From: Candidatus Zhuqueibacterota bacterium
Lineage (GTDB): Bacteria; Zhuqueibacterota; Zhuqueibacteria; Oceanimicrobiales; Oceanimicrobiaceae
Assembly: GCA_029262035.1 (NCBI GenBank)
Contig: JAJDAE010000296.1
Coordinates: 182-64,181 of the forward strand
Length of the DNA stretch: 64,000 nucleotides
Reading direction: 5' to 3'
The notes below the pieces were generated by a model. That model was given only the letters and a program-made list of their open reading frames with translations. It did not search any database and was not told the DNA's origin. Position numbers and translations under genes: made by a program. The stretch's first letter is position 1. The number at the start of each line of letters is the position of its first letter. Shown in pieces: positions 1-64,000 of this stretch.

Positions 1-522
1 GCCGTCATTATTTATATCACCTGCACTTGATAGGTCGACTCCAAAATATCCAGATCTATCTTCTTTCTCAAAAATGACATCGGCGACCGAATCCACTGGG
101 TTACCGCCATAATATATAGCCACATATCTACTGCACATAACTAAAACATCTGAATAACCGTCATTATTTACATCGCCGGCGGGTTTTACTGTTTGTCCAA
201 AACTATCTCTTTCTTTTTCACCGCTTATAATTAAATCAGGGGCATCATTGCTTGGAATTGAACTGCCACCATAATAAATATAGACTTTCCCTTTTCTTAT
301 CCCGGTTTCATAAGTTGCAGCATAGGGCAAACCGATTGCCCAATCATCATAGCCATCGTTATTGACATCACCTACATAAGATACGATTTCTCCTAACCCG
401 CTGCCATTTCTGCCCGACGGTGGGAGGCCTTTGTCCAGTTTCGTTATTAAATCCAAAGATTGCATCGCAAATGATGTACAAAAAAATAGGAACATAGTTA
501 AAACGGTTAATAGTTTCATCAT
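1..522 (-). CDS. FG-GAP repeat secreted protein, N-terminal part. The gene continues past the window start.
   Basis: My own translation of the minus strand starts MMKLLTVLTMFLFFCTSFA, a signal peptide. It then shows repeated GDVNNDGYDD, AGDVNNDGYSD and AGDINNDG motifs typical of FG-GAP/integrin-alpha repeats. The ATG lies at 520-522 on the complement. The ORF track omits it because it is truncated by the window edge. Confidence 0.6.
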   Translation of the reverse strand, partial: MMKLLTVLTMFLFFCTSFAMQSLDLITKLDKGLPPSGRNGSGLGEIVSYVGDVNNDGYDDWAIGLPYAATYETGIRKGKVYIYYGGSSIPSNDAPDLIISGEKERDSFGQTVKPAGDVNNDGYSDVLVMCSRYVAIYYGGNPVDSVADVIFEKEDRSGYFGVDLSSAGDINNDG

Positions 523-1172
523 GTTTCCCCTATATCTTGCCTATAATTAAGCTATTTTGGCACTAACGCCTTATTAATTTGCCGCATGGATTTAGCCACG
601 CTGCTTTTACAAATACAAAACTATTTTAATACACAAAATTCAAAACTAAGCCAACAGCCATGCGGTCAGATGTTTAAAAGCTACAAAGCCTGCTACCGCA
701 CAAATGCCCAAAACGAAACGTGGGTTTAGCACGAAACGCAGGACTGAGTACGGCTTGAAATGTTACACTTAAACTGCCCACCGCTTTAATGGGGGTGGTG
801 TCTCCCAAACGGGGACGGGATGATTGTCTTTTGGATGACTGTCTAACTCTAAAGACTCATATTATTTAAACAATTCCCCCAAATAATGCAACCACTACCG
901 ACAATTTTAAAAAGCACTTTGACAGGACAAACAGGATTTTCCCAACTGTTTCTTTTAACCTTTCAGGTTCTAAATATTTGGATTTTGAACTCCTAATACG
1001 CTACTCTGGCACGCCGGGTTTGTACACAAATTTTAGTTAAAACAACCATTGTTTGCCAATTCCCAAATTTCTAAAAATCACGGGTCTGAATAGGCTTCCC
1101 TACCAGTAACGGGCTAGGAACCGCCGCTACTATGGCACACAACCCACAGCACCACAAATGTTCAAATAAATG

Positions 1173-1835
1173 CTATAGTAAATTCAAAAAGATATATCCG
1201 ATAGAAATCGTAAAGCCAAGATTACCGTCATCGTCTTTGAAACCATCAGGTGAAATAAATATGCTATTATGAGTTTTGTGCTTAATACTAATATTGAATT
1301 CAAAACTGCCTACGAATATATCACTGAAGTGTGACTCACCGTCTTTCACCAACTCAGTAGAAAAAGCACTTAAGCTCAAAACAGGAACTATGTTGACATT
1401 TTGAGATCTGGGTTTAAAATGATAAAAACTAATACCGGCGGCAACTGTATTTGAATGAAGAGATTCAACATTTACTCTTCTTTTGTTGCCCGAGAATACA
1501 ACTCGCTCGTAGGCCACTGAAAAAGCAGCACAAAGCCCATTTGTTTTAACCAGATGAATTGCCAGTGAAGGGCCGATTCCAATAGCACTTAGATCAACGG
1601 TTTCCAATATCCTTTCTTTTAAGTCTAAATATTCCAATGAGAAGCCGAAATCAAACATTCCCTTTAAAGAAGCCCCAATTGCTGTTCCAAAGCCAATTGA
1701 GTTGTCGTTAACACCAACAGTTTCTTGTATACCAAATCCATTTGCTCCTTTGGGCACAAAGATACCCTGGCATTGAGCATGATATGTGCTAACTAAGAAA
1801 AAAACAAGTGCGGTGATTACAACAATGTACTTCAT
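1173..1835 (-). CDS. Outer-membrane beta-barrel, porin-family protein
   Basis: 220 aa with an N-terminal signal peptide (MKYIVVITALVFFLVSTYHAQ). Alternating amphipathic strands and a C-terminal aromatic residue are typical of small outer-membrane beta-barrels. Confidence 0.45.
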   Translation of the reverse strand: MKYIVVITALVFFLVSTYHAQCQGIFVPKGANGFGIQETVGVNDNSIGFGTAIGASLKGMFDFGFSLEYLDLKERILETVDLSAIGIGPSLAIHLVKTNGLCAAFSVAYERVVFSGNKRRVNVESLHSNTVAAGISFYHFKPRSQNVNIVPVLSLSAFSTELVKDGESHFSDIFVGSFEFNISIKHKTHNSIFISPDGFKDDDGNLGFTISIGYIFLNLL

Positions 1836-1919
1836 TCGATTTTTTTCCTTCCTAACAATATATTAGTGCTCCAAATGTTATAATAATGATAAGTCAACAA
1901 CATCACTCAAAAAACCTCT

Positions 1920-3212
1920 TTATAAATACTTAATTTCCCGCGCAAAGCTCTCCAATTCACCACGAAAATCGGGATGGGCAATCTGAATCAAAGCCTCTGC
2001 CCTTTCCCGTAAACACTTGCCGTGCAGGCTTGCGAGACCGTATTCCGTCGCAACATAATGTACGTCTGCCCTGCTGGTTACCACGCCGGCGCCTTCTTTT
2101 AAGTGGGGCACAATTCGGGAAACCTGCCCTTTTTTAGCCGTGGCCGGCAGCGCAATAATCGGCTTACCATCTTTGGCTCTGGCAGCGCCCCGAATAAAAT
2201 CAACCTGTCCGCCAAACCCGGAATAAATCGAATAGCCCATAGAGTCTGAGCAAACCTGACCGGTTATGTCAATCTCTACGGCAGAATTAATAGCAACAAT
2301 GCCATCATTCTTTGCGATAACAAAAGGGTCATTGGTGTAGTCGGCCTGGTGCAATTCAAATACCGGATTATTGTGGCAGTATTCATAAAGCTCCTGACTG
2401 CCCAAAATAAATGTGGCGATAACTTTTCCGGGGTGTAAGGTTTTGTAAGCGTTGGTGACAATACCCGATTCAATGGACCGCATGACGCCATCCGAAACCA
2501 TCTCGGTGTGGATGCCTAAATCTTTCCTGTCATGCAATAGCGAAAGTAGCGCGTCGGGAATACCGCCGATTCCCATTTGCAGCGTAGAGCGATCTTCGAT
2601 AAGCGGCATAATATGTTCTGCTATTTTTTTCTCAACATTTGTAGAAGGCCGCGCTTCTAAATTGGGTAATTCCTGCGTATGTTCAACAATTTTATCTATT
2701 TTCGAGACATGGATAAAACTATCCCCAAGCGCACGCGGCATTTTTCCATTGACCTGAGCAATAGTTATTGCAGCGTTTTCTGCGGCAGCTTTTGAAGCCA
2801 CATTTTCAATTCCCATAGAAACAAACCCGTGCTCATCCGGCGGCGATGTTTGAATAATCACCGCATCCAACTTGATTTGATGGCGTAAAAGGTTAGGGAC
2901 TTCATGCAAAAAAATCGGGTAATAATCAGCCCGACCATCGTTAATCGCTTTTCTATCGGCCGGCCCGACAAAAATAGATTTATGTCTAAAATGGCCTTCC
3001 ATCCCCGGCTGGGAAAGCGGATCGTCACCAAGCAAAAGCATGTGGAAGACTTCGACACCCTCCAACTCATCTTTGCGCTCGGCCAGGGCATTTAAGAGGA
3101 GATATGGCGTGGCAGCATTTCCCGACGTAAAAACTTTATCATAGCTCTTTATTTCAGAAACCGCCTCGGCTGCAGAAACCGTTTTATTTTTATAATTTTC
3201 AATCCATTTCAT
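1920..3212 (-). CDS. Acetyl-CoA hydrolase/transferase family protein, like succinyl-CoA:acetate or 4-hydroxybutyrate CoA-transferase
   Basis: 430 aa. The N-terminal region (TSGNAATPYLLLNALAERKDELEGVEV) and the C-terminal CoA-transferase domain resemble Cat1/ScpC/AbfT family enzymes. Confidence 0.7.
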   Translation of the reverse strand: MKWIENYKNKTVSAAEAVSEIKSYDKVFTSGNAATPYLLLNALAERKDELEGVEVFHMLLLGDDPLSQPGMEGHFRHKSIFVGPADRKAINDGRADYYPIFLHEVPNLLRHQIKLDAVIIQTSPPDEHGFVSMGIENVASKAAAENAAITIAQVNGKMPRALGDSFIHVSKIDKIVEHTQELPNLEARPSTNVEKKIAEHIMPLIEDRSTLQMGIGGIPDALLSLLHDRKDLGIHTEMVSDGVMRSIESGIVTNAYKTLHPGKVIATFILGSQELYEYCHNNPVFELHQADYTNDPFVIAKNDGIVAINSAVEIDITGQVCSDSMGYSIYSGFGGQVDFIRGAARAKDGKPIIALPATAKKGQVSRIVPHLKEGAGVVTSRADVHYVATEYGLASLHGKCLRERAEALIQIAHPDFRGELESFAREIKYL

Positions 3213-3246
3213 CGAAATCTCGTCTCCTGTTTCACCTGCTCAGTTT

Positions 3247-4368
3247 TCATTGCGGCAATTGTGACTGTAAATCAGTGTATTCAAGCTCAAATAACTCCGC
3301 CAGGGATTTTGAGGTAGCGTGTCCCCGATAGAAGTAAGCGCCCTTTCGCAGACATGAGTATTTTTGAAATACTTTCTCCAGTCCGATCCGGCTAACCTGC
3401 ATTATCCACGGCAGAATGGAATTATTCAGAGCGTGGGATGCAGTGCGTGCAACCGAAGCGGTAATGTTCGGCACACAATAATGAATCACTCCGTCCTCAA
3501 CAAAAACCGGCGATGATAAAGTGGTCGGCCTGCTGGTCTCAATACAGCCGCCCTGATCGATTGCAACATCGATGCTGACCGCACCGGGTTTCATCTCCTT
3601 CACCAGTTCCTTTGAAATTAGATGAGGGGTTTTGCTGCCGTGAATGAGCACTGCCCCAACCAACACATCTGCAAAACGCGCCGCTCGCTCAACCAACAAA
3701 GGCGTGACAATGGAGGTTGAAATCCGTTTGCCGAGCAGCCGGGTCACTTCTCTTAGCCGATCGATATTTCTATCCATTATAAGAACCTGAGCGCCCAGGG
3801 CAGCAAAAGCACTTGCAGCCGTAAACCCGACCGTACCGGCGCCAAGAATAACCACGTTCGCCGGAGGGATTCCTGCTACACCCGCCAATGCAATTCCTCT
3901 GCCGCCAACATTACTTTCCAGGAATCTCCCGGCAATTTGCGGCAGCAATCCGCCTGCGATTTCACTCATCGCGATTAAAATCGGCAAGGTGCCATCAGGT
4001 TGTTCGGTAAATTCATAGCCAAGGGCAGTCACACCATTTTTATTCAGGAGATCAATAACCGGCTTGCGCATGATGCCCAAATTAAGAAAAGAAAACAGCA
4101 TATTTCCCGATTCCAAAAAAGCAACCTCATCCTCAATCGGCGGTTCAACTTTCACAATCAGGTCGGAACGGAGAAAAACCTCTTCATGCGAAAACACCAA
4201 CTCCGCCCCAACTTCGAGGAATTCCTGATCGGAAAAACCACAGGATTCACCTGCGCCTTTTTCGACATAAACCGTGTGGCCTTCGTTGGTGAGCGCATAA
4301 ACGCCAACCGGAGTAAGCGCAACACGCCGCTCCTCAACTGAGACTTCATTTGGTATGCCTATGTTCAT
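3247..4368 (-). CDS. ald: Alanine dehydrogenase
   Basis: 373 aa. It has the N-terminal AlaDH/PNT domain (MNIGIPNEVSVEERRVALTP) and a Rossmann NAD-binding motif (VVILGAGTVGFTAA). The length is typical of Ald. Confidence 0.8.
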   Translation of the reverse strand: MNIGIPNEVSVEERRVALTPVGVYALTNEGHTVYVEKGAGESCGFSDQEFLEVGAELVFSHEEVFLRSDLIVKVEPPIEDEVAFLESGNMLFSFLNLGIMRKPVIDLLNKNGVTALGYEFTEQPDGTLPILIAMSEIAGGLLPQIAGRFLESNVGGRGIALAGVAGIPPANVVILGAGTVGFTAASAFAALGAQVLIMDRNIDRLREVTRLLGKRISTSIVTPLLVERAARFADVLVGAVLIHGSKTPHLISKELVKEMKPGAVSIDVAIDQGGCIETSRPTTLSSPVFVEDGVIHYCVPNITASVARTASHALNNSILPWIMQVSRIGLEKVFQKYSCLRKGAYFYRGHATSKSLAELFELEYTDLQSQLPQ

Positions 4369-4436
4369 GCAACGGTCCTCCTATGTCAGCAAAAATTCCA
4401 CATTTTCGATATTTCATGGCCGGGTTTAAAACGAAG

Positions 4437-4643
4437 TCAGCAGTCCTTCACCGCTCGGTTTCTCATTTTTTCAGCCTGTTCTTTTGCACATTCTAAAATA
4501 CACAAATCTGAAAAGCTCAAAATAGGATCAAAGCTATTGTTAACCTTCATACTGCATTCCGATGCAGCTTCCCGCCCATTAGGACATCGTAGTTCAGATA
4601 AAGGACAGATGCCGGAAACTACAGAATTTCCTTTTTCTTTCAT
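4437..4643 (-). CDS. Hypothetical small Cys-rich protein; may be spurious
   Basis: A 68-aa ORF with six Cys (C-x6-C ... C-x3-C). It fills a 290-nt gap between ald and the oxidoreductase beta-gamma gene. I recognise no homology. Confidence 0.2.
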   Translation of the reverse strand: MKEKGNSVVSGICPLSELRCPNGREAASECSMKVNNSFDPILSFSDLCILECAKEQAEKMRNRAVKDC

Positions 4644-4658
4644 TTATTTTCCCTCTTC

Positions 4659-6146
4659 TCAAAGAACTTCTTCTTTGTGTTTTTTAGGCTTAGCCTTTGC
4701 CCTGCCAAATTCAAAGCCTTTGGCAAGCGCCTCTTTATTAATAGCAAATAGTTCTTTCCTTTTTACCACTGTTTTAGTGGCTGCTAAAACGCTTTCAACG
4801 GAAAGTAAGTTCGTATAACCAAGATAGGCACCCAGCATAACGACATTGGCCACCCTCGGCTCTTTCAATTCATCAGCAAATTCTGTTGCAGGTACATAAA
4901 CCGGCTCAACATCCTGACGCTCAACTTTCCTTTTAATCAGAGAACTGTTCATGAAGATTACGCCATTCGGGCGCACCTCGTCTTCAAACTTCTCGAGCGA
5001 TGGTAAATTCATGGCGATAAGTACGTCCGTTTCCGATACCAACGGTGAACCGATACGTTTGTCCGAAATAATAACATGACAATTTGCCGTGCCACCACGC
5101 ATCTCCGGGCCGTAAGAAGGCAGCCAGGTTGAAAACAATTCCGACATCATCGCGCTCTGAGCCAGCAGTTGTCCAAGCAACAAAACTCCCTGACCGCCAA
5201 AACCCGCTATTTTAATTCGCGGATCTAAATAGTTGGCCGTAACATCAGTTTGCGGAAAAGATACTTTTGCTGTTTGTGCGGTACCGCCCAATAATTCCAT
5301 AATTTCCTTTTTAGTCGGCTCCACCTCTTTTTCACGTTTGGATTTGGTTATACCCGTATCCTCTTTTTTCAAGGCGCCGTTTTTATCCTTAAGAACATTG
5401 AGTTTAAAGTAATCTGACAACACATCCTCAATCCATTTTTTTGAATCAACCGGCGTCATCTTCCAACCTGTAGGGCAAGCAGACAAAATCTCAATAAAGG
5501 AAAAACCCCGTCCATCAATTTGATTTTGAATTCCCTTTCGAATAGCCTTGCGGGCTTTCATTAAATGTTTGGCGTCCGTAATTGCCACGCGTTCAATATA
5601 AACCGGCGCTTCAAGCGTTGCCAGGAGTTCGCTCATGCGAATTGGATATCCTTCATTTTCCGCGCTTCGTCCGCGTGGGGTAGTCGTGGTTTTTTGCCCG
5701 AGCAATGTAGTGGGCGCCATTTGTGAACCGGTCATACCGTAGATTGCATTGTTCACAAAAATGACTGTGATGTTTTCGCCCCGATTTGCCGCCTGGATAA
5801 TATTGTTGCCCCCGATTGCTGCTAAATCGCCATCCCCCTGGTAGCTAATTACGACGGAGTCCGGCAGCGCCCTTTTGATTCCAGTGGCCACGGCCGGAGC
5901 CCTGCCATGCGCCGCCTGTACATTGCCGCATTTAAAATAATAATAGCCAAAAACTGAGCATCCGACCGGACTAACAAATACCGTTTTTTCACGAATGCCA
6001 AAATCATCCATTGTTTCCGCGATGAGTTTATGAACAACGCCATGTCCACAACCCGGGCAGTAATGTGTTGACTCCGGGTTTGCGCCGGGTTTGCGTGTAA
6101 ACTCCCCGTAGAAAGACTCCGGTTTCTCTAATATTTCTTTTGCCAT
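4659..6146 (-). CDS. 2-oxoacid:ferredoxin oxidoreductase, beta (TPP-binding) subunit fused to a gamma domain
   Basis: The N-terminal half carries the TPP-binding beta signature (CPGCGHG, GDGD...NN). The C-terminal half is a pyruvate/ketoisovalerate oxidoreductase gamma domain (IAGFGGQGVLLLG). The likely true start is the ATG at 6146 (MAKEILEK), which is preceded by an AGAGGAAAA RBS. The longest ORF extends to 6182. Confidence 0.8.
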   Translation of the reverse strand: MAKEILEKPESFYGEFTRKPGANPESTHYCPGCGHGVVHKLIAETMDDFGIREKTVFVSPVGCSVFGYYYFKCGNVQAAHGRAPAVATGIKRALPDSVVISYQGDGDLAAIGGNNIIQAANRGENITVIFVNNAIYGMTGSQMAPTTLLGQKTTTTPRGRSAENEGYPIRMSELLATLEAPVYIERVAITDAKHLMKARKAIRKGIQNQIDGRGFSFIEILSACPTGWKMTPVDSKKWIEDVLSDYFKLNVLKDKNGALKKEDTGITKSKREKEVEPTKKEIMELLGGTAQTAKVSFPQTDVTANYLDPRIKIAGFGGQGVLLLGQLLAQSAMMSELFSTWLPSYGPEMRGGTANCHVIISDKRIGSPLVSETDVLIAMNLPSLEKFEDEVRPNGVIFMNSSLIKRKVERQDVEPVYVPATEFADELKEPRVANVVMLGAYLGYTNLLSVESVLAATKTVVKRKELFAINKEALAKGFEFGRAKAKPKKHKEEVL

Positions 6147-6171
6147 AATTTTCCTCTTTCTGTTTTGATGG

Positions 6172-7239
6172 CTAATTGCCATTCTTGTTTAAGTCGTTAT
6201 TAAGTTTTTTAATCTCTTGCAAAATCTCCTCTGGTGACGGCACCGACCCACCCATTCTACCATAGAATTTTGTGGGACGTCGGCCGTCCAGCGCCAGGCG
6301 AACATCATCCACCATTTGGCCGTTGCTAAGCTCTGCGACCAGAAAGACAGAAGCTGTCTCCGCCAATTCCTGAATTCGTTTGACCGGAAAGGGGAACAAA
6401 GTAATGGGACGCAACAACCCGACAGCTATGCCTTGTGCTCTTGCCGCTTCAACCGCAGTCTGTAAAATTCGTGACACGATGCCGTACCCCACGATGATAA
6501 TCTCCGCGTCGTCGGTGTAAATCTGTTCCCAGCGAACTTCATGGTCAGAGATCTCGCGGTACTTCTGCTGCAATTTTTCATTGTGCGCCTCGAGTACCGG
6601 CGCCTCCAGGTAGATGGATGAGACGAGATTATTAGCAGTTTCCGGTGTGCCATCAACTGCCCACGGTTTAGCCGGTAATTCTGTGACCGGTTCCGGAAGT
6701 TGGACCGGCTCCATCATCTGTCCGACAAAACCATCTGTGAGAATTACCGCCGGCGTACGATATTTATCAGCAAGCTCGAAAGCCAGCATGGTCAAATCGC
6801 ACATTTCCTGGGCGCAATTCGGCGCGAGCACAATCAATTTATAATTGCCGTGGCCGCCGCCCTTAACCATTTGATTATAATCGCTCTGTTCAGGCGCTAT
6901 ATTGCCAAGACCGGGACCGCCGCGCATGACATCCACCAGCACCATCGGCAACTCCGCACCGGCAGCATACGAAATGCCTTCCAGCTTCAGGCTTATACCC
7001 GGGCTGGATGAAGCCGTCATCACCCGCTGTCCGGTTGATGCAGCCCCATATACCATATTAATTGCAGCTACTTCACTCTCGGCTTGTAAAAATGTACCGC
7101 CAATTTGTGGGAAATTTATAGCAGCTGACTCTGCTACTTCACTGGCCGGTGTAATCGGGTAGCCATAAAATGCTTTGCACCCGGAAAGGATGGCCCCCTT
7201 AATTACCGCCTCATTTCCTTTAACTAAAATTCGTGACAT
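6172..7239 (-). CDS. 2-oxoacid:ferredoxin oxidoreductase, alpha subunit
   Basis: Homologous to the KorA/PorA/VorA alpha subunit. The likely start is [12 protein letters not shown], with the ATG at 7239. The track ORF instead starts at a TTG at 7248. Confidence 0.8.
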
Positions 7240-7281
7240 AATCAGCAACTCTCCTAATTTTTTAAAATTGTATGGTAAGTT

Positions 7282-7599
7282 TCAATTGGCCTTTTTCCGC
7301 TTATAAACACGGATTGAACCAGGTTCGGGACAAATATAAAAGCAAACTCCACATGAGGTACAGCGTTCGCCTGCATATTCTGCCGGGCGATACCCCATCT
7401 TATTCAGATTCTTCGAAACCACCAGCACCCCCGGCGGGCAGGCTTCGATGCAAAGCAAACATCCTTTACACAAATCGGCTTCAATTTCCACCCTACCGGC
7501 AGATTTGTCTTTGTAACCTACTGTAAATTCATCTACTTCGCCTGAAGTTGTCACCTTACCCTTTTGACTATTTTTCACTTCAGTATTTTCTTCAAGCAT
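7282..7599 (-). CDS. 2-oxoacid:ferredoxin oxidoreductase delta subunit, a 4Fe-4S dicluster ferredoxin
   Basis: 105 aa with two CxxCxxCxxxCP motifs (CKGCLLCIEACP and CTSCGVCFYICP). An AGGAG RBS sits upstream of the ATG at 7599. Confidence 0.75.
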   Translation of the reverse strand: MLEENTEVKNSQKGKVTTSGEVDEFTVGYKDKSAGRVEIEADLCKGCLLCIEACPPGVLVVSKNLNKMGYRPAEYAGERCTSCGVCFYICPEPGSIRVYKRKKAN

Positions 7600-7994
7600 G
7601 ATAACTCCTTTGTGGATTTTTCAGTTTTTGAGATTTAATATTTTAATGTGGTAAATTGATTTGGGAAGAATACAGCTTTGGAGATGATTAAAATGTGGGA
7701 TGTTTAGATAGTTTTTGGCTTTTGTAGAAGCCTGATAAAGATTTCGCACACAAGAACATTGATTCAAGACCAACACAATTTTACCCATTCAAATCCCATC
7801 CTTCATTCTAACCAGTATTTACACTGAAAAAATTATGCCAGAAAAAAGAGGAAACTCACGCCTATTTTCACCAAACGCAAGCAGATATAAATCAAATATT
7901 TAAGGGGATGTTCTAAAAAATAAGGGTTATTACAATTTTCTTAGTTTTGGTAAATAGATGGTGGGGTTCTTCTTAGTTGTGGGAAAGGGGAATC

Positions 7995-8357
7995 TTATTT
8001 TGAAGAACAGACCTTTATACGGCCGACATAAATTAAAGCATACGCCAAAATAAGAGTACCAATAATTATAACATAAATATTGCTGATCGCGAAGATAAGC
8101 GAGAACCCTCCAAAACCGGCTATGCACGACAAGGCCAATATCTTAGCCGGCAATGGCATGCATCTATTATTCTGCCACTGCTTTATCGTTGGGCCAAATA
8201 TTGGATTCGCCAAAAGCCACCCATGCCACTTATCGGAGGACTTTGCAAAACAGGCTGCTGCAACTAATAAAAATGGCGTGGTCGGGAGCAAAGGTAAAAA
8301 TACACCCAGAGCGGCTAAACCAACAAACATAAAACCAAGTGACTTGTATAATAGCAT
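7995..8357 (-). CDS. ybaN: YbaN/DUF454 family inner-membrane protein
   Basis: 120 aa with the LPLLPTTPFLLVAAACFAKSS motif characteristic of DUF454, plus two transmembrane segments. Confidence 0.6.
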   Translation of the reverse strand: MLLYKSLGFMFVGLAALGVFLPLLPTTPFLLVAAACFAKSSDKWHGWLLANPIFGPTIKQWQNNRCMPLPAKILALSCIAGFGGFSLIFAISNIYVIIIGTLILAYALIYVGRIKVCSSK

Positions 8358-8372
8358 GACTATGAAATGGGA

Positions 8373-9818
8373 TTACTTCAGTTTTACCAATTCTTCGCGC
8401 AGAATATCATTCACAACTTTCGGATTGGCCTGGCCACGGGTAGCGCGCATAACCTGCCCCACAAGAAAACCGATAACCTGCTCCTTGCCGCCCAGAAACT
8501 TTTCAACTTCATTGGGGTTATCCGCTAATACTTTTTTAACTTGCTCAGAAAGTTCGGAAGTATCAGAAATCTGAACCAGGTTCTTTTCTGTAATGATGGC
8601 CTCGGGGCTCTTGCCGGTTTCAACAGCTTCAGATAGTACGACTTTGGCAGTTTTGGCATTGACGGCACCCTCACTGACAGATTTTATAAGCAAACCTAAA
8701 TTTTCCGGGGAGACTTTAAAGTTGTTAATGTCGCTATCGCCTTCTTTTAAATAGCGCATTACTTCACCCATAACCCAATTACTGGCCTGCTTGGCATCGC
8801 CAGAGGTTTTTACAACTTTTTCAAAATAATCAGCAAGTGGTTTCTGGTCGGTGAGGACTTCAGCATCATATGGCGGCAATTTGTAACTTTCGACAAAACG
8901 GTTTTGTCGCGCCTTCGGCAGTTCAGGTAAAGAATTTTCAATCTTTTTAATCCAGTCGTCGCTGATCATCACCGGGGTTAAATCCGGATCAGGGAAATAT
9001 CGATAGTCGTGTGAGAACTCTTTGCTGCGCATTGGAATGGCGACATTTTTATCTGCATCCCACAGAAGCGTTTGTTGTAGAATTTGTTCGCCGTTTTTAG
9101 CGCAGGTTATTTGTCGGCTGATTTCGTACTCCAACGCTTTTTCTACGCCACGGAATGAGTTCATATTCTTAAGCTCGGTTTTAACTCCCAGCTCGGTTTG
9201 GCCTTTTGGCCGGATGGAAATATTGGCATCGCAGCGTAAACTGCCCTCCTCCATGTTGCCATCACATATTTCGAGGTATTGCACAATTTGCCGAATCTGA
9301 GTCAGGAAAGCGTAAGCTTCCTGTGGTGATCTCATGTCCGGTTCACTGACGATTTCTATGAGAGGCGTGCCGCAACGGTTGACATCAATCAGGGTTTCAT
9401 TGGCAGCAACAAACGTCTCCGAATGTACAGATTTACCGGCATCTTCTTCCAAATGAATTCTGGTGATGCCAATGCGTTTTTTGCCATTCTCCGTTTCAAT
9501 ATCCAGATAACCGTGTTCGCAGATCGGCTCTTCAAACTGGGAGATTTGGTAGCCTTTCGGTGAATCCGGGTAAAAATAATTTTTACGCGCGAAGATAGAA
9601 AGCGGTGCAATTTTACAGTTGGTCGCCAATCCCATGCGCATGGCATAGTTCACGACTTGTTTGTTCAAAACAGGGAGAACACCGGGCAGCCCCAGACACA
9701 CCGGGTCAACTTTTGAATTGGGATCGCCACCAAAAGCAGCACTGCTGTATGAAAAAATTTTGCTTTGGGTTTGTAGCTGCGAGTGAATTTCCAGACCGAT
9801 AACGACTTCGTATTCCAT
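8373..9818 (-). CDS. gatB: Asp/Glu-tRNA(Asn/Gln) amidotransferase subunit B
   Basis: 481 aa. The N-terminus (MEYEVVIGLEIHSQL...PVCLGLPGVLPVLN) and overall architecture match GatB. Confidence 0.9.
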   Translation of the reverse strand: MEYEVVIGLEIHSQLQTQSKIFSYSSAAFGGDPNSKVDPVCLGLPGVLPVLNKQVVNYAMRMGLATNCKIAPLSIFARKNYFYPDSPKGYQISQFEEPICEHGYLDIETENGKKRIGITRIHLEEDAGKSVHSETFVAANETLIDVNRCGTPLIEIVSEPDMRSPQEAYAFLTQIRQIVQYLEICDGNMEEGSLRCDANISIRPKGQTELGVKTELKNMNSFRGVEKALEYEISRQITCAKNGEQILQQTLLWDADKNVAIPMRSKEFSHDYRYFPDPDLTPVMISDDWIKKIENSLPELPKARQNRFVESYKLPPYDAEVLTDQKPLADYFEKVVKTSGDAKQASNWVMGEVMRYLKEGDSDINNFKVSPENLGLLIKSVSEGAVNAKTAKVVLSEAVETGKSPEAIITEKNLVQISDTSELSEQVKKVLADNPNEVEKFLGGKEQVIGFLVGQVMRATRGQANPKVVNDILREELVKLK

Positions 9819-9821
9819 AAA

Positions 9822-11252
9822 TCAACCTGTAGTTTTTAAAGCCAAATTCTTTTCAAGAAAATCGCCAACGCGTAGAATCATTTCTTCATCAAATTGCTTG
9901 CCGATTATTTGCACACCAATGGGCAAGTTGTTCGAATCAAACCCGCAAGGCAAAGACATACCCGGTAATCCGGCCAAATTGACTGAGACCGTGTAGACAT
10001 CGGAAAGATACATCGCTAGCGGATCATCGGTTTTCTCATCCATCTTAAATGCAGTACTTGGCGTAGTTGGTGTAATTAAACAGTCGCATTGTTTAAATGC
10101 TTCTTCAAAGTCATTTTTTATAAGTGTGCGCACTTGTTGTCCCTTGCGATAATAAGCATCGTAATATCCCGAAGAGAGCACGTAAGTCCCCAACATAATT
10201 CTCCTTTTGACTTCATTGCCAAAACCCTCACTTCGGCTCCTGACGTACATATCCTCAAGTGATTCAACATTTTCAGCGCGATAGCCATAACGTGCACCAT
10301 CATAACGAGACAGATTTGATGAAGCTTCCGCAGTAGTCAAAATGTAATAGGCAGCTATTCCATACTCAGTATTTGGCAGTGAGACTTCTAAAATCTCAGC
10401 GCCGTTTTCTTCTAGAATTTTAATAGTGTTTTCAATCGACTCACGAATTTCAGAGTCGAGTCCTTCCGAAAAATATTCTTTCGGCAGGCCGATTTTTAGT
10501 CCTTTTATGTTTCCATCCAAAGCTTTGGAAAATTTTGGCACTGTGACCGGGGCTGAAGTTGAATCTCTTTTATCGTGACCGGCGATTACTTCGAGTAAAA
10601 TTGCGGCATCGTAAACAGTGTTGGTAATCGGTCCTATTTGGTCAAATGATGAGGCAAAGGCCACAAGCCCGTAACGTGAGACCCTGCCGTAAGTGGGCTT
10701 TAAGCCAACCACGCCACAAAATGAAGCCGGCTGTCGAATCGACCCGCCGGTATCGCTCCCCAAAGCAGCCATCGCCATTTCTGCCGCTACAGCAGTACAA
10801 GAACCACCGGATGAGCCGCCCGGCACTCTTGAATTATCAACAGGATTTTTAACCGGCCCAAAGTAGGAGTTTTCATTTGAGCTGCCCATGGCAAACTCAT
10901 CCATATTGGTTTTACCAATAATGAGAGCGTCTTCTGCCAGAAGCTTTTCTATCGCAGTTGCGTTATACGGCGAGACAAAATTTTCCAGAATTTTTGAACC
11001 ACAGGTGACTTGTGAATCCTTGATCGCCATGTTGTCTTTAACTGCGAGTACCAGGCCGGCCAGTTTGCCCGCTGTGCCATTTTCAAGCTTTTTGTCAATT
11101 TCAGCAGCCTTTATCAGGGCAGCCTCTTTGTCCACAAAAATAAAGGCGTTCAATTGAACGCCTTTTTCGATTTTATCTAAATACTGTTTGACTAAATTTT
11201 CGAAACTTGTTTCTTTATTTTCTAATTTCAGCCTAACGTTTTTGAAATTCAT
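9822..11252 (-). CDS. gatA: Glu-tRNA(Gln) amidotransferase subunit A
   Basis: Carries the amidase signature ([13 protein letters not shown]...[16 protein letters not shown]). The probable start is the ATG at 11252 ([10 protein letters not shown]). The track ORF begins at a TTG at 11276. Confidence 0.9.
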
Positions 11253-11285
11253 CAACCTTCTGCTTCCCTCCTGCAACGTTCAGCT

Positions 11286-11474
11286 TCATTCTTTGTCTTT
11301 TTGATCTGCAGATTTAACCTGTGACGGTTCTTCAGACTCGGGTTCCTTCACTGATTTTTTAAATTCACGTAACCCTTTACCCAGACCTTTTGCTAATTCA
11401 GGAAATTTCTTCCCGCCGAATAAAAGCAAAACGACAAAAACGACAAGCATGAGTTCCCAATGTCCTAACCCCAT
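11286..11474 (-). CDS. tatA: Twin-arginine translocase TatA/E
   Basis: 62 aa with a transmembrane helix followed by an FGxKK amphipathic hinge ([25 protein letters not shown]). Confidence 0.8.
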
Positions 11475-11477
11475 AAT

Positions 11478-11867
11478 TTAATTCTCCTTATTATTTTCTT
11501 TTTTGGGTTTGCCTGATGATTTAGCTTTAGTACTAGCTTTTTTGGGGGGTGTTTTTGAAGATTCAGACTTAACATTCTTTGCTTTTTTAGGTACTCCGGA
11601 AGACTTGGTATTTACTTTCCGTGGCTCAGTATTTATCACGCCATCCAGCTCACTCTTAATTTCGTCGACGTTTCCCTTTATTTGCTCATCAAACTCACTG
11701 CGGACATTTTGCATTTCAAGCTCATTTTTAAATTCATTCGTAGCACGCTTGAATTCACGCATTCCCTGCCCTAAACCACGCGCTAACTCCGGCAGTTTTT
11801 TTGACCCAAAAAGCATTAGTATCACTACAAAAATTACGATTAACTCAGGCATTCCTATGGAGCCCAT
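11478..11867 (-). CDS. Tat translocase TatA/TatB-family protein, the longer TatB-like paralog
   Basis: 129 aa. It has the same N-terminal transmembrane/hinge motif ([26 protein letters not shown]) and a long charged tail. A GGAGGTG RBS precedes it. Confidence 0.6.
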
Positions 11868-11888
11868 TGGGCACCTCCAAACTTTAAA

Positions 11889-12149
11889 TTAATACCACCT
11901 AAGCATATAAATTGCTATGGCAACCCCAATAATCCCTGAAATTGTAACCCTGATTTTAAACCCAACCGTGAGGGCTAAAAAACCCAATTCCAGTGTTGCA
12001 GCACTAAAACCAAAATCTCCTGATCGGGTAAAAACTTCTTTTACCACGCCTTCGGGTAGAACCAAACTCAGAAGCTGTCCTAATAATGAGCCAATAATCG
12101 CACCCAAAGCTATCATCAAAATAATTTTACCGATAGGTTTTTTTGCCAT
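11889..12149 (-). CDS. Small membrane protein, DUF4321-like
   Basis: 86 aa with two hydrophobic helices. Its size and position resemble DUF4321 proteins. Confidence 0.35.
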   Translation of the reverse strand: MAKKPIGKIILMIALGAIIGSLLGQLLSLVLPEGVVKEVFTRSGDFGFSAATLELGFLALTVGFKIRVTISGIIGVAIAIYMLRWY

Positions 12150-12181
12150 CAGTCTTTTCCCCTTTTATCGTAAACTGTAAT

Positions 12182-12877
12182 TTAATTAGACTGAACCATA
12201 TTTAAAACAGACTGAAAAATTTTTGCACCATCAGCAGAAGTCAGTAACTCTTCATAGCTTCTATCCGGGTGCGGCATCATTCCCATTACGTTGCCTTCTG
12301 CATTCATAATGCCGGCAATGTTTTCTAAAGAGCCATTGGGATTGGCCTCGTCAGTCAACTCACCGGAATTGGAGCAATACCGAAAAAGCACCTGATTATT
12401 TTTGTTCAATCTGTCCAAGGTTTCCCGGTCAGTATAATAAAGGCCTTCCGCATGTGCTACGGGAATGTTGAGAACTTCATTTTCGGTGCAATCGTTTGTA
12501 AATGCCGAGTCGTGGTTTTCAACACGAAGATTCACAAATTTGCAGACAAAGCGCAAACTTTGATTACGCATCAGCGCACCGGGTAAAAGCCCGGCCTCAC
12601 ATAAAATCTGGAAACCATTGCAAATGCCTAAAACCAGCCCGCCATTATTTGCAAAGTCAATAACAGCGTTCATTACCGGCGAAAAACGAGCAATCGCTCC
12701 CGTGCGTAAGTAATCCCCATACGAAAATCCACCCGGCAGGACGATAATATCAAAACCTTTTAAATCAGCTTCTTTGTGCCATATAAATTCGACATTCTGG
12801 TTAAACACATGCTTTAAAACATGATAACAATCATGGTCACAATTAGAGCCCGGAAATATAATTACACCACATTTCAT
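12182..12877 (-). CDS. purQ: Phosphoribosylformylglycinamidine synthase subunit PurQ (glutaminase)
   Basis: 231 aa. Starts [16 protein letters not shown] and has the GICNGFQIL catalytic-Cys motif of class I glutamine amidotransferases. Confidence 0.85.
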
Positions 12878-12889
12878 AAATTATCTCAT

Positions 12890-13141
12890 TTATTTTCCGG
12901 CTGATTGAATTTGTATTTCATAGTCTTCAATAACAGGATTTGCAAGAAGTTTCTTACAAGCCTCATCGCCCAATTCAAGCGCTTTTTCTTTAGAGACCGA
13001 ACCGAAATCTAACCGAATAAGTTTCCCCATCCTTACTTCTTCAATATTTTCAAGACCCAGGTTTTCTAATGCATGGTGAACAGTTTTGCCCTGAGGGTCC
13101 AAGATACCGCTTTTTAATGTAATATAAATTTCTGCTATCAT
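12890..13141 (-). CDS. purS: Phosphoribosylformylglycinamidine synthase subunit PurS
   Basis: 83 aa. The pattern MIAEIYITLKSGILDPQGKTV matches PurS. Confidence 0.8.
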   Translation of the reverse strand: MIAEIYITLKSGILDPQGKTVHHALENLGLENIEEVRMGKLIRLDFGSVSKEKALELGDEACKKLLANPVIEDYEIQIQSAGK

Positions 13142-13151
13142 TAACGATCCT

Positions 13152-13892
13152 TTAATATTCAGTTAAATCAAGGCTGTCTTCTTCGTCTTGGTTTTTATCG
13201 GAAGATAGAATTGAACGCAAAAAATAAAATACTACATAACTAAATGCTAATGGAAATAAACTTTTTTCCTGAAAGATGATCACGCTTCCAACACTTAATA
13301 ATAGGAGGACAAACAAGAATGTGTTCTTCTTGCTACCACCTAAAGAAAACTTTGGCATCGCCTGATACTCGCAATGGCTAACCATTAAAAAACTAAGGAA
13401 AAGAACTATCGGAATTAATATGGGGCCGAATCTAAGACCATCCCATAGGTCATAATTAAACATCACGTAGGTTGAAATTGTCCCAGCCATAGCCGGAATT
13501 GGTAGTCCGGAAAAATTTTCCTTTACGCCTTCATCTCCTTCAACATTTACATTGAATCGAGCAAGTCGAATTGCACCGAGCAGCAAAGGTATGAAACTTA
13601 AAATAATACCCGCAGCCCCAAGTTTATAAAAGTATACCTGGTAAATTAAAAAGGAAGGTGCAACGCCAAAAGAAACAACATCTGTAATTGAGTCGAATTG
13701 CTCCCCAAATTCACTATGTGTACCGGTAAACCTCGCTATTTTACCATCTAAAGCATCCCATACTGAAGCGATAAGGATGAACCATGCGGCTGTAACAAAT
13801 TTTCCTTGCACAGCATTTACCATCGAGAAAAACCCGAAAAACAAATTCAACATTGTAAAAATGCTTGGTACTATACTCTTATTATATTTCAT
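13152..13892 (-). CDS. pssA: CDP-diacylglycerol--serine O-phosphatidyltransferase (CDP-alcohol phosphatidyltransferase family)
   Basis: Shows the D-G-x2-A-R...G-x3-D-x3-D motif (WDALDGKIARFTG...FGEQFDSITD) and multiple transmembrane helices. Confidence 0.75.
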   Translation of the reverse strand: MKYNKSIVPSIFTMLNLFFGFFSMVNAVQGKFVTAAWFILIASVWDALDGKIARFTGTHSEFGEQFDSITDVVSFGVAPSFLIYQVYFYKLGAAGIILSFIPLLLGAIRLARFNVNVEGDEGVKENFSGLPIPAMAGTISTYVMFNYDLWDGLRFGPILIPIVLFLSFLMVSHCEYQAMPKFSLGGSKKNTFLFVLLLLSVGSVIIFQEKSLFPLAFSYVVFYFLRSILSSDKNQDEEDSLDLTEY

Positions 13893-14547
13893 CCTTAAAT
13901 ACTCCTATTATACTTTGCCCGCTCTTTACTTTTTGATTTAATTTCACGTTGATCTCAACTTCATCCGGAAGTAAAAGATCTATGCGTGAACCAAACTTTA
14001 TCAATCCAAATCTTTCGCCAATATTTACATTGTGGGCTTCACGTACATGGCAAACAATTCTTCTGGCAATTAAACCTGCTATTTGCTTAAACAAGAGTTT
14101 TCTTTTCCCATTCGTAATACCAATAATCGTTTGTTCGTTTACTTCAGAGGCAGAGCTGTGATAGGCATTCTTAAAAGATCCTTTTCTATATTTGAAATGA
14201 CTCACCGTACCCGAAATGGGTATTCGATTAACATGGACATCAAAAACATTCATAAAAATGCTAACCCGCGTCACTTTTTTATCGAAAAAATCAGCCTCAT
14301 ATTCTTCAATAATCTCAACTATCTTACCATCTGCAGGAGAAATAATATTAGCCTCTCCCTTCGGAAGTGGTCTATCGGGATCACGAAAAAAATTTAGAAC
14401 AAAAAGTGTAAAAACAACACTTGCGCCTGCCATAATTTTGAGATGCAAATAAGGACTAAGAAAGGCTCCAATTGTGAAAAAGAGTGCAGAGAACACCACA
14501 CCAAAAACAATACCTAAACCGTCGCGCGCCAACTTCCCTCCAAGCAT
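13882..14547 (-). CDS. psd: Phosphatidylserine decarboxylase, short form
   Basis: 221 aa. It has an FGSR(I) self-cleavage-site-like motif near the C-terminus. It overlaps pssA by 11 nt, consistent with a pssA-psd pair. Confidence 0.6.
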   Translation of the reverse strand: MLGGKLARDGLGIVFGVVFSALFFTIGAFLSPYLHLKIMAGASVVFTLFVLNFFRDPDRPLPKGEANIISPADGKIVEIIEEYEADFFDKKVTRVSIFMNVFDVHVNRIPISGTVSHFKYRKGSFKNAYHSSASEVNEQTIIGITNGKRKLLFKQIAGLIARRIVCHVREAHNVNIGERFGLIKFGSRIDLLLPDEVEINVKLNQKVKSGQSIIGVFKDEI

Positions 14548-14554
14548 TTTCTAA

Positions 14555-15277
14555 TTAATTGAATACTCTGCTGTGAACTTCTTTATAGGCCGCTTCGACA
14601 TTCCCGAGGTCTTGGCGGAATCTATCTTTATCCATTTTTTCGCCGGAAACAACATCCCAAAAACGACAGGTGTCAGGCGAGATTTCATCACCTAAACTTA
14701 TTTTCCCTAATTTGTTGCGGCCAAATTCCAGCTTAAAGTCAACCAATAACATATTGCGTCTGATGAAGTAAGATTTTAGGACAGCATTAATTTTTTGAGT
14801 AAAACGTTTAATTTGCTTTATTTCTTCTTCATTTGCATGCTCAAATGAAAGAATGTGATCCTCATTTATCAAAGGATCATGCTTCGCATCATCCTTTAAA
14901 TAAAACTCTAAAATCGGATGTTCCAACTCCTTGCCTTCCTTAACTCCATAGCGCTTTACAAGGCTGCCGGTTGCAATATTTCGCATTACGACCTCAACTG
15001 GAATCATATCTAACTTTTTGATAACCATTGAATTATCAGACATGTGCTTCACAAAATGGGTTGGCACATGGTAACTTTCAAGGTAACTAAAAAGTTGTCC
15101 GGAAATCTGATTATTGAGCACACCTTTCGCTTTTATCTTCCCCTTCTTTTTTCCGTCAAGAGCAGTTGCATCATCTTTGAATTCCTGAATATAGTAGTCC
15201 TCATTATCTGTTTCAAAAACGATTTTGGCTTTGCCTTCGTACAATTTCTGTTTCTTCTTCACACTTATTTCTTTCAA
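14555..15277 (-). CDS. purC: Phosphoribosylaminoimidazole-succinocarboxamide (SAICAR) synthase
   Basis: 240 aa. The sequence YEGKAKIVF...VPVEVVMRNIATGS...LVDFKLEFG matches the PurC family. Confidence 0.85.
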   Translation of the reverse strand: MKEISVKKKQKLYEGKAKIVFETDNEDYYIQEFKDDATALDGKKKGKIKAKGVLNNQISGQLFSYLESYHVPTHFVKHMSDNSMVIKKLDMIPVEVVMRNIATGSLVKRYGVKEGKELEHPILEFYLKDDAKHDPLINEDHILSFEHANEEEIKQIKRFTQKINAVLKSYFIRRNMLLVDFKLEFGRNKLGKISLGDEISPDTCRFWDVVSGEKMDKDRFRQDLGNVEAAYKEVHSRVFN

Positions 15278-15319
15278 TTATCTGCTCTCCTCTTTATTAA
15301 ACATCTGATTTGTCACTAA

Positions 15320-16615
15320 TTAGTCCAGACCAACTCTTTTAAATATTAGATTAACGTTACTTAAATTTTTCTTTAAATTAAAGCAATTTTCGATTTCTTC
15401 CTCTGTTAATAACTTTTTTATTTGCTCGCTTTCTTTTAAAATAGTTTTGAAGTCACCGCCTTTTTCCCAAACTTGCATGGCACATACCTGAACGTGTTGG
15501 TAGGAATCTTCGCGCGTGATTCCTTTCCTGGTTAATGCCAGTAAAAGAGATTGCGAAAAAACAAGCCCTCTGGTTTTCTCCAGATTCATCATCATGTTTT
15601 CTGGATAGACGATGAGATTGGTTACAATGTTGGTAAATTTGTTTAAAATATAATCCAATGCTATTGTACTATCCGGAATGATAATTCGTTCAACTGAGGA
15701 ATGAGTAATATCCCGTTCATGCCACAAGGTAATATTATCCATCGCTGAAACGGCGTTACTTTTGATGACGCGTGCAATTCCACACACTTGTTCGCTACTG
15801 ATCGGGTTTCTTTTATGTGGCATTGCCGAAGAGCCTTTTTGCCCTTTTGAAAAAAACTCCTCCACCTCAAGGATTTCTGTACGTTGCAGGTTTCGAATTT
15901 CCGTACCAAATTTTTCTAAAGAACTTGCGATTAGGGCCAGTGTGGTCATAAATTCTGCATGACGATCGCGTTGTATTATTTGGGTAGAAACCGGGGCTGG
16001 TTTCAAATCCAGCTTGTCACAGACATAAGCTTCTACTTCGGGTGAAATGTGAGAAAATGTCCCCACAGCGCCGGAAATTTTTCCAACTGAAATCGTCTCG
16101 ATGGCTCTTTCCAGGCGTTCAATGCTACGGCGTACTTCATCGTACCACAGCGCCATTTTTAAACCAAACGTTGAAGGCTCCGCGTGAATTCCGTGTGAAC
16201 GTCCAATGCACGGCGTATCTTTGTGCTCTTTGGCCCGTACGGCGATGGCTTCTTGCAGCTTTTTTAATCCATCCAGTAACATCAATCCAGCACGACGCAT
16301 CTGACTTGCCAGGGACGTATCCAAAAGATCAGAAGACGTCATTCCCAAATGAATAAAACGGCTATCTGTACCTACATATTCAGCAACGTTGGTTAAAAAA
16401 GCGATCACATCGTGTTTAACTGTTTTCTCGATTTCCAAAACTCGGCTTTTATCAAAGGCCGCTTTTTCTTTTATAACTTCTACCGCTTCAGCCGGAATTT
16501 CTCCGAGCTTAGCCAAGCCTTCACAAGCCAGGATTTCTACTTTGAGCCAGGTTTCAAATTTCGCCTCATCGCTCCAAAGCGCTGCCATCTCAGGGCGGGA
16601 ATATCTTTCAATCAA
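15320..16615 (-). CDS. purB: Adenylosuccinate lyase
   Basis: 431 aa. The N-terminus MIERYSRPEMAALWSDEAKFETWLKVE and the lyase class I fold match PurB. Confidence 0.9.
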   Translation of the reverse strand: MIERYSRPEMAALWSDEAKFETWLKVEILACEGLAKLGEIPAEAVEVIKEKAAFDKSRVLEIEKTVKHDVIAFLTNVAEYVGTDSRFIHLGMTSSDLLDTSLASQMRRAGLMLLDGLKKLQEAIAVRAKEHKDTPCIGRSHGIHAEPSTFGLKMALWYDEVRRSIERLERAIETISVGKISGAVGTFSHISPEVEAYVCDKLDLKPAPVSTQIIQRDRHAEFMTTLALIASSLEKFGTEIRNLQRTEILEVEEFFSKGQKGSSAMPHKRNPISSEQVCGIARVIKSNAVSAMDNITLWHERDITHSSVERIIIPDSTIALDYILNKFTNIVTNLIVYPENMMMNLEKTRGLVFSQSLLLALTRKGITREDSYQHVQVCAMQVWEKGGDFKTILKESEQIKKLLTEEEIENCFNLKKNLSNVNLIFKRVGLD

Positions 16616-16628
16616 CTTTTAGTTTTCC

Positions 16629-17816
16629 TTACTTTCTTTTGATTTCTTTTAGAATAAGAATAAAGTTTTGTGTTTTTTTATCTCGAATTACCGTCAAGTT
16701 TAGTTTATCTCCACCACGTAAATCAGAGTTATCAATAACCTTCCAGATATCATTTTCATTTTGAATTTTTTTTTCATTGATGGCTACTATTATATCGCCG
16801 CTCTCAATTTTCGCGAAATAAGCCGGACTGTCTTTTTCAACGTTGGTAACAATGACACCGTTATTTGCCTGTAGCCGAAAATAGCGTGCCACCATCGGTG
16901 GAATTTCTTCAACAGAAAGGCCGGTTGTCCAACGCCGATTCACTTCACCGTACTGCTTTAAATCTTTTAAAACCCGAATGATACGATTGCTGGGAATTGC
17001 AAAACCAAGTCCAATAGAACCGGTATTATAATCATTACCAGTATAAATAAATGTATTAATACCGATAACCTCACCCAAGCTGTTCAGCAGCGGACCGCCA
17101 CTATTCCCCTGGTTAATTGCTGCATCCGTTTGAATCATATCCTGATAAACGCGGTCATTGCGCTGACGCCCAAAGTCTCTGTCCACAGCGCTTACAACTC
17201 CAACAGTAACCGTTGGCTTTGCGTTAATTTCAAACAAGCCAAATGGGTTGCCCACGGCAATGACCCATTCACCGATGATAATATCATCCGAATCACCTAA
17301 CCTGACAAAAGGATAATCTTTATCACGTATTTTTATCAGGGCGATATCAGTAATATAATCAGAGCCAATCAGGTCAGCATTTTCTGTTGTGCCATCGGCC
17401 AAGGCCACTACTATCTCGGACGCATTATGCACAACATGCTCATTTGTCAAAATATAGCCATCGGCTGAAATAACAAATCCTGAGCCTAAGCTTTTGACTG
17501 CCTGCCGGGGAATCATTCCCGGGTAGAAGAAACGAAAAAATGGATCGTCAGAATATAAACTTCTTCGTGACTCGCGGATTTGAGTTACATTTATACCCAC
17601 AATTGCGTCATTTGCTTTTTCGATGGCCATTGTAATCGCATTTCTACGACTATTAGTAATGTCGTTATTACTTTGCTCCAGGTTCTGTGCCGAATGTGTC
17701 TGGGCATTGAGAGCATCCACATCCAGATTTTTCAAAGAAGAATCGTCTTCTCCGCTGCCACACCCAAAAACAAAATAAATAACCGCGAGACAAATAATAA
17801 GCTGCTTATAAGTCAT
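16629..17816 (-). CDS. Trypsin-like serine protease of the HtrA/DegP (S1C) family with a C-terminal PDZ domain
   Basis: Carries the catalytic-triad region (ILTNEHVV ... GNSGGPLLN) and a PDZ domain. It has a lipoprotein-like signal peptide with a Cys. Confidence 0.8.
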   Translation of the reverse strand: MTYKQLIICLAVIYFVFGCGSGEDDSSLKNLDVDALNAQTHSAQNLEQSNNDITNSRRNAITMAIEKANDAIVGINVTQIRESRRSLYSDDPFFRFFYPGMIPRQAVKSLGSGFVISADGYILTNEHVVHNASEIVVALADGTTENADLIGSDYITDIALIKIRDKDYPFVRLGDSDDIIIGEWVIAVGNPFGLFEINAKPTVTVGVVSAVDRDFGRQRNDRVYQDMIQTDAAINQGNSGGPLLNSLGEVIGINTFIYTGNDYNTGSIGLGFAIPSNRIIRVLKDLKQYGEVNRRWTTGLSVEEIPPMVARYFRLQANNGVIVTNVEKDSPAYFAKIESGDIIVAINEKKIQNENDIWKVIDNSDLRGGDKLNLTVIRDKKTQNFILILKEIKRK

Positions 17817-17839
17817 AATTTCTTACTCTCAAATAACCT

Positions 17840-18496
17840 TTAAACATGATCTTTAACTTTGTCCCAATCTGCAAGAAACTGTTTCAAACCGATATCAGTC
17901 AAAGGATGGTTAAACAATTGGTCGAAAACTTTATAAGGCATTGTTGAAATATCAGCGCCAATTAATGCAGCCTCGACAAGATGCAAAGGGTGCCGTAGAC
18001 TTGCTGCAAGAATTTCAGTTTCATAACCATAGTTGTCATAAATAATTCGGATATCACGGATAATATCCATCCCTACGCCACTGATGTCATCAACACGCCC
18101 AACAAACGGACTGATTAAAGTCGCACCGGCTTTCGCAGCCAGCCATGCCTGACTTGCGCTAAAGCACAAAGTTACGTTGGTTTTAATGCCTTCTGAGGAA
18201 AGTACCTTTACAGCTTTTAAGCCTTCCCGAATCATTGGGATTTTAATATAAACGTTTTCACTTATTTTGGCGAGTTCATGTGCTTCGTCAAGCATGCTTT
18301 TTGCATCAGTAGAAACTACTTCAGCGCTAACCGGCCCATCTACAATTTCACATATTTGTGCAATCATTTCCTTAAAAGTCCCGGCTCCTTTTTCTCTGGA
18401 AACCAAAGTGGGATTTGTTGTAACACCATCTAAAATCCCCATGCTGGCGGCTAGTTTAATTTCGTCAATGTTTGCAGTGTCTAAAAAGAACTTCAT
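17840..18496 (-). CDS. tal: Transaldolase of the fructose-6-phosphate aldolase/TalC short family
   Basis: 218 aa. Starts [13 protein letters not shown]...GVTTNPTL, as in short transaldolases. Confidence 0.8.
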
Positions 18497-18508
18497 AGTT
18501 ATACCTCG

Positions 18509-19237
18509 TTAATAATTAATTTTATATAGAAATAACCCGTGCGGTGGAACAGTATAACAGGCATTTTCCCGCTTACCGCTTTTCAAAATTTTTTGAATGT
18601 CTACGGGTTGCAATTTACCACGCCCAACCTCAATCATAGCGCCTACAATTATACGAACCATATTATGAAGGAACCGATTGGCTGAAATTTCCATCGTAAT
18701 TTCTTCATTCTCATCGTGCCATTCAATATATTTTACATCGCTCAGGTAATGTTTTTCTTTTTCATTATATTTTGAGAAGGCTGAAAAAACATGCGAGCCA
18801 ATCAAGTACTCAGAAGCTTGCTTCATTTTTTCCAAATCCAATTTGTACTTACAAAACCAGGAATACTTTCGCCCAATAGCTTTCATTCTCCGCGAAATAC
18901 AGTAGCGATATTCTCTGCTTTTAGCACTAAAACGAGCATGAAATTTATCACTTACTTCCTCTGCTGAAATCACCTGAATATCTTTCGGCAGGTAAAAATT
19001 CAGGCCGTTTTTTATCGAATCATCTGAAAGCGAACTAGCGGTTTTAAAGTTTGCGACCTGCCCAAGTGCGTGTACTCCCGAATCGGTCCGGCCTGCGCCA
19101 TAAATAGTTGGTGATTCCTGACTCAAACTCTGAAGGGATTTTATTAACTCACCCTGAATGGTGCGGTCTTCAAGTTGTTGTTGCCAACCGATAAAATCAG
19201 TACCGTCATATTCCATAACAAGTTTGATATTTCTCAT
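18509..19237 (-). CDS. truA: tRNA pseudouridine(38-40) synthase
   Basis: 242 aa. The catalytic Asp lies in the GAGRTDSGVHALGQV motif. Confidence 0.85.
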   Translation of the reverse strand: MRNIKLVMEYDGTDFIGWQQQLEDRTIQGELIKSLQSLSQESPTIYGAGRTDSGVHALGQVANFKTASSLSDDSIKNGLNFYLPKDIQVISAEEVSDKFHARFSAKSREYRYCISRRMKAIGRKYSWFCKYKLDLEKMKQASEYLIGSHVFSAFSKYNEKEKHYLSDVKYIEWHDENEEITMEISANRFLHNMVRIIVGAMIEVGRGKLQPVDIQKILKSGKRENACYTVPPHGLFLYKINY

Positions 19238-20037
19238 TAACTTGAAGCAGTGAGAAAAATTTGAAGTGTGAATAAGCTAACCGAAAGCCCTACGAGAAGA
19301 TGATCCCTTATCGCAAAATTTAACTTCCGATAAGATGAACGGCGGATACCCGCTAAATAATTTCTCGACTCCATTGCAATTGCGAGTTCTTCGGCTCTTT
19401 GGATGGATGATATTACAAGAGGTAAAATCATTGCTCCAATATTTCGCACTCTTTGTGTTAGTTTTACGTTAAGGGATATACCGCGCGAAAGTTGAGCGTT
19501 TTTCAACCTTTCCACTTCGGCAATAAGAATGGGTATAAAGCGCAACGTCAAAGTTAGCATTAAAACAAATTCCTGAACGGGCAATTTGATTTTCTTTAAC
19601 GGACTTAGAAGTTTTTCCAATCCGTCAGTCAGGTCAAGCGGCGAAGTAGTAAAAGTTAACAAACCGGTTAGTAAAATCAACAATGCAAACCTTGCAGAAA
19701 ACAATGTACCGTTTTCTAATCCTTCTTTTGAAATTGAGAAAATTTTAAAATCGAGTAAAACGACACCTTGCGTAAAAAAAGAGTGTATCATAAAAGTGAA
19801 TAGAACAAACCATAAAAATGGCTTCAAATTTTTTGTAAATACAGATAAAGGAATATTTGTAAAATAAATTCCTGAAAAAACCAATATCGAAAAAAGAATC
19901 AAAGAACCGGCTGTATTAACAGCCAGCAAAGCTGTCATTAAAAACAAACTTGCTATAATTTTACTCCTTGGGTCACAACGATGGACGATACTTTTACCAG
20001 TATAAAATTGTCCGAGTATTATATCTTTCAAGGCCAT
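19237..20037 (-). CDS. ecfT: Energy-coupling factor transporter transmembrane component (CbiQ/EcfT)
   Basis: 266 aa polytopic membrane protein. It has the conserved ARG-containing coupling-helix region (LKNAQLSRGI). Confidence 0.65.
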   Translation of the reverse strand: MALKDIILGQFYTGKSIVHRCDPRSKIIASLFLMTALLAVNTAGSLILFSILVFSGIYFTNIPLSVFTKNLKPFLWFVLFTFMIHSFFTQGVVLLDFKIFSISKEGLENGTLFSARFALLILLTGLLTFTTSPLDLTDGLEKLLSPLKKIKLPVQEFVLMLTLTLRFIPILIAEVERLKNAQLSRGISLNVKLTQRVRNIGAMILPLVISSIQRAEELAIAMESRNYLAGIRRSSYRKLNFAIRDHLLVGLSVSLFTLQIFLTASS

Positions 20038-20221
20038 AGTTTTTGAAGTAAAATCAGCAAGTAATATAAAACATTTCTTAAAAAAATCAAATGAAAAGAT
20101 AGCATTTATCTTTCCGGGAATTTATAGGCACTAAAAATTGTTTTAAAGAAAAACAGGAACTATTTAATCAATCGAATTTTTAATAAATTTAACATTATGG
20201 TGCTCAAACCAATATTTACTA

Positions 20222-20250
20222 TTGACTTTTTGTAAACATTAGGCTATACT
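20222..20250 (+). promoter_or_regulatory. Sigma70-type promoter (TTGACT-17 bp-TATACT) driving the CTD-protein operon
   Basis: Seen directly in the sequence: TTGACT at 20222-20227, a 17-nt spacer, and TATACT at 20245-20250. It lies about 220 nt upstream of the 20473 start. A second TTGACA-N17-TTAAAT motif sits at about 20370-20398. Confidence 0.45.
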
Positions 20251-20472
20251 TCGTGTAGCTTAAAAATCAGAACATTTATCTTCGTGTAATTCCTCGTAAT
20301 ATGGTCGAGGGAGTCCCCACCAACAAACCTTAAATTTGTTGTCACCACTGACGCATGTAATATATTAAGCTTGACAATGTAAATAACGATTGTTAAATTT
20401 TAGCCTTAACTTTTTGCATTCCAGTGAGCCAATCACAAGACCGATAACCTAAAATATTTTGTCTAAGATCCT

Positions 20473-22614
20473 ATGACTTTAAAGCCTTGTCACCTCATAC
20501 CTTTTGTCCTTCTAATTTTCATATTTCTCAGCAACTCACTCCATGGTCAAAAAAGGTCTAATTCCAATGCGCTAAATGTAGATGATGATTCCAAATTTAC
20601 AACTACCGGGAGTATCGGGTTGACCATATCCAACTTTGGAACATTTGGTGACGGTTTTGCAATTCAGGCACCTGTAGATCAACCATCTTGTGAATATCCT
20701 CGGGGTTCCGGTATAGAGCATCTCTTTGTTGGCGGACTCTGGGTAGGCGGTAAACGTGATAATGGCACAATTTTGGTTACGACCGGCGCAAGAGATATTC
20801 CGTCACTGCGCGATATTGCGGCTGGTTTTGAGTTCACTAATTCGGATGATCCAAACGATGTCGTCCTCGAGCGTTCCAGTATTATAGATAACCCGTTTTT
20901 TGATCCGAATGCTATCAGCCACCAGGATTTTATTTCGGACTTTACTGACTCGAATGTTGTAGTACCCGGTACTACAATTCGAATCCCTCAGCACACGCCC
21001 ATAAATGTTTCTGTACACCTTGAGACTTATGCCTGGAATTTTCCCTTTGCTGATGCATTCGTCATTTTTAATTACACCATTAAGAATGATAGCAAAGAAA
21101 GGTTAAACGATGTTTACATTTCACTCTGGGCAGATATGGTAGTACGAAATACAAACATCACACCACCAAGGGTTGGCGCCCCGTTTTTTCAAAATGTCGC
21201 CAACGGCTGGCTAGATTCACTGAATATGGCCTACTCATATGATTTTGATGGCGATCCCGGCTTCACTGACACCGGCTTATACATCGGATTAAAACATCTT
21301 GGTGCAACTCCCCAGGTTGGAGATACAACCTACCAAAACAAAGCAGATTACAACGCCTGGCTCTTCCGTGATTCCAGTGACCCTGTGCTTTTTTCACCCC
21401 AAACAGACATCGACAGTTATTTAAAACAGGAACGCCCCCTACCTCCGCTTCTGATTGATACCGTGATCAAAGGGCAGAGAGGTAATTTTATGTCTTTAAT
21501 TACGACGGGACCTTTTGAAAAAATCGATCCGGACTCTTCAATAAATGTGGTCTTTGCGATTATTACCGCAGGTAAATCGGGTAACGATCCCAATACCTCC
21601 GACTCTTTTCAAAATAGAGAAAACTTATTCACCAATGCCTTTTGGGCACAGACCGCCTATGATGGCGAAGATCGAAATGGTAATAATGTTTTAGACCTGG
21701 GCGAAGATTTAAACCGTGATGGCCAGATTGACCGTTATATTCTGCCAACGCCGCCAAACACACCGCGTATCAAAGTTATACCAGCCCAGAATAAGGTGAC
21801 CGTTTATTGGGACAAATCTGCTGAAGAATCCATAGATTTCATCAGTGGCAAAAAAGATTTTGAAGGATACAAATTTTACCGCACCAAGCTTGCTGAAGAT
21901 TTGCCGGGCAGAGATTTCTTCTCATCATTCTCTCTAATAGCCGAGTTTGATTCGGTAAATGGCATCGGCCTTGATACCGGGTTAGACTTTGTCCGGCTGC
22001 AAGAACCGGTCACCTTTGATGAAGTTGTGCTAAATCCGTTTACAGGCGAAGAAGAAATATTGTTCTACTATTATAAATTTGAAAATACCGATCTGCTGAA
22101 CGGCTGGCAGTACGGTTATTCCGTTACCGCATTTGATGGTGGTGACCCGGAAATAAACCTGGGCAGTCTGGAAAGCAGTAAATTATCAAATGTGGTTCGT
22201 GTTTTCCCCGGTTCGCCAACAATGGAAACCCAAAATGCTGCGGCTCCACAGCAAAAGATAAAAGTTGGGGTATATCCTAATCCGTATCGTGCGCAAGGCA
22301 CCTGGGATGGTAACCTGGAAAGAGAACGTAAGCTATATTTCTTCAATTTACCGGCAGATTGCGAAGTACGAATTTTCACATTGGGCGGTGACTTGGTTAA
22401 CAAATTTGAACATCATGGCAACTCTTATACCGGCGATGATATTCGCTGGTTTGAACAATTCTCCAGAGGCGACAGAGTTTTTGCCGGCGGAGAGCATGCT
22501 TGGGATCTTGTTACTCAGGATGATCAGGCAATTGCTTCCGGTTTATATTTTTATACTGTAAAGGATTTCAATACAGGCAAAATTCAAAGAGGCAAGTTTT
22601 TGGTAATTAAATAA
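20473..22614 (+). CDS. Secreted protein with a T9SS/FlgD-Ig-like C-terminal sorting domain; function unknown
   Basis: It has a signal peptide and an internal FN3-like segment (TPRIKVIPAQNKVTVYWD...GYKFYRT). The C-terminal roughly 90 aa (VYPNPYRAQ...ASGLYFYTV...GKFLVIK) match the T9SS C-terminal sorting-domain pattern. Confidence 0.6.
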   Translation: MTLKPCHLIPFVLLIFIFLSNSLHGQKRSNSNALNVDDDSKFTTTGSIGLTISNFGTFGDGFAIQAPVDQPSCEYPRGSGIEHLFVGGLWVGGKRDNGTILVTTGARDIPSLRDIAAGFEFTNSDDPNDVVLERSSIIDNPFFDPNAISHQDFISDFTDSNVVVPGTTIRIPQHTPINVSVHLETYAWNFPFADAFVIFNYTIKNDSKERLNDVYISLWADMVVRNTNITPPRVGAPFFQNVANGWLDSLNMAYSYDFDGDPGFTDTGLYIGLKHLGATPQVGDTTYQNKADYNAWLFRDSSDPVLFSPQTDIDSYLKQERPLPPLLIDTVIKGQRGNFMSLITTGPFEKIDPDSSINVVFAIITAGKSGNDPNTSDSFQNRENLFTNAFWAQTAYDGEDRNGNNVLDLGEDLNRDGQIDRYILPTPPNTPRIKVIPAQNKVTVYWDKSAEESIDFISGKKDFEGYKFYRTKLAEDLPGRDFFSSFSLIAEFDSVNGIGLDTGLDFVRLQEPVTFDEVVLNPFTGEEEILFYYYKFENTDLLNGWQYGYSVTAFDGGDPEINLGSLESSKLSNVVRVFPGSPTMETQNAAAPQQKIKVGVYPNPYRAQGTWDGNLERERKLYFFNLPADCEVRIFTLGGDLVNKFEHHGNSYTGDDIRWFEQFSRGDRVFAGGEHAWDLVTQDDQAIASGLYFYTVKDFNTGKIQRGKFLVIK

Positions 22615-22759
22615 CTATTGAGGACTTCAAGCGTAGTGCGACGTGCAATATATCTTCGCCCACGCTCCGCGTAAATTTCCAAAAGGAGGTGAATGCCGGG
22701 CAACATTTTATACTCAAATTAACCCATTCCATTAAATCTCTAACTCAGGAGAGAGGATT

Positions 22760-25630
22760 ATGAGAAAATTGTTATTGCCAATCTTTATTTTGGCTATGTT
22801 AACTTCAAGTTTTTTGTTTGCGCAAGATCATATAATTGTAACAGAATTTGTAGTAACCCCGACTGCGGGAGAATTTGTAGAAATTTATAACCCGACGGAT
22901 GCTGCCATCGACTTGAGTAATTACTATATTACCGATGCAACATTTGCCGGCGGCGAAACCTATTACTACAAAATTGTAGAAGGAAATGGCGGAGGCGGAA
23001 CATTTAACGATTTCAACGCACGTTTCCCTGATGGCGCGACAATAGCTCCAGGGGAATTCCAAACGATATCTCTACCAGGAAGTGATGCATTTTTTGGCGA
23101 GTACGGCATAAACCCAACCTATGAGCTCTACGAAGATGGCACAGAAGCAGATGGGGTACCGGACATGCGGGATGCCACACCGGGCAGCATTGCGAACCAA
23201 GATAACTCCGATGGTCGGCCTAGCGGATTTTCCGGCGGAGAAGTAGCCATCTTGTATTATTGGGACGGTACCAGTGACTTAGTTAAAGATGTGGATTATG
23301 TCCTCTGGGGTGATAAGGCCGAAGCCGTCGACAAAACCGGCGTAACCATCGATGGCCCAGACGCGGATAGTGACGGTTCGACATACGCCGCAGAAACGGC
23401 CATAGCTGACCAATATGTCGTCAATGCTGACAACGATGATGATGCCAACCCTCATGATTCTGGTATGTCAGCACAACGCCGTTTAGATGTTGAAGATGTA
23501 GAAAACTGGCTCGGCGGTAACGGACTGACCGGACATGATGAAACCAGTGAGAACTCCTCCTGGAAAGGTGGAATCTGGAGTATTAATGAGCCAGCAACAC
23601 CCGGCTACCGGGCGCTTGGCAAAAACTCTGCAGCAGACAGTTTAACCATAGCTGATATAAATTTCATTCGTGCAGACAGCATTGGTACAGGTGCTACAGG
23701 TGCTAACGAAGATTCTCCCTTCCTCGGCGACACACTGACTGTAACCGGCATTGTAATGCATGGAACACGCGAAATAAACCTTGGCGCACGCTGGGGAACT
23801 TTTATGCAGGATGAACGCGGCGGCCCTTGGAGTGGTTTTTTTGTAATACAGAATGATTCCACGGTTGGCGGTACCCTGCTCTCCGCAGCGCAAGCTGGCG
23901 ACAAACTAAAAATGACCGGCATTGTCGGCGAATTTCCAGCAAACGCCAATAGGCAAAGCATTTCCCAATTTATTTTAATTACCGATCCGGTAACCCCGGT
24001 TGAATTTGTCGATTTTGGTTTACCAACTCCGGAACCGATTCTGCTTACTCCCGGTGACCTTGGCGCAACCGGTTCCTCAGAAGACCCAACACTGACCGAA
24101 CGCTGGGAAAGTACTCTGGTACGTTTTGAAGGTTTGACTGTTTTAAGTAATTTTTCTGGCCAGCCCGGCAATATTATGACAGCAGGTGATGAAACCGGTA
24201 CTATTGCCCTCGATGATTATTTTGCCGGACTCAGGACTTTCTTGGATAACAACGCAGGCGTTTGGCCTGGCTTCCCCGCCGGCACCAAGATCAATGTCAA
24301 CGGTTATGTCCGTGACGTTATTACCGGTGGACAGGGACGTACTACGATCAACCCTGTCAGCTTTGATGCAATTGAAACAGCTTCTTCACCTCCGGCAATT
24401 AGCAATATCGCTCGGAATCCGGTTGCGGTAACATCAGCAGATGCTGTCGTTGTTTCAGCCACCATCACAGATGCACAGACTTCAGTCGCAAACGCAGAGG
24501 TCAATTACAGAGTTGAAGGCGGCGCTTTCCAAGCTGTTGCTATGGCAGACGCTGGCAGTGATACCTGGGAAGGTACAATTCCTGCACAAGCAGACGGCGC
24601 ATTAATTGAATATTTTCTAACTGCAGTAGATACGGAAGGTGATAACACCACCTCACCTGGTGATACTTCATCTTCTAAACTATTCTATTTTGTTAGAGAT
24701 GCTGGTTTAGCCATTTTTGACTTGCAATTTACCCCATTTGGTGACGGCAACTCAAGTTATAGTAACTTGGATGTAACTGTTAGCGGTGTTGTAACCTCAG
24801 ATTCTTCTGATTTTTCATTCTACTTTATTCAGGATGGTACGGACGCCTGGAGCGGTATTGACGTACAAGACAATATAAACAATGTTAAATTAGGCGATAA
24901 CGTGACAATTACCGGTACGGTCCGTGAACGTTTTAATGAAACCCAAATCCACCAGGTAACCAATGTCACTGTAAACAGCACTGGCAATACCGTACCCGGC
25001 CCTGTAGTCGTTCAAACCGGCGATTTAAATACAGGTTCGGCAACGGCTGAGCAGTGGGAAGGAATGTTTGTACGAGTGGAAAACGTAACTGTCGTCAACG
25101 AGTTCCCGGATGGAGCTCCTGGTTTTGGCGAATTTACGGTAGACGACGGATCTGGCCCACTACGGGTTGACGACCTGGCGCCTGGCTTCGCCGGACAGGT
25201 GGGAGCCGATACTACTTTCAAATTGGATGATGTCATTGCATCCATCAGCGGCATACAATATTTCTCTTTCGGAAATCACAAATTAATACCGAGAAACGAT
25301 GCTGACGTGATGATCTTGCCGGTTTCCGTCGAGGACAATGATCTTCTTCCTCTCACATTTGCACTTGCTCAAAACTACCCGAATCCGTTTAACCCGGAAA
25401 CGACCATTAACTTCCAGGTACCGGAACAGAGTGATGTGAAAATTGAAGTATTCAATATCCTCGGCCAACGTGTCAGGACTCTGGTTAATAAGCAAATAGC
25501 CGCGGGCACCTACACAATCCAGTGGAGAGGCGCAAACGATGCTGGCCTTTCGGTTTCCTCTGGTGTTTATATTTACAAAATGCAAGCCGACAATTTTGTA
25601 AAAGTACAAAAGATGTTGTTCTTGAAATAA
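22760..25630 (+). CDS. Lamin-tail-domain (LTD) containing secreted protein with a T9SS C-terminal domain
   Basis: It has a signal peptide and an N-terminal LTD motif (IIVTEFVVTPTAGEFVEIYNPTDAAIDLSNYYITD). Multiple Ig-like repeats follow. The C-terminus is a canonical T9SS CTD (NYPNPFNPETTINF ... SGVYIYKMQ...KMLFLK). Confidence 0.65.
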   Translation: MRKLLLPIFILAMLTSSFLFAQDHIIVTEFVVTPTAGEFVEIYNPTDAAIDLSNYYITDATFAGGETYYYKIVEGNGGGGTFNDFNARFPDGATIAPGEFQTISLPGSDAFFGEYGINPTYELYEDGTEADGVPDMRDATPGSIANQDNSDGRPSGFSGGEVAILYYWDGTSDLVKDVDYVLWGDKAEAVDKTGVTIDGPDADSDGSTYAAETAIADQYVVNADNDDDANPHDSGMSAQRRLDVEDVENWLGGNGLTGHDETSENSSWKGGIWSINEPATPGYRALGKNSAADSLTIADINFIRADSIGTGATGANEDSPFLGDTLTVTGIVMHGTREINLGARWGTFMQDERGGPWSGFFVIQNDSTVGGTLLSAAQAGDKLKMTGIVGEFPANANRQSISQFILITDPVTPVEFVDFGLPTPEPILLTPGDLGATGSSEDPTLTERWESTLVRFEGLTVLSNFSGQPGNIMTAGDETGTIALDDYFAGLRTFLDNNAGVWPGFPAGTKINVNGYVRDVITGGQGRTTINPVSFDAIETASSPPAISNIARNPVAVTSADAVVVSATITDAQTSVANAEVNYRVEGGAFQAVAMADAGSDTWEGTIPAQADGALIEYFLTAVDTEGDNTTSPGDTSSSKLFYFVRDAGLAIFDLQFTPFGDGNSSYSNLDVTVSGVVTSDSSDFSFYFIQDGTDAWSGIDVQDNINNVKLGDNVTITGTVRERFNETQIHQVTNVTVNSTGNTVPGPVVVQTGDLNTGSATAEQWEGMFVRVENVTVVNEFPDGAPGFGEFTVDDGSGPLRVDDLAPGFAGQVGADTTFKLDDVIASISGIQYFSFGNHKLIPRNDADVMILPVSVEDNDLLPLTFALAQNYPNPFNPETTINFQVPEQSDVKIEVFNILGQRVRTLVNKQIAAGTYTIQWRGANDAGLSVSSGVYIYKMQADNFVKVQKMLFLK

Positions 25631-25647
25631 ATACTTAAATGAGTATC

Positions 25648-25685
25648 CTCCGGGTTTTAAAGACCCGGAGGATGTTTTTAAATCC
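25648..25685 (+). terminator. Rho-independent terminator
   Basis: A perfect 10-bp stem (TCCTCCGGGT / ACCCGGAGGA) with a 7-nt loop, followed by TGTTTTT. It lies immediately after the stop of the LTD protein. Confidence 0.6.
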
Positions 25686-25777
25686 CTCTGAAAAAAATGC
25701 GGGCTATAAAGTAACTCATGAATTATTTACAAATTATCCACGGTGTTTTAAGTGGTGACAAAATTATTCAAAAAAGA

Positions 25778-27166
25778 ATGAAAACCATATCAACCATTGT
25801 ATTAATTTTATCAGCAGTTTTAGTTCTATCAAGCTGCTCAAAAGACATCAGTAATAATCCGTTGCAAAACAAAGCGCCTCGGACTTTTCTTTCAATTTTC
25901 TCGGATAATCAGCTTAATTCCGTAATCAGCAAACAAACATTTAATTGGTGGGGTGATGACCCGGACGGAATCGTCACGGGCTTCATTTACACTTTCAACC
26001 CAAATGCACAAAACATTGCTGCATGGGATTCCGCCGATGTAAATTCTGATTGGATGTTTACTACGGATACGCAGGAAACATTTACTTTAACCTTGGCAGG
26101 TTCTGACACCGTTTACACTTTCTGGGTAAAAGCCATCGACGACGAGGGCGCTGCTGACCCGGAAGGCGCTATCCAGGAATTCCGTATTATCAACACAAGG
26201 CCGGTAGTAGAATTCCCGGTAGGAACAGATGTTCCTGAAACCACATTTACAGTGGCTACTTTTGTATGGAGCGGTACAGATTTAGATGGTGACGATACCA
26301 TCGCCAAATACCAATACACATTGGATGACACATCTGCAAGCGATGCTTGGATAGATATTCCCGCAAACGAGAATTCCGTCACGTTGACGGCAGAAGATGG
26401 TTTGACGCAAGGTGAGCATGTATTTTTTCTACGCGCCATTGACCTTGCCGGAACCTCAAGTAAAATCATTCCCATGCCGCAGAGTGAAAATCAAATTTGG
26501 TTCGTTAAAGAACCAACAAGCAATTTCCTGATCATAGACGATTATAATATATTAAACAATACCGGCGATTTTTATAATACGATTATTCGATCCATCGCCG
26601 GGTCGGCAGATGTATGGGACATCAAGAGCAACGGCCGGGCTTTGGAACCACCTACCTCCCTGGCATTCCTTAAAACGCTACAACTGTTCGACACGGTTTT
26701 CTGGTATGGCGACACCGCACCAAATCTTGAAAAAGCTCAATCCAGTTTGCCCGATTACGTTGAAAGCGGCGGCAAAGTACTTATGACAACCTCGTTCATG
26801 GAATTCAGCAGCAATCTGGGAGACCCACTGGATTTTTCGCCTGCAGATAGTCTTGGCAGTAAAATCAGCAGAATAACCAGAAACCAAATAGTTTTACCAA
26901 CCGCCGAATACTCAACACAAGGATTTCCTGAATTGAAAGTGGACGCAGCGCTGATTCCGAACATATTTCCGGTTGTACCTAAAATCAGCTCGGAAACTTT
27001 GTATACTTTACCTGCGAATGCGGCAAGATGGGAAGGCACACCCCCGATGGCGGTGATTAATAGTGCCCATACTTTTGTTTTCTTTGGGCTGCCTATGGCC
27101 TCTTTAAACGGTAATGGTACAGTCACGCAACTTTTTGAAATTATTCTTAATAATGTTTTACAATAA
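25778..27166 (+). CDS. Hypothetical lipoprotein
   Basis: It has a lipobox (LVLSSC) at the internal Met, so 25778 is the probable start and the first in-frame ATG at 25718 is less likely. It carries Ig-like or beta-rich repeats. I recognise no homology. Confidence 0.45.
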   Translation: MKTISTIVLILSAVLVLSSCSKDISNNPLQNKAPRTFLSIFSDNQLNSVISKQTFNWWGDDPDGIVTGFIYTFNPNAQNIAAWDSADVNSDWMFTTDTQETFTLTLAGSDTVYTFWVKAIDDEGAADPEGAIQEFRIINTRPVVEFPVGTDVPETTFTVATFVWSGTDLDGDDTIAKYQYTLDDTSASDAWIDIPANENSVTLTAEDGLTQGEHVFFLRAIDLAGTSSKIIPMPQSENQIWFVKEPTSNFLIIDDYNILNNTGDFYNTIIRSIAGSADVWDIKSNGRALEPPTSLAFLKTLQLFDTVFWYGDTAPNLEKAQSSLPDYVESGGKVLMTTSFMEFSSNLGDPLDFSPADSLGSKISRITRNQIVLPTAEYSTQGFPELKVDAALIPNIFPVVPKISSETLYTLPANAARWEGTPPMAVINSAHTFVFFGLPMASLNGNGTVTQLFEIILNNVLQ

Positions 27167-27256
27167 TGGCTTTTAAGACTCTGTTATTGCAACAAATTTC
27201 TTCAACTTTAGTTTTGGCAATACAAACAAATTTAAATTAGATGTAAGGTGATTCTT

Positions 27257-30124
27257 ATGAAGCTTATTAGCCGTACTCTCATAGCTTTTTTCTTGTTGAT
27301 ATTTGTTATTAGTCCCGGTTTTACACAAACCAGAGGAATCATAAAAGGCCGAATAACAGACAAGGCAACCGGCGAGGCTCTCCCAGGTGTGAACGTTCTT
27401 GTAACCGGCACTTATTATGGCGCTGCCACAGACTTCGATGGAAATTTTACTATTTCCAACGTCAGTCCGGGAACCTACACTGTTGAAATTTCAATGATAG
27501 GCTATAAAAAAATCCAAAACAATGGCGTAAAGGTAGTTGTAGGCGAAACCACAACGCTTAACTTCTCCGCAGAGGAGTCCGTTTTGGCACTGGGTCAGGA
27601 CGTTGTAGTTATAGGCAAGAAACCCCTCTTTGACATAGAAGAAACCTCAAGCAAAAAGACTATTTCCAGCAAAGAAATCGATGTCGAAGTTGTCGAATCG
27701 GTCAGAGACATCATTGTTAACCAGGTTGGAGTAACAAAAACAAATGACGCAATTCATATTCGTGGCGGACGGTCGCATGAGAATGCTTATTTAGTCGATG
27801 GCATCTCCGTTCAGGATCCACTTTCAGGAACGGGTTTCGGTTTGGAGCTTAGCACCGATGCCATTGAGGAACTGGAAGTAATCACGGGCGGGTTCAACGC
27901 CGAGTATGGCGAAGCAATGTCCGGAATTATCAACGTTAAAACAAAAGAGGGTACGCCGAAATATAAAGGCAGCTTCACTTATAAACGGGATCATTTTGGC
28001 AGTTTTAACCCCGACGCATTTGTCGTTGGTACTTTTAGCGACAAAAACAATCAAAGTTTTAATACAGATATTTTCCAGGCAAGCCTGAGCGGACCTGAGC
28101 CGCTTACACAAAAAATCCTACCTGCACTTGGCATTAAATTGCCGGGAACTATAAATGTTTTCGGTAACTTAAATATGCTGACGACTGATACTTATTTGGG
28201 AAAAACCGCTGATCAGTTATTTTCGTCAACTTTTAATGGAACGGACTTTGCCCCAAAGCAACAAAACAGTTGGTCTGGATTGTTGAAGTTAACTTACAAA
28301 GTTTCACCAACTTTCAAACTTGTGTTGTCGGGTAACCAATCAATCTCCATAAATCAGAACACACAATCCCTGCAAACCAATCTTGAATTTGTGGAACCAC
28401 GTCCGGGGTTTCCTTTTAATTACCAGAACAATTTAGATAATTTCAATACATTTACTCATGTCAATAAACAGATGACCCTGGCAATAACACATACATTAAA
28501 TAATAAAACTTTTTATGATTTAAAATTCTCTCGATTTTTCAGCAATTTGAGAAGTGACGTCAATGGCAAACACTGGACTGAAATGGAAGAACCACAGGAC
28601 ATCGTGACCCAGCCAATCCAGTATTTCTTCAATTCAGATAGTTCAATTGTTTCTGTATTACCCGGCGATGGTTTCTGGGATACTGGCAATGGCCAAAATT
28701 GGCACGACCATTATATTGAAGAATACACCATGAAATTCGATATGACCAGGCAAATTGGCAACGACGCCCATGAATTGAAAGGCGGCATTCAGACAACTTT
28801 TGGCGAAATGCAAATGGTAGATATTGTCAAGCCCTGGTTTGGCGGACTCGGTTTAAATAATGATATTTATAAGGTTAGTCCGGCGTATGGCAGTATGTAT
28901 CTGCAGGATCAACTCCGCTTTAAAGGCTTGGTTGCCAATGTAGGGTTGCGTTTGGATTACTGGTTTCCCGGAAAATTTGTAGAAGATGCCATCGATAACC
29001 CAGATATAGTTACCTTGTCTGCGGACACTCGCCGTCAATTCAAAGAAAGTACCAACGTTTTATTTGGAAGAAGATATCGCAGTCGCCTCAGCCCCAGAAT
29101 AGGCATCTCACATCCCATTTCAGATAACCAGATGTTATTCTTTTCTTACGGCCATTTTTCCAAACGCCCAAAACCACAATTCCTTTACGCTAAATTGGGT
29201 GCAAACAGCGCCAAGTCTTCATTTCAAAAATTTGGTAACCCGAATCTAAATTATGAAACCACCGTGGCCTACGAATTTGGTTTGCGCCACAAGTTTAGTG
29301 ATGATGACGTTCTAACGTTTACTGGTTTCTACCGGGACATTTTTGACTATGTAACAACGGTAAATTTTGGCGGTAGCGGCAGACTTTCCGGGCGCTCACT
29401 TACCACCTATCTCAATTTGGATTATGCACGCTCCCGGGGTATAGAGGCAGAATATCGCACCAGACCGAGTAAGTATTTATCCGGTTCCATCAGTGGTACA
29501 TACAGTATTGCCACCGGTAAAAGTTCATCCCCCGACGACGCATTTCTGGTAGCACGAGGAACTTTGAATGAACGCCCGATCACAGAAGATTTACTCATTT
29601 GGGACCGGCCCTGGCAGGTCAGCGCACTGGTTAATTTCAATGTCGCTAAAGGCCAGGCGCCTACTATTTTGGGCTTTCAAATGCCGGATAACTGGAATTT
29701 CAATGCCAGGGCTTTTGCCCAGGCTGGCAAGCGATATACACCGCAATTTGCTACCGGTTTGTTTCTACCAAACGGCAGACCCCAATATGATGACGATTTG
29801 GATTTAAATGGCGAGCCTGATGATCCCAATGGCGCTGTAGGGCAGAATTGGTTCTGGATCAATCTGGCCTTCGAAAAATATTTTCAGATTGTGGGTTTGC
29901 AATATACTTTCATGATAGAGGTGGAAAATCTTTTAGACCGAAAGAATCCCCAAATCATTAACCCGGTAACCGGAAGCGCTTATGAGTTCGGCGACCCAAC
30001 CCCGACTTCGTTCAACGATCCCTTGTTCCCTGAAACACAGGCGCCGATAAGTCCATTTCCATTTAACCCGGCAAGATACTTAACTCAGCGAAATGTAAAA
30101 GTAGGACTTTCAGTGAGATTTTAA
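27257..30124 (+). CDS. TonB-dependent outer-membrane receptor with an N-terminal carboxypeptidase-regulatory-like domain
   Basis: The N-terminal CarbopepD_reg motif (GRITDKATGEALPGVNVLV...TDFDGNFTI) is followed by a plug domain (IHIRGGRSHENAYLVDGISVQDP), a large barrel and a C-terminal F. The track ORF starts at a GTG at 27248. The ATG at 27257 is the more likely start. Confidence 0.8.
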   Translation: MKLISRTLIAFFLLIFVISPGFTQTRGIIKGRITDKATGEALPGVNVLVTGTYYGAATDFDGNFTISNVSPGTYTVEISMIGYKKIQNNGVKVVVGETTTLNFSAEESVLALGQDVVVIGKKPLFDIEETSSKKTISSKEIDVEVVESVRDIIVNQVGVTKTNDAIHIRGGRSHENAYLVDGISVQDPLSGTGFGLELSTDAIEELEVITGGFNAEYGEAMSGIINVKTKEGTPKYKGSFTYKRDHFGSFNPDAFVVGTFSDKNNQSFNTDIFQASLSGPEPLTQKILPALGIKLPGTINVFGNLNMLTTDTYLGKTADQLFSSTFNGTDFAPKQQNSWSGLLKLTYKVSPTFKLVLSGNQSISINQNTQSLQTNLEFVEPRPGFPFNYQNNLDNFNTFTHVNKQMTLAITHTLNNKTFYDLKFSRFFSNLRSDVNGKHWTEMEEPQDIVTQPIQYFFNSDSSIVSVLPGDGFWDTGNGQNWHDHYIEEYTMKFDMTRQIGNDAHELKGGIQTTFGEMQMVDIVKPWFGGLGLNNDIYKVSPAYGSMYLQDQLRFKGLVANVGLRLDYWFPGKFVEDAIDNPDIVTLSADTRRQFKESTNVLFGRRYRSRLSPRIGISHPISDNQMLFFSYGHFSKRPKPQFLYAKLGANSAKSSFQKFGNPNLNYETTVAYEFGLRHKFSDDDVLTFTGFYRDIFDYVTTVNFGGSGRLSGRSLTTYLNLDYARSRGIEAEYRTRPSKYLSGSISGTYSIATGKSSSPDDAFLVARGTLNERPITEDLLIWDRPWQVSALVNFNVAKGQAPTILGFQMPDNWNFNARAFAQAGKRYTPQFATGLFLPNGRPQYDDDLDLNGEPDDPNGAVGQNWFWINLAFEKYFQIVGLQYTFMIEVENLLDRKNPQIINPVTGSAYEFGDPTPTSFNDPLFPETQAPISPFPFNPARYLTQRNVKVGLSVRF

Positions 30125-30128
30125 TTTT

Positions 30129-31115
30129 ATGAAAAATATAACTTATTCTTTATTAGCACTTTTCCTTCTGGCAAATCATCAGACCGTCCACGCACAATTA
30201 ATTCCTGTTTTAGGCAGCCAACGTGCCGGTACTGCGATGGGACAATTCCTGAAGATTGGTGTAGGCGGAAGAGCAGTAGGTATGGGAGAAACTTTTGTAG
30301 CTGTAGCCAATGACGCATCAGCACTATTTTGGAATCCTGCCGGCGTGACCCAACTGGAGAAAAGTGAAATCACTTTTTCACATACTGAATGGCCGGTGGA
30401 TGTTCAGCATGAATTTTTTGGATATGTGCACAAGCTTAACGCACAGAGTTATCTTGGCGTGAGCGCAATTGTTTTGCACACGGATGATTTTGAAGAAACA
30501 ACAGAGTTCCAACCACTGGGAACGGGCAGGTTTGTATCCTTCGGAGATGCCGCCTTCGGTTTAACCTACGCGCGTAAAATGACCGACAGGTTCAGCGTAG
30601 GCTTAACGGTTAAATACATTGATGAGACTCTGGACAACCTGCATGCTAGAAATGTGTTCATAGATTTTGGTACATTTTTCTGGACCGGATTTGGCTCTTC
30701 ACGTTTCGCAATTGCAGTCACCAACTTCGGAACAAACATAGAGCCATCGGGAACTTTGCTACTTCGGGATGGCACAAAAATAACAGATTTCCAAGATTTT
30801 TCTCCGCCAACCATTTTCAGAATTGGTCTGGCAACGGAAGTTATAGACAATAGTTCGCACATGTTAACTACTTCAGTACAACTCAACCATCTAAACGACA
30901 ATGCAGAAAATTTTAATTTTGGATTGGAATACTGGTGGAACAAAATATTGGCGCTCAGAGGTGGTTACCGTCTTAATGTAGATGAAGAGTCCCTGGCATT
31001 TGGCGCCGGCTTAGCGCTTCCTCTACAACTAATTGACCTTAACCTGGATGTATCTTACACAGATTTCGGACAATTGGGAAGCGCGAGCAGATTCTCGGCA
31101 AGTATTAAATTTTAA
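30129..31115 (+). CDS. PorV/PorQ-family-like outer-membrane beta-barrel protein
   Basis: It has a signal peptide and the conserved N-terminal motif GMGETFVAVANDASALFWNPAGV, as I recall it for PorV/PorQ (and UPF0164) family barrels. It ends in F. Its start is 4 nt after the TBDT stop. Confidence 0.45.
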   Translation: MKNITYSLLALFLLANHQTVHAQLIPVLGSQRAGTAMGQFLKIGVGGRAVGMGETFVAVANDASALFWNPAGVTQLEKSEITFSHTEWPVDVQHEFFGYVHKLNAQSYLGVSAIVLHTDDFEETTEFQPLGTGRFVSFGDAAFGLTYARKMTDRFSVGLTVKYIDETLDNLHARNVFIDFGTFFWTGFGSSRFAIAVTNFGTNIEPSGTLLLRDGTKITDFQDFSPPTIFRIGLATEVIDNSSHMLTTSVQLNHLNDNAENFNFGLEYWWNKILALRGGYRLNVDEESLAFGAGLALPLQLIDLNLDVSYTDFGQLGSASRFSASIKF

Positions 31116-31182
31116 TATCACTTAAACATTTTATTCTGAACTAACTGATCCATTTTTGTATATCAAATAGAAGACCAAACAG

Positions 31183-32235
31183 ATGAAAAATTACCTCTCG
31201 ATAATACTATTTACCGGAATTATTCTTATTACTGCTTGTGGCGGAGAAAAAATTCCCTTGCCTCAGCAACCAGAAGATGATGGCACAAGTGCAGTAAACG
31301 ACACAGTATATCTACAATTAAACCCTGTGTGGGACAATGCCAACGGCTACGACTTCATCGAACCATCCGATATACTGGTAGGTCGGGAGCCTCTCCTGTA
31401 TATCGCGGATACCGGCAATGATCGCATTCTAATGCTGGATCTCGCTGGAAATATCCTAGGCGCTTCACAATCTATCGAAAACCCGGTCGCTCTCACTCAA
31501 GACTCAAAACTAAACCTTTTGGCCGTGACAAATAGTAATAAAATTTACAGAATTGATCTTGTCTCAAAACAGCACGACATTGCGAACATACCGGTTGAAC
31601 TGGTTTTTGAAGAAATAGACAATCCGGATCGCCGTTACACAGGTATTTCTTCAATCTTAGGGGCATTGGGAGGGCAGGTTGTTATTGGCTACTATGTCAC
31701 AGCATCAGGCGACCAAAAACGGGATAACCAGGTACTTCTGTTCCCGGAAGACTTTGATGTTAATGTTCCGGATGCAATAAGCCTTGAACCGGAAGGTCTC
31801 GGCATTCAATCTGCTTCAGACCCTAGCGGTATTACGACATTACGTGATTTTAATATTGATTTCATATTTTGTATGGTTGGCCAAAATTCATTTAAAGTGC
31901 AGTGGATAACTGCCGGCGAGTTTGGCTTTATCCCTCGTCTGAACCCTGCCAATGGGAGCTTTGACCTTTTCGAACCAGGTAAATTTACATCTCCCGAAGA
32001 CGTCGCTGTCGACGAGGAAGGTTCTATCTACGTGGTGGATGCTCAGAATGATTTTTTATATAAATTTTCTGTATCCGGCGAAGAATTGCAGTCGTTTGGC
32101 GGTTCGGGTGACGGTGAAAAGGAATTTAATCAACCAAAAGGGGTTGCAGTTTTTAACCAGACTCTTTATGTCGCTGATAGCGGAAACAACCGTATTGTTC
32201 GTTTCAAATTATCAACAGATGTATCAGAAAATTAG
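31183..32235 (+). CDS. NHL-repeat beta-propeller lipoprotein
   Basis: It has a lipobox (LITAC) and NHL repeats (YIADTGNDRILMLD, LYVADSGNNRIVRF). Confidence 0.6.
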   Translation: MKNYLSIILFTGIILITACGGEKIPLPQQPEDDGTSAVNDTVYLQLNPVWDNANGYDFIEPSDILVGREPLLYIADTGNDRILMLDLAGNILGASQSIENPVALTQDSKLNLLAVTNSNKIYRIDLVSKQHDIANIPVELVFEEIDNPDRRYTGISSILGALGGQVVIGYYVTASGDQKRDNQVLLFPEDFDVNVPDAISLEPEGLGIQSASDPSGITTLRDFNIDFIFCMVGQNSFKVQWITAGEFGFIPRLNPANGSFDLFEPGKFTSPEDVAVDEEGSIYVVDAQNDFLYKFSVSGEELQSFGGSGDGEKEFNQPKGVAVFNQTLYVADSGNNRIVRFKLSTDVSEN

Positions 32236-32249
32236 AAGGAAAGTACTTC

Positions 32250-33986
32250 TTACTTCATCAGCAAAATTTTCTCAGTTTGAATAGTACCGCCGGCAGCCAA
32301 CTTGACAAAATAAACACCGCTAACCAACTGAGCCGCATCAAAAACTAAACTGTAGTCCCCCATTTCCCTGAAGTCATCCAACAGAATCCCCACTTCGCGG
32401 CCAAGTACATCGAATATTCTTATCGTAACATGACTGCCATGTACCACTGAATATCGAATCGTCGTAGAGGGATTGAAAGGATTGGGGTACGCAGGATAAA
32501 GAAAAAATTGTCGCGGTGTTTCAACCACGAAATCACCTTCAACACTAACCGGCCTTACTCCTGCAATATCTATTATCCTTGGTAAATGGTCAGAGGCATT
32601 ATTTGTATCCTGAGCCAACAGCCCGGCTGTACTCAACTCGTCGGCTGACATGGCCAATGTGTTCAAAACATAATGATTTCCAAGCTCAAGGATGCTGTCA
32701 GTAAACAGAAAATAATCCAGTTTACCCGGGCTGAAGGCACTGTTGTCATTACGCCAGGTGTATCCCATTCTGGCAGAAGTCTGTCTTGAAAATAGATCGG
32801 TCAGCGACGAGCCATCCCAATCCGGCGCAAAATCCTCACCATTATTGCTCTCATCACTTATATCGCCGTGCGTAAGGGTTCGTATCTGTAGTGAAGACCC
32901 TACAAGATTAAAATCTCCCAGATGAACCATCGGTGTATTTTCCGGAAGTTGAAATGGACCGCTTCCATCTCGCCACTCACGCAAGCGCATAATGATTTCA
33001 TCAGCATCTCGCTGCCGTGAAACATCATTGGCGCAGCAGCTCAAATGTGAATTCATCACCAGCAAATTTACACCCAATTCATCCGCCGTATTAAGCAACA
33101 CCACCATGGTACGCCCTGAGTTCGTCAATATTGCGGAATTAAGAATCGGGAAACGGGATACAACCATGTTGCCGTTTCCGAGCATGAGCGAATGAAAGTT
33201 TGAAGGTTGTAGCCACTTGCTCATCAATATTTCCACATCAGGTGCATCTCGCTGTTCCTGAAAAGCCATTATGTCTGGGCTCAGTGCTTTTATTATCCGT
33301 TCAAAAGCAGGCTGCCGATTGGCATTGCTAAGTCCACTGCCAAGGGTATTATAAGATAAAATACGCAAATGCTCAGGTCGCGATCTCGCTAAAGGAATTG
33401 CATCAGGTGGCTCAACCGGGGTTGTATCAATAATGTACTGAGCTCCACCAATATTGTCAGGCAAATAGTCGGCTTCATCTGAAGTAGCAAGCACTATAGC
33501 CAGGGTATCGGCGATTTGTGTGTTGTTAAGCGTAAGTGCCTGGCTAAAAAGACCAACTGCTATTTCAAAATCACGCGAAGTAATTGTTGGTGCACTGCGT
33601 AAGGTTAAATCATTTTGCCTGATTGCAACTGGCACCTGGTTTTGCCAGATAGAACCACTTCTACATCCAAAACACCATTCGATATCAGCGCCGATTCCAC
33701 GAAAGCTTCGACCAGTATTGCTATTATTGTCGACATCAATATAAAGCCTGATTCCATTAAAATCTTGCAATAGCTGCTCACTGCCATTAAATCCAAACTT
33801 CAAAAACAAAAAATCATTATCATTTGTAATTTTCAATCCGGAGAAATCTTCATCAAACCCATCCCCATCCGGGTCATCAAACTCAATTCCAATATTTTCC
33901 CAATCTTGAAAAAGACCATCAATGGTAATAGGATCACCTGCATAGGCTTCAACAAAAAAACAAAAAATGATAATAAATATGAACAT
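32250..33986 (-). CDS. Secreted endonuclease/exonuclease/phosphatase (EEP) family protein with a T9SS C-terminal domain
   Basis: It has a signal peptide and an N-terminal extra domain of about 190 aa. A central EEP domain follows (LRILSYNTLG ... MAFQEQ). The C-terminal CTD is YPAYPNPFNPSTTIRY...SGVYFVKL...KILLMK. Confidence 0.7.
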   Translation of the reverse strand: MFIFIIIFCFFVEAYAGDPITIDGLFQDWENIGIEFDDPDGDGFDEDFSGLKITNDNDFLFLKFGFNGSEQLLQDFNGIRLYIDVDNNSNTGRSFRGIGADIEWCFGCRSGSIWQNQVPVAIRQNDLTLRSAPTITSRDFEIAVGLFSQALTLNNTQIADTLAIVLATSDEADYLPDNIGGAQYIIDTTPVEPPDAIPLARSRPEHLRILSYNTLGSGLSNANRQPAFERIIKALSPDIMAFQEQRDAPDVEILMSKWLQPSNFHSLMLGNGNMVVSRFPILNSAILTNSGRTMVVLLNTADELGVNLLVMNSHLSCCANDVSRQRDADEIIMRLREWRDGSGPFQLPENTPMVHLGDFNLVGSSLQIRTLTHGDISDESNNGEDFAPDWDGSSLTDLFSRQTSARMGYTWRNDNSAFSPGKLDYFLFTDSILELGNHYVLNTLAMSADELSTAGLLAQDTNNASDHLPRIIDIAGVRPVSVEGDFVVETPRQFFLYPAYPNPFNPSTTIRYSVVHGSHVTIRIFDVLGREVGILLDDFREMGDYSLVFDAAQLVSGVYFVKLAAGGTIQTEKILLMK

Positions 33987-33996
33987 TGCGATTATC

Positions 33997-35298
33997 CTAT
34001 TTTAGCAGAAGCAATTTTTTTGATATGCTCTTCCCTCCCGCACTCAATGTATATACATAAATGCCGCTGCCTAATTCCTTGCCGTCAAAAATAACTTGAT
34101 ATTCTCCGGAGTTCTTATGTTCATCTGCCAATCTCGCTACTTCCTGCCCCAACAAATTAAAAACAGTCAGAGTTACAAAAGATGATTTGGTAAGCGAATA
34201 TTTTATTATTGTTGCGGGATTAAATGGGTTGGGAAAATTCTGTTGCAAACTAAATGATACAGGCTCTTGACTTCCTTCATTCACAGAAGTCGGGAATCCA
34301 AAGGCAAAATCGGAAACTACCGGCAGATGATCTGATGCCTTGTGAAGGGCATCTGCAACGCTGTCCGGAACAGAAAAGTTCGTTCCGGCATTGATAGCAA
34401 GGTTGAAGTGATCACTATCATTGCCAAACGCTTTATATGTTGCAGGCAGGATATCGATGCCACCACCACTTCTCATCGCATCTGAAACCAATATTATGTC
34501 AAAGCGATCATCCAACCCGCCGGTGGCACCGCCGCCAAAAGAGGTCGTTCTGGTAGATTGCGTATGAATAGAAATAAAAAAATTATTATTGTTCCAATTC
34601 CCGGCTTGGTTTATGGGATCAAACAACCGACCGTCGTTATCAGCCTGGTTTTCAGTTAATTTTATAAAAGCCGCTTCAGATGCAGATCTCATGTTGTAAT
34701 CGCCAACGAGCATAAAGTTTGAGTTAGAGGGCAACCCATTTAAATGGTTCCGAAGAAAAGTAGCCTGGTTTAACCTCTGTTGCTGATCTGAAGCCGACGA
34801 CCCGGCTTTCAAATGTGTAGAATAAATTGTGAACTCATGGCCAAATGCAAATAGCACATATTCCATTATATCACGAACGCCACTTCGGAGATTATTGGGA
34901 AAGGCCAGTAAAGTTACTTTGTCCTGATTATAAAAAAGCCCGCTATCCGTGTCTGGACCATCAAAAAAAGGCGCTGCCTGGTAAACAGCTTGTTTATGAT
35001 TCATGACCTGATTTAAAAGTGTCGAGACAGCTGCCTGACTTTCGATTTCCTGGACTACAAGAATATCCGGAGCCACAGCTTCGATGACTTTCCTCAAATC
35101 CCCAATCCGAGTTGCACCGTCTGCACTTGGAAATTTGAGTATATTATAGCTGGCGATCCGCAAGCTATCAACTTGGGCTTGAGTTTTGTGTACTGGAAAC
35201 AATACCAGACAGAACATTAGTAAGATAAGTTTAACCTGACATCCGTTATATTTAGAAAAAAAACTCATTGTTATCCTTTGTTTTATGTGAATTACCAA
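33997..35298 (-). CDS. Secreted EEP-family nuclease/phosphatase with a T9SS C-terminal domain; paralog of the previous gene
   Basis: EEP domain (LRIASYNILKF ... ILVVQEIES) plus a CTD (NFPNPFNPATIIKYS...SGIYVYTL...KLLLLK). The signal peptide starts at the internal Met (MSFFSK...). Confidence 0.7.
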   Translation of the reverse strand: MVIHIKQRITMSFFSKYNGCQVKLILLMFCLVLFPVHKTQAQVDSLRIASYNILKFPSADGATRIGDLRKVIEAVAPDILVVQEIESQAAVSTLLNQVMNHKQAVYQAAPFFDGPDTDSGLFYNQDKVTLLAFPNNLRSGVRDIMEYVLFAFGHEFTIYSTHLKAGSSASDQQQRLNQATFLRNHLNGLPSNSNFMLVGDYNMRSASEAAFIKLTENQADNDGRLFDPINQAGNWNNNNFFISIHTQSTRTTSFGGGATGGLDDRFDIILVSDAMRSGGGIDILPATYKAFGNDSDHFNLAINAGTNFSVPDSVADALHKASDHLPVVSDFAFGFPTSVNEGSQEPVSFSLQQNFPNPFNPATIIKYSLTKSSFVTLTVFNLLGQEVARLADEHKNSGEYQVIFDGKELGSGIYVYTLSAGGKSISKKLLLLK

Positions 35299-35519
35299 TA
35301 TAATTTAAGATCTGTTTCAAAAATTCGATATTTGGAATTACTCAAGCTTAAACTAATTACATTATATAAATTTCGCAAGGACTAATACTCAGATAACCGT
35401 GTTTTTCCCTTGACTTTTTTTGTTAATATCCGTTAATTTTAACCTCGATTAGGAGGGGTAAATCCTACCCGCAACAAAGTCCGAATTTTCTATTTCATAA
35501 ACGTTTATTTAAGGGAGGA

Positions 35520-37490
35520 ATGATGAGTTCTGATTTCAAGCCGTATGTTGGTGCAGAGACGGATCTAAAAGAATTTACATTTAAAGCGGTATTTCTTGGC
35601 GTAATAATGGCTGTAGTTTTGGGCGCTGCCAATGCCTACCTGGGCATGAAAGCCGGCCTGACCGTAGCCGCCACATTTCCGGCCGCCGTTGTGGCCATGG
35701 CAGCTTTAAAAGCATTTAAAGGCACAATACTTGAAGAAAATGTTGCCAGAACAACGGCCTCCGTTGGAGAGGCTTTAGTCGCTGGTGCAATTTTCACAAT
35801 TCCTGCCTTTGTAATTAGTGGCGTTTGGGATTCTTTGTGGACTGTTGAACATTTAATTGAAGGTTCGCTAATCATGCTCATCGGGGGTTTGCTTGGCGTT
35901 ATGTTCATTATTCTGCTTCGAAGAACCATGGTTGAGGAAGCTGATTTACCATTCCCGGAAAGTATTGCGGCTGCTGAAATCGTAAAAGCAGGCCAAGGCG
36001 GCGCCAGTGGCGCGAGTTATGTGTTTGGCGCTATGGGAATTGCCGGCCTCATCGAATTCTTTAAAAATAATAATGGCCTTCATCTAATCCAAGACACTGT
36101 TTCTAAGTTTTTCGGTTTTGCTGAATCCAAGATTCAATTTCTCGGCTCAACCAAACTTTTTAACGGTGGCCTTAAACTGGAAACACCCGCAGCATCACCG
36201 GCATTGGTTGGTGTTGGCTACATCGTCGGGTATGAAATCTCAGCCATCTTATTTGCAGGCTCAATTTTGGGGCATCTGTTATTAGTCCCATTAGCGCTTT
36301 TCCTAAGCCCAACATTGCAAGAATTCGCAGCCCAGGGACAAAACTGGGTAGCCATAAGTGATGAGGTCTGGTTTCGCCAAATCCGCCCTCTTGCAGTGGG
36401 AACGATGATTGTGGCAGCATTTTACACGCTTTACAATTTGAGAACATCCCTTATTCAAGGCCTTACGAAGGCTTTTAAAGACTTGCAAAATATTAAGAAC
36501 CAGTCTGGCACCCTCAGTAGACTTCAAATCGACTTAGACTTCAAAAAAATAATCACAGTCATTGGTATTTTGGCCATTCCACAATATCTTCTCTACCATT
36601 ACTTCAGTGGTTCTCTATTGGGTTCGCTTATACTCACCGTTGTACTGTTGGTAGTCGGATTCCTTTTTTCAGCCGTTGCCGGGTATCTTGTCGGGCTCAT
36701 CGGCAGTTCAAACAACCCAATTAGCGGGTTAACTCTAAGTACCTTGCTCATTTCAGCCGTTCTGATGGTTGCAATTGGCGTAACAGGCCCTAAAGGTGTT
36801 GCGGCTGTTCTCGCGGTTGCAGGCGTTGTATGTTGTGCTGCGGGTATTGCAGGCGATATGACTCAGGATTTAAAAGTCGGCCACATTTTAGGCGGTACGC
36901 CTTGGAAAATGGAGCTAGGCGAAATCATAGGTGTGATTATCGCTGCTATTCTGCTTATGCCTTTTATCGCTGTCATGGATAAAGTTTATGTTATCGGCAG
37001 TGCTGCTTTACCTGCGCCTCAAGCAGGCTTAATGGCATTAATGGCCAAGGGAATTGTAGGCGGAGAAATGGCATGGCCACTGGTCATTGTTGGTGTCTTT
37101 TTTGCAATTGGATTAATCCTAATCAAAGCGCCATCTCCAATGTTGATTGCTGTTGGCATGTATTTACCTTTTAGTTCTACAGCTGCTATTTTTGTAGGTG
37201 GACTTGCCAAGTGGTTGCTGGACAAACAAGCCGCCAAAAACAATTATTCTGATGAAAAGAAAACCAAAGCCGAAAGTACCGGGATTTTATTAGCGTCTGG
37301 CCTAATCGCCGGGGAATCTTTGATGGCAGTTATTTTAGCATTCGTTGTTCTGGGTGTTAGTGTCTCTGGCAGTTCGTTTACATTAGCAAGCCTGTCACCG
37401 GGAGCTACGCCATGGCTTGGTCTTGTTGTGTTTGCTGTACTTTTCTACACCCTAATCAAATTACCAATGAAAAGCTCAGAAAAGAAATAA
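35520..37490 (+). CDS. OPT-family oligopeptide transporter
   Basis: 656 aa polytopic protein. Its N-terminus matches the OPT family (TIGR00733-like), including FKAVFLGVIMAVVLGAANAYLGMKAGLTV. An AAGGGAGG RBS is present. Confidence 0.8.
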   Translation: MMSSDFKPYVGAETDLKEFTFKAVFLGVIMAVVLGAANAYLGMKAGLTVAATFPAAVVAMAALKAFKGTILEENVARTTASVGEALVAGAIFTIPAFVISGVWDSLWTVEHLIEGSLIMLIGGLLGVMFIILLRRTMVEEADLPFPESIAAAEIVKAGQGGASGASYVFGAMGIAGLIEFFKNNNGLHLIQDTVSKFFGFAESKIQFLGSTKLFNGGLKLETPAASPALVGVGYIVGYEISAILFAGSILGHLLLVPLALFLSPTLQEFAAQGQNWVAISDEVWFRQIRPLAVGTMIVAAFYTLYNLRTSLIQGLTKAFKDLQNIKNQSGTLSRLQIDLDFKKIITVIGILAIPQYLLYHYFSGSLLGSLILTVVLLVVGFLFSAVAGYLVGLIGSSNNPISGLTLSTLLISAVLMVAIGVTGPKGVAAVLAVAGVVCCAAGIAGDMTQDLKVGHILGGTPWKMELGEIIGVIIAAILLMPFIAVMDKVYVIGSAALPAPQAGLMALMAKGIVGGEMAWPLVIVGVFFAIGLILIKAPSPMLIAVGMYLPFSSTAAIFVGGLAKWLLDKQAAKNNYSDEKKTKAESTGILLASGLIAGESLMAVILAFVVLGVSVSGSSFTLASLSPGATPWLGLVVFAVLFYTLIKLPMKSSEKK

Positions 37491-37491
37491 G

Positions 37492-37830
37492 ATGTCAAAA
37501 GAGCAAATATCAGAAGCATTTCTTGCAGCAGCACCCAAAAGAAATCGAGAATGGCAGGAATCAGGTGACCTCGCGGTTATCCTGATTCCAAAATTCGGAA
37601 ATCATTTTTTTGGTAAATGGCTGATAACCAAAATGAAAAGCCCGAACTTCCGACTTAAGTTAGATGAAGTCGGTTCCTTCGTTTGGAAGCACTGTGACGG
37701 CTCAACAACGGTAAAAGATATCGGCCAGGGGTTGGCCGCTGAATTCGGCGAAAAGGTCGATCCGGTTTATGACCGCTTAAATTTATTTTTTGCGAGTCTG
37801 AACAAAAACAAATCCATAACCTGGGTGTAA
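37492..37830 (+). CDS. PqqD-family (RRE-like) small protein
   Basis: 112 aa. The core LDEVGSFVWKHCDGSTTVKDIGQGLAAEFGEKVDPVYDRLNLFFASL matches the PqqD family pattern (L.E.G..I...DG..TV..I...L...F...VD.V..FL). Its start overlaps the OPT stop (TAAGATG). Confidence 0.5.
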   Translation: MSKEQISEAFLAAAPKRNREWQESGDLAVILIPKFGNHFFGKWLITKMKSPNFRLKLDEVGSFVWKHCDGSTTVKDIGQGLAAEFGEKVDPVYDRLNLFFASLNKNKSITWV

Positions 37831-37836
37831 TTAACT

Positions 37837-39084
37837 TTGGATATAGATAAAACCATATTAAAAAACCTGTGCAATCGCATAGATACCTACGGAGAGGAAG
37901 CCATAAAAATTGAAAAGGCTTTGACAGCTATTCAAGCGCTTTCTCCTGAAAATGGTGGTGTTGGCGAAAGCGAAAAAGCTGAATTCATCCAAAAATATTT
38001 AACTGAAGAGTTAGGTTGTAAAACCATTGAACATTACAATGCCCCGGACGACCGTGTACCGTCCGGGGTAAGGCCAAATATTGCAGCTCGTTTAAAAGGC
38101 AAAAATGTCGAAAAAACAATCTGGATAATGTCGCACATGGATGTTGTACCTCCCGGTGATTTATCAAAATGGACAAACGATCCCTGGACCATACGTGTTG
38201 AGGATGGTAAGATTTTCGGACGCGGAACCGAAGACAATCAGCAAGGCATTGTATCTTCCCTCCTAACGGCGAAGGCATTTGTTGAAGAAAACCATCTTCC
38301 GGAATACGACCTTGGTTTGCTTTTCGTGTCCGATGAAGAAACAGGAAATGGGTACGGCATTGAATACATTTTAAAAAATCACAGCGATTTATTTACAAAC
38401 GAAGATTTTATTATTATACCCGATTCAGGCAATGAGGCCGGTACAATCGTAGAAGTCGCAGAAAAAGGCATTCTATGGATCAGGTTCGAAGTGATTGGGA
38501 AACAAACACATGGTTCAACACCTGAGTTAGGTATTAATGCAGCCAGAGCAAGTGCACATTTAGTAACCTCCCTCGACCAATTATACGACAAGTTTAATGT
38601 GAACGACCCGGTTTTTGATCCACCCATCAGCACATTTGAACCCACCCAAAAAGAAGCCAATGTTCCAAATGTAAATACTATTCCCGGACAGGATATTTTT
38701 TACTACGATTGCAGAATTCTTCCGAGCTATGACCTGAGCGAAGTTAAAAGCTTTGTACAACAAGTCACCCGGGAAATTGAAACCAAGCAAAAAGTTGAAA
38801 TTAAAATTTCGTACCCGCAGGAGTTTGCTGCAGCCCCTCCGACCCCGACGGATGCACCGGTTGTAATTTCTCTACTCAAAGCAATTTCAGAAATTAAAAA
38901 TGTAAAGCCGAAAGCAATGGGAATCGGCGGTGGCACAGTAGCAGCTTTCTTTCGTGAGGCTAACTTTAATGCAGTTGTTTGGGCCACTCAAGACGAAACA
39001 TTACATGGTCCTGACGAATACGTAAAAATAGATAACATCTTAGACGACGCAAAAGTTTTTGCACATGTAGCTTTACAAAAATAG
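37837..39084 (+). CDS. M20-family metallopeptidase, similar to dipeptidases and ArgE/DapE
   Basis: It has the metal-binding motifs (MSHMDVVPPGD, GRGTEDNQQG) and the dimerisation domain. It begins at a TTG at 37837. Confidence 0.75.
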   Translation: MDIDKTILKNLCNRIDTYGEEAIKIEKALTAIQALSPENGGVGESEKAEFIQKYLTEELGCKTIEHYNAPDDRVPSGVRPNIAARLKGKNVEKTIWIMSHMDVVPPGDLSKWTNDPWTIRVEDGKIFGRGTEDNQQGIVSSLLTAKAFVEENHLPEYDLGLLFVSDEETGNGYGIEYILKNHSDLFTNEDFIIIPDSGNEAGTIVEVAEKGILWIRFEVIGKQTHGSTPELGINAARASAHLVTSLDQLYDKFNVNDPVFDPPISTFEPTQKEANVPNVNTIPGQDIFYYDCRILPSYDLSEVKSFVQQVTREIETKQKVEIKISYPQEFAAAPPTPTDAPVVISLLKAISEIKNVKPKAMGIGGGTVAAFFREANFNAVVWATQDETLHGPDEYVKIDNILDDAKVFAHVALQK

Positions 39085-39158
39085 CTCGCCTAAGCTCTCT
39101 TATTAAGTCAATTATTTAGTTTTCAGACAATTCAAAAACTCATTTATTTGTTCATCGA

Positions 39159-40115
39159 ATGGACATAATCAAAAAAACTATTTCAGTCTTATTGAGAGAC
39201 TACCTAAAAGTTCAAGCTGATGAGGCTATCACTTTTTTAGGGCATGAAAAACATTCCGAACTTCTTGAAGTTGCATGGAAGGCCGGGAAAAGACTAACAA
39301 AAAACGTTCTCTGCGTCAAATACTCCGAAGCAAATTTAACTGCCACACAAAACGGATTTATTAGAAGTATTTGTGAACCTCTTCTTACTTCTAAAACTTC
39401 GATTTTCTTTGCAAATGACTCTCTCGATGAAACACATTTTTCTGATGCACTTTTGCAAAACTCCAGAATTATAATTATTCAAAATATACCTGCTTTGTTA
39501 AAAGGTAATTTTTTGATATCGGACTCAAAAAGAATTGTTCGAAAAAGCAGGAAGTTAGCTGACCTTTTTACAATCGGGAAAACGTTCAGCCTCTCTTCTC
39601 CATCAGGGACTGACATTCAGATCGATATTTCAAAATCAAATGGAGTTGCACATACTGGAATTCCCGGAGAGCCTTCACAAATTGTATTGCTCCCATCCGG
39701 AGCAGCCAGCATCAATTTAACAAAAAGCAGTCTTAATGGAAAAATTATTCTCGACCGGATTGCCGGGATAAGTAAAAAACTGAATACACCAATTACTTTA
39801 TATGTAAACAACAATCAAATCTCTCAAATCAAAGGCGCTACAGAAGCTGAAGCACTCAGAAAAAGCCTAAGAAAATTCGGTAAGGACGGTCGCACTATAA
39901 CTCAAATGGGTGTAGGAACAAACGATTTCATTAAGCTTGGGTATTCAGATTCTGAGGATGAAAAACATGCCGGTTCCGTTTATTTTATTCTGGGAGAAAA
40001 TCAAGTCACCAAAATACATGGGAAAATGCTCAAAGCCGTTAAAGGCCTGCTTTTAAAACCAACACTTTCCGTGGATGGAAAGTTACTGGTTAAGGACGGA
40101 AAAATTCTTGTTTAA
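39159..40115 (+). CDS. Putative aminopeptidase, M29/AmpS-like; low-confidence assignment
   Basis: The C-terminal half has spacing that resembles the M29 catalytic domain (GTDIQIDIS, GIPGEPSQI, GRTITQMGVGTN, EKHAGSVYFILGEN). The N-terminal domain is divergent. Confidence 0.35.
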   Translation: MDIIKKTISVLLRDYLKVQADEAITFLGHEKHSELLEVAWKAGKRLTKNVLCVKYSEANLTATQNGFIRSICEPLLTSKTSIFFANDSLDETHFSDALLQNSRIIIIQNIPALLKGNFLISDSKRIVRKSRKLADLFTIGKTFSLSSPSGTDIQIDISKSNGVAHTGIPGEPSQIVLLPSGAASINLTKSSLNGKIILDRIAGISKKLNTPITLYVNNNQISQIKGATEAEALRKSLRKFGKDGRTITQMGVGTNDFIKLGYSDSEDEKHAGSVYFILGENQVTKIHGKMLKAVKGLLLKPTLSVDGKLLVKDGKILV

Positions 40116-40118
40116 AAC

Positions 40119-40943
40119 TTAAATAACAAAAATTTTCAAATAGAGAAAAACGGCAGGAGCCGCCAAAATTTCACTATCAAATCTATCTAAAATACCTCCA
40201 TGCCCCGGTATAAGATTAGATGAATCTTTGATGCCGGCATCCCGCTTAAAAAGAGATTCCACCAAGTCACTTAATTGACCAAAACTCCCACATAGGGCGC
40301 CAATAACCAACAAATCAACCAAGTTAAATTCATCCAGAAAAGTTAGATGGCATAAGTAAGCTGTCAATATTGCAGTCAAAAAGCCGGTGAGGGTTCCTTC
40401 AACTGTTTTGTTCGGACTTACACGAGGGAAGAGTTTATGCTTGCCAATTTTTGAGCCACCAATATAGGCCATTGAATCACAAAACCAAATAGACAGAAAA
40501 AAGAAAATAATGAGTTTTCCGGAAGCAAGATACGATGCCTGAACCCACAACGTCTCCCGGATTAAAACAAGCGATCCTATGGGCACTGCAACATAAAATA
40601 CTCCCATAAACGTGGCGCCAATATTTAAAACAGAGTTAGGCTGATTTCGAAATAGCTCTATTGTTGTTATCAACAAAAATGAATAAATAAAGAACACTCC
40701 TAAAAAATTTATCTCACCCAGGAAAAATAAACCCAGGACAACAGCACCTAATACAATTCCTAAAACCTTTTGGGGATGGGCTTCTTTATGATCTGCAATA
40801 GCATAAAACTCCTTCATCCCAAGCACAACAATGATGGCAATGATGGCAAGAAAAAACAAATTACCAAACCAAATACTCAGCAGGATTAAAGGACCAAAAA
40901 TAAAAGCAACAAGTGCACGGGTTTTAAAGGTATCTAATGCCAC
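40119..40943 (-). CDS. cdsA: Phosphatidate cytidylyltransferase
   Basis: It has the C-terminal CdsA signature (IPGHGGILDRFDS) and multiple transmembrane helices. Confidence 0.8.
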   Translation of the reverse strand: MALDTFKTRALVAFIFGPLILLSIWFGNLFFLAIIAIIVVLGMKEFYAIADHKEAHPQKVLGIVLGAVVLGLFFLGEINFLGVFFIYSFLLITTIELFRNQPNSVLNIGATFMGVFYVAVPIGSLVLIRETLWVQASYLASGKLIIFFFLSIWFCDSMAYIGGSKIGKHKLFPRVSPNKTVEGTLTGFLTAILTAYLCHLTFLDEFNLVDLLVIGALCGSFGQLSDLVESLFKRDAGIKDSSNLIPGHGGILDRFDSEILAAPAVFLYLKIFVI

Positions 40944-40970
40944 AGTTTCCTCCCTCCTATTTCTAAGAAA

Positions 40971-41884
40971 CTAAAGTTTTAAAGAACCTACTATCTCTGA
41001 AATGGCATCAATACCATTTCCATTACAATAATCGTTTAATCCACCTACCATTTTTTCACCGGTAGAGGGATCTATAAAATTAGCAGTTCCAACTTGAACT
41101 GCACAAGCGCCTGTTATAAAGAATTCAAGCGCATCATTCAAATTCATGATTCCACCTATGCCGACTACCGGAATATCCACATTTTGTACCACCTCAAACA
41201 CTTTGGCGAGCGCTACCGGCTTAACTGCCGGACCTGAGTAACCAGCCGTTACCGTATGTACCTGTGGCTTCCTGGTTTGGGTATTAACTGCCATCCCTAC
41301 CAAAGTATTGATTAAAGAAACTGCGTCAGCCCCTCCATCTTTTGCTGCCTGCGCAATCTCGCTAACCCTTGTAATGTTCGGGGTTAATTTTGCAATGAGC
41401 GGTTTTTCGGTAATGTCCCGGAGCATTCTTGTAACTTGCTGCGTTACTTTCGGATCCTGGCTAAACGCCAATCCGCCTTGCTTTACATTCGGGCATGAAA
41501 AGTTAAGTTCATAAGCGCTAATGCTATCATGTTCATCAAGTTTTTCGATGACCTGAAGATACTCTTCAGGTGTACTGCCCGCAACATTGGCAATTATTGC
41601 TGTGGACAGTTCGGACAAAAATGGCAGCTTTTCTGAGATAAAAGTATCCACTCCCACGTTAGCCAACCCGATGGAATTTAACATGCCCGCAGGCAATTCA
41701 AAAATACGCGGTGGCGGGTTGCCGTCTCTCCGCTTTAAAGTGACAGACTTGGTAACAATACCGCCCAAGGCGTTTAAGTCAGTTAAAGCGCGGCTTTCCT
41801 GACCATAACCGAAAGTTCCCGACGCTACAAGCACCGGATTTTTCAGCTTCAATTTACCAATGGAAACCGACAGATCAGCCAACG
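40971..41884 (-). CDS. pyrD: Dihydroorotate dehydrogenase (class 1B) catalytic subunit
   Basis: The sequence LKLKNPVLVASGTFGYGQE...GGIVTKSVT...NSIGLAN matches PyrD. I place the start at the TTG at 41884, which has a GGGAGGTG RBS, to avoid a 47-nt overlap with pyrK. The longest ORF reaches 41921. Confidence 0.8.
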
Positions 41885-42696
41885 AGCAGCACCTCCCGGC
41901 TATCAAATACAGGACCGTCAATACAAGTCAATTTGTACTTTCTCTCACCTTCGGCATAATCTTGCACTTCAACGGGACAGCCAACACAGATGCCAAAACC
42001 GCATCCCATCACTGATTCAACAGAAATCTGGCCTTCAACATCGAATTCAGAGGAGATATCTACCATTCTCTTCAAAAATACCTCGGGGCCGCAACTAAAA
42101 AGTACAGGGGGAACAGAACTCTTTGAGGCAAGTTTTTCAATTAATGGTTTTGTTACGTACCCTTGAATGCCAGCGCTGCCGTCTTCCGTACATTGAATAA
42201 TGTTGATATCAAAATCGTTGAACAGTTCGGCCATGGCGAGATCAGCTTTTGTACGCACGCCAACATAAACAGCAATATTGGCAGAAGATTTCTCTAAAAT
42301 ATCCTGGCACAAAAAAGGGAGGGGTGCTATGCCAAGTCCGCCTCCCACAAGAATTGCAGATTCAATTCCAGACTTTATATGAAACCCGTGCCCGAGAGGA
42401 CCAATTATATTGATAACATCATCAACTTTATAACCCGCCATAAGAGTCGTTCCCCGTCCAACAATTTGCCACAGAACCTCAAACCAGCCTTCTGCTTTAT
42501 CTACCTTGCAAATACTAAACGGACGCCTGAGCAGAGGTGAAAGTTCATTACTTACCTTTATATTTACAAATTGTCCGGAACTGGAATTTTGAGCAATATC
42601 AGGGCAATGAAGTCTTGTCAGGTAAATACTATTTTCACTAAGCCTTTTGTTGCTCAGAACGATACAATCATGACTTTTGGGGGGAGAGCATATCAT
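41875..42696 (-). CDS. pyrK: Dihydroorotate dehydrogenase electron-transfer subunit (FAD/NAD and 2Fe-2S)
   Basis: It has the flavin reductase fold and the C-terminal Cys cluster CGFGICVGCPV typical of PyrK. Confidence 0.8.
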   Translation of the reverse strand: MICSPPKSHDCIVLSNKRLSENSIYLTRLHCPDIAQNSSSGQFVNIKVSNELSPLLRRPFSICKVDKAEGWFEVLWQIVGRGTTLMAGYKVDDVINIIGPLGHGFHIKSGIESAILVGGGLGIAPLPFLCQDILEKSSANIAVYVGVRTKADLAMAELFNDFDINIIQCTEDGSAGIQGYVTKPLIEKLASKSSVPPVLFSCGPEVFLKRMVDISSEFDVEGQISVESVMGCGFGICVGCPVEVQDYAEGERKYKLTCIDGPVFDSREVLLVG

Positions 42697-42703
42697 GATT
42701 TTG

Positions 42704-44797
42704 TTAATTTCTCTTTGTCCTCAAACTACTTGGCCGGCGATCTCTCCTGGCCTCATTCTGTCGAAGACCATCGTTGTAGCCCCCGAGATCTTCACTTTTC
42801 GTTTCTATAGGTGCACGATCAATATCTTTATCTTTAGTATCAGCTACCACAGAATCACCCTGTACAACTGCTTCAGTCAAACCATCGATTGGAATAGCAG
42901 ATTCCGATTCAGTTGGCTCTTCTTCTTTGGCTATAATTTCTTTAGCTTCTATTTTCTTTTTCAGAGGTCCGGTAAACTCAGAACCAGGGTAAGTTTCGAC
43001 AAATTCATCATATAACTGACGTGCCTTTGTATAATTGGCAGTGTATTTTTCGTGAATCCACCCCATCGCGTACAATGCTTTGGGGGCAAAATCAGATTCA
43101 GGGAATGTTTCCATTACCCGCGCATATTCCCTGAGTGCCTTGTTTATATTTTTTTGTTTAAACAAAGAAGATTCAGCGCGTTTAAAAAGTTCAGCGGCAG
43201 GTTCAACAGAGCTGCCGTCATCAATCTCCAGTTTTTTCCTAGCCGCAGCAGCTTGTTCAGAGTCAGGATATTTTAAAATAACCTGATATAATAATGAATC
43301 TGTTCTGAATTTATCCTGAAACATGTGCTCATTAATATAAGCAGTTGAATACAACGCTTTGGCTGCATAAGGGTGTTCGGGAAACAATTCCAGAACCTCA
43401 CCATACTCGTATAAAGCAGAATCAATTTGATTAAACTGAAACAGATATATTTCAGCGAGCTGTAATTTGTTTTTTATTAACCGGGTCAACTTATCTTCTT
43501 TGGGCTTCCCGATCTCATCGCCAGCATTGTCATCGCTTAATAATCCGCTGGTCCGTTTTAATTCAATCAGCCTCAACTCCGGATGGTTGCCATGTTCAAG
43601 TAAAAGCAACTCCAACTCGGTTAATACTCTTTGTACACTACCGGATTCAATTAATTGCTGTCCAAGAGCTTTCTTTACTTCATTTCCAAATTTGATTAAA
43701 TCACCCAATGCTTCTGCACGACTATTTGCATCAGCTACAAATTCGGAGCGATTAAATTCGCTCCTAACTTTTCCATAGCTTTCTTTAGCTCCGGCAAAAT
43801 CGTTTAATTCATGCTCTTTTATCTCACCTGTCCTAAAATAGGCTTCCGCAGACACAGCTGTTCTTTTGTTTTGTAGAATCACAAGTTCATAATTTTCGAT
43901 TGCATCAAAAAGTTTGCTTTTAAAATAAGCTTGATCCTTTTTACTTTTACCTTCGAAAGTCTTGCCTTCCTTATAAACGATATCCGCAATTTCCAGCTGA
44001 ACATATCCATGTTGCTTTTTAAATAAATCGTTATCTAGAAGTTCATTACAAATGCGAGCAGCTTTTTTAAAATCACCAGACAGCTTAAGCGCTTTTGCAT
44101 AATTTAGCCAGGAATCAAATTCAAATTTTTGATTCGGGCTTTTCTTAATGGCCTTTGTAAAATTATCAGCCGCATCATCATATTTTTCAATCAAAATTTG
44201 TGTTTGACCAAGTTGAAAATAACTTGTTGCCGTTAACAGATCATCTTCACCAATTTCAGCTGATTGTAAAAATTCCGCTTCTGCATCTACATAGTTTTCT
44301 ATATGGAGGTGAATCTCGCCGGAAATAAATTTTGCTTCCTGTCTGATTTTTTTGTCCAGCTTTTCTCTATTAGACAATTCACTGAGAATTAATCTTGCTG
44401 AGGGATAATCTTTAAATTCAATATATGTTTTTGCAAGCCAAACTTTGGCTCGATAAAAATACTCACTCTCCGGGAAATATTGTATTAACTCCTGGAATTT
44501 ACGTTGTGCTTTTATGTAATCCTGCTTGTAGTAAAAGCATTCACCCAAAATCATCACCGCATCATCGACGTATTTACTATTTGGATAAAGTTCCAACACT
44601 TTGGACGCTTTTTCTATTGCATCATCATATTTCTTTTTTTCACTGGAGGTTGGAATATCAGTTGTTCTTTTTTCTCTTTCCTTCTCTGCTTCCTTGTAAA
44701 GTTTTTTGGTATTGTAGAATGTATTATAATAAGCACACGACGAGAATGAAAAAAACAGAAGGGAGAACACAACAAACTTTTGGAAAAAATGCATCAT
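42704..44797 (-). CDS. TPR-repeat lipoprotein, possibly SprE/PorW-like
   Basis: It has a lipobox (FSFSSC) and more than 10 TPR-like repeats. The C-terminal tail is acidic and low-complexity. Confidence 0.55.
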   Translation of the reverse strand: MMHFFQKFVVFSLLFFSFSSCAYYNTFYNTKKLYKEAEKEREKRTTDIPTSSEKKKYDDAIEKASKVLELYPNSKYVDDAVMILGECFYYKQDYIKAQRKFQELIQYFPESEYFYRAKVWLAKTYIEFKDYPSARLILSELSNREKLDKKIRQEAKFISGEIHLHIENYVDAEAEFLQSAEIGEDDLLTATSYFQLGQTQILIEKYDDAADNFTKAIKKSPNQKFEFDSWLNYAKALKLSGDFKKAARICNELLDNDLFKKQHGYVQLEIADIVYKEGKTFEGKSKKDQAYFKSKLFDAIENYELVILQNKRTAVSAEAYFRTGEIKEHELNDFAGAKESYGKVRSEFNRSEFVADANSRAEALGDLIKFGNEVKKALGQQLIESGSVQRVLTELELLLLEHGNHPELRLIELKRTSGLLSDDNAGDEIGKPKEDKLTRLIKNKLQLAEIYLFQFNQIDSALYEYGEVLELFPEHPYAAKALYSTAYINEHMFQDKFRTDSLLYQVILKYPDSEQAAAARKKLEIDDGSSVEPAAELFKRAESSLFKQKNINKALREYARVMETFPESDFAPKALYAMGWIHEKYTANYTKARQLYDEFVETYPGSEFTGPLKKKIEAKEIIAKEEEPTESESAIPIDGLTEAVVQGDSVVADTKDKDIDRAPIETKSEDLGGYNDGLRQNEARRDRRPSSLRTKRN

Positions 44798-44919
44798 TAT
44801 ATTATAAAATAGTTATTTAAATTTTTAATTCAAATTGTACGTAATTTCTAAATCTGAGAACTGTCTAAATGTGCAAAATATAGTTTACAAAAGCCAGAAA
44901 AATTAACTTGCATCGAAGC

Positions 44920-47217
44920 TTAACGGCTGTTACCAAAACTCTTCAACGCTTGTAAACGTTCTTGAGATTTCTGAATATATTCAACGGCGCCGTCATGTTT
45001 TGGTTCATATTTCAACACCAAGTTGAGTTCTTTTATTGCATCCTCGTAGTTATCCTCGGTATAAAATTTAATCCCCTTATTAAAATGGTTGTCAGCAATT
45101 TTCTCGATTTGCTTTTTTGCAGCGGCATACTCAGATACAGCTTTTTTGTTGTTCGGATTTTGCCCCACTAATGTTTTCAATAAATTATAAGCCTCAAAAT
45201 AATCCCCATCACGCCCCATTTGAAGTGCAAGCTGAATTCGATCATCAAAGCTATTTAATTCGTTAACTCGTAGAACACCTTTTAGTGCGGCATCGTGGTC
45301 GGGGAGGAATTGCAGCGCTTTGTTAAATTGAGATTTCGCAGCCTTGTATTCCTCAATTGCCATAAGGCTATCCCCTCTTTGCACGTATGCATTTACAAGT
45401 CGACTTCTCTCTCTTCTAACTTTAATTAGGTTATTTTTTGCGTTGGTGTGATTTGGAGCAACTGTTAAAATAGTATTGAGCAGAGTAATGGCCTTATTAA
45501 TACTTCCATTTTTAAAATGTTTAACCGCCTCACTATTTTGTTGATTTAAAAATTCATCCACTTTGGGTCTAATTTCAATTAATTTGTTTCTCGCTCGTAA
45601 ATTACTAGGATCCTGGTTTAATACACGCTGGTAAAGATTTGCAGCATTATTGAATCTTCCCTTTTTCTCTAAACCCTCAGCTCTTTCAAGAAGACCAACC
45701 AACTCAGATTTCTCAACTTTGGCTACTTCATAAATCCGCTTCAGATATTTCTGAGCATCTTTATGGTCTGGATCATGCTCAAGCGCCAGATCGATTTCTG
45801 ACTTTGCCATTTGATACTTTTTTTGATTAAAGGATGCCACCGCTTGGTTAAAATATCGATCGCCAAGTTCAACCAACGATTTGTTGATTGAGGTGATATA
45901 TTCGTTGGTCTCGGCATCAAGCTTCTCAAACACCAAAACCCGTGTGAACATGCGTTTGGCTTCCAGGTACGCACGCGTTCCGAATCTTAATTTACCTTCA
46001 GCTTTTGAATCATTAATAAATTTATCAATCGCTGGTTGTAAAACCAAAAGCTTACTTTTTGCATCTGCATTTCCCGGTTCAATTTCAAGAACTCTTCTTA
46101 GCACTAAAGCCGCACGAAGAAATTTGGGAGCATCCCCGGACAACATCCTTTTTACCTGAGTAAGCATCGAATCGACAATACCCTTGTTTTTTGCAACTCT
46201 TCGGTCGAGTGCATAAATCAGTTGCCGCAATGAGTCCCGATTTGTAGATTCATAATCGTAAGAAAGATATTTTTTAAAGTTTTCGCTTGCTGCTTCGAAG
46301 TGACGCTTTGACAAATATCTATTAGCCCTGTTTAAATACGATATCGACGAACGAGTCGGAGATCTGCCAATTCTTAAAAGAGCAGTCATCAAAAATTTAT
46401 CAAATTCAGTGCTATAGGTCAGCTGAACTGAGAAATTATCATAAGTGTAGCTCAAACCGGCACCAAATTTTTCGGCATCAAAATCTTCAATTCCTGTAGA
46501 TAAAACAAACTGTCTGGTAAGTTGACAACCCAGCCCTACATGCGCTGTATTCTTTCCTTCATTAAAATGGTAGCCAGTGTTTAATAGCAAGCCCTGGCTT
46601 GGGAATATGTACCCAAGGCCAAGCAAAGCAGATGTCTTGAAAAAACTACCTGAAATAGGTACATTTTGAATAGTCATGCCGAAAGAAATTCTATCCATTT
46701 TATTTTCAACTGAACCACCACGCCAAGGATACTCAGGAGTGCCAATGGCGGGATTTCCTATAAAAAAACCGAATCGTGAAGCAGCAATCAATTCTTTATC
46801 TTTTTTTTGAATATTTAAACCGGCGCCAAGGGATAGGAAATTAGTCAGCTTTCGGCCATAGGAAAAACTCCCGGATTCCACGGTAGTATCAAGAATAGTG
46901 GGGATACGAGCAAGGCTAAACCCAAAAGTGCCATAAAGCGGGATGTATTGAGAGAAACCCAAAAAGCTGTATTCAAACAGACTTTCCATACTTACTGAAA
47001 GCGCTCGATCTTTCAGGCCTGCCATTAAAGCAGGGTTCCAATAAATCGCAACAGGATCGTGAGCCTGCGTTACTAGAGAACCGCCCAGGCTAACTGAACG
47101 CGCATCCGGTTTGAAAGTATTCCCAATTGTTTGTGAATACAAGGCTGAACTATTTAATATTTGTAAATAAGCTAAAAAAAGGAGGGTTGTTGTTTTAAAG
47201 AATGACATAAAACGCAA
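44920..47217 (-). CDS. Fusion protein: an N-terminal PorV/PorQ-like outer-membrane beta-barrel joined to a C-terminal TPR-repeat domain
   Basis: It has a signal peptide. The N-terminal roughly 290 aa carry the same motif family as the 30129 protein (LGGSLVTQAHDPVAIYWNPALMAGL) and have beta-strand character. The C-terminal roughly 470 aa are TPR repeats. Confidence 0.5.
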   Translation of the reverse strand: MRFMSFFKTTTLLFLAYLQILNSSALYSQTIGNTFKPDARSVSLGGSLVTQAHDPVAIYWNPALMAGLKDRALSVSMESLFEYSFLGFSQYIPLYGTFGFSLARIPTILDTTVESGSFSYGRKLTNFLSLGAGLNIQKKDKELIAASRFGFFIGNPAIGTPEYPWRGGSVENKMDRISFGMTIQNVPISGSFFKTSALLGLGYIFPSQGLLLNTGYHFNEGKNTAHVGLGCQLTRQFVLSTGIEDFDAEKFGAGLSYTYDNFSVQLTYSTEFDKFLMTALLRIGRSPTRSSISYLNRANRYLSKRHFEAASENFKKYLSYDYESTNRDSLRQLIYALDRRVAKNKGIVDSMLTQVKRMLSGDAPKFLRAALVLRRVLEIEPGNADAKSKLLVLQPAIDKFINDSKAEGKLRFGTRAYLEAKRMFTRVLVFEKLDAETNEYITSINKSLVELGDRYFNQAVASFNQKKYQMAKSEIDLALEHDPDHKDAQKYLKRIYEVAKVEKSELVGLLERAEGLEKKGRFNNAANLYQRVLNQDPSNLRARNKLIEIRPKVDEFLNQQNSEAVKHFKNGSINKAITLLNTILTVAPNHTNAKNNLIKVRRERSRLVNAYVQRGDSLMAIEEYKAAKSQFNKALQFLPDHDAALKGVLRVNELNSFDDRIQLALQMGRDGDYFEAYNLLKTLVGQNPNNKKAVSEYAAAKKQIEKIADNHFNKGIKFYTEDNYEDAIKELNLVLKYEPKHDGAVEYIQKSQERLQALKSFGNSR

Positions 47218-47246
47218 ATTACCATTGTACGATCATTGTTGTATTT

Positions 47247-48722
47247 TTATATTATAATATCAAGGTCATAATCAACTTCACATATTTCAATTGCTTGCTT
47301 TCTTCCTTTCACAGAGATTGATTTCTGCCTTGAAGTTGGATACGATCCATTTACCCTTTTCGCAACTTCGTAAGAAGTAATAATTTGGCCAGCCGTTGCG
47401 ACTCCGCACAAGCGAGCAGCAACATTGACAACATCACCAATTACAGTATAATCCATTCTATCAGAAGACCCCATATTTCCCATAACCGCAGCCCCGGAAT
47501 TTATTCCGACTCCCATTTCAAGCATAATTTTGTTCTGGGCTTGTCGTTCCTGGTTTATTATTTTTACTTGTTTTTGAATTTCAACCGCTGCACGCAGAGC
47601 ATTATCAGCCATATTTTTGCCCTGAAAAATAGCCATGATCTGGTCGCCCATAAATTTATCAACCACTCCTTTGTGCCGCTCAACAATTCGGGTTTGGATA
47701 TCAAAATATACGTTAATTAATTTAACAATTTCTCCGGGGTCAAGATTCTCTGCTACAGAAGAAAAACTGCGCACATCCGAAAAAAGAACGACAACACTTC
47801 TCTTAATAGCTCCCTTATTTTGATTGAAGTCCTGCCCGGAGTCTTTGATCATATCCACAGTTAATTTAGAAACAAACTTCTGCATTTGCATCTTTTCTCG
47901 AAGCAGTTGGATCATATTGTTAAATTCAGTCGCTAAAAGACCAAGCTCATCGTTTGAACCTGGTAAAATTTCAACATTTAAATTGCCCCGGCCAACTTGA
48001 CGCGCCCCTTCAGAAAGCAGTTGTATTTGTTTTGCCATTTTTCGAGCAATTAAGTTAATAAAAATCAAAGCAAATATGACAATTACTATGGTCGCTACAA
48101 CAGCTATTTTCCGTGCCCGAATGGTTGGCGCCAGAATATCTTCCTTAACAAAACTAATATATGCAACTCCCAATTTAACGCTTTCGAGACGATCATTTTT
48201 GCGAGATTTTTGGATAATTGGTTTAGAGAATATAAACTCTGTCTTTGTTTCACTTTTCCTAAATACATTACTTTCTAAAAATTGAAAGTAAACTGCAGCA
48301 CTGTCTTCGGGGATAAACTCTCCATCTGCATCAACTCCAATCACTCGTCTCGGGTTGCTACTAATTATCGCAACCTTATTCAGTCCCTGGATTGCATTAT
48401 TTTTTAATGTATGTACTGCTTCAGGAATTTGTTCAGTCTTTTTCAAAAGCAATCCATCTTTAGCCGCATCAGATAAAGTTTCAATTAAAACTTTACAAAC
48501 CTGATCCATTCGGTCCATTAAGGTATCTTCTTGATTTTTGATAACAAACAGGCTAAATGAAAAAATTACTGAAACCACAATAGTTCCAATAATTACCATT
48601 AGTTTCAGTCGGATGGGTAAATACTGAAATCTGGCCACACCTCTATTCCATGCCGAAACAGCCAAACCGCTCGTAGCTGATTGTGGCGTTATAGTATTTT
48701 TATTTGTTCTTTTTTGACTCAT
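47247..48722 (-). CDS. Membrane-bound class III adenylate/guanylate cyclase with a HAMP domain
   Basis: It has an N-terminal transmembrane segment, a periplasmic sensor and a HAMP domain. The CHD carries the metal-binding motifs (VLFSDVRSFS ... FMGDQIMAIF). Confidence 0.75.
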   Translation of the reverse strand: MSQKRTNKNTITPQSATSGLAVSAWNRGVARFQYLPIRLKLMVIIGTIVVSVIFSFSLFVIKNQEDTLMDRMDQVCKVLIETLSDAAKDGLLLKKTEQIPEAVHTLKNNAIQGLNKVAIISSNPRRVIGVDADGEFIPEDSAAVYFQFLESNVFRKSETKTEFIFSKPIIQKSRKNDRLESVKLGVAYISFVKEDILAPTIRARKIAVVATIVIVIFALIFINLIARKMAKQIQLLSEGARQVGRGNLNVEILPGSNDELGLLATEFNNMIQLLREKMQMQKFVSKLTVDMIKDSGQDFNQNKGAIKRSVVVLFSDVRSFSSVAENLDPGEIVKLINVYFDIQTRIVERHKGVVDKFMGDQIMAIFQGKNMADNALRAAVEIQKQVKIINQERQAQNKIMLEMGVGINSGAAVMGNMGSSDRMDYTVIGDVVNVAARLCGVATAGQIITSYEVAKRVNGSYPTSRQKSISVKGRKQAIEICEVDYDLDIII

Positions 48723-48745
48723 CCAGTCATCTTAACCACTAAAAG

Positions 48746-49153
48746 TTAATCCTCATTAGGTACAACTTCTATTTTAATTTTTTCCAGTTCAGAAGTTGAT
48801 AAATCTCTATCGACCAAGCGCATAAAATAAAACAACATGGCACTTGATAATAAAACCAGGACAATCATGCTTCTTGTTGATCTTTTTCCAAACGTTATAT
48901 TTGTTCTTATTCTCCGAAACTGAATGCGGGAACCATCCTCTTCCAGCTCGGTGCTTTTCTTCTCCTTATAGTAGAAAGGAGTAAACCCGAAACTGCGCGG
49001 CTTGCGCTTAACAAATAGGTCGCGTATTAACATAAGTGTTTCTTTGGTTAAAAATAATGTGACGTTTAACGAATCTGGACGAATTATTTCCAGAATCTTT
49101 CGTAAAAGTGTAATTTTAAAAATAGCCAAATTGTGAATAAGAAGCAAGATCAT
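48746..49153 (-). CDS. Hypothetical small membrane protein; start uncertain
   Basis: A 135-aa ORF with one transmembrane helix (SMIVLVLLSSAMLFYF). It is co-oriented with and adjacent to the cyclase. I recognise no homology. Confidence 0.3.
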   Translation of the reverse strand: MILLLIHNLAIFKITLLRKILEIIRPDSLNVTLFLTKETLMLIRDLFVKRKPRSFGFTPFYYKEKKSTELEEDGSRIQFRRIRTNITFGKRSTRSMIVLVLLSSAMLFYFMRLVDRDLSTSELEKIKIEVVPNED

Positions 49154-49234
49154 AAACCAGGATTTTACAAATTTCGATTGACTCTGCTAACTCAAATTGA
49201 TACTTTTCGTGTCATATTAAAAAAAGAGGATTTT

Positions 49235-50020
49235 ATGGAAAACGCTACAATAGGTAGTATGTTCGAAAAATTGGTAGACATTATGTCGATACTTCGCGGT
49301 CCCAATGGGTGTCCCTGGGATAGAGAGCAAACACATAGCAGCTTACGGCAATATCTAATTGAGGAAACTTATGAGGTTTTAGAAGTTTTAGATGAAGAAA
49401 ACTATCCCGAATTATGTAATGAATTAGGAGATTTACTTCTTCAAATTGTATTCCACGCGCAGCTTGCGACAGAGAGCCAAAGATTTAATATTGCTGATAT
49501 AATTGAGGCGATTACGGAAAAATTGATTCGACGCCACCCAAATGTTTTCAGCGATGTAGAAATTAATACTGCCGAGGAACAATCCGTAAACTGGGAAAAA
49601 ATAAAGAAGTCAGAGGGAAAAAAATCTGTAATCGACGGTGTACCAAAGGCCATGTCTGCACTGCTGAGAGCAGGTAGAATTCAGCAGAAGGCAGCGACGG
49701 TTGGTTTTGATTGGCCCGATCAAAAACCAGTTTGGGACAAAGTTAACGAAGAGTTGGGCGAATTAGATGAAGCCCTTCAACAAAAAGATAAAACTCATAT
49801 TGAAGAAGAATTGGGTGATGTACTTTTTTCACTAGTAAATTTATCCAGGTTTCTGAATATCAATCCTGAAGATGCCTTAAGAAAAACTATCAATAAATTC
49901 AGCACAAGATTCCAAAAAGTGGAAGCACACTTTGAAGGAAAGGGGGAAAGTATGAGTGAAAAAAGTTTAGAGGAAATGGATGAAGTATGGGATAAAGTAA
50001 AACTGGAGGAGGCTATTTAA
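49235..50020 (+). CDS. mazG: Nucleoside triphosphate pyrophosphohydrolase MazG
   Basis: It has two MazG EE-type motifs (IEETYEVLEVL...ELGDLLLQIV and EELGELDEA...ELGDVLFSLV). I place the start at the ATG at 49235 (MENATIG). The track ORF starts upstream at a GTG. Confidence 0.8.
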   Translation: MENATIGSMFEKLVDIMSILRGPNGCPWDREQTHSSLRQYLIEETYEVLEVLDEENYPELCNELGDLLLQIVFHAQLATESQRFNIADIIEAITEKLIRRHPNVFSDVEINTAEEQSVNWEKIKKSEGKKSVIDGVPKAMSALLRAGRIQQKAATVGFDWPDQKPVWDKVNEELGELDEALQQKDKTHIEEELGDVLFSLVNLSRFLNINPEDALRKTINKFSTRFQKVEAHFEGKGESMSEKSLEEMDEVWDKVKLEEAI

Positions 50021-50113
50021 AGTGTGGAGAGAAGAGAGTTGAGCATTTCATTTTGATCGTCTGAAACGCTCATCGCCCTCCCCTCTTCGTTTACACACTC
50101 TGTTTCTGTAATA

Positions 50114-52195
50114 TTAAGCTTCTCGCTCTGCCTTCCAGGCATCCATAATTTTTTTTGCAACATCGTTGGGGACAGTTTCATAATGAGAAAACTTTCTACG
50201 ATGCAGGCCCCTGCCATGTGTTAGAGATCTCAAAGTTGTCGAATATTTGTAAAGATCTGCAAGGGGTACTTTTGCTTTAACAATCTGAAAAGGACCTTCG
50301 GAATCCATACCTGAAATTTTTCCCCTTCTTCCGGAAATATCTCCCATAACATCGCCCATATATTCTTCCGGAACAGTAATTTCCACATCATAAATCGGCT
50401 CAAGCAATACAGGTTTAGCCTCTGCAAAAGCTTTTCTAAAGGCCATTGAACCGGCCACTTTAAACGCCATTTCTGAAGAATCCACATTGTGATAAGTACC
50501 ATCGTAAAGAGAAACCTTTACATCTACGACTTTGCAGCCTGCAAGAATACCATCAACCATGGATTCTCTTATTCCTTTTTCGACTGCCGGGATAAATTTT
50601 CCCGGGATTGACCCACCCACAACTTGGTTCACAAATTCAAATCCTTCGCCATTAGGCAACGGCTCCAGTCTAATCCAAACATCACCATATTGTCCCCTAC
50701 CGCCGGATTGTTTTTTATACTTATATTGTGTTTGAGATTTTCCCTTTATAGTTTCCCTGTAAGGAATTTTTGGCTCTACTAAATTTACTTCTACGCCAAA
50801 TTTGTCTTTAAGGCGCTTTACAACGATATCCAAATGCAATTCTCCCTGTCCCGAAATAATTGTCTGATGGAGCTCCGGATCAAAACTCGAAATAAATGTT
50901 GGATCTTGTTCATGCAATGTGTGCAGCCCCGTGGAAATTTTATCATCATCGCCTTTAGTTTTTGGTTCAACCGCCACTCTAATTACAGGAGGTGGGAAAT
51001 TGATTTCCTGCAAAACTACCGGATGTTGTTTATTGGCCAAAGTGTTTCCTGTATGAGTATCTTTTAGTTTAACAGTAGCTCCGATATCTCCAAAACTTAG
51101 CGAGCTAACTTCCTTTCTACTCTTACCATTCATTACATAAATCTGGCCCAGTTTTTCACTAACATTTCGCGTAGTATTTTGTACATCAGCCCCAACATTC
51201 AATTTACCTGAGACGACCTTAAAGAAAGACATTTCACCCAGATGGGATTCAGACACAGTTTTAAATATCAACAGAGAAAGCGGTGCATCAGTTTTACAAG
51301 AAACTTCAACATCACTATCTCCCCTTTTTGCAGATTCACTAACTTTATTGGCGGCTGACGGGCAGTAATCAGCAACAAAATCTAACAGATGCTTTGAGCC
51401 AATATTTTTTTCTGCTGCCCCGCACAAAACAGGAAAAACCGACTTATTGGCGATACCTGACTTTATTCCTTCAGCCAATTCTTCTTTGGATAACGTACCC
51501 TCTTCAAAAAATTTTTCTAACAATGCATCATCACTCTCTGCTGCCATTTCAATCAACTTCTCGTGCAAATCATCAGCTTGAGCCTGGAGGTTGTCAGGAA
51601 TGGCTGATGTGGAAAAATTCCCGGAACCATTTGTTTCGTACTTTACCAAAGTCATTCCCAGCAAATCCACAAAGCTATCGAACCCGTCTCCGGCATTTAT
51701 GGGCAAATGCACCATTACACCCTTGTTTTTAAAACGCTCTTGAATGCTTGAAAAAACTTGATTAAAATCAGCATGTTCTTTATCCATTCGGTTTACATAA
51801 AAGAGGGATGCAGTACCATACTCATTCATAATTTTAGATACGCTTTCTGTTCCAACTTCAACACCCGATACCGCATTTAGAACTAACACTCCTAAATCGG
51901 TTACGCGTAATGCACCTTGTACTTCCCCATTAAAATCTGAGTAACCCGGAGTATCAAGTACATTAATTTTTGTATTTTTCCACTCGCAATGAAGTAAACC
52001 AGTACTAATAGAAATTTTTCTTTCAATTTCATCAGAATTATAATCCGAAGCTGTTGAACCATCTTCAACTTTACCTTGTCTATTAATTTCACCTGATGTG
52101 AACAGCAATGCTTCAGACAGGGTTGTTTTTCCCACTGTCGCATGGCCAACAACTGCTAAATTCCGAATGTTTTCTGCAGAATACTCTTTCACCAA
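50114..52195 (-). CDS. Elongation factor G paralog, EF-G2-type
   Basis: 693 aa with a full EF-G domain set. The G1 motif is GHATVGKTT (EF-G2-like GHxxxGKT) rather than the canonical AHIDAGKTT. It is not next to rpsL, rpsG or tuf. Confidence 0.8.
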   Translation of the reverse strand: MVKEYSAENIRNLAVVGHATVGKTTLSEALLFTSGEINRQGKVEDGSTASDYNSDEIERKISISTGLLHCEWKNTKINVLDTPGYSDFNGEVQGALRVTDLGVLVLNAVSGVEVGTESVSKIMNEYGTASLFYVNRMDKEHADFNQVFSSIQERFKNKGVMVHLPINAGDGFDSFVDLLGMTLVKYETNGSGNFSTSAIPDNLQAQADDLHEKLIEMAAESDDALLEKFFEEGTLSKEELAEGIKSGIANKSVFPVLCGAAEKNIGSKHLLDFVADYCPSAANKVSESAKRGDSDVEVSCKTDAPLSLLIFKTVSESHLGEMSFFKVVSGKLNVGADVQNTTRNVSEKLGQIYVMNGKSRKEVSSLSFGDIGATVKLKDTHTGNTLANKQHPVVLQEINFPPPVIRVAVEPKTKGDDDKISTGLHTLHEQDPTFISSFDPELHQTIISGQGELHLDIVVKRLKDKFGVEVNLVEPKIPYRETIKGKSQTQYKYKKQSGGRGQYGDVWIRLEPLPNGEGFEFVNQVVGGSIPGKFIPAVEKGIRESMVDGILAGCKVVDVKVSLYDGTYHNVDSSEMAFKVAGSMAFRKAFAEAKPVLLEPIYDVEITVPEEYMGDVMGDISGRRGKISGMDSEGPFQIVKAKVPLADLYKYSTTLRSLTHGRGLHRRKFSHYETVPNDVAKKIMDAWKAEREA

Positions 52196-52801
52196 AACCT
52201 CCCTTTTTCAATCTGAAAATGAATTAGTTGTTTTTGAGAATCTATAGTTCTTATATTAAAAAAAAATTGGGATACTATCAAAACCAACTCAATATTTATA
52301 TTGAGTTTTAGTTGATTGTGCAGTAATTGAAGCAATATATGGGGCATGTGTAAATGATATTTTAACATTTACAGAAATTATCAGAAATTTGGACAACTAA
52401 TTTATGTATTTCATAAGAAAAAGAATGAATGAACGATTCATTACTATTGATAAGTGAAATTATTATAATGTAATCGTTTTTAAAAGTCAAGAAAAAGTTG
52501 CTTGACTGAATAGTTGTTCAATTGACGACAAAAAATATGGCAAATTATGGCATATAAGTTTTCAAACATGGCCCAATGTAGGTATATATTATTTTAACTA
52601 ACGCCTACGCTCGATGTTAAAATACTTCGGGAGATAAAACCACTAAATGTTAAAATACTTTAACTCTGTTTCACCAATAAGCTCTTGACTATCAAGGTTT
52701 TTAATTGTATTTTCATGCCTTAAACTGAACGATTATCGACCACTTTTACAACTACTTTACGGAAATTGCTTCACAGTGTCACACCATATTCTGACTCAAA
52801 A

Positions 52802-53752
52802 ATGAACAACGACAACAATATGAAAACAATTCTTGTCGTTGATGATGTTCCTGTAAACATACAATTATTATCGACTTACCTTTCTTCCGAAGGCTATACG
52901 ATAATATCTGCGAAGGACGGGCAGCATGCATTGGACATGGTTTATGAAAATACCCCGGATCTGGTTCTGCTTGATGTTATGATGCCAAAAATTAATGGGT
53001 TTGAAGTTTGTAAAAAATTAAAATCATCGGAAGATACTAAATTTATACCGGTTATTATGCTAACAGCGTTAAATGACCTGGAAAATAAAATAAAAGGCAT
53101 GGATTCCGGGGCTGATGATTTTATTACCAAACCCTTTAACCGAATGGAGCTTCTTGCCCGAGTTCGCTCTCTTCTCCGCATAAAATATTTGCACGATGAA
53201 TTACAAAAAAAGATAATCGAACTCCAAAGTACAAAAGAAGAGCTCAGGCAGCTTTCAATTACAGATGGATTAACCGGTTTATACAATTACAGATATTTTA
53301 AAGAGCAGTTTACCCAGGAAATAAGTCGTGCATTGCGGCATGCTCTCAACGTCTCTTTGATTATGATTGACATAGACCATTTCAAAAATTTTAATGACCA
53401 AAATGGGCATCCTGCCGGAGACAGAGTGTTACAAGAACTGGGCTCTCTCTTAAAAAGTAATATTCGTAATATCGACATGGCTGCCAGGTATGGCGGCGAA
53501 GAATTTACCTTAATTTTAATCGAAACCGATAAAAATTCTGCACTAGTTGTAGCAGAAAAAATCAGAAAATTAATCGAAACGAATAAATTTCATCACGAAG
53601 AAAAGCAACCTCTCGGTAAAATTACAATAAGCAGCGGCTTGTCAACATTCCCTGAAGATGGTCATGACTTTAGTACTTTAGTAGAAAAGGCGGACCAAAG
53701 ACTATACAGGGCAAAACAAGCCGGCAGAAATATTCTGTTTGCAGATTCATAA
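52802..53752 (+). CDS. Response regulator with a GGDEF diguanylate cyclase output (PleD-like)
   Basis: REC domain (ILVVDDVP ... LLDVMMPKINGFE ... TKP) plus a GGDEF domain (DHFKNFND ... RYGGEEF). I place the start at the internal ATG at 52802. The track ORF starts at a TTG at 52766. Confidence 0.8.
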   Translation: MNNDNNMKTILVVDDVPVNIQLLSTYLSSEGYTIISAKDGQHALDMVYENTPDLVLLDVMMPKINGFEVCKKLKSSEDTKFIPVIMLTALNDLENKIKGMDSGADDFITKPFNRMELLARVRSLLRIKYLHDELQKKIIELQSTKEELRQLSITDGLTGLYNYRYFKEQFTQEISRALRHALNVSLIMIDIDHFKNFNDQNGHPAGDRVLQELGSLLKSNIRNIDMAARYGGEEFTLILIETDKNSALVVAEKIRKLIETNKFHHEEKQPLGKITISSGLSTFPEDGHDFSTLVEKADQRLYRAKQAGRNILFADS

Positions 53753-53763
53753 AAGGGGAATTT

Positions 53764-55272
53764 ATGAAGCTAACTTTTTTTGCTAACAAATCGTTGGACC
53801 GAAAATTATTTGTAATAATTTTCGTGGCTACACTTTTGCCAGTTTGCTTTATGGTAGGACTTTCATTTAAAATATCTGCCAATTCGGGATCCAATATATT
53901 CAATTCACCTTTGATGTACCTCGTGCTTGTGTCTATGGTCTTAGGGCTTTCCTTTGGCGTAACCACAATACTCAGCCATTTAATTACAAAGCCGCTGAAC
54001 AGCTTCATTAAATCCGCAACAGAAATAGCCCGAGGAGAACTTTCCAAAAAAATTGTGGTGACTCCACAAAAAGAATTAGGCAAACTAGCCTGGCTTTTTA
54101 ATTATATGGTAGAAGATCTTAGAAGAGCCAAAGATGTCCACAAAGTAAGTGAGAGACTTCTCGAAAAAGAAAAGATTGAGACTATTCTTAAAAGTACAGC
54201 AGACGGTATTATCTTAACAAATGAGAAAGCGCGGCTTCTTCTTGTAAACCCGATTGTTGAAAAATGGTTTGACATTAAGCATGATAAGGTTGAAGACATT
54301 GCGTTGAAAAAAGTAATACAACACGAGAATCTAAACAGCCACCTGGCTGCCTTTACTAATACACCGGATTCGAAAGATAAAAATTACGAAATCATTTTAC
54401 AAGATGAAAATAGTAATAAGCAAAGAGTTCTTCAGGTAAAGTCGGTAAAGGTTCATGACAAACAAACGGGCAAATTAAACTCCGTAGTTACGGTTTTAAG
54501 AGATATTACTCGGGAAAAAGAGATCGACCGACTCAAAACCGAACTTGTCTCCATGGTTGCTCACGAGCTACGCTCACCACTAACCTGTATCTCCGGTTTC
54601 AGCGAGCTCTTGCTTGATGATTCAGTAACTAAAGAGCAGTCCGGAGAATATGCCAATATTATTCTGAAAGAATCAAATCGACTCAATGATCTTATCAACA
54701 AATTTCTTGACATATCAAAAATTGAATCCGGTAAAAGCCAGTTAAACAAAAGCCCGGTAGATATGAAAATGTTAATAGAAAAAGTTCTCGATTTCAATTC
54801 GCAGCTTGCTCAAAAGAAGCAAATTAAAGTGAAATTTGAAGCACCGAAACAAATTTTAGCAATCGAAATAGACCGAAATATGATTGAACAGGCCATTTTG
54901 AATCTTTTTTCAAACGCAGCTAAATACAGTCCTGAAAGCGCAACAATCAAAGTACGGCTCAATGTAATTGAAGATAAAATAATTCTTGATGTTGAAGATA
55001 CAGGTTACGGCATCTCCCCGAACTCACTTCCACGTATCTTTGACAAATTTTTCCGTGTTTCTGACAATGACAATGTTGTTGACATTGAAGGCTCGGGCCT
55101 CGGCTTACCCCTGGTAAAAGAAATCGTTGAAATCCATGGTGGGAAAATTCTGGTAAAGAGTGAACTTGGTAAAGGCTCCAAATTCACAATTTCCTTACCT
55201 TACAGTAACAACCTATCGGAGTCAACAGAGGATTTTGCCAGAGTTGAATATGAAACTGAAACCCCAATTTAA
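53764..55272 (+). CDS. Sensor histidine kinase with HAMP, PAS, HisKA and HATPase domains
   Basis: It has a transmembrane segment and HAMP domain, the H-box AHELRSPL, an N-box, and the G-boxes GSGLGL. Confidence 0.8.
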   Translation: MKLTFFANKSLDRKLFVIIFVATLLPVCFMVGLSFKISANSGSNIFNSPLMYLVLVSMVLGLSFGVTTILSHLITKPLNSFIKSATEIARGELSKKIVVTPQKELGKLAWLFNYMVEDLRRAKDVHKVSERLLEKEKIETILKSTADGIILTNEKARLLLVNPIVEKWFDIKHDKVEDIALKKVIQHENLNSHLAAFTNTPDSKDKNYEIILQDENSNKQRVLQVKSVKVHDKQTGKLNSVVTVLRDITREKEIDRLKTELVSMVAHELRSPLTCISGFSELLLDDSVTKEQSGEYANIILKESNRLNDLINKFLDISKIESGKSQLNKSPVDMKMLIEKVLDFNSQLAQKKQIKVKFEAPKQILAIEIDRNMIEQAILNLFSNAAKYSPESATIKVRLNVIEDKIILDVEDTGYGISPNSLPRIFDKFFRVSDNDNVVDIEGSGLGLPLVKEIVEIHGGKILVKSELGKGSKFTISLPYSNNLSESTEDFARVEYETETPI

Positions 55273-55332
55273 CTTAAAGTTATACCCTTAAGCTGTTCTA
55301 TTGAGCATTAAGGGTAAAAAAAACAACCAATA

Positions 55333-57231
55333 ATGGAAAGACGGCGTACAATCTTATTTGTCGATGATGACGAGGATATGCTGGAAATTGGCGGCATTAT
55401 TCTAAGAAAAGCAGGGTATACTTACGTCCCGGCTGACTCCGCAGAAGTTGGTCTTGAAATCCTTCTAACCCAAAAACCAGATCTCATAATTCTTGATTAT
55501 TTCATGCCCGGGTTAAATGGATATGAATTTTTTCAAACCTTAGTTAAGAATGTCAAATATCATAGTGCTAAAGATATTCCGGTAATAATGCTCACTGCTG
55601 CTTCGGAACAGGATGTCGAACGCCAACAATTATTTGAATTAGGCTTAAGCGCCTTCCTCCAAAAACCATTCGGCAATAGGGAGTTACTAAATGTTATCGA
55701 GAACGTTTTTATTCTCAATGATTTACAACTCGAGAATAAAAAACTTGAGGAGCAGATAAAAAGAACAGAGTATAAATACCAGGATTTAATTGAAAATGCG
55801 AGCGATTTAATTTTCACTCTCGATCCGGAAGCACGTTTTGTTTTTATAAATCGACGCTTAAAACAAATATCCGGCTTTGATAGAGAAAAATGGATTGGTA
55901 AAAAATGCATTGAAATAATTCATAAGGAGGATATTGAAAAATCCAGAGAACATTTATCCAAAGCAATTAACGGCAAATCCAGAATTTTTGAAACTCGCCT
56001 GAATCTGAATGGAAGTAAAAGCATTTATCTATCCATAAACTGCAACCCTATCTTTGAAAAAGGCCAGGTCGTGGGCTGTGTTGCAATAGCCCGGGATATT
56101 ACTGAAGAAAAAATGTTAGAGCAAGAAATTGTTGAGCTCAAAAATTTCAATGAAAGTATCATTCAAAGTATGGGCTCGGGGTTACTTACAATCAACCTCA
56201 ATAACACGATAACTTCTTTTAATAACAGCGCTACAGAAATTTTGGGATATGCTCCGGATGAAATTGTGCACAAAAGACTTCAGGATATTTTCCCGGAAGA
56301 AGATTGTGAAAAAATTCTGGAAAATGTTAAAAGTCCCCAGCAAGGTCTTTTAAATCGTGAAATGCCATTAACAGCGAAAAATGGTAAGCCCATCTTTATT
56401 GGTTTTTCAGTCACCCCGAGGTACGACACAAAAAACCACCGGGTCGGTACAATAATATCTTTTAAAGATATCAGTCAAATTAAACATATGCAAACTGAAG
56501 TTCAAAGAATGGATAGATTGGCATCGATGGGTGTATTGGCATCGGGTATTGCACATGAAATCAGAAATCCTTTAGCCGGCATTAAAACAATAGCTCAGAC
56601 CTTGGAAGAAGAAATTGAACATAGTGACCACAAACGTGAGTACGTCTCAAGAATTGTCAGACAAGTTAATCGCATGGATGATCTTCTCAAAACAATTTTT
56701 TCGTATGCGAAGCCAAGAGAACCCAAACTAAAATATCATCGTTTGAATGAAATTATATATGAAGTTTTCGCCCTGCTTGAAAACCGAATGAAAAAACAAT
56801 CTATAAAGTATCAAAGTTTTTTTCACGAAGAGTTACCATTGATATACGTTGATTTCTATCAAATTCAGCAGGTGTTCATTAATTTATTTTTAAATGCTCT
56901 CGACGCAATGCCGGATGGCGGCACGCTGCAGCTAGAGGCAATTCCAAAAGTCACAACTCTTAACCGCTTGGATCGCAGAGGCAGAGCCTTTCCTGTTCAA
57001 AATGAAAGCTCCCTTTTTGTAGATGTTACTTTGCAAGACTCCGGAATTGGAATTTCTGAAGAAAATTTATCTTCGATTTTCAATCCTTTCTTTACAACAA
57101 AACCACAAGGCTCAGGATTAGGATTGTCAATCGTCTACCAAATTGTAACCGAACACAATGGAGACATTCAGGTAGAAAGTGAACACGACAAAGGAACCAC
57201 TTTCAAATTACTTTTACCTACGGAGGAATAA
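55333..57231 (+). CDS. Hybrid response regulator and histidine kinase, with an N-terminal REC, PAS domains, HisKA and HATPase
   Basis: N-terminal REC (ILFVDDDEDML ... ILDYFMPGLNG), PAS repeats, the H-box GIAHEIRNPLAGI, and an HATPase with GSGLGLSIV. Confidence 0.8.
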   Translation: MERRRTILFVDDDEDMLEIGGIILRKAGYTYVPADSAEVGLEILLTQKPDLIILDYFMPGLNGYEFFQTLVKNVKYHSAKDIPVIMLTAASEQDVERQQLFELGLSAFLQKPFGNRELLNVIENVFILNDLQLENKKLEEQIKRTEYKYQDLIENASDLIFTLDPEARFVFINRRLKQISGFDREKWIGKKCIEIIHKEDIEKSREHLSKAINGKSRIFETRLNLNGSKSIYLSINCNPIFEKGQVVGCVAIARDITEEKMLEQEIVELKNFNESIIQSMGSGLLTINLNNTITSFNNSATEILGYAPDEIVHKRLQDIFPEEDCEKILENVKSPQQGLLNREMPLTAKNGKPIFIGFSVTPRYDTKNHRVGTIISFKDISQIKHMQTEVQRMDRLASMGVLASGIAHEIRNPLAGIKTIAQTLEEEIEHSDHKREYVSRIVRQVNRMDDLLKTIFSYAKPREPKLKYHRLNEIIYEVFALLENRMKKQSIKYQSFFHEELPLIYVDFYQIQQVFINLFLNALDAMPDGGTLQLEAIPKVTTLNRLDRRGRAFPVQNESSLFVDVTLQDSGIGISEENLSSIFNPFFTTKPQGSGLGLSIVYQIVTEHNGDIQVESEHDKGTTFKLLLPTEE

Positions 57232-57236
57232 TTTCT

Positions 57237-58604
57237 ATGCCAAAAGCGAGTATTCTGATAATTGAGGACAATGAAGATCTTTGCCAGACACTTGCAGATG
57301 TATTAAAAAAAGATGGCAATAAAGTAACGACTGCGTTTAAAGGTAAAGATGGTCTGGGAATTCTGGAAAAAGATATTATCGATCTGGTTTTACTGGATAT
57401 CAAATTACCGGATCTCAATGGCATACAAATTTTGCAGACAATCAAAGACAAAGACCCGGATATACTCGTTATAATGATTACCGCGACTACAGACGCACGC
57501 CCTGCCATAGATGCTATGAAAATGGGAGCATACGATTATTTGATGAAACCGTTTGATTTGGTCCAACTCAAATTAGTAATTGCAAAGGCGCTTGAAACAC
57601 AGAACTTAAAAAAAGAAGTCTCCCGGCTAAAGACACAACAGCGCGAAAAATTTCCCGACAATGAAATGTATGGGGAAGCCAAACCGATGCAGGAACTAAA
57701 AAAGCTGATAAAAATTGTGGCAGCAACTCCGAAAACATCCGTTCTCATTCAAGGTGAAAGCGGTACTGGCAAGGAACTCGTATCCGATGCCGTACATAAT
57801 TGGAGTGCACGCAAGGACAAACCCATCGTCAAAATAAACTGTAGCGCCATTCCTGAAAATTTGCTCGAAAGTGAGCTGTTCGGCCACGAGAAAGGCGCTT
57901 TTACAGATGCCAAATACCTGAAGAAGGGCATTTTTGAAATGGCCAATAATGGCACAATTTTCCTTGATGAAATTTCAAACATGCAAATGTCAATTCAGCC
58001 AAAGTTTTTACGGGTATTGGAGACCCAATCATTTCGTCGAATTGGTGGCACCTCCGACATAAATGTGGATGTCAGAATTATTGCAGCCACAAACCGTAAC
58101 CTGGAAGATTGCGTTGAAGCCCAGACTTTTCGCGAAGATTTATATTATAGATTAAAAGTAATGGTACTAAACATCCCAGCCTTACGAGAAAGAATTACCG
58201 ACATCATTCCACTTGCCATGTTATTTATTGAAAGAAATAACCGCGAGTTTGGTAAAAACATAAAAGGGATATCTGATGAAGCTGCTGAAAAAATGTTATC
58301 CTATCAGTGGCCTGGAAATGTGAGAGAACTAAAAAATGTTATTGAGCGTGCAGTTATTTTATGTTACGATGACCAATTGCAATCAGAACATTTACCTCTG
58401 GAACTCCTAGCTGGAAAATCCAAAATCACGACTTCAAATCAGTTTGGGGCTTTGCTTGAAGATGATGATTCTCTAGAAGAAATGGAACGGCGCCATATAA
58501 AGCTAGTCCTTGAAAAATATGATGGCAATAAATCAAAAACTTCAAGAATGTTAAATATATCACGGTCTACCCTACGTGAAAAAATGAAAAACTATGGCAT
58601 ATAG
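57237..58604 (+). CDS. Sigma54-dependent Fis-family response regulator (NtrC-type enhancer-binding protein)
   Basis: REC domain followed by an AAA+ sigma54-activation domain (GESGTGKELVS ... ESELFGHEKGAFT, the GAFTGA motif) and a C-terminal HTH. Confidence 0.85.
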   Translation: MPKASILIIEDNEDLCQTLADVLKKDGNKVTTAFKGKDGLGILEKDIIDLVLLDIKLPDLNGIQILQTIKDKDPDILVIMITATTDARPAIDAMKMGAYDYLMKPFDLVQLKLVIAKALETQNLKKEVSRLKTQQREKFPDNEMYGEAKPMQELKKLIKIVAATPKTSVLIQGESGTGKELVSDAVHNWSARKDKPIVKINCSAIPENLLESELFGHEKGAFTDAKYLKKGIFEMANNGTIFLDEISNMQMSIQPKFLRVLETQSFRRIGGTSDINVDVRIIAATNRNLEDCVEAQTFREDLYYRLKVMVLNIPALRERITDIIPLAMLFIERNNREFGKNIKGISDEAAEKMLSYQWPGNVRELKNVIERAVILCYDDQLQSEHLPLELLAGKSKITTSNQFGALLEDDDSLEEMERRHIKLVLEKYDGNKSKTSRMLNISRSTLREKMKNYGI

Positions 58605-58798
58605 CAATTGGTTGATTATCGGCCACCCTGTATTGATTTTATTCCATATTTTTGATATCTAAATATAAGATCCTCCTGTAGTTATTCCGTATATTTCTGC
58701 TCTATTGTCAACTTTAGGGTCAAGATTTCCTTTCCTCCTGACGAATCAAACTAAAACATCGACAAACTGACTTTGTCATTTAGACATTGAAGTTATTT

Positions 58799-58814
58799 TG
58801 GTATACCTTTTGCA
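58799..58814 (+). promoter_or_regulatory. Sigma54 (-24/-12) promoter: TGGTAT-N5-TTGCA
   Basis: Seen directly: TGGTATACCTTTTGCA, with GG and GC separated by exactly 10 nt as in the TGGCAC-N5-TTGCW consensus. It lies 44 nt upstream of the REC-DUF4388 start and directly downstream of the sigma54 activator gene. Confidence 0.5.
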
Positions 58815-58854
58815 TTTTACCACCATGTATAATTGTTGCATCGGAGCTTACGTG

Positions 58855-59523
58855 ATGATAGAGAAAAAAAGAATTTTGATTGTGGATGATGAAGAAGATA
58901 TTACATGGGCTATATCAAAAAATCTAACAAACGCTAACACCAATTTAGAAATAAAATGTGTCCATGATGGTGACACAGCTTACAACTTATTAAATAACCA
59001 AACCTTCGACCTTGTTGTCTCCGACGTAAGAATGCCAGGCAGAGACGGTTTCCAACTCATGCTTGATATTCGCAAAAAAAGTCCTGTAACAAAAATTATA
59101 TTAATGACGGCCTATGGCTCTCAGGATATTATGAAAAAGGCCGATACTTTTGGCAGTTATTTTTATATCGAAAAACCATTTGATATTGGTTACTTAAAAC
59201 AACTTGTATTTGATGCGCTTGAAATTGATAAAACAGGTTTTGTAGGTCATCTCGACAAAGCCGGGCTTGGAGAGTTAATTGAGGTAAATTGTTCATCCAA
59301 GAGCAATTCGCAGTTGACTGTGACCAGCCAAAATGGAATCGGCACAATCTATTTTAAAAATGGTGATGTCATTCACGCTGAATGCGGTGACTTAAAAAGT
59401 GAAAGAGCTTTTTATAACATTCTGAATTGGAATACTGGGACATTTAAAATTACCGGACAGGGCAACAATACGCAAAGATCAATTTTTAGAGACTGGAAGA
59501 CTCTTTTGCACCAAAGCTCTTAG
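58855..59523 (+). CDS. Response regulator receiver fused to a DUF4388 domain
   Basis: REC (ILIVDDEEDI ... VVSDVRMPGRDG ... KP), then a C-terminal DUF4388-like region (GHLDKAGLGELIEV ... GTIYFKNGDVIHAECGDLKSERAFYNILNWNTGTFKI). I place the start at the GTG/ATG at 58855-58858, after a GGAG RBS. The track ORF begins at a TTG at 58798, inside the sigma54 promoter. Confidence 0.6.
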   Translation: MIEKKRILIVDDEEDITWAISKNLTNANTNLEIKCVHDGDTAYNLLNNQTFDLVVSDVRMPGRDGFQLMLDIRKKSPVTKIILMTAYGSQDIMKKADTFGSYFYIEKPFDIGYLKQLVFDALEIDKTGFVGHLDKAGLGELIEVNCSSKSNSQLTVTSQNGIGTIYFKNGDVIHAECGDLKSERAFYNILNWNTGTFKITGQGNNTQRSIFRDWKTLLHQSS

Positions 59524-59546
59524 GGTAGTAAAAAAGGATTTTTACT

Positions 59547-60356
59547 ATGTCAGAAATTATCGCAATCGCGAGTCAAAAAGGTGGGGTTGGCAAAACAACT
59601 ACGGCCGTTAACCTTGGAGCTAGTTTAGCATCCTTAGGAAAAAAAATACTGCTGGTAGATATTGACCCGCAAGGCAGTGTTTCAGCAAGTTTTGGTTATA
59701 CTCGTTACGACATTAACGCCGGTGTCCTCGATATATTTTTAACCGACACCCCAATCCGCGACACTATCCACCCTACAGGTCAACACAACTTCGAATTTAT
59801 CCCCACAAATTTATGGTCGGATGAAAATGACCGCCGGAAACTTATCGGCATCACTTCAAAAAATAAATTAAAAGAAGAATTGGCTAAAATTCGGCATGAG
59901 TATGATTTTATTCTTATTGATTGCCCTCCCTCTTTAGGTAATCTCACATTTAACGCATTAATTTCTGCAGACTCATTAATAATCCCCATTCAATGCGAAT
60001 ACTATGCTTTAAAGGCATTGGGCAGGTTCCTAAAGTTAACCAGAATCATAAAACACGAAAATAATCCCAATTTACAATACCGCGGGTTTCTTCTTACCAT
60101 GGTAGATCTTCGAAATAATTTAACAAAAGTTGTGATGGAAAAAATCCGATATACTTTACAAGGTTTGGTCTTTGATACAATTATTCCAAGAAATATCAGA
60201 CTGGCAGAAGTCCCTTATTATGGTGAACCGGTTATTAGTTTTGACAAGAATTGCAAAGGCGCCCAAAGCTATCTTGATTTGGCACGAGAAGTTTTGCAAA
60301 AAGAGGACAACCAACCCCACATAGTTGACGATAATACAAAAGTAGAAGTTATCTGA
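59547..60356 (+). CDS. Orphan ParA/Soj-family (MinD-like) P-loop ATPase
   Basis: It has the deviant Walker A (KGGVGKTTTAVNLG) and Soj-like motifs (LLVDIDPQGS, LIDCPPSLG, IIPIQCEYYAL, IPRNIRLAEVPYYGEP). No parB is adjacent. Confidence 0.8.
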   Translation: MSEIIAIASQKGGVGKTTTAVNLGASLASLGKKILLVDIDPQGSVSASFGYTRYDINAGVLDIFLTDTPIRDTIHPTGQHNFEFIPTNLWSDENDRRKLIGITSKNKLKEELAKIRHEYDFILIDCPPSLGNLTFNALISADSLIIPIQCEYYALKALGRFLKLTRIIKHENNPNLQYRGFLLTMVDLRNNLTKVVMEKIRYTLQGLVFDTIIPRNIRLAEVPYYGEPVISFDKNCKGAQSYLDLAREVLQKEDNQPHIVDDNTKVEVI

Positions 60357-60363
60357 GTATCAC

Positions 60364-60747
60364 ATGCAAAAAGTCTTGATTGTAGACAACAACACGCACG
60401 CAAAGAACGGTTTATCCGAAATATTAACCGACGAAGGATATCTAGTCGATGTGGCGCCAAATGCAACGGTGGCGCTTTCGTTAGACATTTCCAACTATAA
60501 TGTTCTCATTACTGACCAAAACCTAACAGATTTATCAGGTCTTGAATTAGCCAATAGAGTGAACGCAATAAATCCGAATATTGAAGTAGTAATTATTACA
60601 TCATTTCAAATTCAAGACTGGCAGAATAATCCAGATTATTTATGCCTTACTAAACCACTGGAAGTAGATTTTCTTTTGGATTCACTACAAGATAAACTGA
60701 CCCCAGCATTCGAGAATAGTATAGCGCAGGAGACGGACGGTAGATGA
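60364..60747 (+). CDS. Atypical single-domain receiver protein
   Basis: It has the receiver fold with a phospho-acceptor Asp (LITDQN), a Thr/Ser (ITS) and a Lys (TKP). The N-terminal acidic pair is DN (LIVDNN) instead of DD. Confidence 0.5.
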   Translation: MQKVLIVDNNTHAKNGLSEILTDEGYLVDVAPNATVALSLDISNYNVLITDQNLTDLSGLELANRVNAINPNIEVVIITSFQIQDWQNNPDYLCLTKPLEVDFLLDSLQDKLTPAFENSIAQETDGR

Positions 60748-61430
60748 TTTTATTTTGGACCAAAACTGCTAAGAAACTAGCTTTTATAATCGTGATGGCT
60801 CTAATGTTCATGTCCATGATCAATTTTACTTCTGACATAAAAAAAATGGAAGAAGATAAAGCAAACGTAGGCCATTTAGCAAAAAAGATTTCTGACATAC
60901 AGAGTTTTTTAAAAGAAGATTCTGTAAGAACTGCAGCTTTAGAAAAAATAGACTCGATAATGTCTAGGTATAATCGCAGGTTATCTCAACAGGAAAAATA
61001 CCTGATTGCTAATGAAATTTATAATATGAGTATTAAATACGAAAATCTGGACATCGATCTAATTTGTGCTACTATTACTCACGAGAGCGCGCGAACCTGG
61101 CGACCAACCATTGTTTCCCCGGCTGGGGCGTTGGGACTCATGCAAATTATGCCAAACACTGGTAATTTTCTCAGTAAACATGAGGGTATTAAATGGACAA
61201 AACCAAAAGAAGTTTTGTTCAACCCAATATATAATATTCGTATGGGGTGTCGTTATCTCTCTATGCTTGTTGAATTATACCATATTGATGGCGGCTTAGC
61301 TGCCTATAACGGAGGGGAGAGACGTGCTGCCAAATGGCTTGCAAACGGCAGAAACGATGATGTTTTGTTTGAAGAGACACGCGGCTATGTGCCCGCTGTA
61401 CTCAAACTATATGACACGTACAAAAACTAA
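60744..61430 (+). CDS. Membrane-anchored lytic transglycosylase (SLT domain)
   Basis: N-terminal transmembrane anchor. The SLT catalytic region is ITHESARTWRP ... GALGLMQIMPNTG ... AAYNGGERRAAKW. Its start overlaps the preceding stop (ATGA). Confidence 0.7.
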   Translation: MILFWTKTAKKLAFIIVMALMFMSMINFTSDIKKMEEDKANVGHLAKKISDIQSFLKEDSVRTAALEKIDSIMSRYNRRLSQQEKYLIANEIYNMSIKYENLDIDLICATITHESARTWRPTIVSPAGALGLMQIMPNTGNFLSKHEGIKWTKPKEVLFNPIYNIRMGCRYLSMLVELYHIDGGLAAYNGGERRAAKWLANGRNDDVLFEETRGYVPAVLKLYDTYKN

Positions 61431-61438
61431 GATTAATA

Positions 61439-63187
61439 ATGATGGGCGATGTAAAACAACAAGAAAAGGAATTCTATTGTGAGCTGGTAAATCGGTTTTT
61501 CAATGAAAACAGTTATTTCTTTCATTGTATTAATCATGAACTGGATGGCGTTTTAACCGAAACAAAAGATGTTGACAATGAAATTTACCTAATGCTTGGC
61601 AATTTTTTTGATAAACTTATTTCCAAAGAAGATGTGGCAGCGGAGTTGGAGAGCTTAAAGCAAGGTAATGAATTCTTCGAATTTGTCGATAAATTAGAGC
61701 AGAGTGTATCATTTCTCCATAATAACGAACTTGATACAGAACGGATGAAAATAGAAATCGAAGGACTCGCTCATTCAATGTTCAACAGCGCTCTTTTGGC
61801 ATTTCAAACACCGAGCACTACCACTCAATCTAAAAACTATTTGAACAACGATGAGGTTGGGTCAGAGAAAATTAAAGAAACTGGGATATCAGAGCTGTCT
61901 TCTACTGAACCTGTTAATGTGGAATCCGGGATTTTCTCGGATGAAACTGAAAGCTTAAAAGAAAGCCAGGGAAATGCAGATGAAAAGGATTTTCATCTGG
62001 AGGCTGAACTTGACAAGGATGTTAGGCTTACGGGTGGGCTGAATAACAGAAGAAGTATTGAAGACAGCTCTGATATTCCACTAAAAGACAAACATCTTAC
62101 GCCACAGCCAGCCAGCTTTCTTTCTGTGTTCATCATAGAAACCAAGCAAAAAATTGATTCCTTAAATAAAATAATTCAGAAAAAGAACATAACGAACAAA
62201 AGCTGGAAGGAATCTACGGATATTATTGATTCTATAATGATGTCTTCAGTAATTTATGGTTTTGAGGCATATGAGCAAATCGCAGTAAAATCCAAGAAAC
62301 AGCTCAAAAAATATATTTCATCCGCTCAGTTCAAGGAAGCTAGAGTCCTACTTGAAGGAACCATCGACAACCTAAATTCACTGGTTGAAAAAAATGATCC
62401 TGAAAACGTAAACCAAACGTTTATTAAAAATGCTACTGAGAAACTATTAACTTCTCAAAATAACCAATCTGAATCTTCAGTGGCGGCATTAACTGTAGAA
62501 AAAACAGCTCACCCAGAAAAAAAAAGACCAACTAAGCAAGCAATAGAAATTTCTGATGATATTGCTCCTCCACAGGATGTCATACAAATAAAAATCCCGG
62601 GGGAGGATGATGAGGAAATTCATAGCTTAATTGCAGAAATTTCCAAAGAGTCTGCATTAATCCAACCCGCTTGGAATTCAGAACAAACAGTAACCCCGGA
62701 GCCCCGGTTTGAAACCGAAGAAGCCATACGGGTTAACGCGCCAAAACCTGTTGAGGATAAAACTTTTTCTCTCTACAGACAACAGGCAGAACTCTACTTT
62801 AGCGTAATCGAAGAAGCACTAATTACACTTGAAAGGCAGCGACGTAATAAAACTGCACTTGAAGACTTGGAACTGGCCTCTAACGCACTATACGGACTTT
62901 CACTCAAATTAAACTTAGACCCAATCGGTAAATTTCCGGATCTCATTCTAACATTAATAAAAAATATTCTCGCAACCAACTATACAATAACCGAAAAAGA
63001 TCATGCCTTAATTAGCAAAGGATTTAGCTATTTCAAAAGCCTGGGAAATTTAGAAGAATTGGACGAAGGTAAATTTAATGAGATCATAAAAGCTATTATC
63101 TCATTTGATAAACAAGTGAAAAATCAAGCCTCCCACGATGCTGATTTCATGGCCTATCCTCCTTCAGGGCGAATAGGTTTTGCTTAA
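61439..63187 (+). CDS. Hypothetical acidic protein
   Basis: 582 aa, rich in Glu and Lys, with predicted helical and coiled-coil segments. Two segments are weakly Hpt-like but lack the conserved His. No confident homology. Confidence 0.45.
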   Translation: MMGDVKQQEKEFYCELVNRFFNENSYFFHCINHELDGVLTETKDVDNEIYLMLGNFFDKLISKEDVAAELESLKQGNEFFEFVDKLEQSVSFLHNNELDTERMKIEIEGLAHSMFNSALLAFQTPSTTTQSKNYLNNDEVGSEKIKETGISELSSTEPVNVESGIFSDETESLKESQGNADEKDFHLEAELDKDVRLTGGLNNRRSIEDSSDIPLKDKHLTPQPASFLSVFIIETKQKIDSLNKIIQKKNITNKSWKESTDIIDSIMMSSVIYGFEAYEQIAVKSKKQLKKYISSAQFKEARVLLEGTIDNLNSLVEKNDPENVNQTFIKNATEKLLTSQNNQSESSVAALTVEKTAHPEKKRPTKQAIEISDDIAPPQDVIQIKIPGEDDEEIHSLIAEISKESALIQPAWNSEQTVTPEPRFETEEAIRVNAPKPVEDKTFSLYRQQAELYFSVIEEALITLERQRRNKTALEDLELASNALYGLSLKLNLDPIGKFPDLILTLIKNILATNYTITEKDHALISKGFSYFKSLGNLEELDEGKFNEIIKAIISFDKQVKNQASHDADFMAYPPSGRIGFA

Positions 63188-63215
63188 GATCACAAACTAC
63201 CAAGGTTAAACAGCA

Positions 63216-64000
63216 ATGGCAAATAACTCAGATACAGACAAAGAACTCGAAGCAGTTTTAGGATCGCATAAAACATCAATTAAAATTGTAGGTGCCGGTG
63301 GCGCCGGTAATAACACGGTGACGCGCTTGCTTGAAGTCGGTGTTAAAGATGTCGATGTAATCGCAGTAAATACCGATGCCCAGGATTTACTTTTCGCTAA
63401 AGCTGATAGCAAGATTCTCATTGGCAAAACCATAACTAACGGGCTGGGCGCTGGTAGTGATCCATCAAAAGGCAATGAGTCAGCAAAGGAAAACATCGAA
63501 GAAATTGAAAACGAACTTCAGGGCAGCGACATGGTTTTTATCACCTGCGGACTCGGTGGTGGAACTGGTACGGGTTCAGCACCGGTAATTGCAGAAGTTG
63601 CAAAAAAGCTCGATGCTCTAACGATCGCTGTGGTTACCCTTCCCTTTAGCGATGAAGGCATTGTCCGGCTTGAAAATGCACGTAAAGGCCTGCAGCAATT
63701 GCAGAAAAATGTAGATACCGTAATAGTTGTCCAAAACGACAAACTGCTTGACCTTGTACCTGACATGCCGCTCAATCAGGCATTTAAAGTCGCAGATGAA
63801 ATCCTTGTCAACACGGTTAAAGGCATCACTGAACTCGTCACTGAAAAAGGTCTGGTAAACCTTGATTTTGCAGATGTTCGTACAATTATGCAGGATGGCG
63901 GCATAGCAATGATCGGCTTTGGCGAGAGTAAAGATATGGAAGCTGAAGAAGCTGCAGAACAAGCATTACAAAATCCCTTACTTGATGTAGAAGTAGATGG
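63216..64000 (+). CDS. ftsZ: Cell-division GTPase FtsZ; N-terminal roughly 260 aa, continuing past the window end
   Basis: My own translation gives MANNSD...[78 protein letters not shown] and [10 protein letters not shown]. These are the tubulin/FtsZ GTP-binding (GGGTGTG) and T7 motifs. It is absent from the ORF track because of truncation. Confidence 0.85.

Follow-up and report, generated by a model that had tools for sequence, protein, structure and literature searches.

A conserved six-gene outer-membrane cassette with type IX cargo, EEP enzymes and a purine-family riboswitch: a candidate system for the use of extracellular DNA

Organization of the locus

The window analyzed here is a stretch of 64 kb (64,000 nucleotides), in which positions 20473-35298 carry eight genes, P1 to P8, all of them present where the original prediction had placed them. 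That prediction described an island of type IX secretion system (T9SS) cargo resembling a split ExeM nuclease, coupled to a TonB-dependent receptor and suggested to serve the degradation and scavenging of extracellular DNA or nucleotides. A riboswitch located just outside the span considered at that time heads the P1-P6 operon. The features are the following:

20222-20250, + strand: promoter-like site (TTGACT, 17 nt, TATACT) 5' of the riboswitch, a consensus match only (consensus scan)
20262-20367 (core 20279-20353), + strand: purine-family riboswitch aptamer, 2'-deoxyguanosine-II type, in the 5' leader of P1 (Rfam)
20473-22614, + strand: P1, secreted protein of 713 aa with beta-supersandwich, Ca-loop, FN3 and a divergent sorting-domain-like tail (AF2 model, profile comparison)
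22760-25630, + strand: P2, T9SS cargo with lamin-tail module, OB/Ig/OB core and sorting domain (HMM and AF2 model)
22823-23629, + strand: P2 lamin-tail module (residues ~22-290)
23630-25354, + strand: P2 conserved core (OB/DUF5689-like, Ig/CBM56-like and second OB/DUF5689-like domains)
25376-25615, + strand: P2 sorting domain
25718-27166, + strand: P3, surface lipoprotein with the lipobox ..LSSC, Ig/FN3-like repeats and, C-terminally, an alpha/beta domain (signal sequence)
27248-30124, + strand: P4, TonB-dependent transporter with N-terminal CarboxypepD_reg and Plug domains (HMM)
30129-31115, + strand: P5, PorV/PorQ-family (FadL-like) outer-membrane barrel (NF033709, 204 bits, cut-off 90)
31183-32235, + strand: P6, NHL-repeat beta-propeller lipoprotein (lipobox ..ITAC) (HMM, signal sequence)
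32250-33986, - strand: P7, T9SS cargo with an uncharacterised 200-aa N-domain, an endonuclease/exonuclease/phosphatase (EEP) domain and a sorting domain (HMM)
33997-35298, - strand: P8, T9SS cargo with EEP and sorting domains (HMM)

The true start of P3 is probably at 25778, and that of P8 is probably the ATG at 35268, which gives a protein of 423 aa.

Nothing unusual was found in the sequence composition of the locus, and P1-P6 (20473-32235) are strictly collinear in 83 loci of other genomes, which span KSB1, Calditrichota, Marinimicrobia, Fermentibacteria and Ignavibacteria. This clustering far exceeds chance. A locus of ordinary composition that contains an old cassette shared by at least five phylum-level lineages is not an island.

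The conserved outer-membrane genes

The TonB-dependent receptor (P4), the PorV-family barrel (P5) and the two lipoproteins (P3 and P6) are all borne out. P4 has an invariant TonB-box-like motif, LALGQ(D/E)xVVIG, and shows 51-78% identity between phyla (mean column identity 71%) and 52-78% among the collinear loci. Relatives are encoded in more than 561 genomes. The equivalog models for PorV, PorQ and PorV2 all score below their cut-offs on P5, which places it in a distinct subfamily. P3 is kept as the third gene of the cassette and P6 is the sixth in nearly all loci.

P1, for which no family was found in Pfam, is the most conserved uncharacterised protein of the cassette; its homologues in various phyla number more than 2000 and are 47-80% identical. 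Its AF2 model (pLDDT 79) shows an N-domain similar to the sandwich found N-terminally in GH94/GH116/GH161 enzymes, a likeness that does not favour DNA as the substrate. Its tail carries a YPNPY motif, matches the sorting domain of the EEP family in profile-profile comparison (77% probability, E 2e-5), weakly matches the tail of PorZ and is probably a divergent sorting domain; paralogues of P1 are T9SS cargo. Four sorting domains had been predicted at the locus. Those of P2, P7 and P8 are detected as type A domains by TIGR04183 (42.7, 41.7 and 41.6 bits, respectively, cut-off 23) and also by PF18962 (33 to 38 bits, cut-off 27), whereas the tail of P1 is recognised by neither model, so that the fourth is a probable one.

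Scavenging systems are not usually as strongly conserved as P1 and P4, and this conservation would fit P1-P6 being a housekeeping envelope module (for example a complex for type IX sorting or attachment, or one that assembles a surface layer), with the EEP proteins as neighbours among many cargoes. The cassette is seemingly single-copy and adjoins ribosomal genes in one genome, it includes a PorV/PorQ-family member, and the tail of P1, sorting-domain-like and highly conserved, looks more like a means of stable docking than like a signal that is cleaved off; moreover, in Rhodothermus a related trio of receptor, P1-like and PorV-like proteins has other partners. However, P4 has a complete Plug and the TonB-box-like motif, typical of active importers, control by a riboswitch for purine derivatives is unexpected for a constitutive envelope machine, and the models for PorU, PorZ, PorV and PorQ all score far below their cut-offs. 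We regard a housekeeping role as very unlikely.

P2 and the substrate of the cassette

The lamin-tail domain predicted in P2 is confirmed by profile search (residues 22-106, 36.2 bits, PF00932 gathering score 34.3), with E-values down to 2e-13 in its orthologues. It had been taken for a DNA-binding domain, although work on ExeM did not settle what it does and showed that the enzyme can largely do without it (PMC6085458). The core of P2 contains the region that precedes the EEP domain in ExeM/NucH (NF033681 positions 1-144, E 4e-13), a YhcR-like OB-fold part needed for ExeM activity (PMC6085458). Every P2 orthologue tested matches these positions, including those from loci lacking nucleases. 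The AF2 model of the core (pLDDT 88.7) matches the OB folds of Asp/Lys-tRNA synthetases in Foldseek. PF01336 (OB fold) is matched by 18 of 29 P2 homologues and DUF5689 by seven of the 29 (three of four scanned singly were above the Pfam gathering score), and among distant homologues there are fusions with Endonuclease I or with a metallophosphatase. Against a nucleic acid ligand, P2 itself gives no match to the DUF5689 model and remains below the PF01336 threshold (15.9-18 bits, threshold 27).

The central domain of P2, for its part, exceeds the Pfam threshold for CBM56, a beta-1,3-glucan-binding family (29.7, threshold 27), which is also matched by 17 of the 29 homologues. Together with the GH-like sandwich of P1, this match raises the alternative that the cassette imports a glycan or some other polymer. 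In that case the riboswitch, the lamin-tail domain and the EEP genes would have joined it locally and would reveal little of what it originally took up. Most cassettes do lack these elements: the lamin-tail domain is missing from 64 of 68 loci and an adjacent EEP gene from 54 of 66, so that both look like later, lineage-specific additions, and the riboswitch was not found in six other cassette loci that were scanned. The link with nucleic acids is thus strongest in the present lineage and weaker across the cassette as a whole. Nevertheless, genes for glycoside hydrolases, lyases or SusD were not found in any inspected locus, the CBM56-like match falls on a small sandwich of Ig type, for which the Ig domain of a T9SS cargo protein is another match, and the OB-fold and ExeM-type signals persist in all tested orthologues, nuclease-less ones included. 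A glycan or other polymer as substrate therefore seems highly doubtful to us. The same distribution bears on the proposed splitting of an ExeM gene: a P2 core without a lamin-tail domain or an adjoining EEP gene is the usual form and appears to be the ancestral one, so that the locus is not a split ExeM gene.

The EEP enzymes

P7 and P8 match the EEP domain with 43.5 and 36.7 bits, respectively (cut-off 24.5), and their sequences and alignment show the catalytic motifs N, QE, H, GD(F/Y)N, D and SDH intact in both. In an alignment of 22 members of the P8 family, N52, E84, H162, D200, N202, D323 and H324 are invariant. P8 weakly matches the MnuA nuclease and the EEP half of the ExeM/NucH model, and a search with its family profile finds TDP2 and Nocturnin. 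Two points weigh against DNA as the substrate: the solved structures nearest to the family are generic, and EEP enzymes also include phosphatases and sphingomyelinases. Among relatives, fusions join a lamin-tail to an EEP domain (P0180) or EEP to DUF5689 and a sorting domain (L034). Of 66 loci, 12 have a P8-type gene directly 3' of P6: 11 from Melioribacteraceae, where it is on the same strand, and one from KSB1, where it is on the opposite strand. A P7-type gene rarely adjoins the cassette elsewhere.

The riboswitch and the question of transformation

The aptamer is the only Rfam match in the window, scoring 45.9 bits with the purine model RF00167 (gathering 37). With the 2'-deoxyguanosine-II (2'-dG-II) model RF03165 it reaches 50.3 bits (E 1e-11), below the curated gathering threshold of 60, which counts against a link with DNA. 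Its J2/3 segment reads GUCCCCACC, that is, U51 is replaced by C (C51 being a hallmark of the 2'-deoxyguanosine-II type), and J3/1 contains the second hallmark, a 2-nt insertion. The same aptamer (57.8 bits) precedes the P1 orthologue of a related genome (L006). As regards the promoter-like site, the TTGACTTTTTG element is also kept 5' of the aptamer in that genome.

Known 2'-dG-II riboswitches are located 5' of genes for ComEC, endonuclease I and phospholipase D (PMC8872408), and the first of these suggests another function: the cassette could be the outer-membrane DNA-uptake step of natural transformation, serving gene transfer and not nutrition, with nucleases that trim the incoming DNA. Such a role has been proposed for a pair of Riemerella anatipestifer proteins, the CarboxypepD_reg receptor RA0C_RS04915 and the DUF5689 protein RA0C_RS04920, without which the bacterium does not transform (PMC8459023), and an evolutionary relationship to that system has been described for the ddb loci of Bacteroides (10.1101/2025.03.18.642099). 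A core machine would also fit the almost housekeeping-like conservation that P1 and P4 show across phyla. However, genes for ComEC, ComEA, ComF and DprA were not found in the 64 kb window, and a sensor of purine derivatives and two secreted nucleases suit degradation better than the sparing of incoming DNA. To our knowledge, transformation has never been shown in the phyla that carry the cassette, and we consider this explanation unlikely. The two roles, transformation and scavenging, are not mutually exclusive.

Proposed mechanism

The locus, together with its 5' riboswitch, can be read as a surface system with which the cell would capture extracellular DNA, cut it and take it up, built on the ancient six-gene outer-membrane cassette P1-P6; we assign this reading a probability of about 0.55. 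The DNA or nucleotide scavenging originally proposed agrees with all checks made at sequence level (lamin-tail domain, EEP residues, ExeM region, fusions and riboswitch).

P1-P6 would be carried on one transcript starting near 20258, whose leader is predicted to fold into a purine-family aptamer with 2'-deoxyguanosine-II pocket features; the match in sequence and structure is clear, and the ligand and ON/OFF logic are presumed. P1, P2, P7 and P8 would leave the cell through type IX secretion by means of their C-terminal sorting domains. PorV binds sorting domains, and the P4/P1/P5 trio recurs even in Rhodothermus, suggesting that the PorV-like P5 keeps the sorting domains of P1 and P2 beside the transporter. 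At the cell surface, the two OB/DUF5689-type modules of P2 would bind DNA, as suggested by homology to DdbD and to the YhcR-like part that ExeM requires; in the present lineage P2 has the lamin-tail as an extra module. DNA would then be cut by P7 and P8, both with their catalytic residues, and the fragments or nucleotides would be taken in by P4 using TonB energy, with P3 and P6 as putative accessory surface partners. Intracellular breakdown could yield deoxynucleosides, such as 2'-dG, that feed back on the riboswitch.

Comparison with known systems

The original prediction had compared the locus with ExeM, but closer to it is a type of Bacteroidota locus in which a TonB-dependent transporter is encoded together with a DUF5689 protein and with nucleases, EEP-type ones included; the Riemerella pair also ranks among the nearest known systems. 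Loci of this Bacteroidota type, ddbABCDEF of B. thetaiotaomicron with the BT3560-3563 operon among them, have been shown experimentally to deplete DNA (10.1101/2025.03.18.642099; PMC8851478). The ddb loci and the present one have in common a TonB-dependent transporter, a surface protein that is OB-like and of DUF5689 type, secreted enzymes of the EEP superfamily acting as nucleases and a logic like that of a polysaccharide-utilization locus (PUL), namely to bind, cut outside and import. They differ in that the ddb binder and nucleases are lipoproteins and not type IX cargo, P2 has two OB modules and an Ig domain (plus the lamin-tail module in the present lineage), the cassette adds its own PorV-like barrel, P1 and two lipoproteins, the operon is headed by a riboswitch, and the hosts are the five lineages listed above instead of Bacteroidales.

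ExeM/NucH of Shewanella, Vibrio and Aeromonas (PMC6085458; NF033681, NF033680) share lamin-tail, YhcR-like OB and EEP modules with the locus, and both the OB and EEP parts of ExeM are essential for its DNase activity (PMC6085458). In ExeM/NucH the modules form one polypeptide sorted via GlyGly-CTERM and rhombosortase, whereas here they are divided between P2 and P7 plus P8, carry type IX domains and score far below the family cut-offs (49 vs 300; 36 vs 1300). SusC/SusD PULs also have a TonB-dependent transporter with an N-terminal CarboxypepD_reg-type domain amid surface binders and enzymes; here SusD and glycoside hydrolases are absent, P4 reaches 71 bits where the SusC/RagA cut-off is 368, and the surface partners are type IX cargo and a PorV-like barrel.

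The aptamer shares with RF03165 2'-dG-II riboswitches (Weinberg 2017, via PMC6847200, PMC5473149, PMC8872408) the three-stem purine fold, C at 51, the J3/1 insertion, the kept loop-loop GG/CC contacts and a position 5' of genes acting on DNA. Unlike them, the two aptamers found here (50.3-57.8 bits) are below the gathering score, L2 and L3 have extra nucleotides, and the downstream genes, a transporter and type IX cassette, are of a kind so far unreported for this class; the host is KSB1-like, whereas published members come from unassigned metagenomic reads.

In the Riemerella pair, which has been genetically tied to DNA uptake (PMC8459023), a CarboxypepD_reg receptor likewise adjoins a DUF5689-type surface protein. 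RA0C_RS04920, unlike P2, has DUF5017 and lacks a type IX sorting domain, equivalents of the PorV-like protein, P1, P3 and P6 are not described (PMC8459023), and the pair serves transformation, whereas competence genes were not found near the present locus. What sets this locus apart from both the ddb and the Riemerella systems is the anchoring of its surface proteins by the T9SS and a PorV-like barrel of its own.

Organization and conservation of the locus

The function that we consider slightly better than even for this locus (a probability of about 0.55) is that of a surface system for the use of DNA, in which P2 would bind DNA at the cell surface, P7 and P8 would cut it, P4 would import the cleavage products and a riboswitch for a purine derivative would control the whole. 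The locus is composed of the following genes:

P1, 20473-22614, plus strand, protein that matched no family in profile searches
P2, 22760-25630, plus strand, lamin-tail domain and type IX sorting domain
P3, 25718-27166, plus strand, lipoprotein
P4, 27248-30124, plus strand, TonB-dependent receptor with CarboxypepD_reg and Plug domains
P5, 30129-31115, plus strand, PorV/PorQ-family barrel
P6, 31183-32235, plus strand, lipoprotein
P7, 32250-33986, minus strand, endonuclease/exonuclease/phosphatase (EEP) domain and sorting domain
P8, 33997-35298, minus strand, EEP domain and sorting domain

P1 to P6, separated by intergenic gaps of 4-145 nt, form an outer-membrane cassette on which P7 and P8 converge from the minus strand. 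A contig in a public sequencing run is identical to the window, whose nearest named relatives belong to candidate division KSB1. The order of P1-P6 is identical in four neighbourhoods retrieved through P1. An alignment of P4, scanned against one genome per species, gave matches in more than 561 genomes, of which the best 80 loci were retained; these, together with three of the four P1-derived neighbourhoods, are the 83 loci of a tblastn survey that leaves aside the source contig of the window (L001) and a duplicate of a genome among the 80 (L004). All six genes were found in 53 of the 83 loci, the remaining ones being cut by contig ends, and the gene order of the cassette is invariant across all of them. 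P4 is 52-78% identical between loci; over the columns of an alignment spanning five phyla, its identity averages 71%. Such extreme conservation could also be that of a housekeeping module of the envelope, a reading that we hold to be improbable next to the use of DNA.

The original prediction described an island of type IX secretion system (T9SS) cargo. The composition of the span is unremarkable, its GC content being 0.40-0.46 and that of the adjoining flanks 0.375-0.435, and synteny of the cassette extends over 83 loci, so a genomic island was rejected. What that prediction had noticed, the lamin-tail module and the EEP genes, is the variable part of the locus. The lamin-tail module, an N-terminal extension of P2 of about 290 residues that is an addition of the window's lineage, occurs in 4 of 68 loci, every one from a close KSB1 relative. 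In 12 of 66 loci, a P8-type EEP gene comes directly after P6 (11 from Melioribacteraceae, on the same strand, and one from KSB1, on the opposite strand like that of the window), and P7-type genes are rare beside the cassette. In one KSB1 relative, four tRNA genes stand directly 3' of P6 (L010:15808-16285, plus strand), where the window has its EEP genes.

Predicted nucleases and the P2 core

P7 and P8 matched the EEP family (PF03372) with 43.5 and 36.7 bits, respectively (cut-off 24.5), and the EEP domains of both contain the catalytic motifs N, QE, H, GDxN, D and SDH. The catalytic columns of the two proteins align with each other and are invariant in an alignment of 22 members of the P8 family. 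The lamin-tail domain of P2 was recovered by profile search at residues 22-106 (PF00932, 36.2 bits against a gathering score of 34.3), so at the level of sequence the original prediction stands both in its catalytic EEP domains and in its lamin-tail assignment. Compared singly with solved structures, P7 and P8 gave no match, and a family profile got no further than the generic EEP relatives Nocturnin and TDP2, so that the substrate of these enzymes is not readable from homology. Residues 1-200 of P7 matched no family; of the two EEP paralogues, P7 is the one in which such a stretch precedes the EEP domain.

Residues 674-809 of P2 align to positions 1-144 of NF033681 (E 4e-13), the stretch that precedes the EEP domain in the ExeM/NucH model, and four orthologues do likewise; this stretch was matched by every P2 orthologue tested, whether it has a lamin-tail domain or not (E from 4e-13 to 3e-16). 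In ExeM, the stretch is the YhcR-like part, which holds two putative OB folds and whose deletion abolishes nuclease activity, while activity survives deletion of the lamin-tail domain (PMC6085458). Among 29 homologues of P2, 18 matched the OB-fold family PF01336, 17 a CBM56-like Ig domain and 7 DUF5689 (PF18942), and when four homologues were scanned singly three of them (P0311, P0317 and P0319) exceeded the Pfam gathering score for DUF5689, the match falling on the first or second OB module. P2 itself is below threshold for PF01336 and gave no PF18942 match with E up to 5. An AlphaFold model of its core (pLDDT 88.7) resembles CBM56, an Ig domain from a type IX cargo protein, and the OB folds by which Asp- and Lys-tRNA synthetases bind the anticodon. 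The profile matches of the homologues and this model together suggest that P2 is built as OB module, Ig domain, OB module and sorting domain.

The locus had been likened to an ExeM-type nuclease split into separate genes, an idea rejected because a P2 core without lamin-tail domain or EEP neighbour is the common state. Several proteins carry such parts in one polypeptide: a P8 relative of 469 aa fuses lamin-tail and EEP domains, the gene 3' of P6 in one Melioribacteraceae locus combines EEP, DUF5689 and a sorting domain, and in distant P2 homologues the fusion partner is Endonuclease I or a metallophosphatase. As far as domain matches tell, these fusions tie P2-type modules to nucleases. The evidence for DNA use would also allow the uptake of DNA across the outer membrane for transformation, which we regard as unlikely, there being no competence genes within the 64 kb window. 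For DNA use as proposed here, the nucleic-acid evidence is strongest in the window's lineage and in Melioribacteraceae; for the cassette at large, the case would be made mainly by the predicted OB/ExeM-type modules of P2.

Transporter, barrel and sorting domains

Profile searches bore out the TonB-dependent receptor, the PorV-like barrel and the two lipoproteins (P3 and P6) of the original prediction. P4 matched CarboxypepD_reg (PF13620, 71 bits) and Plug (PF07715, 42 bits), as well as barrel models of TonB receptors. P5 scored 204 bits with the PorV/PorQ family model NF033709 (cut-off 90) and remained under the equivalog cut-offs of PorQ (81 against 220), PorV (76 against 250) and PorV2 (80 against 325); by these scores it is a member of the family in a subfamily of its own. 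Four cargo proteins of the T9SS had been proposed, and three of them, P2, P7 and P8, carry a type A sorting domain (TIGR04183, 42.7, 41.7 and 41.6 bits, respectively, against a cut-off of 23). The fourth, P1, ends in a tail with a YPNPY motif, which only a profile-to-profile comparison aligned to the EEP family's sorting domain, with 77% probability.

More than 2000 homologues of P1 were found, none of them named, and those of KSB1, Calditrichota, Marinimicrobia, Zhuqueibacterota and Eisenbacteria are 47-80% identical. Its structure model (pLDDT 79) contains an N-terminal beta-supersandwich, a segment resembling a calcium loop, an FN3 domain and the sorting-domain-like tail. The beta-supersandwich is similar to the accessory N-domain of GH94, GH116 and GH161 enzymes, and P1 lacks a catalytic domain in the model. 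The family of this N-domain comprises about 1000 clusters at 50% identity, and its paralogues are type IX cargo in which it is combined with PKD, FG-GAP or BNR repeats. This fold of P1, and with it the CBM56-like domain of P2, would suit the uptake of glycans, an alternative to DNA use to which we give little weight. The tail of P1 is conserved far above ordinary sorting domains, from which we infer that it stays docked on P5, where it would position P1 above the transporter.

A related arrangement is found in plasmid pRMAR01 of Rhodothermus marinus (L114, 6148-16095), where an FG-GAP protein, a receptor with 28% full-length identity to P4, a P1-like protein of 1132 aa and a PorV/PorQ-family protein that is 30% identical to P5 are encoded consecutively; next come the genes for a peptidoglycan-recognition protein and a serine hydrolase. 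Since the trio of receptor, P1 and PorV-like barrel is also present on this plasmid, it appears to be the core of the system, and the pairing of receptor and barrel seems to be a wider architecture with other partners. P2, P3, P6 and the nucleases look like a substrate-specific periphery.

A broader and more tentative proposal, to which we would give rather worse than even odds, is that P1-P6 constitute an undescribed outer-membrane machine of several phyla that joins type IX secretion to TonB-dependent import and takes up DNA, its dedicated PorV-like barrel permanently docking receptors with sorting domains (P1 and the OB-fold protein P2) on the transporter in place of a SusD-type lipoprotein lid, and that a 2'-dG-II-type riboswitch would be the native regulator of this machine in the KSB1 lineage of the window.

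A purine riboswitch in the leader of P1

The sole Rfam match in the 64 kb window is a purine riboswitch (RF00167) at 20262-20367 (plus strand; 45.9 bits with the full model, gathering score 37), which lies in the sense-strand 5' leader just outside the span 20473-35298 and ends 106 nt before the start of P1. The best model of its clan is RF03165 (2'-dG-II; 50.3 bits, E 1e-11, in a local search), under the gathering score of 60. In the alignment to the general purine model, J2/3 reads GUCCCCACC in place of GUUUCUACC, so that position 51 is C, and J3/1 has a 2-nt insertion (uc) ahead of ACCAC; the GG/CC loop-loop contacts are retained. C51 and the 2-nt insertion in J3/1 are the defining features of the 2'-dG-II pocket (PMC6847200), suggesting that the window aptamer is of the 2'-dG-II type, at a score under the RF03165 gathering score.

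In the genome of the nearest relative (L006), an aptamer also precedes the P1 orthologue (RF03165, 57.8 bits against 60). A second one (16638-16712, plus strand; 54.6 bits with the 2dG-II model), with U51 and the J3/1 insertion kept, lies about 600 nt 5' of a CarboxypepD_reg and OMP_b-brl_4 barrel (17312-20506) followed by an NHL/phytase-like protein (20571-21629), a locus with no equivalent in the window. Barrels of this kind stand beside phosphatase genes elsewhere (L115:7001-11664, L116:6986-11610 and L005:2441-7396), their neighbours being PhoD and alkaline phosphatase in Rufibacter, a calcineurin-like phosphoesterase in Parabacteroides and a phosphodiesterase in a Zhuqueibacterota genome, which suggests a separate outer-membrane module for the acquisition of organophosphates.

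A covariance model built from the window aptamer and run over 84 sources found the aptamer in the window and twice in L006, nowhere else. Rfam searches gave no purine riboswitch in six other cassette loci, and two pattern scans of metagenomes returned 0 and 28 matches with no aptamer among the 28, so the riboswitch seems to be a lineage-specific layer. In the minimum-energy fold of the leader, the 3' strand of aptamer stem P1 (CACUG) is paired to a downstream CAGUG; no convincing terminator follows this pairing, and conservation of the leader does not extend to L006. Stems P2 and P3 are too alike in the three aptamer copies for covariation. The published 2'-dG-II members are only 12, all from metagenomic reads, and the genes that they are summarised as preceding are those for ComEC, endonuclease I, phospholipase D and a receiver-domain protein (PMC5473149, PMC8872408). 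These are genes for the handling of DNA, in keeping with the present context.

Surroundings of the locus

Upstream of the locus, the window contains purQ, purS and the genes for SAICAR synthase and adenylosuccinate lyase (12182-16615, minus strand), and downstream those for dihydroorotate dehydrogenase with its electron-transfer subunit (40971-42696, minus strand) and a MazG pyrophosphohydrolase (49133-50020, plus strand); this flanking by genes of nucleotide metabolism may be a coincidence. Directly past the nuclease genes, an OPT-family oligopeptide transporter, a small PqqD-like protein and an M20 peptidase (35520-39084, plus strand) may constitute a peptide-uptake unit. The window also encodes an adenylate/guanylate cyclase (47247-48722, minus strand), a row formed by a response-regulator diguanylate cyclase, two PAS histidine kinases and a sigma-54 activator (52766-58604, plus strand), and two ORFs of 318 and 582 aa without Pfam match (39159-40115 and 61439-63187, both plus strand).

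Significance and comparison with known systems

Sediments and waters, where KSB1, Calditrichota, Marinimicrobia and Ignavibacteria are abundant, contain a major pool of phosphorus, nitrogen and purines in the form of extracellular DNA; to our knowledge, almost none of these bacteria is tractable in the laboratory. The cassette is a concrete candidate for the use of DNA by these phyla, by the logic of an OB-fold binder, nucleases and a transporter, with a deoxynucleoside-type riboswitch added in this lineage. It would extend the recently described Bacteroides-type DNA-utilization loci well past Bacteroidales, and it suggests a new design of transporter complex, in which type IX cargo is held by a private PorV-like barrel. 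It also gives a long genomic context to a riboswitch type known until now from 12 metagenomic fragments only; if the assignment is true, the rare, metagenome-only 2'-dG-II class would gain a host and a physiological target. The locus stands out by its phylogenetic breadth, by coupling type IX secretion to a transporter and by the genomic home that it gives to a rare riboswitch type. In the literature we found nothing joining KSB1, type IX secretion and TonB-dependent.

The lamin-tail domain and the YhcR-like OB region of ExeM/NucH are also found in P2, although P2 lacks the EEP domain that ExeM/NucH have in the same polypeptide and that is encoded here by the separate genes P7 and P8. The scores of P2 are far below the cut-offs of the ExeM/NucH models NF033681 and NF033680 (49 against 300 and 36 against 1300), and whereas ExeM proper has a GlyGly-CTERM/rhombosortase signal, the C-terminus of P2 is a T9SS type A sorting domain. 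A SusC/RagA system is also different, since P4 matches TIGR04056 only at its N-terminus (71 bits against 368) and the locus lacks a SusD-like gene.

The closest likeness is to the ddbABCDEF locus of Bacteroides thetaiotaomicron, which encodes the TonB-dependent transporter DdbC, the DUF5689 protein DdbD, modelled as an OB/HIN-like DNA-binding partner of DdbC, and three nucleases, and whose deletion abolishes the depletion of exogenous DNA (10.1101/2025.03.18.642099). It overlaps the operon BT3560-3563, which encodes a TonB-dependent receptor, a hypothetical protein and two lipoproteins that are nucleases from the EEP superfamily; one of these two, BT3563, has been proven to be an extracellular DNase (PMC8851478). 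The authors of ddb relate such loci to the Riemerella pair RA0C_RS04915/RA0C_RS04920 (10.1101/2025.03.18.642099), a CarboxypepD_reg receptor and a DUF5689 protein, respectively, that natural transformation requires (PMC8459023). Judged by domains and grouping, the same three ingredients (transporter, OB-type binder and predicted nucleases) are found here, with P4 as the CarboxypepD_reg TonB-dependent transporter, and by this analogy the locus would fall among a known kind, the DNA-utilization loci built around a TonB-dependent transporter. Searches of a plasmid collection for sequences like DdbC or DdbD brought up barrels of other types. The binder and nucleases of ddb-type loci are lipoproteins, whereas here the predicted binder and the predicted nucleases are type IX cargo, and the present cassette has, beyond the ddb-type set, a private PorV-like barrel, P1 and two lipoproteins.

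Follow-up and report, generated by a model that had tools for sequence, protein, structure and literature searches.

A conserved sigma-54-controlled operon in KSB1-group bacteria ends in an archaeal-FtsZ1-like ftsZ fused to a His-less CheA-P1-like domain

Within a 64-kb window (the whole stretch of DNA analysed) from an uncultured KSB1-group bacterium, a set of genes that includes ftsZ follows a two-component signalling block, and all operon members lie on the + strand (Table 1). Neighbouring operon genes are separated by 7-28 nt or overlap by 4 nt, and no convincing terminator was found inside the operon, which may contain further promoters. Pfam confirmed the domain content of the operon and of the adjoining enhancer-binding protein (EBP) gene, and every gene named in an earlier sequence-only reading of this DNA is present. 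That reading had also placed ftsZ outside any dcw cluster, and it was right: the window holds no dcw gene (mraZ, ftsI, murC-G, ddl, ftsQ, ftsA), nor does any of 16 loci within 10 kb of ftsZ.

Table 1. Features of the operon and its upstream region in the 64-kb window
Feature	Position	Strand	Basis
REC-GGDEF response regulator (diguanylate cyclase); opens the conserved signalling block	52766..53752	+	Pfam
HAMP-PAS histidine kinase	53764..55272	+	Pfam
REC-PAS-PAS-HisKA-HATPase hybrid histidine kinase	55333..57231	+	Pfam
NtrC-type sigma-54 EBP, REC + Sigma54_activat + HTH_8 (REC-AAA+-HTH_8)	57237..58604	+	Pfam, NCBIfam
Imperfect palindrome TGGTTGATTATCGGCCA, family consensus TGGTC-N5-7-GACCA	58609..58625		Intergenic alignment
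Sigma-54 (-24/-12) promoter TGGTATACCTTTTGCA, TGGTAT-N5-TTGCA	58799..58814	+	Motif match and conservation
REC-PATAN (DUF4388) response regulator, 222 aa	58855..59523	+	Pfam REC 82.6 bits, DUF4388 48.8 bits
Soj-type ParA ATPase, deviant Walker A KGGVGKT	59547..60356	+	Pfam
Stand-alone receiver (REC)	60364..60747	+	Pfam
Membrane-anchored family-1 lytic transglycosylase (SLT), N-terminal hydrophobic anchor	60744..61430	+	Pfam SLT 68 bits
582-aa acidic scaffold-like protein	61439..63187	+	AF2, Foldseek, hhalign
582-aa protein, orphan helical N-domain	aa 3-136	+	AF2
582-aa protein, first P1-like domain, His-less	aa 227-338 (62117-62452)	+	AF2, Foldseek, hhalign
582-aa protein, invariant PGEDDEE motif	aa 387-393 (62597-62617)	+	
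582-aa protein, second P1-like domain, His-less	aa 441-570 (62759-63148)	+	AF2, Foldseek, hhalign
ftsZ, first 261 of 543 codons (gene runs past the window end)	63216..64000	+	Archaeal-FtsZ1-like GTPase core

The gene-neighbourhood check that had been proposed gave a clear result. Sixteen loci of candidate division KSB1, Calditrichota and allied metagenome-assembled genomes (~20 kb fetched per genome) keep the order REC-PATAN, ParA, (REC), SLT, 582-like protein, FtsZ, P1-like protein, across a divergence that reaches 44% identity for FtsZ and 17-22% for the 582-aa protein. The comparison supports a conserved, tightly packed, sigma-54-controlled operon that ends in ftsZ outside a dcw context. 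It is very unlikely that these genes have no common function and share local synteny only, with ParA as the chromosomal soj and ftsZ displaced from the dcw cluster. The ParA is indeed close to canonical chromosomal ParA/Soj proteins and the flanking guaB, rpsT and fusA are housekeeping genes, but strand and minimal spacing are as constant as the order in all 16 loci despite differing flanks, a single conserved sigma-54 promoter precedes the set, and three consecutive gene products share one domain family; the comparative data thus already contradict this explanation.

The promoter sits exactly where it had first been reported (motif search), and nothing else in the window matches TGGYAY-N5-TTGCW. 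This single match is not significant on its own, because 31 of 100 shuffled sequences also gave at least one. The -24/-12 element is, however, found directly 5' of the first operon gene in 13 of 13 distinct orthologous loci, in intergenic DNA that is poorly conserved around it (45% identity in the alignment), and the motif is rare, with 17 matches on both strands of the 313 kb of fetched loci. The predicted transcription start lies at ~58825. For the first gene, the domains of the 241-aa REC-DUF4388 protein proposed previously hold, but its TTG start at 58798 overlaps the promoter; the start is instead the ATG at 58855, preceded by GGAG 8-9 nt upstream. A palindrome 190 nt 5' of the -24 element forms a conserved island in the same intergenic alignment. 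The palindrome-promoter spacing is 190-203 nt in L001, L003, L009, L007, L015 and L018 (and in L005, as taken from the alignment), and the palindrome is kept even in L007, where the EBP gene is not adjacent. It may be an enhancer or a binding site for the EBP.

The signalling genes travel with the operon. The EBP gene adjoins it in 12 of the 13 distinct loci covering the position, as do the histidine kinase genes; wherever a locus extends this far and carries the EBP block (12 distinct loci), the hybrid kinase lies directly 5' of the EBP gene, orthologues of the HAMP-PAS kinase occur in nearly all loci, and the REC-GGDEF position is likewise occupied in L001, L003, L005 and L011.

Membership of the operon itself is uneven. 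The constant pair is SLT and FtsZ: the SLT gene, whose product shows the E-S, GLMQ and AYNGG motifs in translation, stands 5' of ftsZ in every locus covering the position. Between them, L008, L011 and L016/L017 lack ParA, REC-PATAN, the stand-alone REC and even the 582-aa protein; therefore, the roles proposed for them below are not essential everywhere. REC-PATAN has a canonical phospho-acceptor pocket, with the DD/D/T/K residues kept in 10 orthologues. The stand-alone REC was found in eight loci and is elsewhere missing or reduced to a 65-aa remnant; its description as atypical applies to this genome, where the acidic pocket is degenerate (DNN instead of EDD), and fails for the orthologues, which are canonical in the alignment.

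The window cuts ftsZ short, and the full-length gene is found at L001:11778-13409, with a product of 543 aa. This protein passes the NCBIfam model TIGR00065 (413 bits, cut-off 295), and its G-box and T7-loop residues are invariant. In a PDB search with pairwise identities, it scored 383 bits against Methanocaldococcus jannaschii FtsZ1 (55.7% identity over 325 columns) and at most 278 bits, with 43% identity, against bacterial FtsZ (E. coli 43%). Judged by sequence, the core is thus closest to archaeal FtsZ1, a call made from best hits and pairwise identities in a comparison set without canonical FCB-group FtsZ. Past the window end, a disordered linker leads to a CheA-P1-like domain without the histidine (aa 379-505), and a conserved helix lies at the C-terminus (aa 532-542); the conserved C-terminal peptide differs from the canonical tail. 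The P1-like domain scores 26.0 bits against Pfam Hpt (cut-off 24.6), its family profile matches CheA P1 (1i5n) at E=5e-9, its NCBIfam match corresponds to CheA residues 9-108, and AF2 models it as five helices with a pLDDT of ~92. An ordinary bacterial ftsZ that had merely been relocated was rejected, since the core is archaeal-FtsZ1-like and the CheA-P1/HPt-like domain is fused to it. The sequence-only reading had missed the archaeal-like core, the P1-like domain and the copies of this domain in neighbouring proteins; the C-terminal domain escaped it because the window holds only the first 261 of 543 residues.

The same fold recurs in the neighbouring products: FtsZ carries one P1-like domain, the 582-aa protein two and the small protein encoded 3' of ftsZ one. 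The 582-aa protein has no Pfam match; it is acidic (pI 4.78) and all-helical, with acidic, disordered linkers in the AF2 model, and its family comprises 97 cluster representatives (E<=1e-30), with multi-Hpt CheA/ChpA kinases as remote matches of its profile. Foldseek placed CheA P1 domains on top for this model, the best being 3kyi, CheA3-P1 bound to CheY6 (target-normalised TM 0.79). In hhalign, its two P1-like domains match the FtsZ C-terminal domain with 92-97% probability, and all four copies match one another with 88-97%. The position of CheA His48 is occupied by S/T in FtsZ, D/E in the middle domain and N/S/E in the C-terminal domain of the 582-aa protein, and is variable in the downstream protein. 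Going by these alignments, the phospho-accepting histidine is lost in all four copies. Like CheA P1 and HPt domains (PF01627; PDB 1I5N, 3KYI), they comprise a four-helix bundle plus a fifth helix (target-normalised TM up to 0.79-0.81); unlike them, they are His-less and fused to FtsZ and non-kinase proteins, and no CheA kinase is encoded in the present locus. Receiver domains are docking partners of CheA P1 and HPt domains (structures 3kyi, 2lp4, 1oxb). The P1-like bundles could instead bind one another, or the ATP-binding domain of a histidine kinase.

The ParA invites comparison with PomXYZ of Myxococcus and MipZ of Caulobacter, with which the operon shares a ParA/MinD-superfamily ATPase without adjacent parB, a large multidomain partner and a link to FtsZ. 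A positioning system of this type would have ParA as its core, the 582-aa protein as ATPase-activating cargo or scaffold and FtsZ as client, with the P1-like domains as incidental interaction modules unlinked to the receivers. Z-ring positioning is here an analogy with those systems, and we consider this explanation improbable on the present analysis. The ParA is of Soj type, with an intact deviant Walker A and a conserved Arg-containing 'DLRNN' segment, and the 582-aa protein combines long disordered acidic linkers with several interaction domains, both of which would suit such a role. However, ParA is encoded in the operon in 10 of the 12 loci covering the position and is absent from L008 and L011, where SLT and FtsZ stay; therefore, it is not a defining component. 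The earlier description of a ParA/Soj-like ATPase with no parB nearby is accurate, and the gene may be the chromosomal soj. In sequence and fold, the ParA resembles MipZ no further than superfamily membership (Pfam MipZ 48 bits, AAA_31 181 bits); its best solved relative is 8ray, a 'ParA family protein' (225 bits), followed by Soj, and it reached no NCBIfam equivalog cut-off. The 582-aa protein, previously cast as a PomX/PomY-like coiled-coil partner, turned out to be an orphan helical N-domain and two P1-like domains, that is, helical bundles with no coiled coil, and the partner proteins show no detectable relation to known families. Moreover, this explanation leaves the conserved receivers and the common P1-like domain unaccounted for. 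In PomXYZ and MipZ the link to FtsZ is functional, whereas the present operon encodes FtsZ itself, which bears the common putative docking domain, and the receivers and sigma-54 switch belong to the unit.

The reading we favor, at roughly even odds (about 0.5), is that of a self-contained FtsZ module that a signal would induce for septation or wall remodelling; receivers docking on pseudo-P1 domains would control FtsZ assembly. Its parts would be a polymerisation-competent FtsZ, a membrane-anchored SLT, usually a Soj-type ParA, one or two phosphorylatable receivers and two accessory proteins. The proposed sequence is as follows: (i) the upstream PAS/HAMP histidine kinases would signal to the adjacent NtrC-type response regulator, which would switch on the sigma-54 promoter; (ii) the pseudo-P1 domains would have lost phosphate relay and may have retained receiver docking, so that REC-PATAN or REC, depending on phosphorylation state, could bind FtsZ and the multivalent scaffold and set the timing and place of filament assembly; and (iii) nucleoid-bound ParA may aid placement of the scaffold, and SLT would cleave glycan strands at the chosen site. 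As the sequence-only reading had surmised, the system appears undescribed: no account of the operon was found in the literature searched. The FtsZ-P1 fusion suggests an undescribed route that wires two-component signalling directly to the tubulin-like cytoskeleton.

Signal-induced additional septation or envelope remodelling is the more likely role, ahead of housekeeping division, on indirect grounds: the sigma-54/EBP dependence, a C-terminal peptide other than the canonical one, and FCB-group parsimony. A housekeeping division operon is possible, if doubtful. The archaeal-type, P1-fused FtsZ would then be the sole FtsZ in KSB1/Calditrichota, having replaced a canonical dcw-linked ftsZ; the 582-aa scaffold, the small P1-like protein and a partner of the C-terminal peptide would stand in for FtsA/ZipA-type anchoring, and sigma-54 two-component control would provide a cell-cycle or growth-rate input. 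Passing the equivalog model with invariant catalytic residues fits this proposal, as do the large family, vertical inheritance, the single chromosomal position beside guaB and rpsT and the native base composition of the locus. A second FtsZ is absent from the 64-kb window and from every fetched locus, but this fetched DNA spans just ~20 kb per genome. An essential gene would, moreover, hang on an EBP-activated promoter ~4.4 kb upstream, and no case is known to us in which a homologue without an FtsA/ZipA-binding tail has displaced the bacterial FtsZ.

Among known systems, archaeal FtsZ1 (M. jannaschii, PDB 1FSZ/1W58) is the closest solved relative of the present FtsZ, with the nucleotide-binding motifs and T7 loop all present. 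The differences are a bacterial, FCB-group host, a ~200-aa C-terminal extension that holds the P1-like domain and a conserved terminal peptide of its own, and the setting in a sigma-54 operon alongside a peptidoglycan hydrolase. The present FtsZ may also resemble secondary paralogues (FtsZm of magnetotactic bacteria, FtsZ1/FtsZ3 of Hyphomicrobiales) in being an extra, non-dcw FtsZ with a modified C-terminus. Those paralogues are recent duplicates of bacterial FtsZ and usually truncated (bioRxiv 10.1101/2025.09.29.679267), whereas the present protein is archaeal-FtsZ1-like, extended and accompanied by its own regulatory and wall-cleaving genes.

REC-PATAN shares its PATAN (DUF4388) domain and phosphorylatable receiver with Anabaena PatA and Synechocystis PixG, TaxP1 and LsiR. 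The domain order here is REC-PATAN and theirs is PATAN-REC, and where those genes accompany pilus or heterocyst genes, this one accompanies ftsZ. CheA-type systems use PATAN response regulators as outputs (bioRxiv 10.1101/2021.06.11.447907), and divisome proteins interact with Anabaena PatA (PMC7380572).

The gene list proposed in the sequence-only reading for the right end of the window, from 57237 to 63216 onward, was confirmed by Pfam in every item (see table). One start codon differs: the TTG assigned to the REC-DUF4388 gene lies inside the promoter, and translation is placed at the ATG at 58855. Neighboring genes in the operon are separated by 7–28 nt or overlap, and no convincing internal terminator was found within it. 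On the identical contig that runs past the window end (L001), FtsZ is completed to 543 aa and is followed by a 187-aa protein and then by guaB and rpsT.

Genes of the ftsZ operon and of the adjacent activator, with positions in the window
Gene product	Position	Annotation source
NtrC-type sigma-54 enhancer-binding protein (EBP)	57237-58604	Pfam
REC-DUF4388/PATAN regulator	start ATG 58855, 222 aa	Pfam
ParA/MinD-superfamily ATPase	59547-60356	Pfam
Stand-alone receiver	60364-60747	Pfam
SLT lytic transglycosylase, N-terminal membrane anchor	60744-61430	Pfam
582-aa protein	61439-63187	no family match (Pfam)
FtsZ, 5′ part	from 63216	Pfam

Three consecutive gene products, FtsZ, the 582-aa protein, and the downstream 187-aa protein, have in common a domain related to the P1 domain of the chemotaxis kinase CheA. 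The domain has the HPt fold, yet it lacks the histidine that defines HPt domains. In FtsZ, it follows a disordered linker and is recognized by the Pfam Hpt model (PF01627; 26.0 bits, cut-off 24.6), aligned by NCBIfam to residues 9-108 of CheA, and matched to the Salmonella CheA P1 domain (1i5n) by a 25-sequence profile (E=5e-9). AlphaFold predicts five helices for FtsZ 379-505 (pLDDT ~92), beyond which the chain is again disordered up to a terminal helix at 532-542. Profile-profile comparison pairs the FtsZ C-terminal domain with the middle (92%) and C-terminal (97%) domains of the 582-aa protein and with the N-terminal part of the downstream protein (88%); it also pairs the downstream protein with the 582-aa middle domain (97%). 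The phospho-histidine is kept in none of these copies. At the FtsZ column aligned with CheA His48, 65 of 117 family members carry Ser, 17 Thr, and 7 Ala (Ser/Thr in 82/117), and His falls outside the eight commonest residues; the other three copies have Asp or Glu (middle domain of the 582-aa protein), Asn/Ser/Glu, or variable residues at this position. The acidic residue of the middle domain (window 62117-62452) occurs in 16 of 19 family members and may mimic a phosphorylated P1 domain.

The 582-aa protein, which has no Pfam or NCBIfam match, was described in the sequence-only reading as acidic and helical, beside a comparison with systems whose ATPases have coiled-coil partners. Its AlphaFold model, built on a 16-sequence alignment, is a set of helical bundles and not a coiled coil: three confident helical domains (3-136, 227-338, and 441-570) are parted by disordered acidic linkers. 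The structure prediction called for in that reading returned CheA P1-like domains, the best Foldseek match being 3kyi (target-normalized TM-score 0.79, rmsd 2.8 Å), a structure of CheA3-P1 bound to CheY6, followed by 1i5n and other HPt proteins. For the N-terminal domain, there was no credible Pfam or PDB sequence match. Distant matches of the 582-aa profile are multi-Hpt kinases of the CheA/ChpA type, and the remote P1-like relatives retrieved (P0263, P0276, and P0281) include giant CheA-type kinases, one of 4858 aa with 15 Hpt domains. Separately, a PGEDDEE motif at residues 387-393 (window 62597-62617) is invariant, is followed by a short helix, and is flanked on either side by disordered segments; it resembles a short linear motif for binding a partner.

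We gathered 16 distinct loci from protein look-ups and one metagenome scan, in which a narrowed P1 alignment added nine loci, and annotated them with phmmer searches started from the window proteins and the dcw proteins of E. coli. Across the 16 loci, the order histidine kinases, NtrC, REC-PATAN, ParA, (REC), SLT, 582-like protein, FtsZ, and P1-like protein recurs, and it persists where FtsZ identity has fallen to 44% and that of the 582-aa protein to 17-22%. SLT and FtsZ form the invariant pair; ParA is absent from the operon in L008 and L011, REC-PATAN in L016 and L017, and the 582-like gene in L011. This last locus (L011, 7983-12631) carries a reduced variant, limited to REC-PATAN, SLT, and an FtsZ of 667 aa; downstream lies a fragment of a group II intron maturase. 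In L015 (11275-15096), a second pair of hybrid histidine kinase and NtrC-type regulator follows the operon, at the place that guaB takes in other loci. A 406-aa FtsZ seemingly devoid of the P1 domain (P0109) was rejected as a real variant, as its contig, L023, looks like an inverted assembly: in L023 1-5285, the operon appears folded back, with the 582-like gene and the short ftsZ on one strand and SLT, REC, and ParA on the other, probably a chimeric assembly of the same operon and not a genuine variant. As for distribution, a word-index search returned about 20 homologs of the 582-aa protein, labeled "candidate division KSB1" where named, and an exhaustive profile search of 1.84 billion proteins returned 97 cluster representatives at E≤1e-30. 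The same full architecture of FtsZ is found in more than 120 clusters of proteins of 540-670 aa, whose named carriers are KSB1, Calditrichaeota/Calditrichota, or "Bacteroidetes bacterium."

FtsZ scores 413.2 bits against the TIGR00065 equivalog of NCBIfam (cut-off 295.2) and has the family's tubulin-type GTPase and C-terminal domains (PF00091 and PF12327); the fragment inside the window alone scores 165.6 bits against Pfam Tubulin. In 44 family members, the residues of the G-box (GGGTGTG) and the T7 loop (N-x-D-x-x-D), namely G114-G118, G120, N215, D217, and D220, are invariant. Among solved structures, archaeal FtsZ is closest: M. jannaschii FtsZ1 reaches 383 bits, versus at most 278 for bacterial FtsZ. 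In pairwise comparison, the core shares 55.7% identity with M. jannaschii FtsZ1, 43.0% with E. coli FtsZ, and 43.5% with a Lachnospiraceae FtsZ (47.5% for the comparison pair M. jannaschii and E. coli). By bit scores and pairwise identities, the protein is nearer to archaeal FtsZ1 than to bacterial FtsZ; it presumably polymerizes. The canonical FtsZ tail, of the D-I-P-x-F-L-R type, binds FtsA, ZipA, or SepF, and canonical bacterial ftsZ sits at the end of the dcw cluster, after ftsQ and ftsA. This family ends instead in a conserved V-[RK]-E-A-V-K-Y-F-D-K-L-[LF], which is not the canonical FtsA/ZipA-binding motif, and the phmmer searches found no dcw gene within 10 kb of ftsZ in the 16 loci and none in the 64-kb window. 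The operon protein is thus a member of the FtsZ family that departs from the canonical division FtsZ in both tail and dcw context. The sequence-only reading had staked its proposal of a sigma54-controlled FtsZ-positioning system on a conserved gene neighborhood and on relatives in which ftsZ likewise stands apart from a dcw-like context; it held up in both comparisons, because the gene order recurs and no dcw gene is nearby.

A sigma54 promoter had been called upstream of the first operon gene. The sequence TGGTATACCTTTTGCA at 58799-58814 is the sole match in the window to TGGYAY-N5-TTGCW, but 31 of 100 shuffled windows also give at least one match, so a single hit proves little by itself. The call draws its strength from phylogenetic footprinting: TGGYAY-N5-TYGCN lies upstream of the first operon gene in 13/13 distinct loci covering the region, including L007, where no EBP gene is adjacent, and L016 and L017, where ParA is the first gene; the motif has only 17 matches on both strands of 313 kb of loci. 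In the alignment of the NtrC-to-operon intergenic region (45% mean identity), TGG-A-N5-TTTGC is the only invariant block. In the window, the predicted promoter has its GG and GC 10 nt apart, the right place and orientation, and an adjacent EBP gene. Five nucleotides past the NtrC stop codon, a palindrome begins, TGGTTGATTATCGGCCA (58609-58625). In at least seven loci, one of them without an adjacent EBP gene, its family consensus TGGTC-N5-7-GACCA recurs upstream of the −24 element, at a distance of 190-203 nt; we regard it as a candidate enhancer. Recent horizontal acquisition was considered and rejected, since the GC content of the operon (0.36-0.44, versus 0.41 for the window) is native in composition and the synteny with guaB and rpsT is old. 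The operon is vertically inherited, with a conserved sigma-54 promoter. Upstream, at 52766-57231, the positions of a REC-GGDEF gene and of two genes for PAS histidine kinases are as conserved as the operon, and for this reason the locus may also feed into c-di-GMP signaling.

The remaining components are more familiar. The ATPase carries a deviant Walker A motif reading QKGGVGKTT and reaches no NCBIfam equivalog cut-off. Among its solved relatives, 8ray, a "ParA family protein," comes first (225 bits), Soj next (172 and 163 bits), and MinD after these; the MipZ model PF09140 scores 48.5 bits over part of the model only, versus 180.7 bits for AAA_31. Its earlier description as an orphan ParA/Soj-like ATPase stands as regards the Soj type and the absence of a ParB-type gene beside it in the Pfam-annotated loci, but it has to be qualified by the two loci whose operons have no ParA. 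In the REC-PATAN regulator, REC occupies residues 8-119 (PF00072, 82.6 bits) and PATAN residues 132-220 (PF14332, 48.8 bits, cut-off 25), and the phospho-acceptor residues are all kept in ten orthologs. No solved relative of the PATAN half was found by sequence. PatA likewise combines PATAN/DUF4388 with a receiver, but in the reverse order, PATAN then REC. The stand-alone receiver, earlier termed atypical, is indeed degenerate (DNN) in the window genome, but only there, as its orthologs keep the phospho-acceptor residues; judged by these residues, the receivers are predicted to be phosphorylatable. The SLT protein (PF01464, 68.3 bits), with catalytic THESARTW, GALGLMQ, and AAYNGG readable in translation, is the putative wall hydrolase present in every version of the operon. 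The combination of sigma-54, a MinD-like ATPase, and SLT might also mark a flagellar or pilus-type cluster, a reading we rejected, as all loci were devoid of flagellar and pilus genes.

The kinship with PomXYZ and MipZ suggested earlier reduces to a likeness in working: in those systems, an ATPase of the ParA family works on FtsZ together with partner proteins, as it would here by analogy. In contrast, the operon ATPase is of the Soj type and dispensable, its partners belong to no known family, and the common interaction domain is part of FtsZ itself. With its helical-bundle fold, the 582-aa protein is probably not a coiled-coil partner of the PomX/PomY kind. The system appears to belong to neither family, and the operon is FtsZ-based machinery with accessory regulators, a known kind, in which one component appears to be new. 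A search of full-text literature turned up no account of this operon or of an FtsZ-HPt fusion, and two papers on FtsZ evolution are silent on it.

Receiver domains naturally dock onto P1 and HPt domains; the complexes 3kyi, 2lp4, and 1oxb are examples. CheA-type systems use PATAN regulators as outputs (bioRxiv 10.1101/2021.06.11.447907), and in Anabaena, PatA makes contact with proteins of the divisome (PMC7380572). On these three grounds, we propose that (i) the pseudo-P1 domains would bring REC-PATAN and REC, depending on phosphorylation, to FtsZ and to its multivalent scaffold, (ii) ParA would set the position of the assembly with respect to the nucleoid, and (iii) SLT would open the sacculus at the site of assembly. 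Taken as a whole, a chemosensory-derived docking code may directly control a tubulin homolog: decoy P1 domains on an archaeal-type FtsZ and its scaffolds would let receivers switch FtsZ assembly and local peptidoglycan cleavage, in a second, inducible, and self-contained machine beside the classical divisome. This reading is tentative, and we give it a probability of roughly 0.3.

FCB bacteria are expected to retain ftsA and ftsZ in a dcw cluster, and this expectation, the predicted EBP-dependent promoter, and the non-canonical tail together lead us to favor, by a modest degree, a conditional, additional FtsZ machine. That the operon FtsZ is instead the sole division FtsZ of the KSB1/Calditrichota phyla is the less likely alternative. 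At issue is the origin of an FtsZ1-like protein in a large FCB group, where it either exists alongside the canonical divisome FtsZ or has taken its place. The first case would establish accessory FtsZ machines of a new class; in the second, this would be the first bacterial lineage dividing by an archaeal-type FtsZ without an FtsA-binding tail. Returning to the docking scheme, known regulation of FtsZ proceeds through positioning ATPases (Min, MipZ, and PomZ), nucleoid occlusion, and small inhibitors; a receiver-docking module fused to FtsZ itself, if true, would be a new direct route from two-component signaling to the cytoskeleton. For reconstitution, the operon also supplies a short and well-defined set of parts, namely FtsZ-P1, a scaffold bearing two P1-like domains, a small P1-like protein, two receivers, ParA, and SLT.

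Elsewhere in the window, no Pfam family matched ORFs 25718-27166 (482 aa) and 39159-40115 (318 aa) at E≤1e-5. At 20262-20367 on the plus strand, a purine riboswitch (RF00167, 45.9 bits) lies directly upstream of a 713-aa ORF (20473-22614) without a Pfam match. Beyond this ORF lie T9SS-tailed proteins, including two Exo_endo_phos nucleases on the minus strand (32250-33986 and 33997-35298), and, among them, a PorV-like protein (30129-31115); the region may be a locus for scavenging extracellular nucleic acids or purines.
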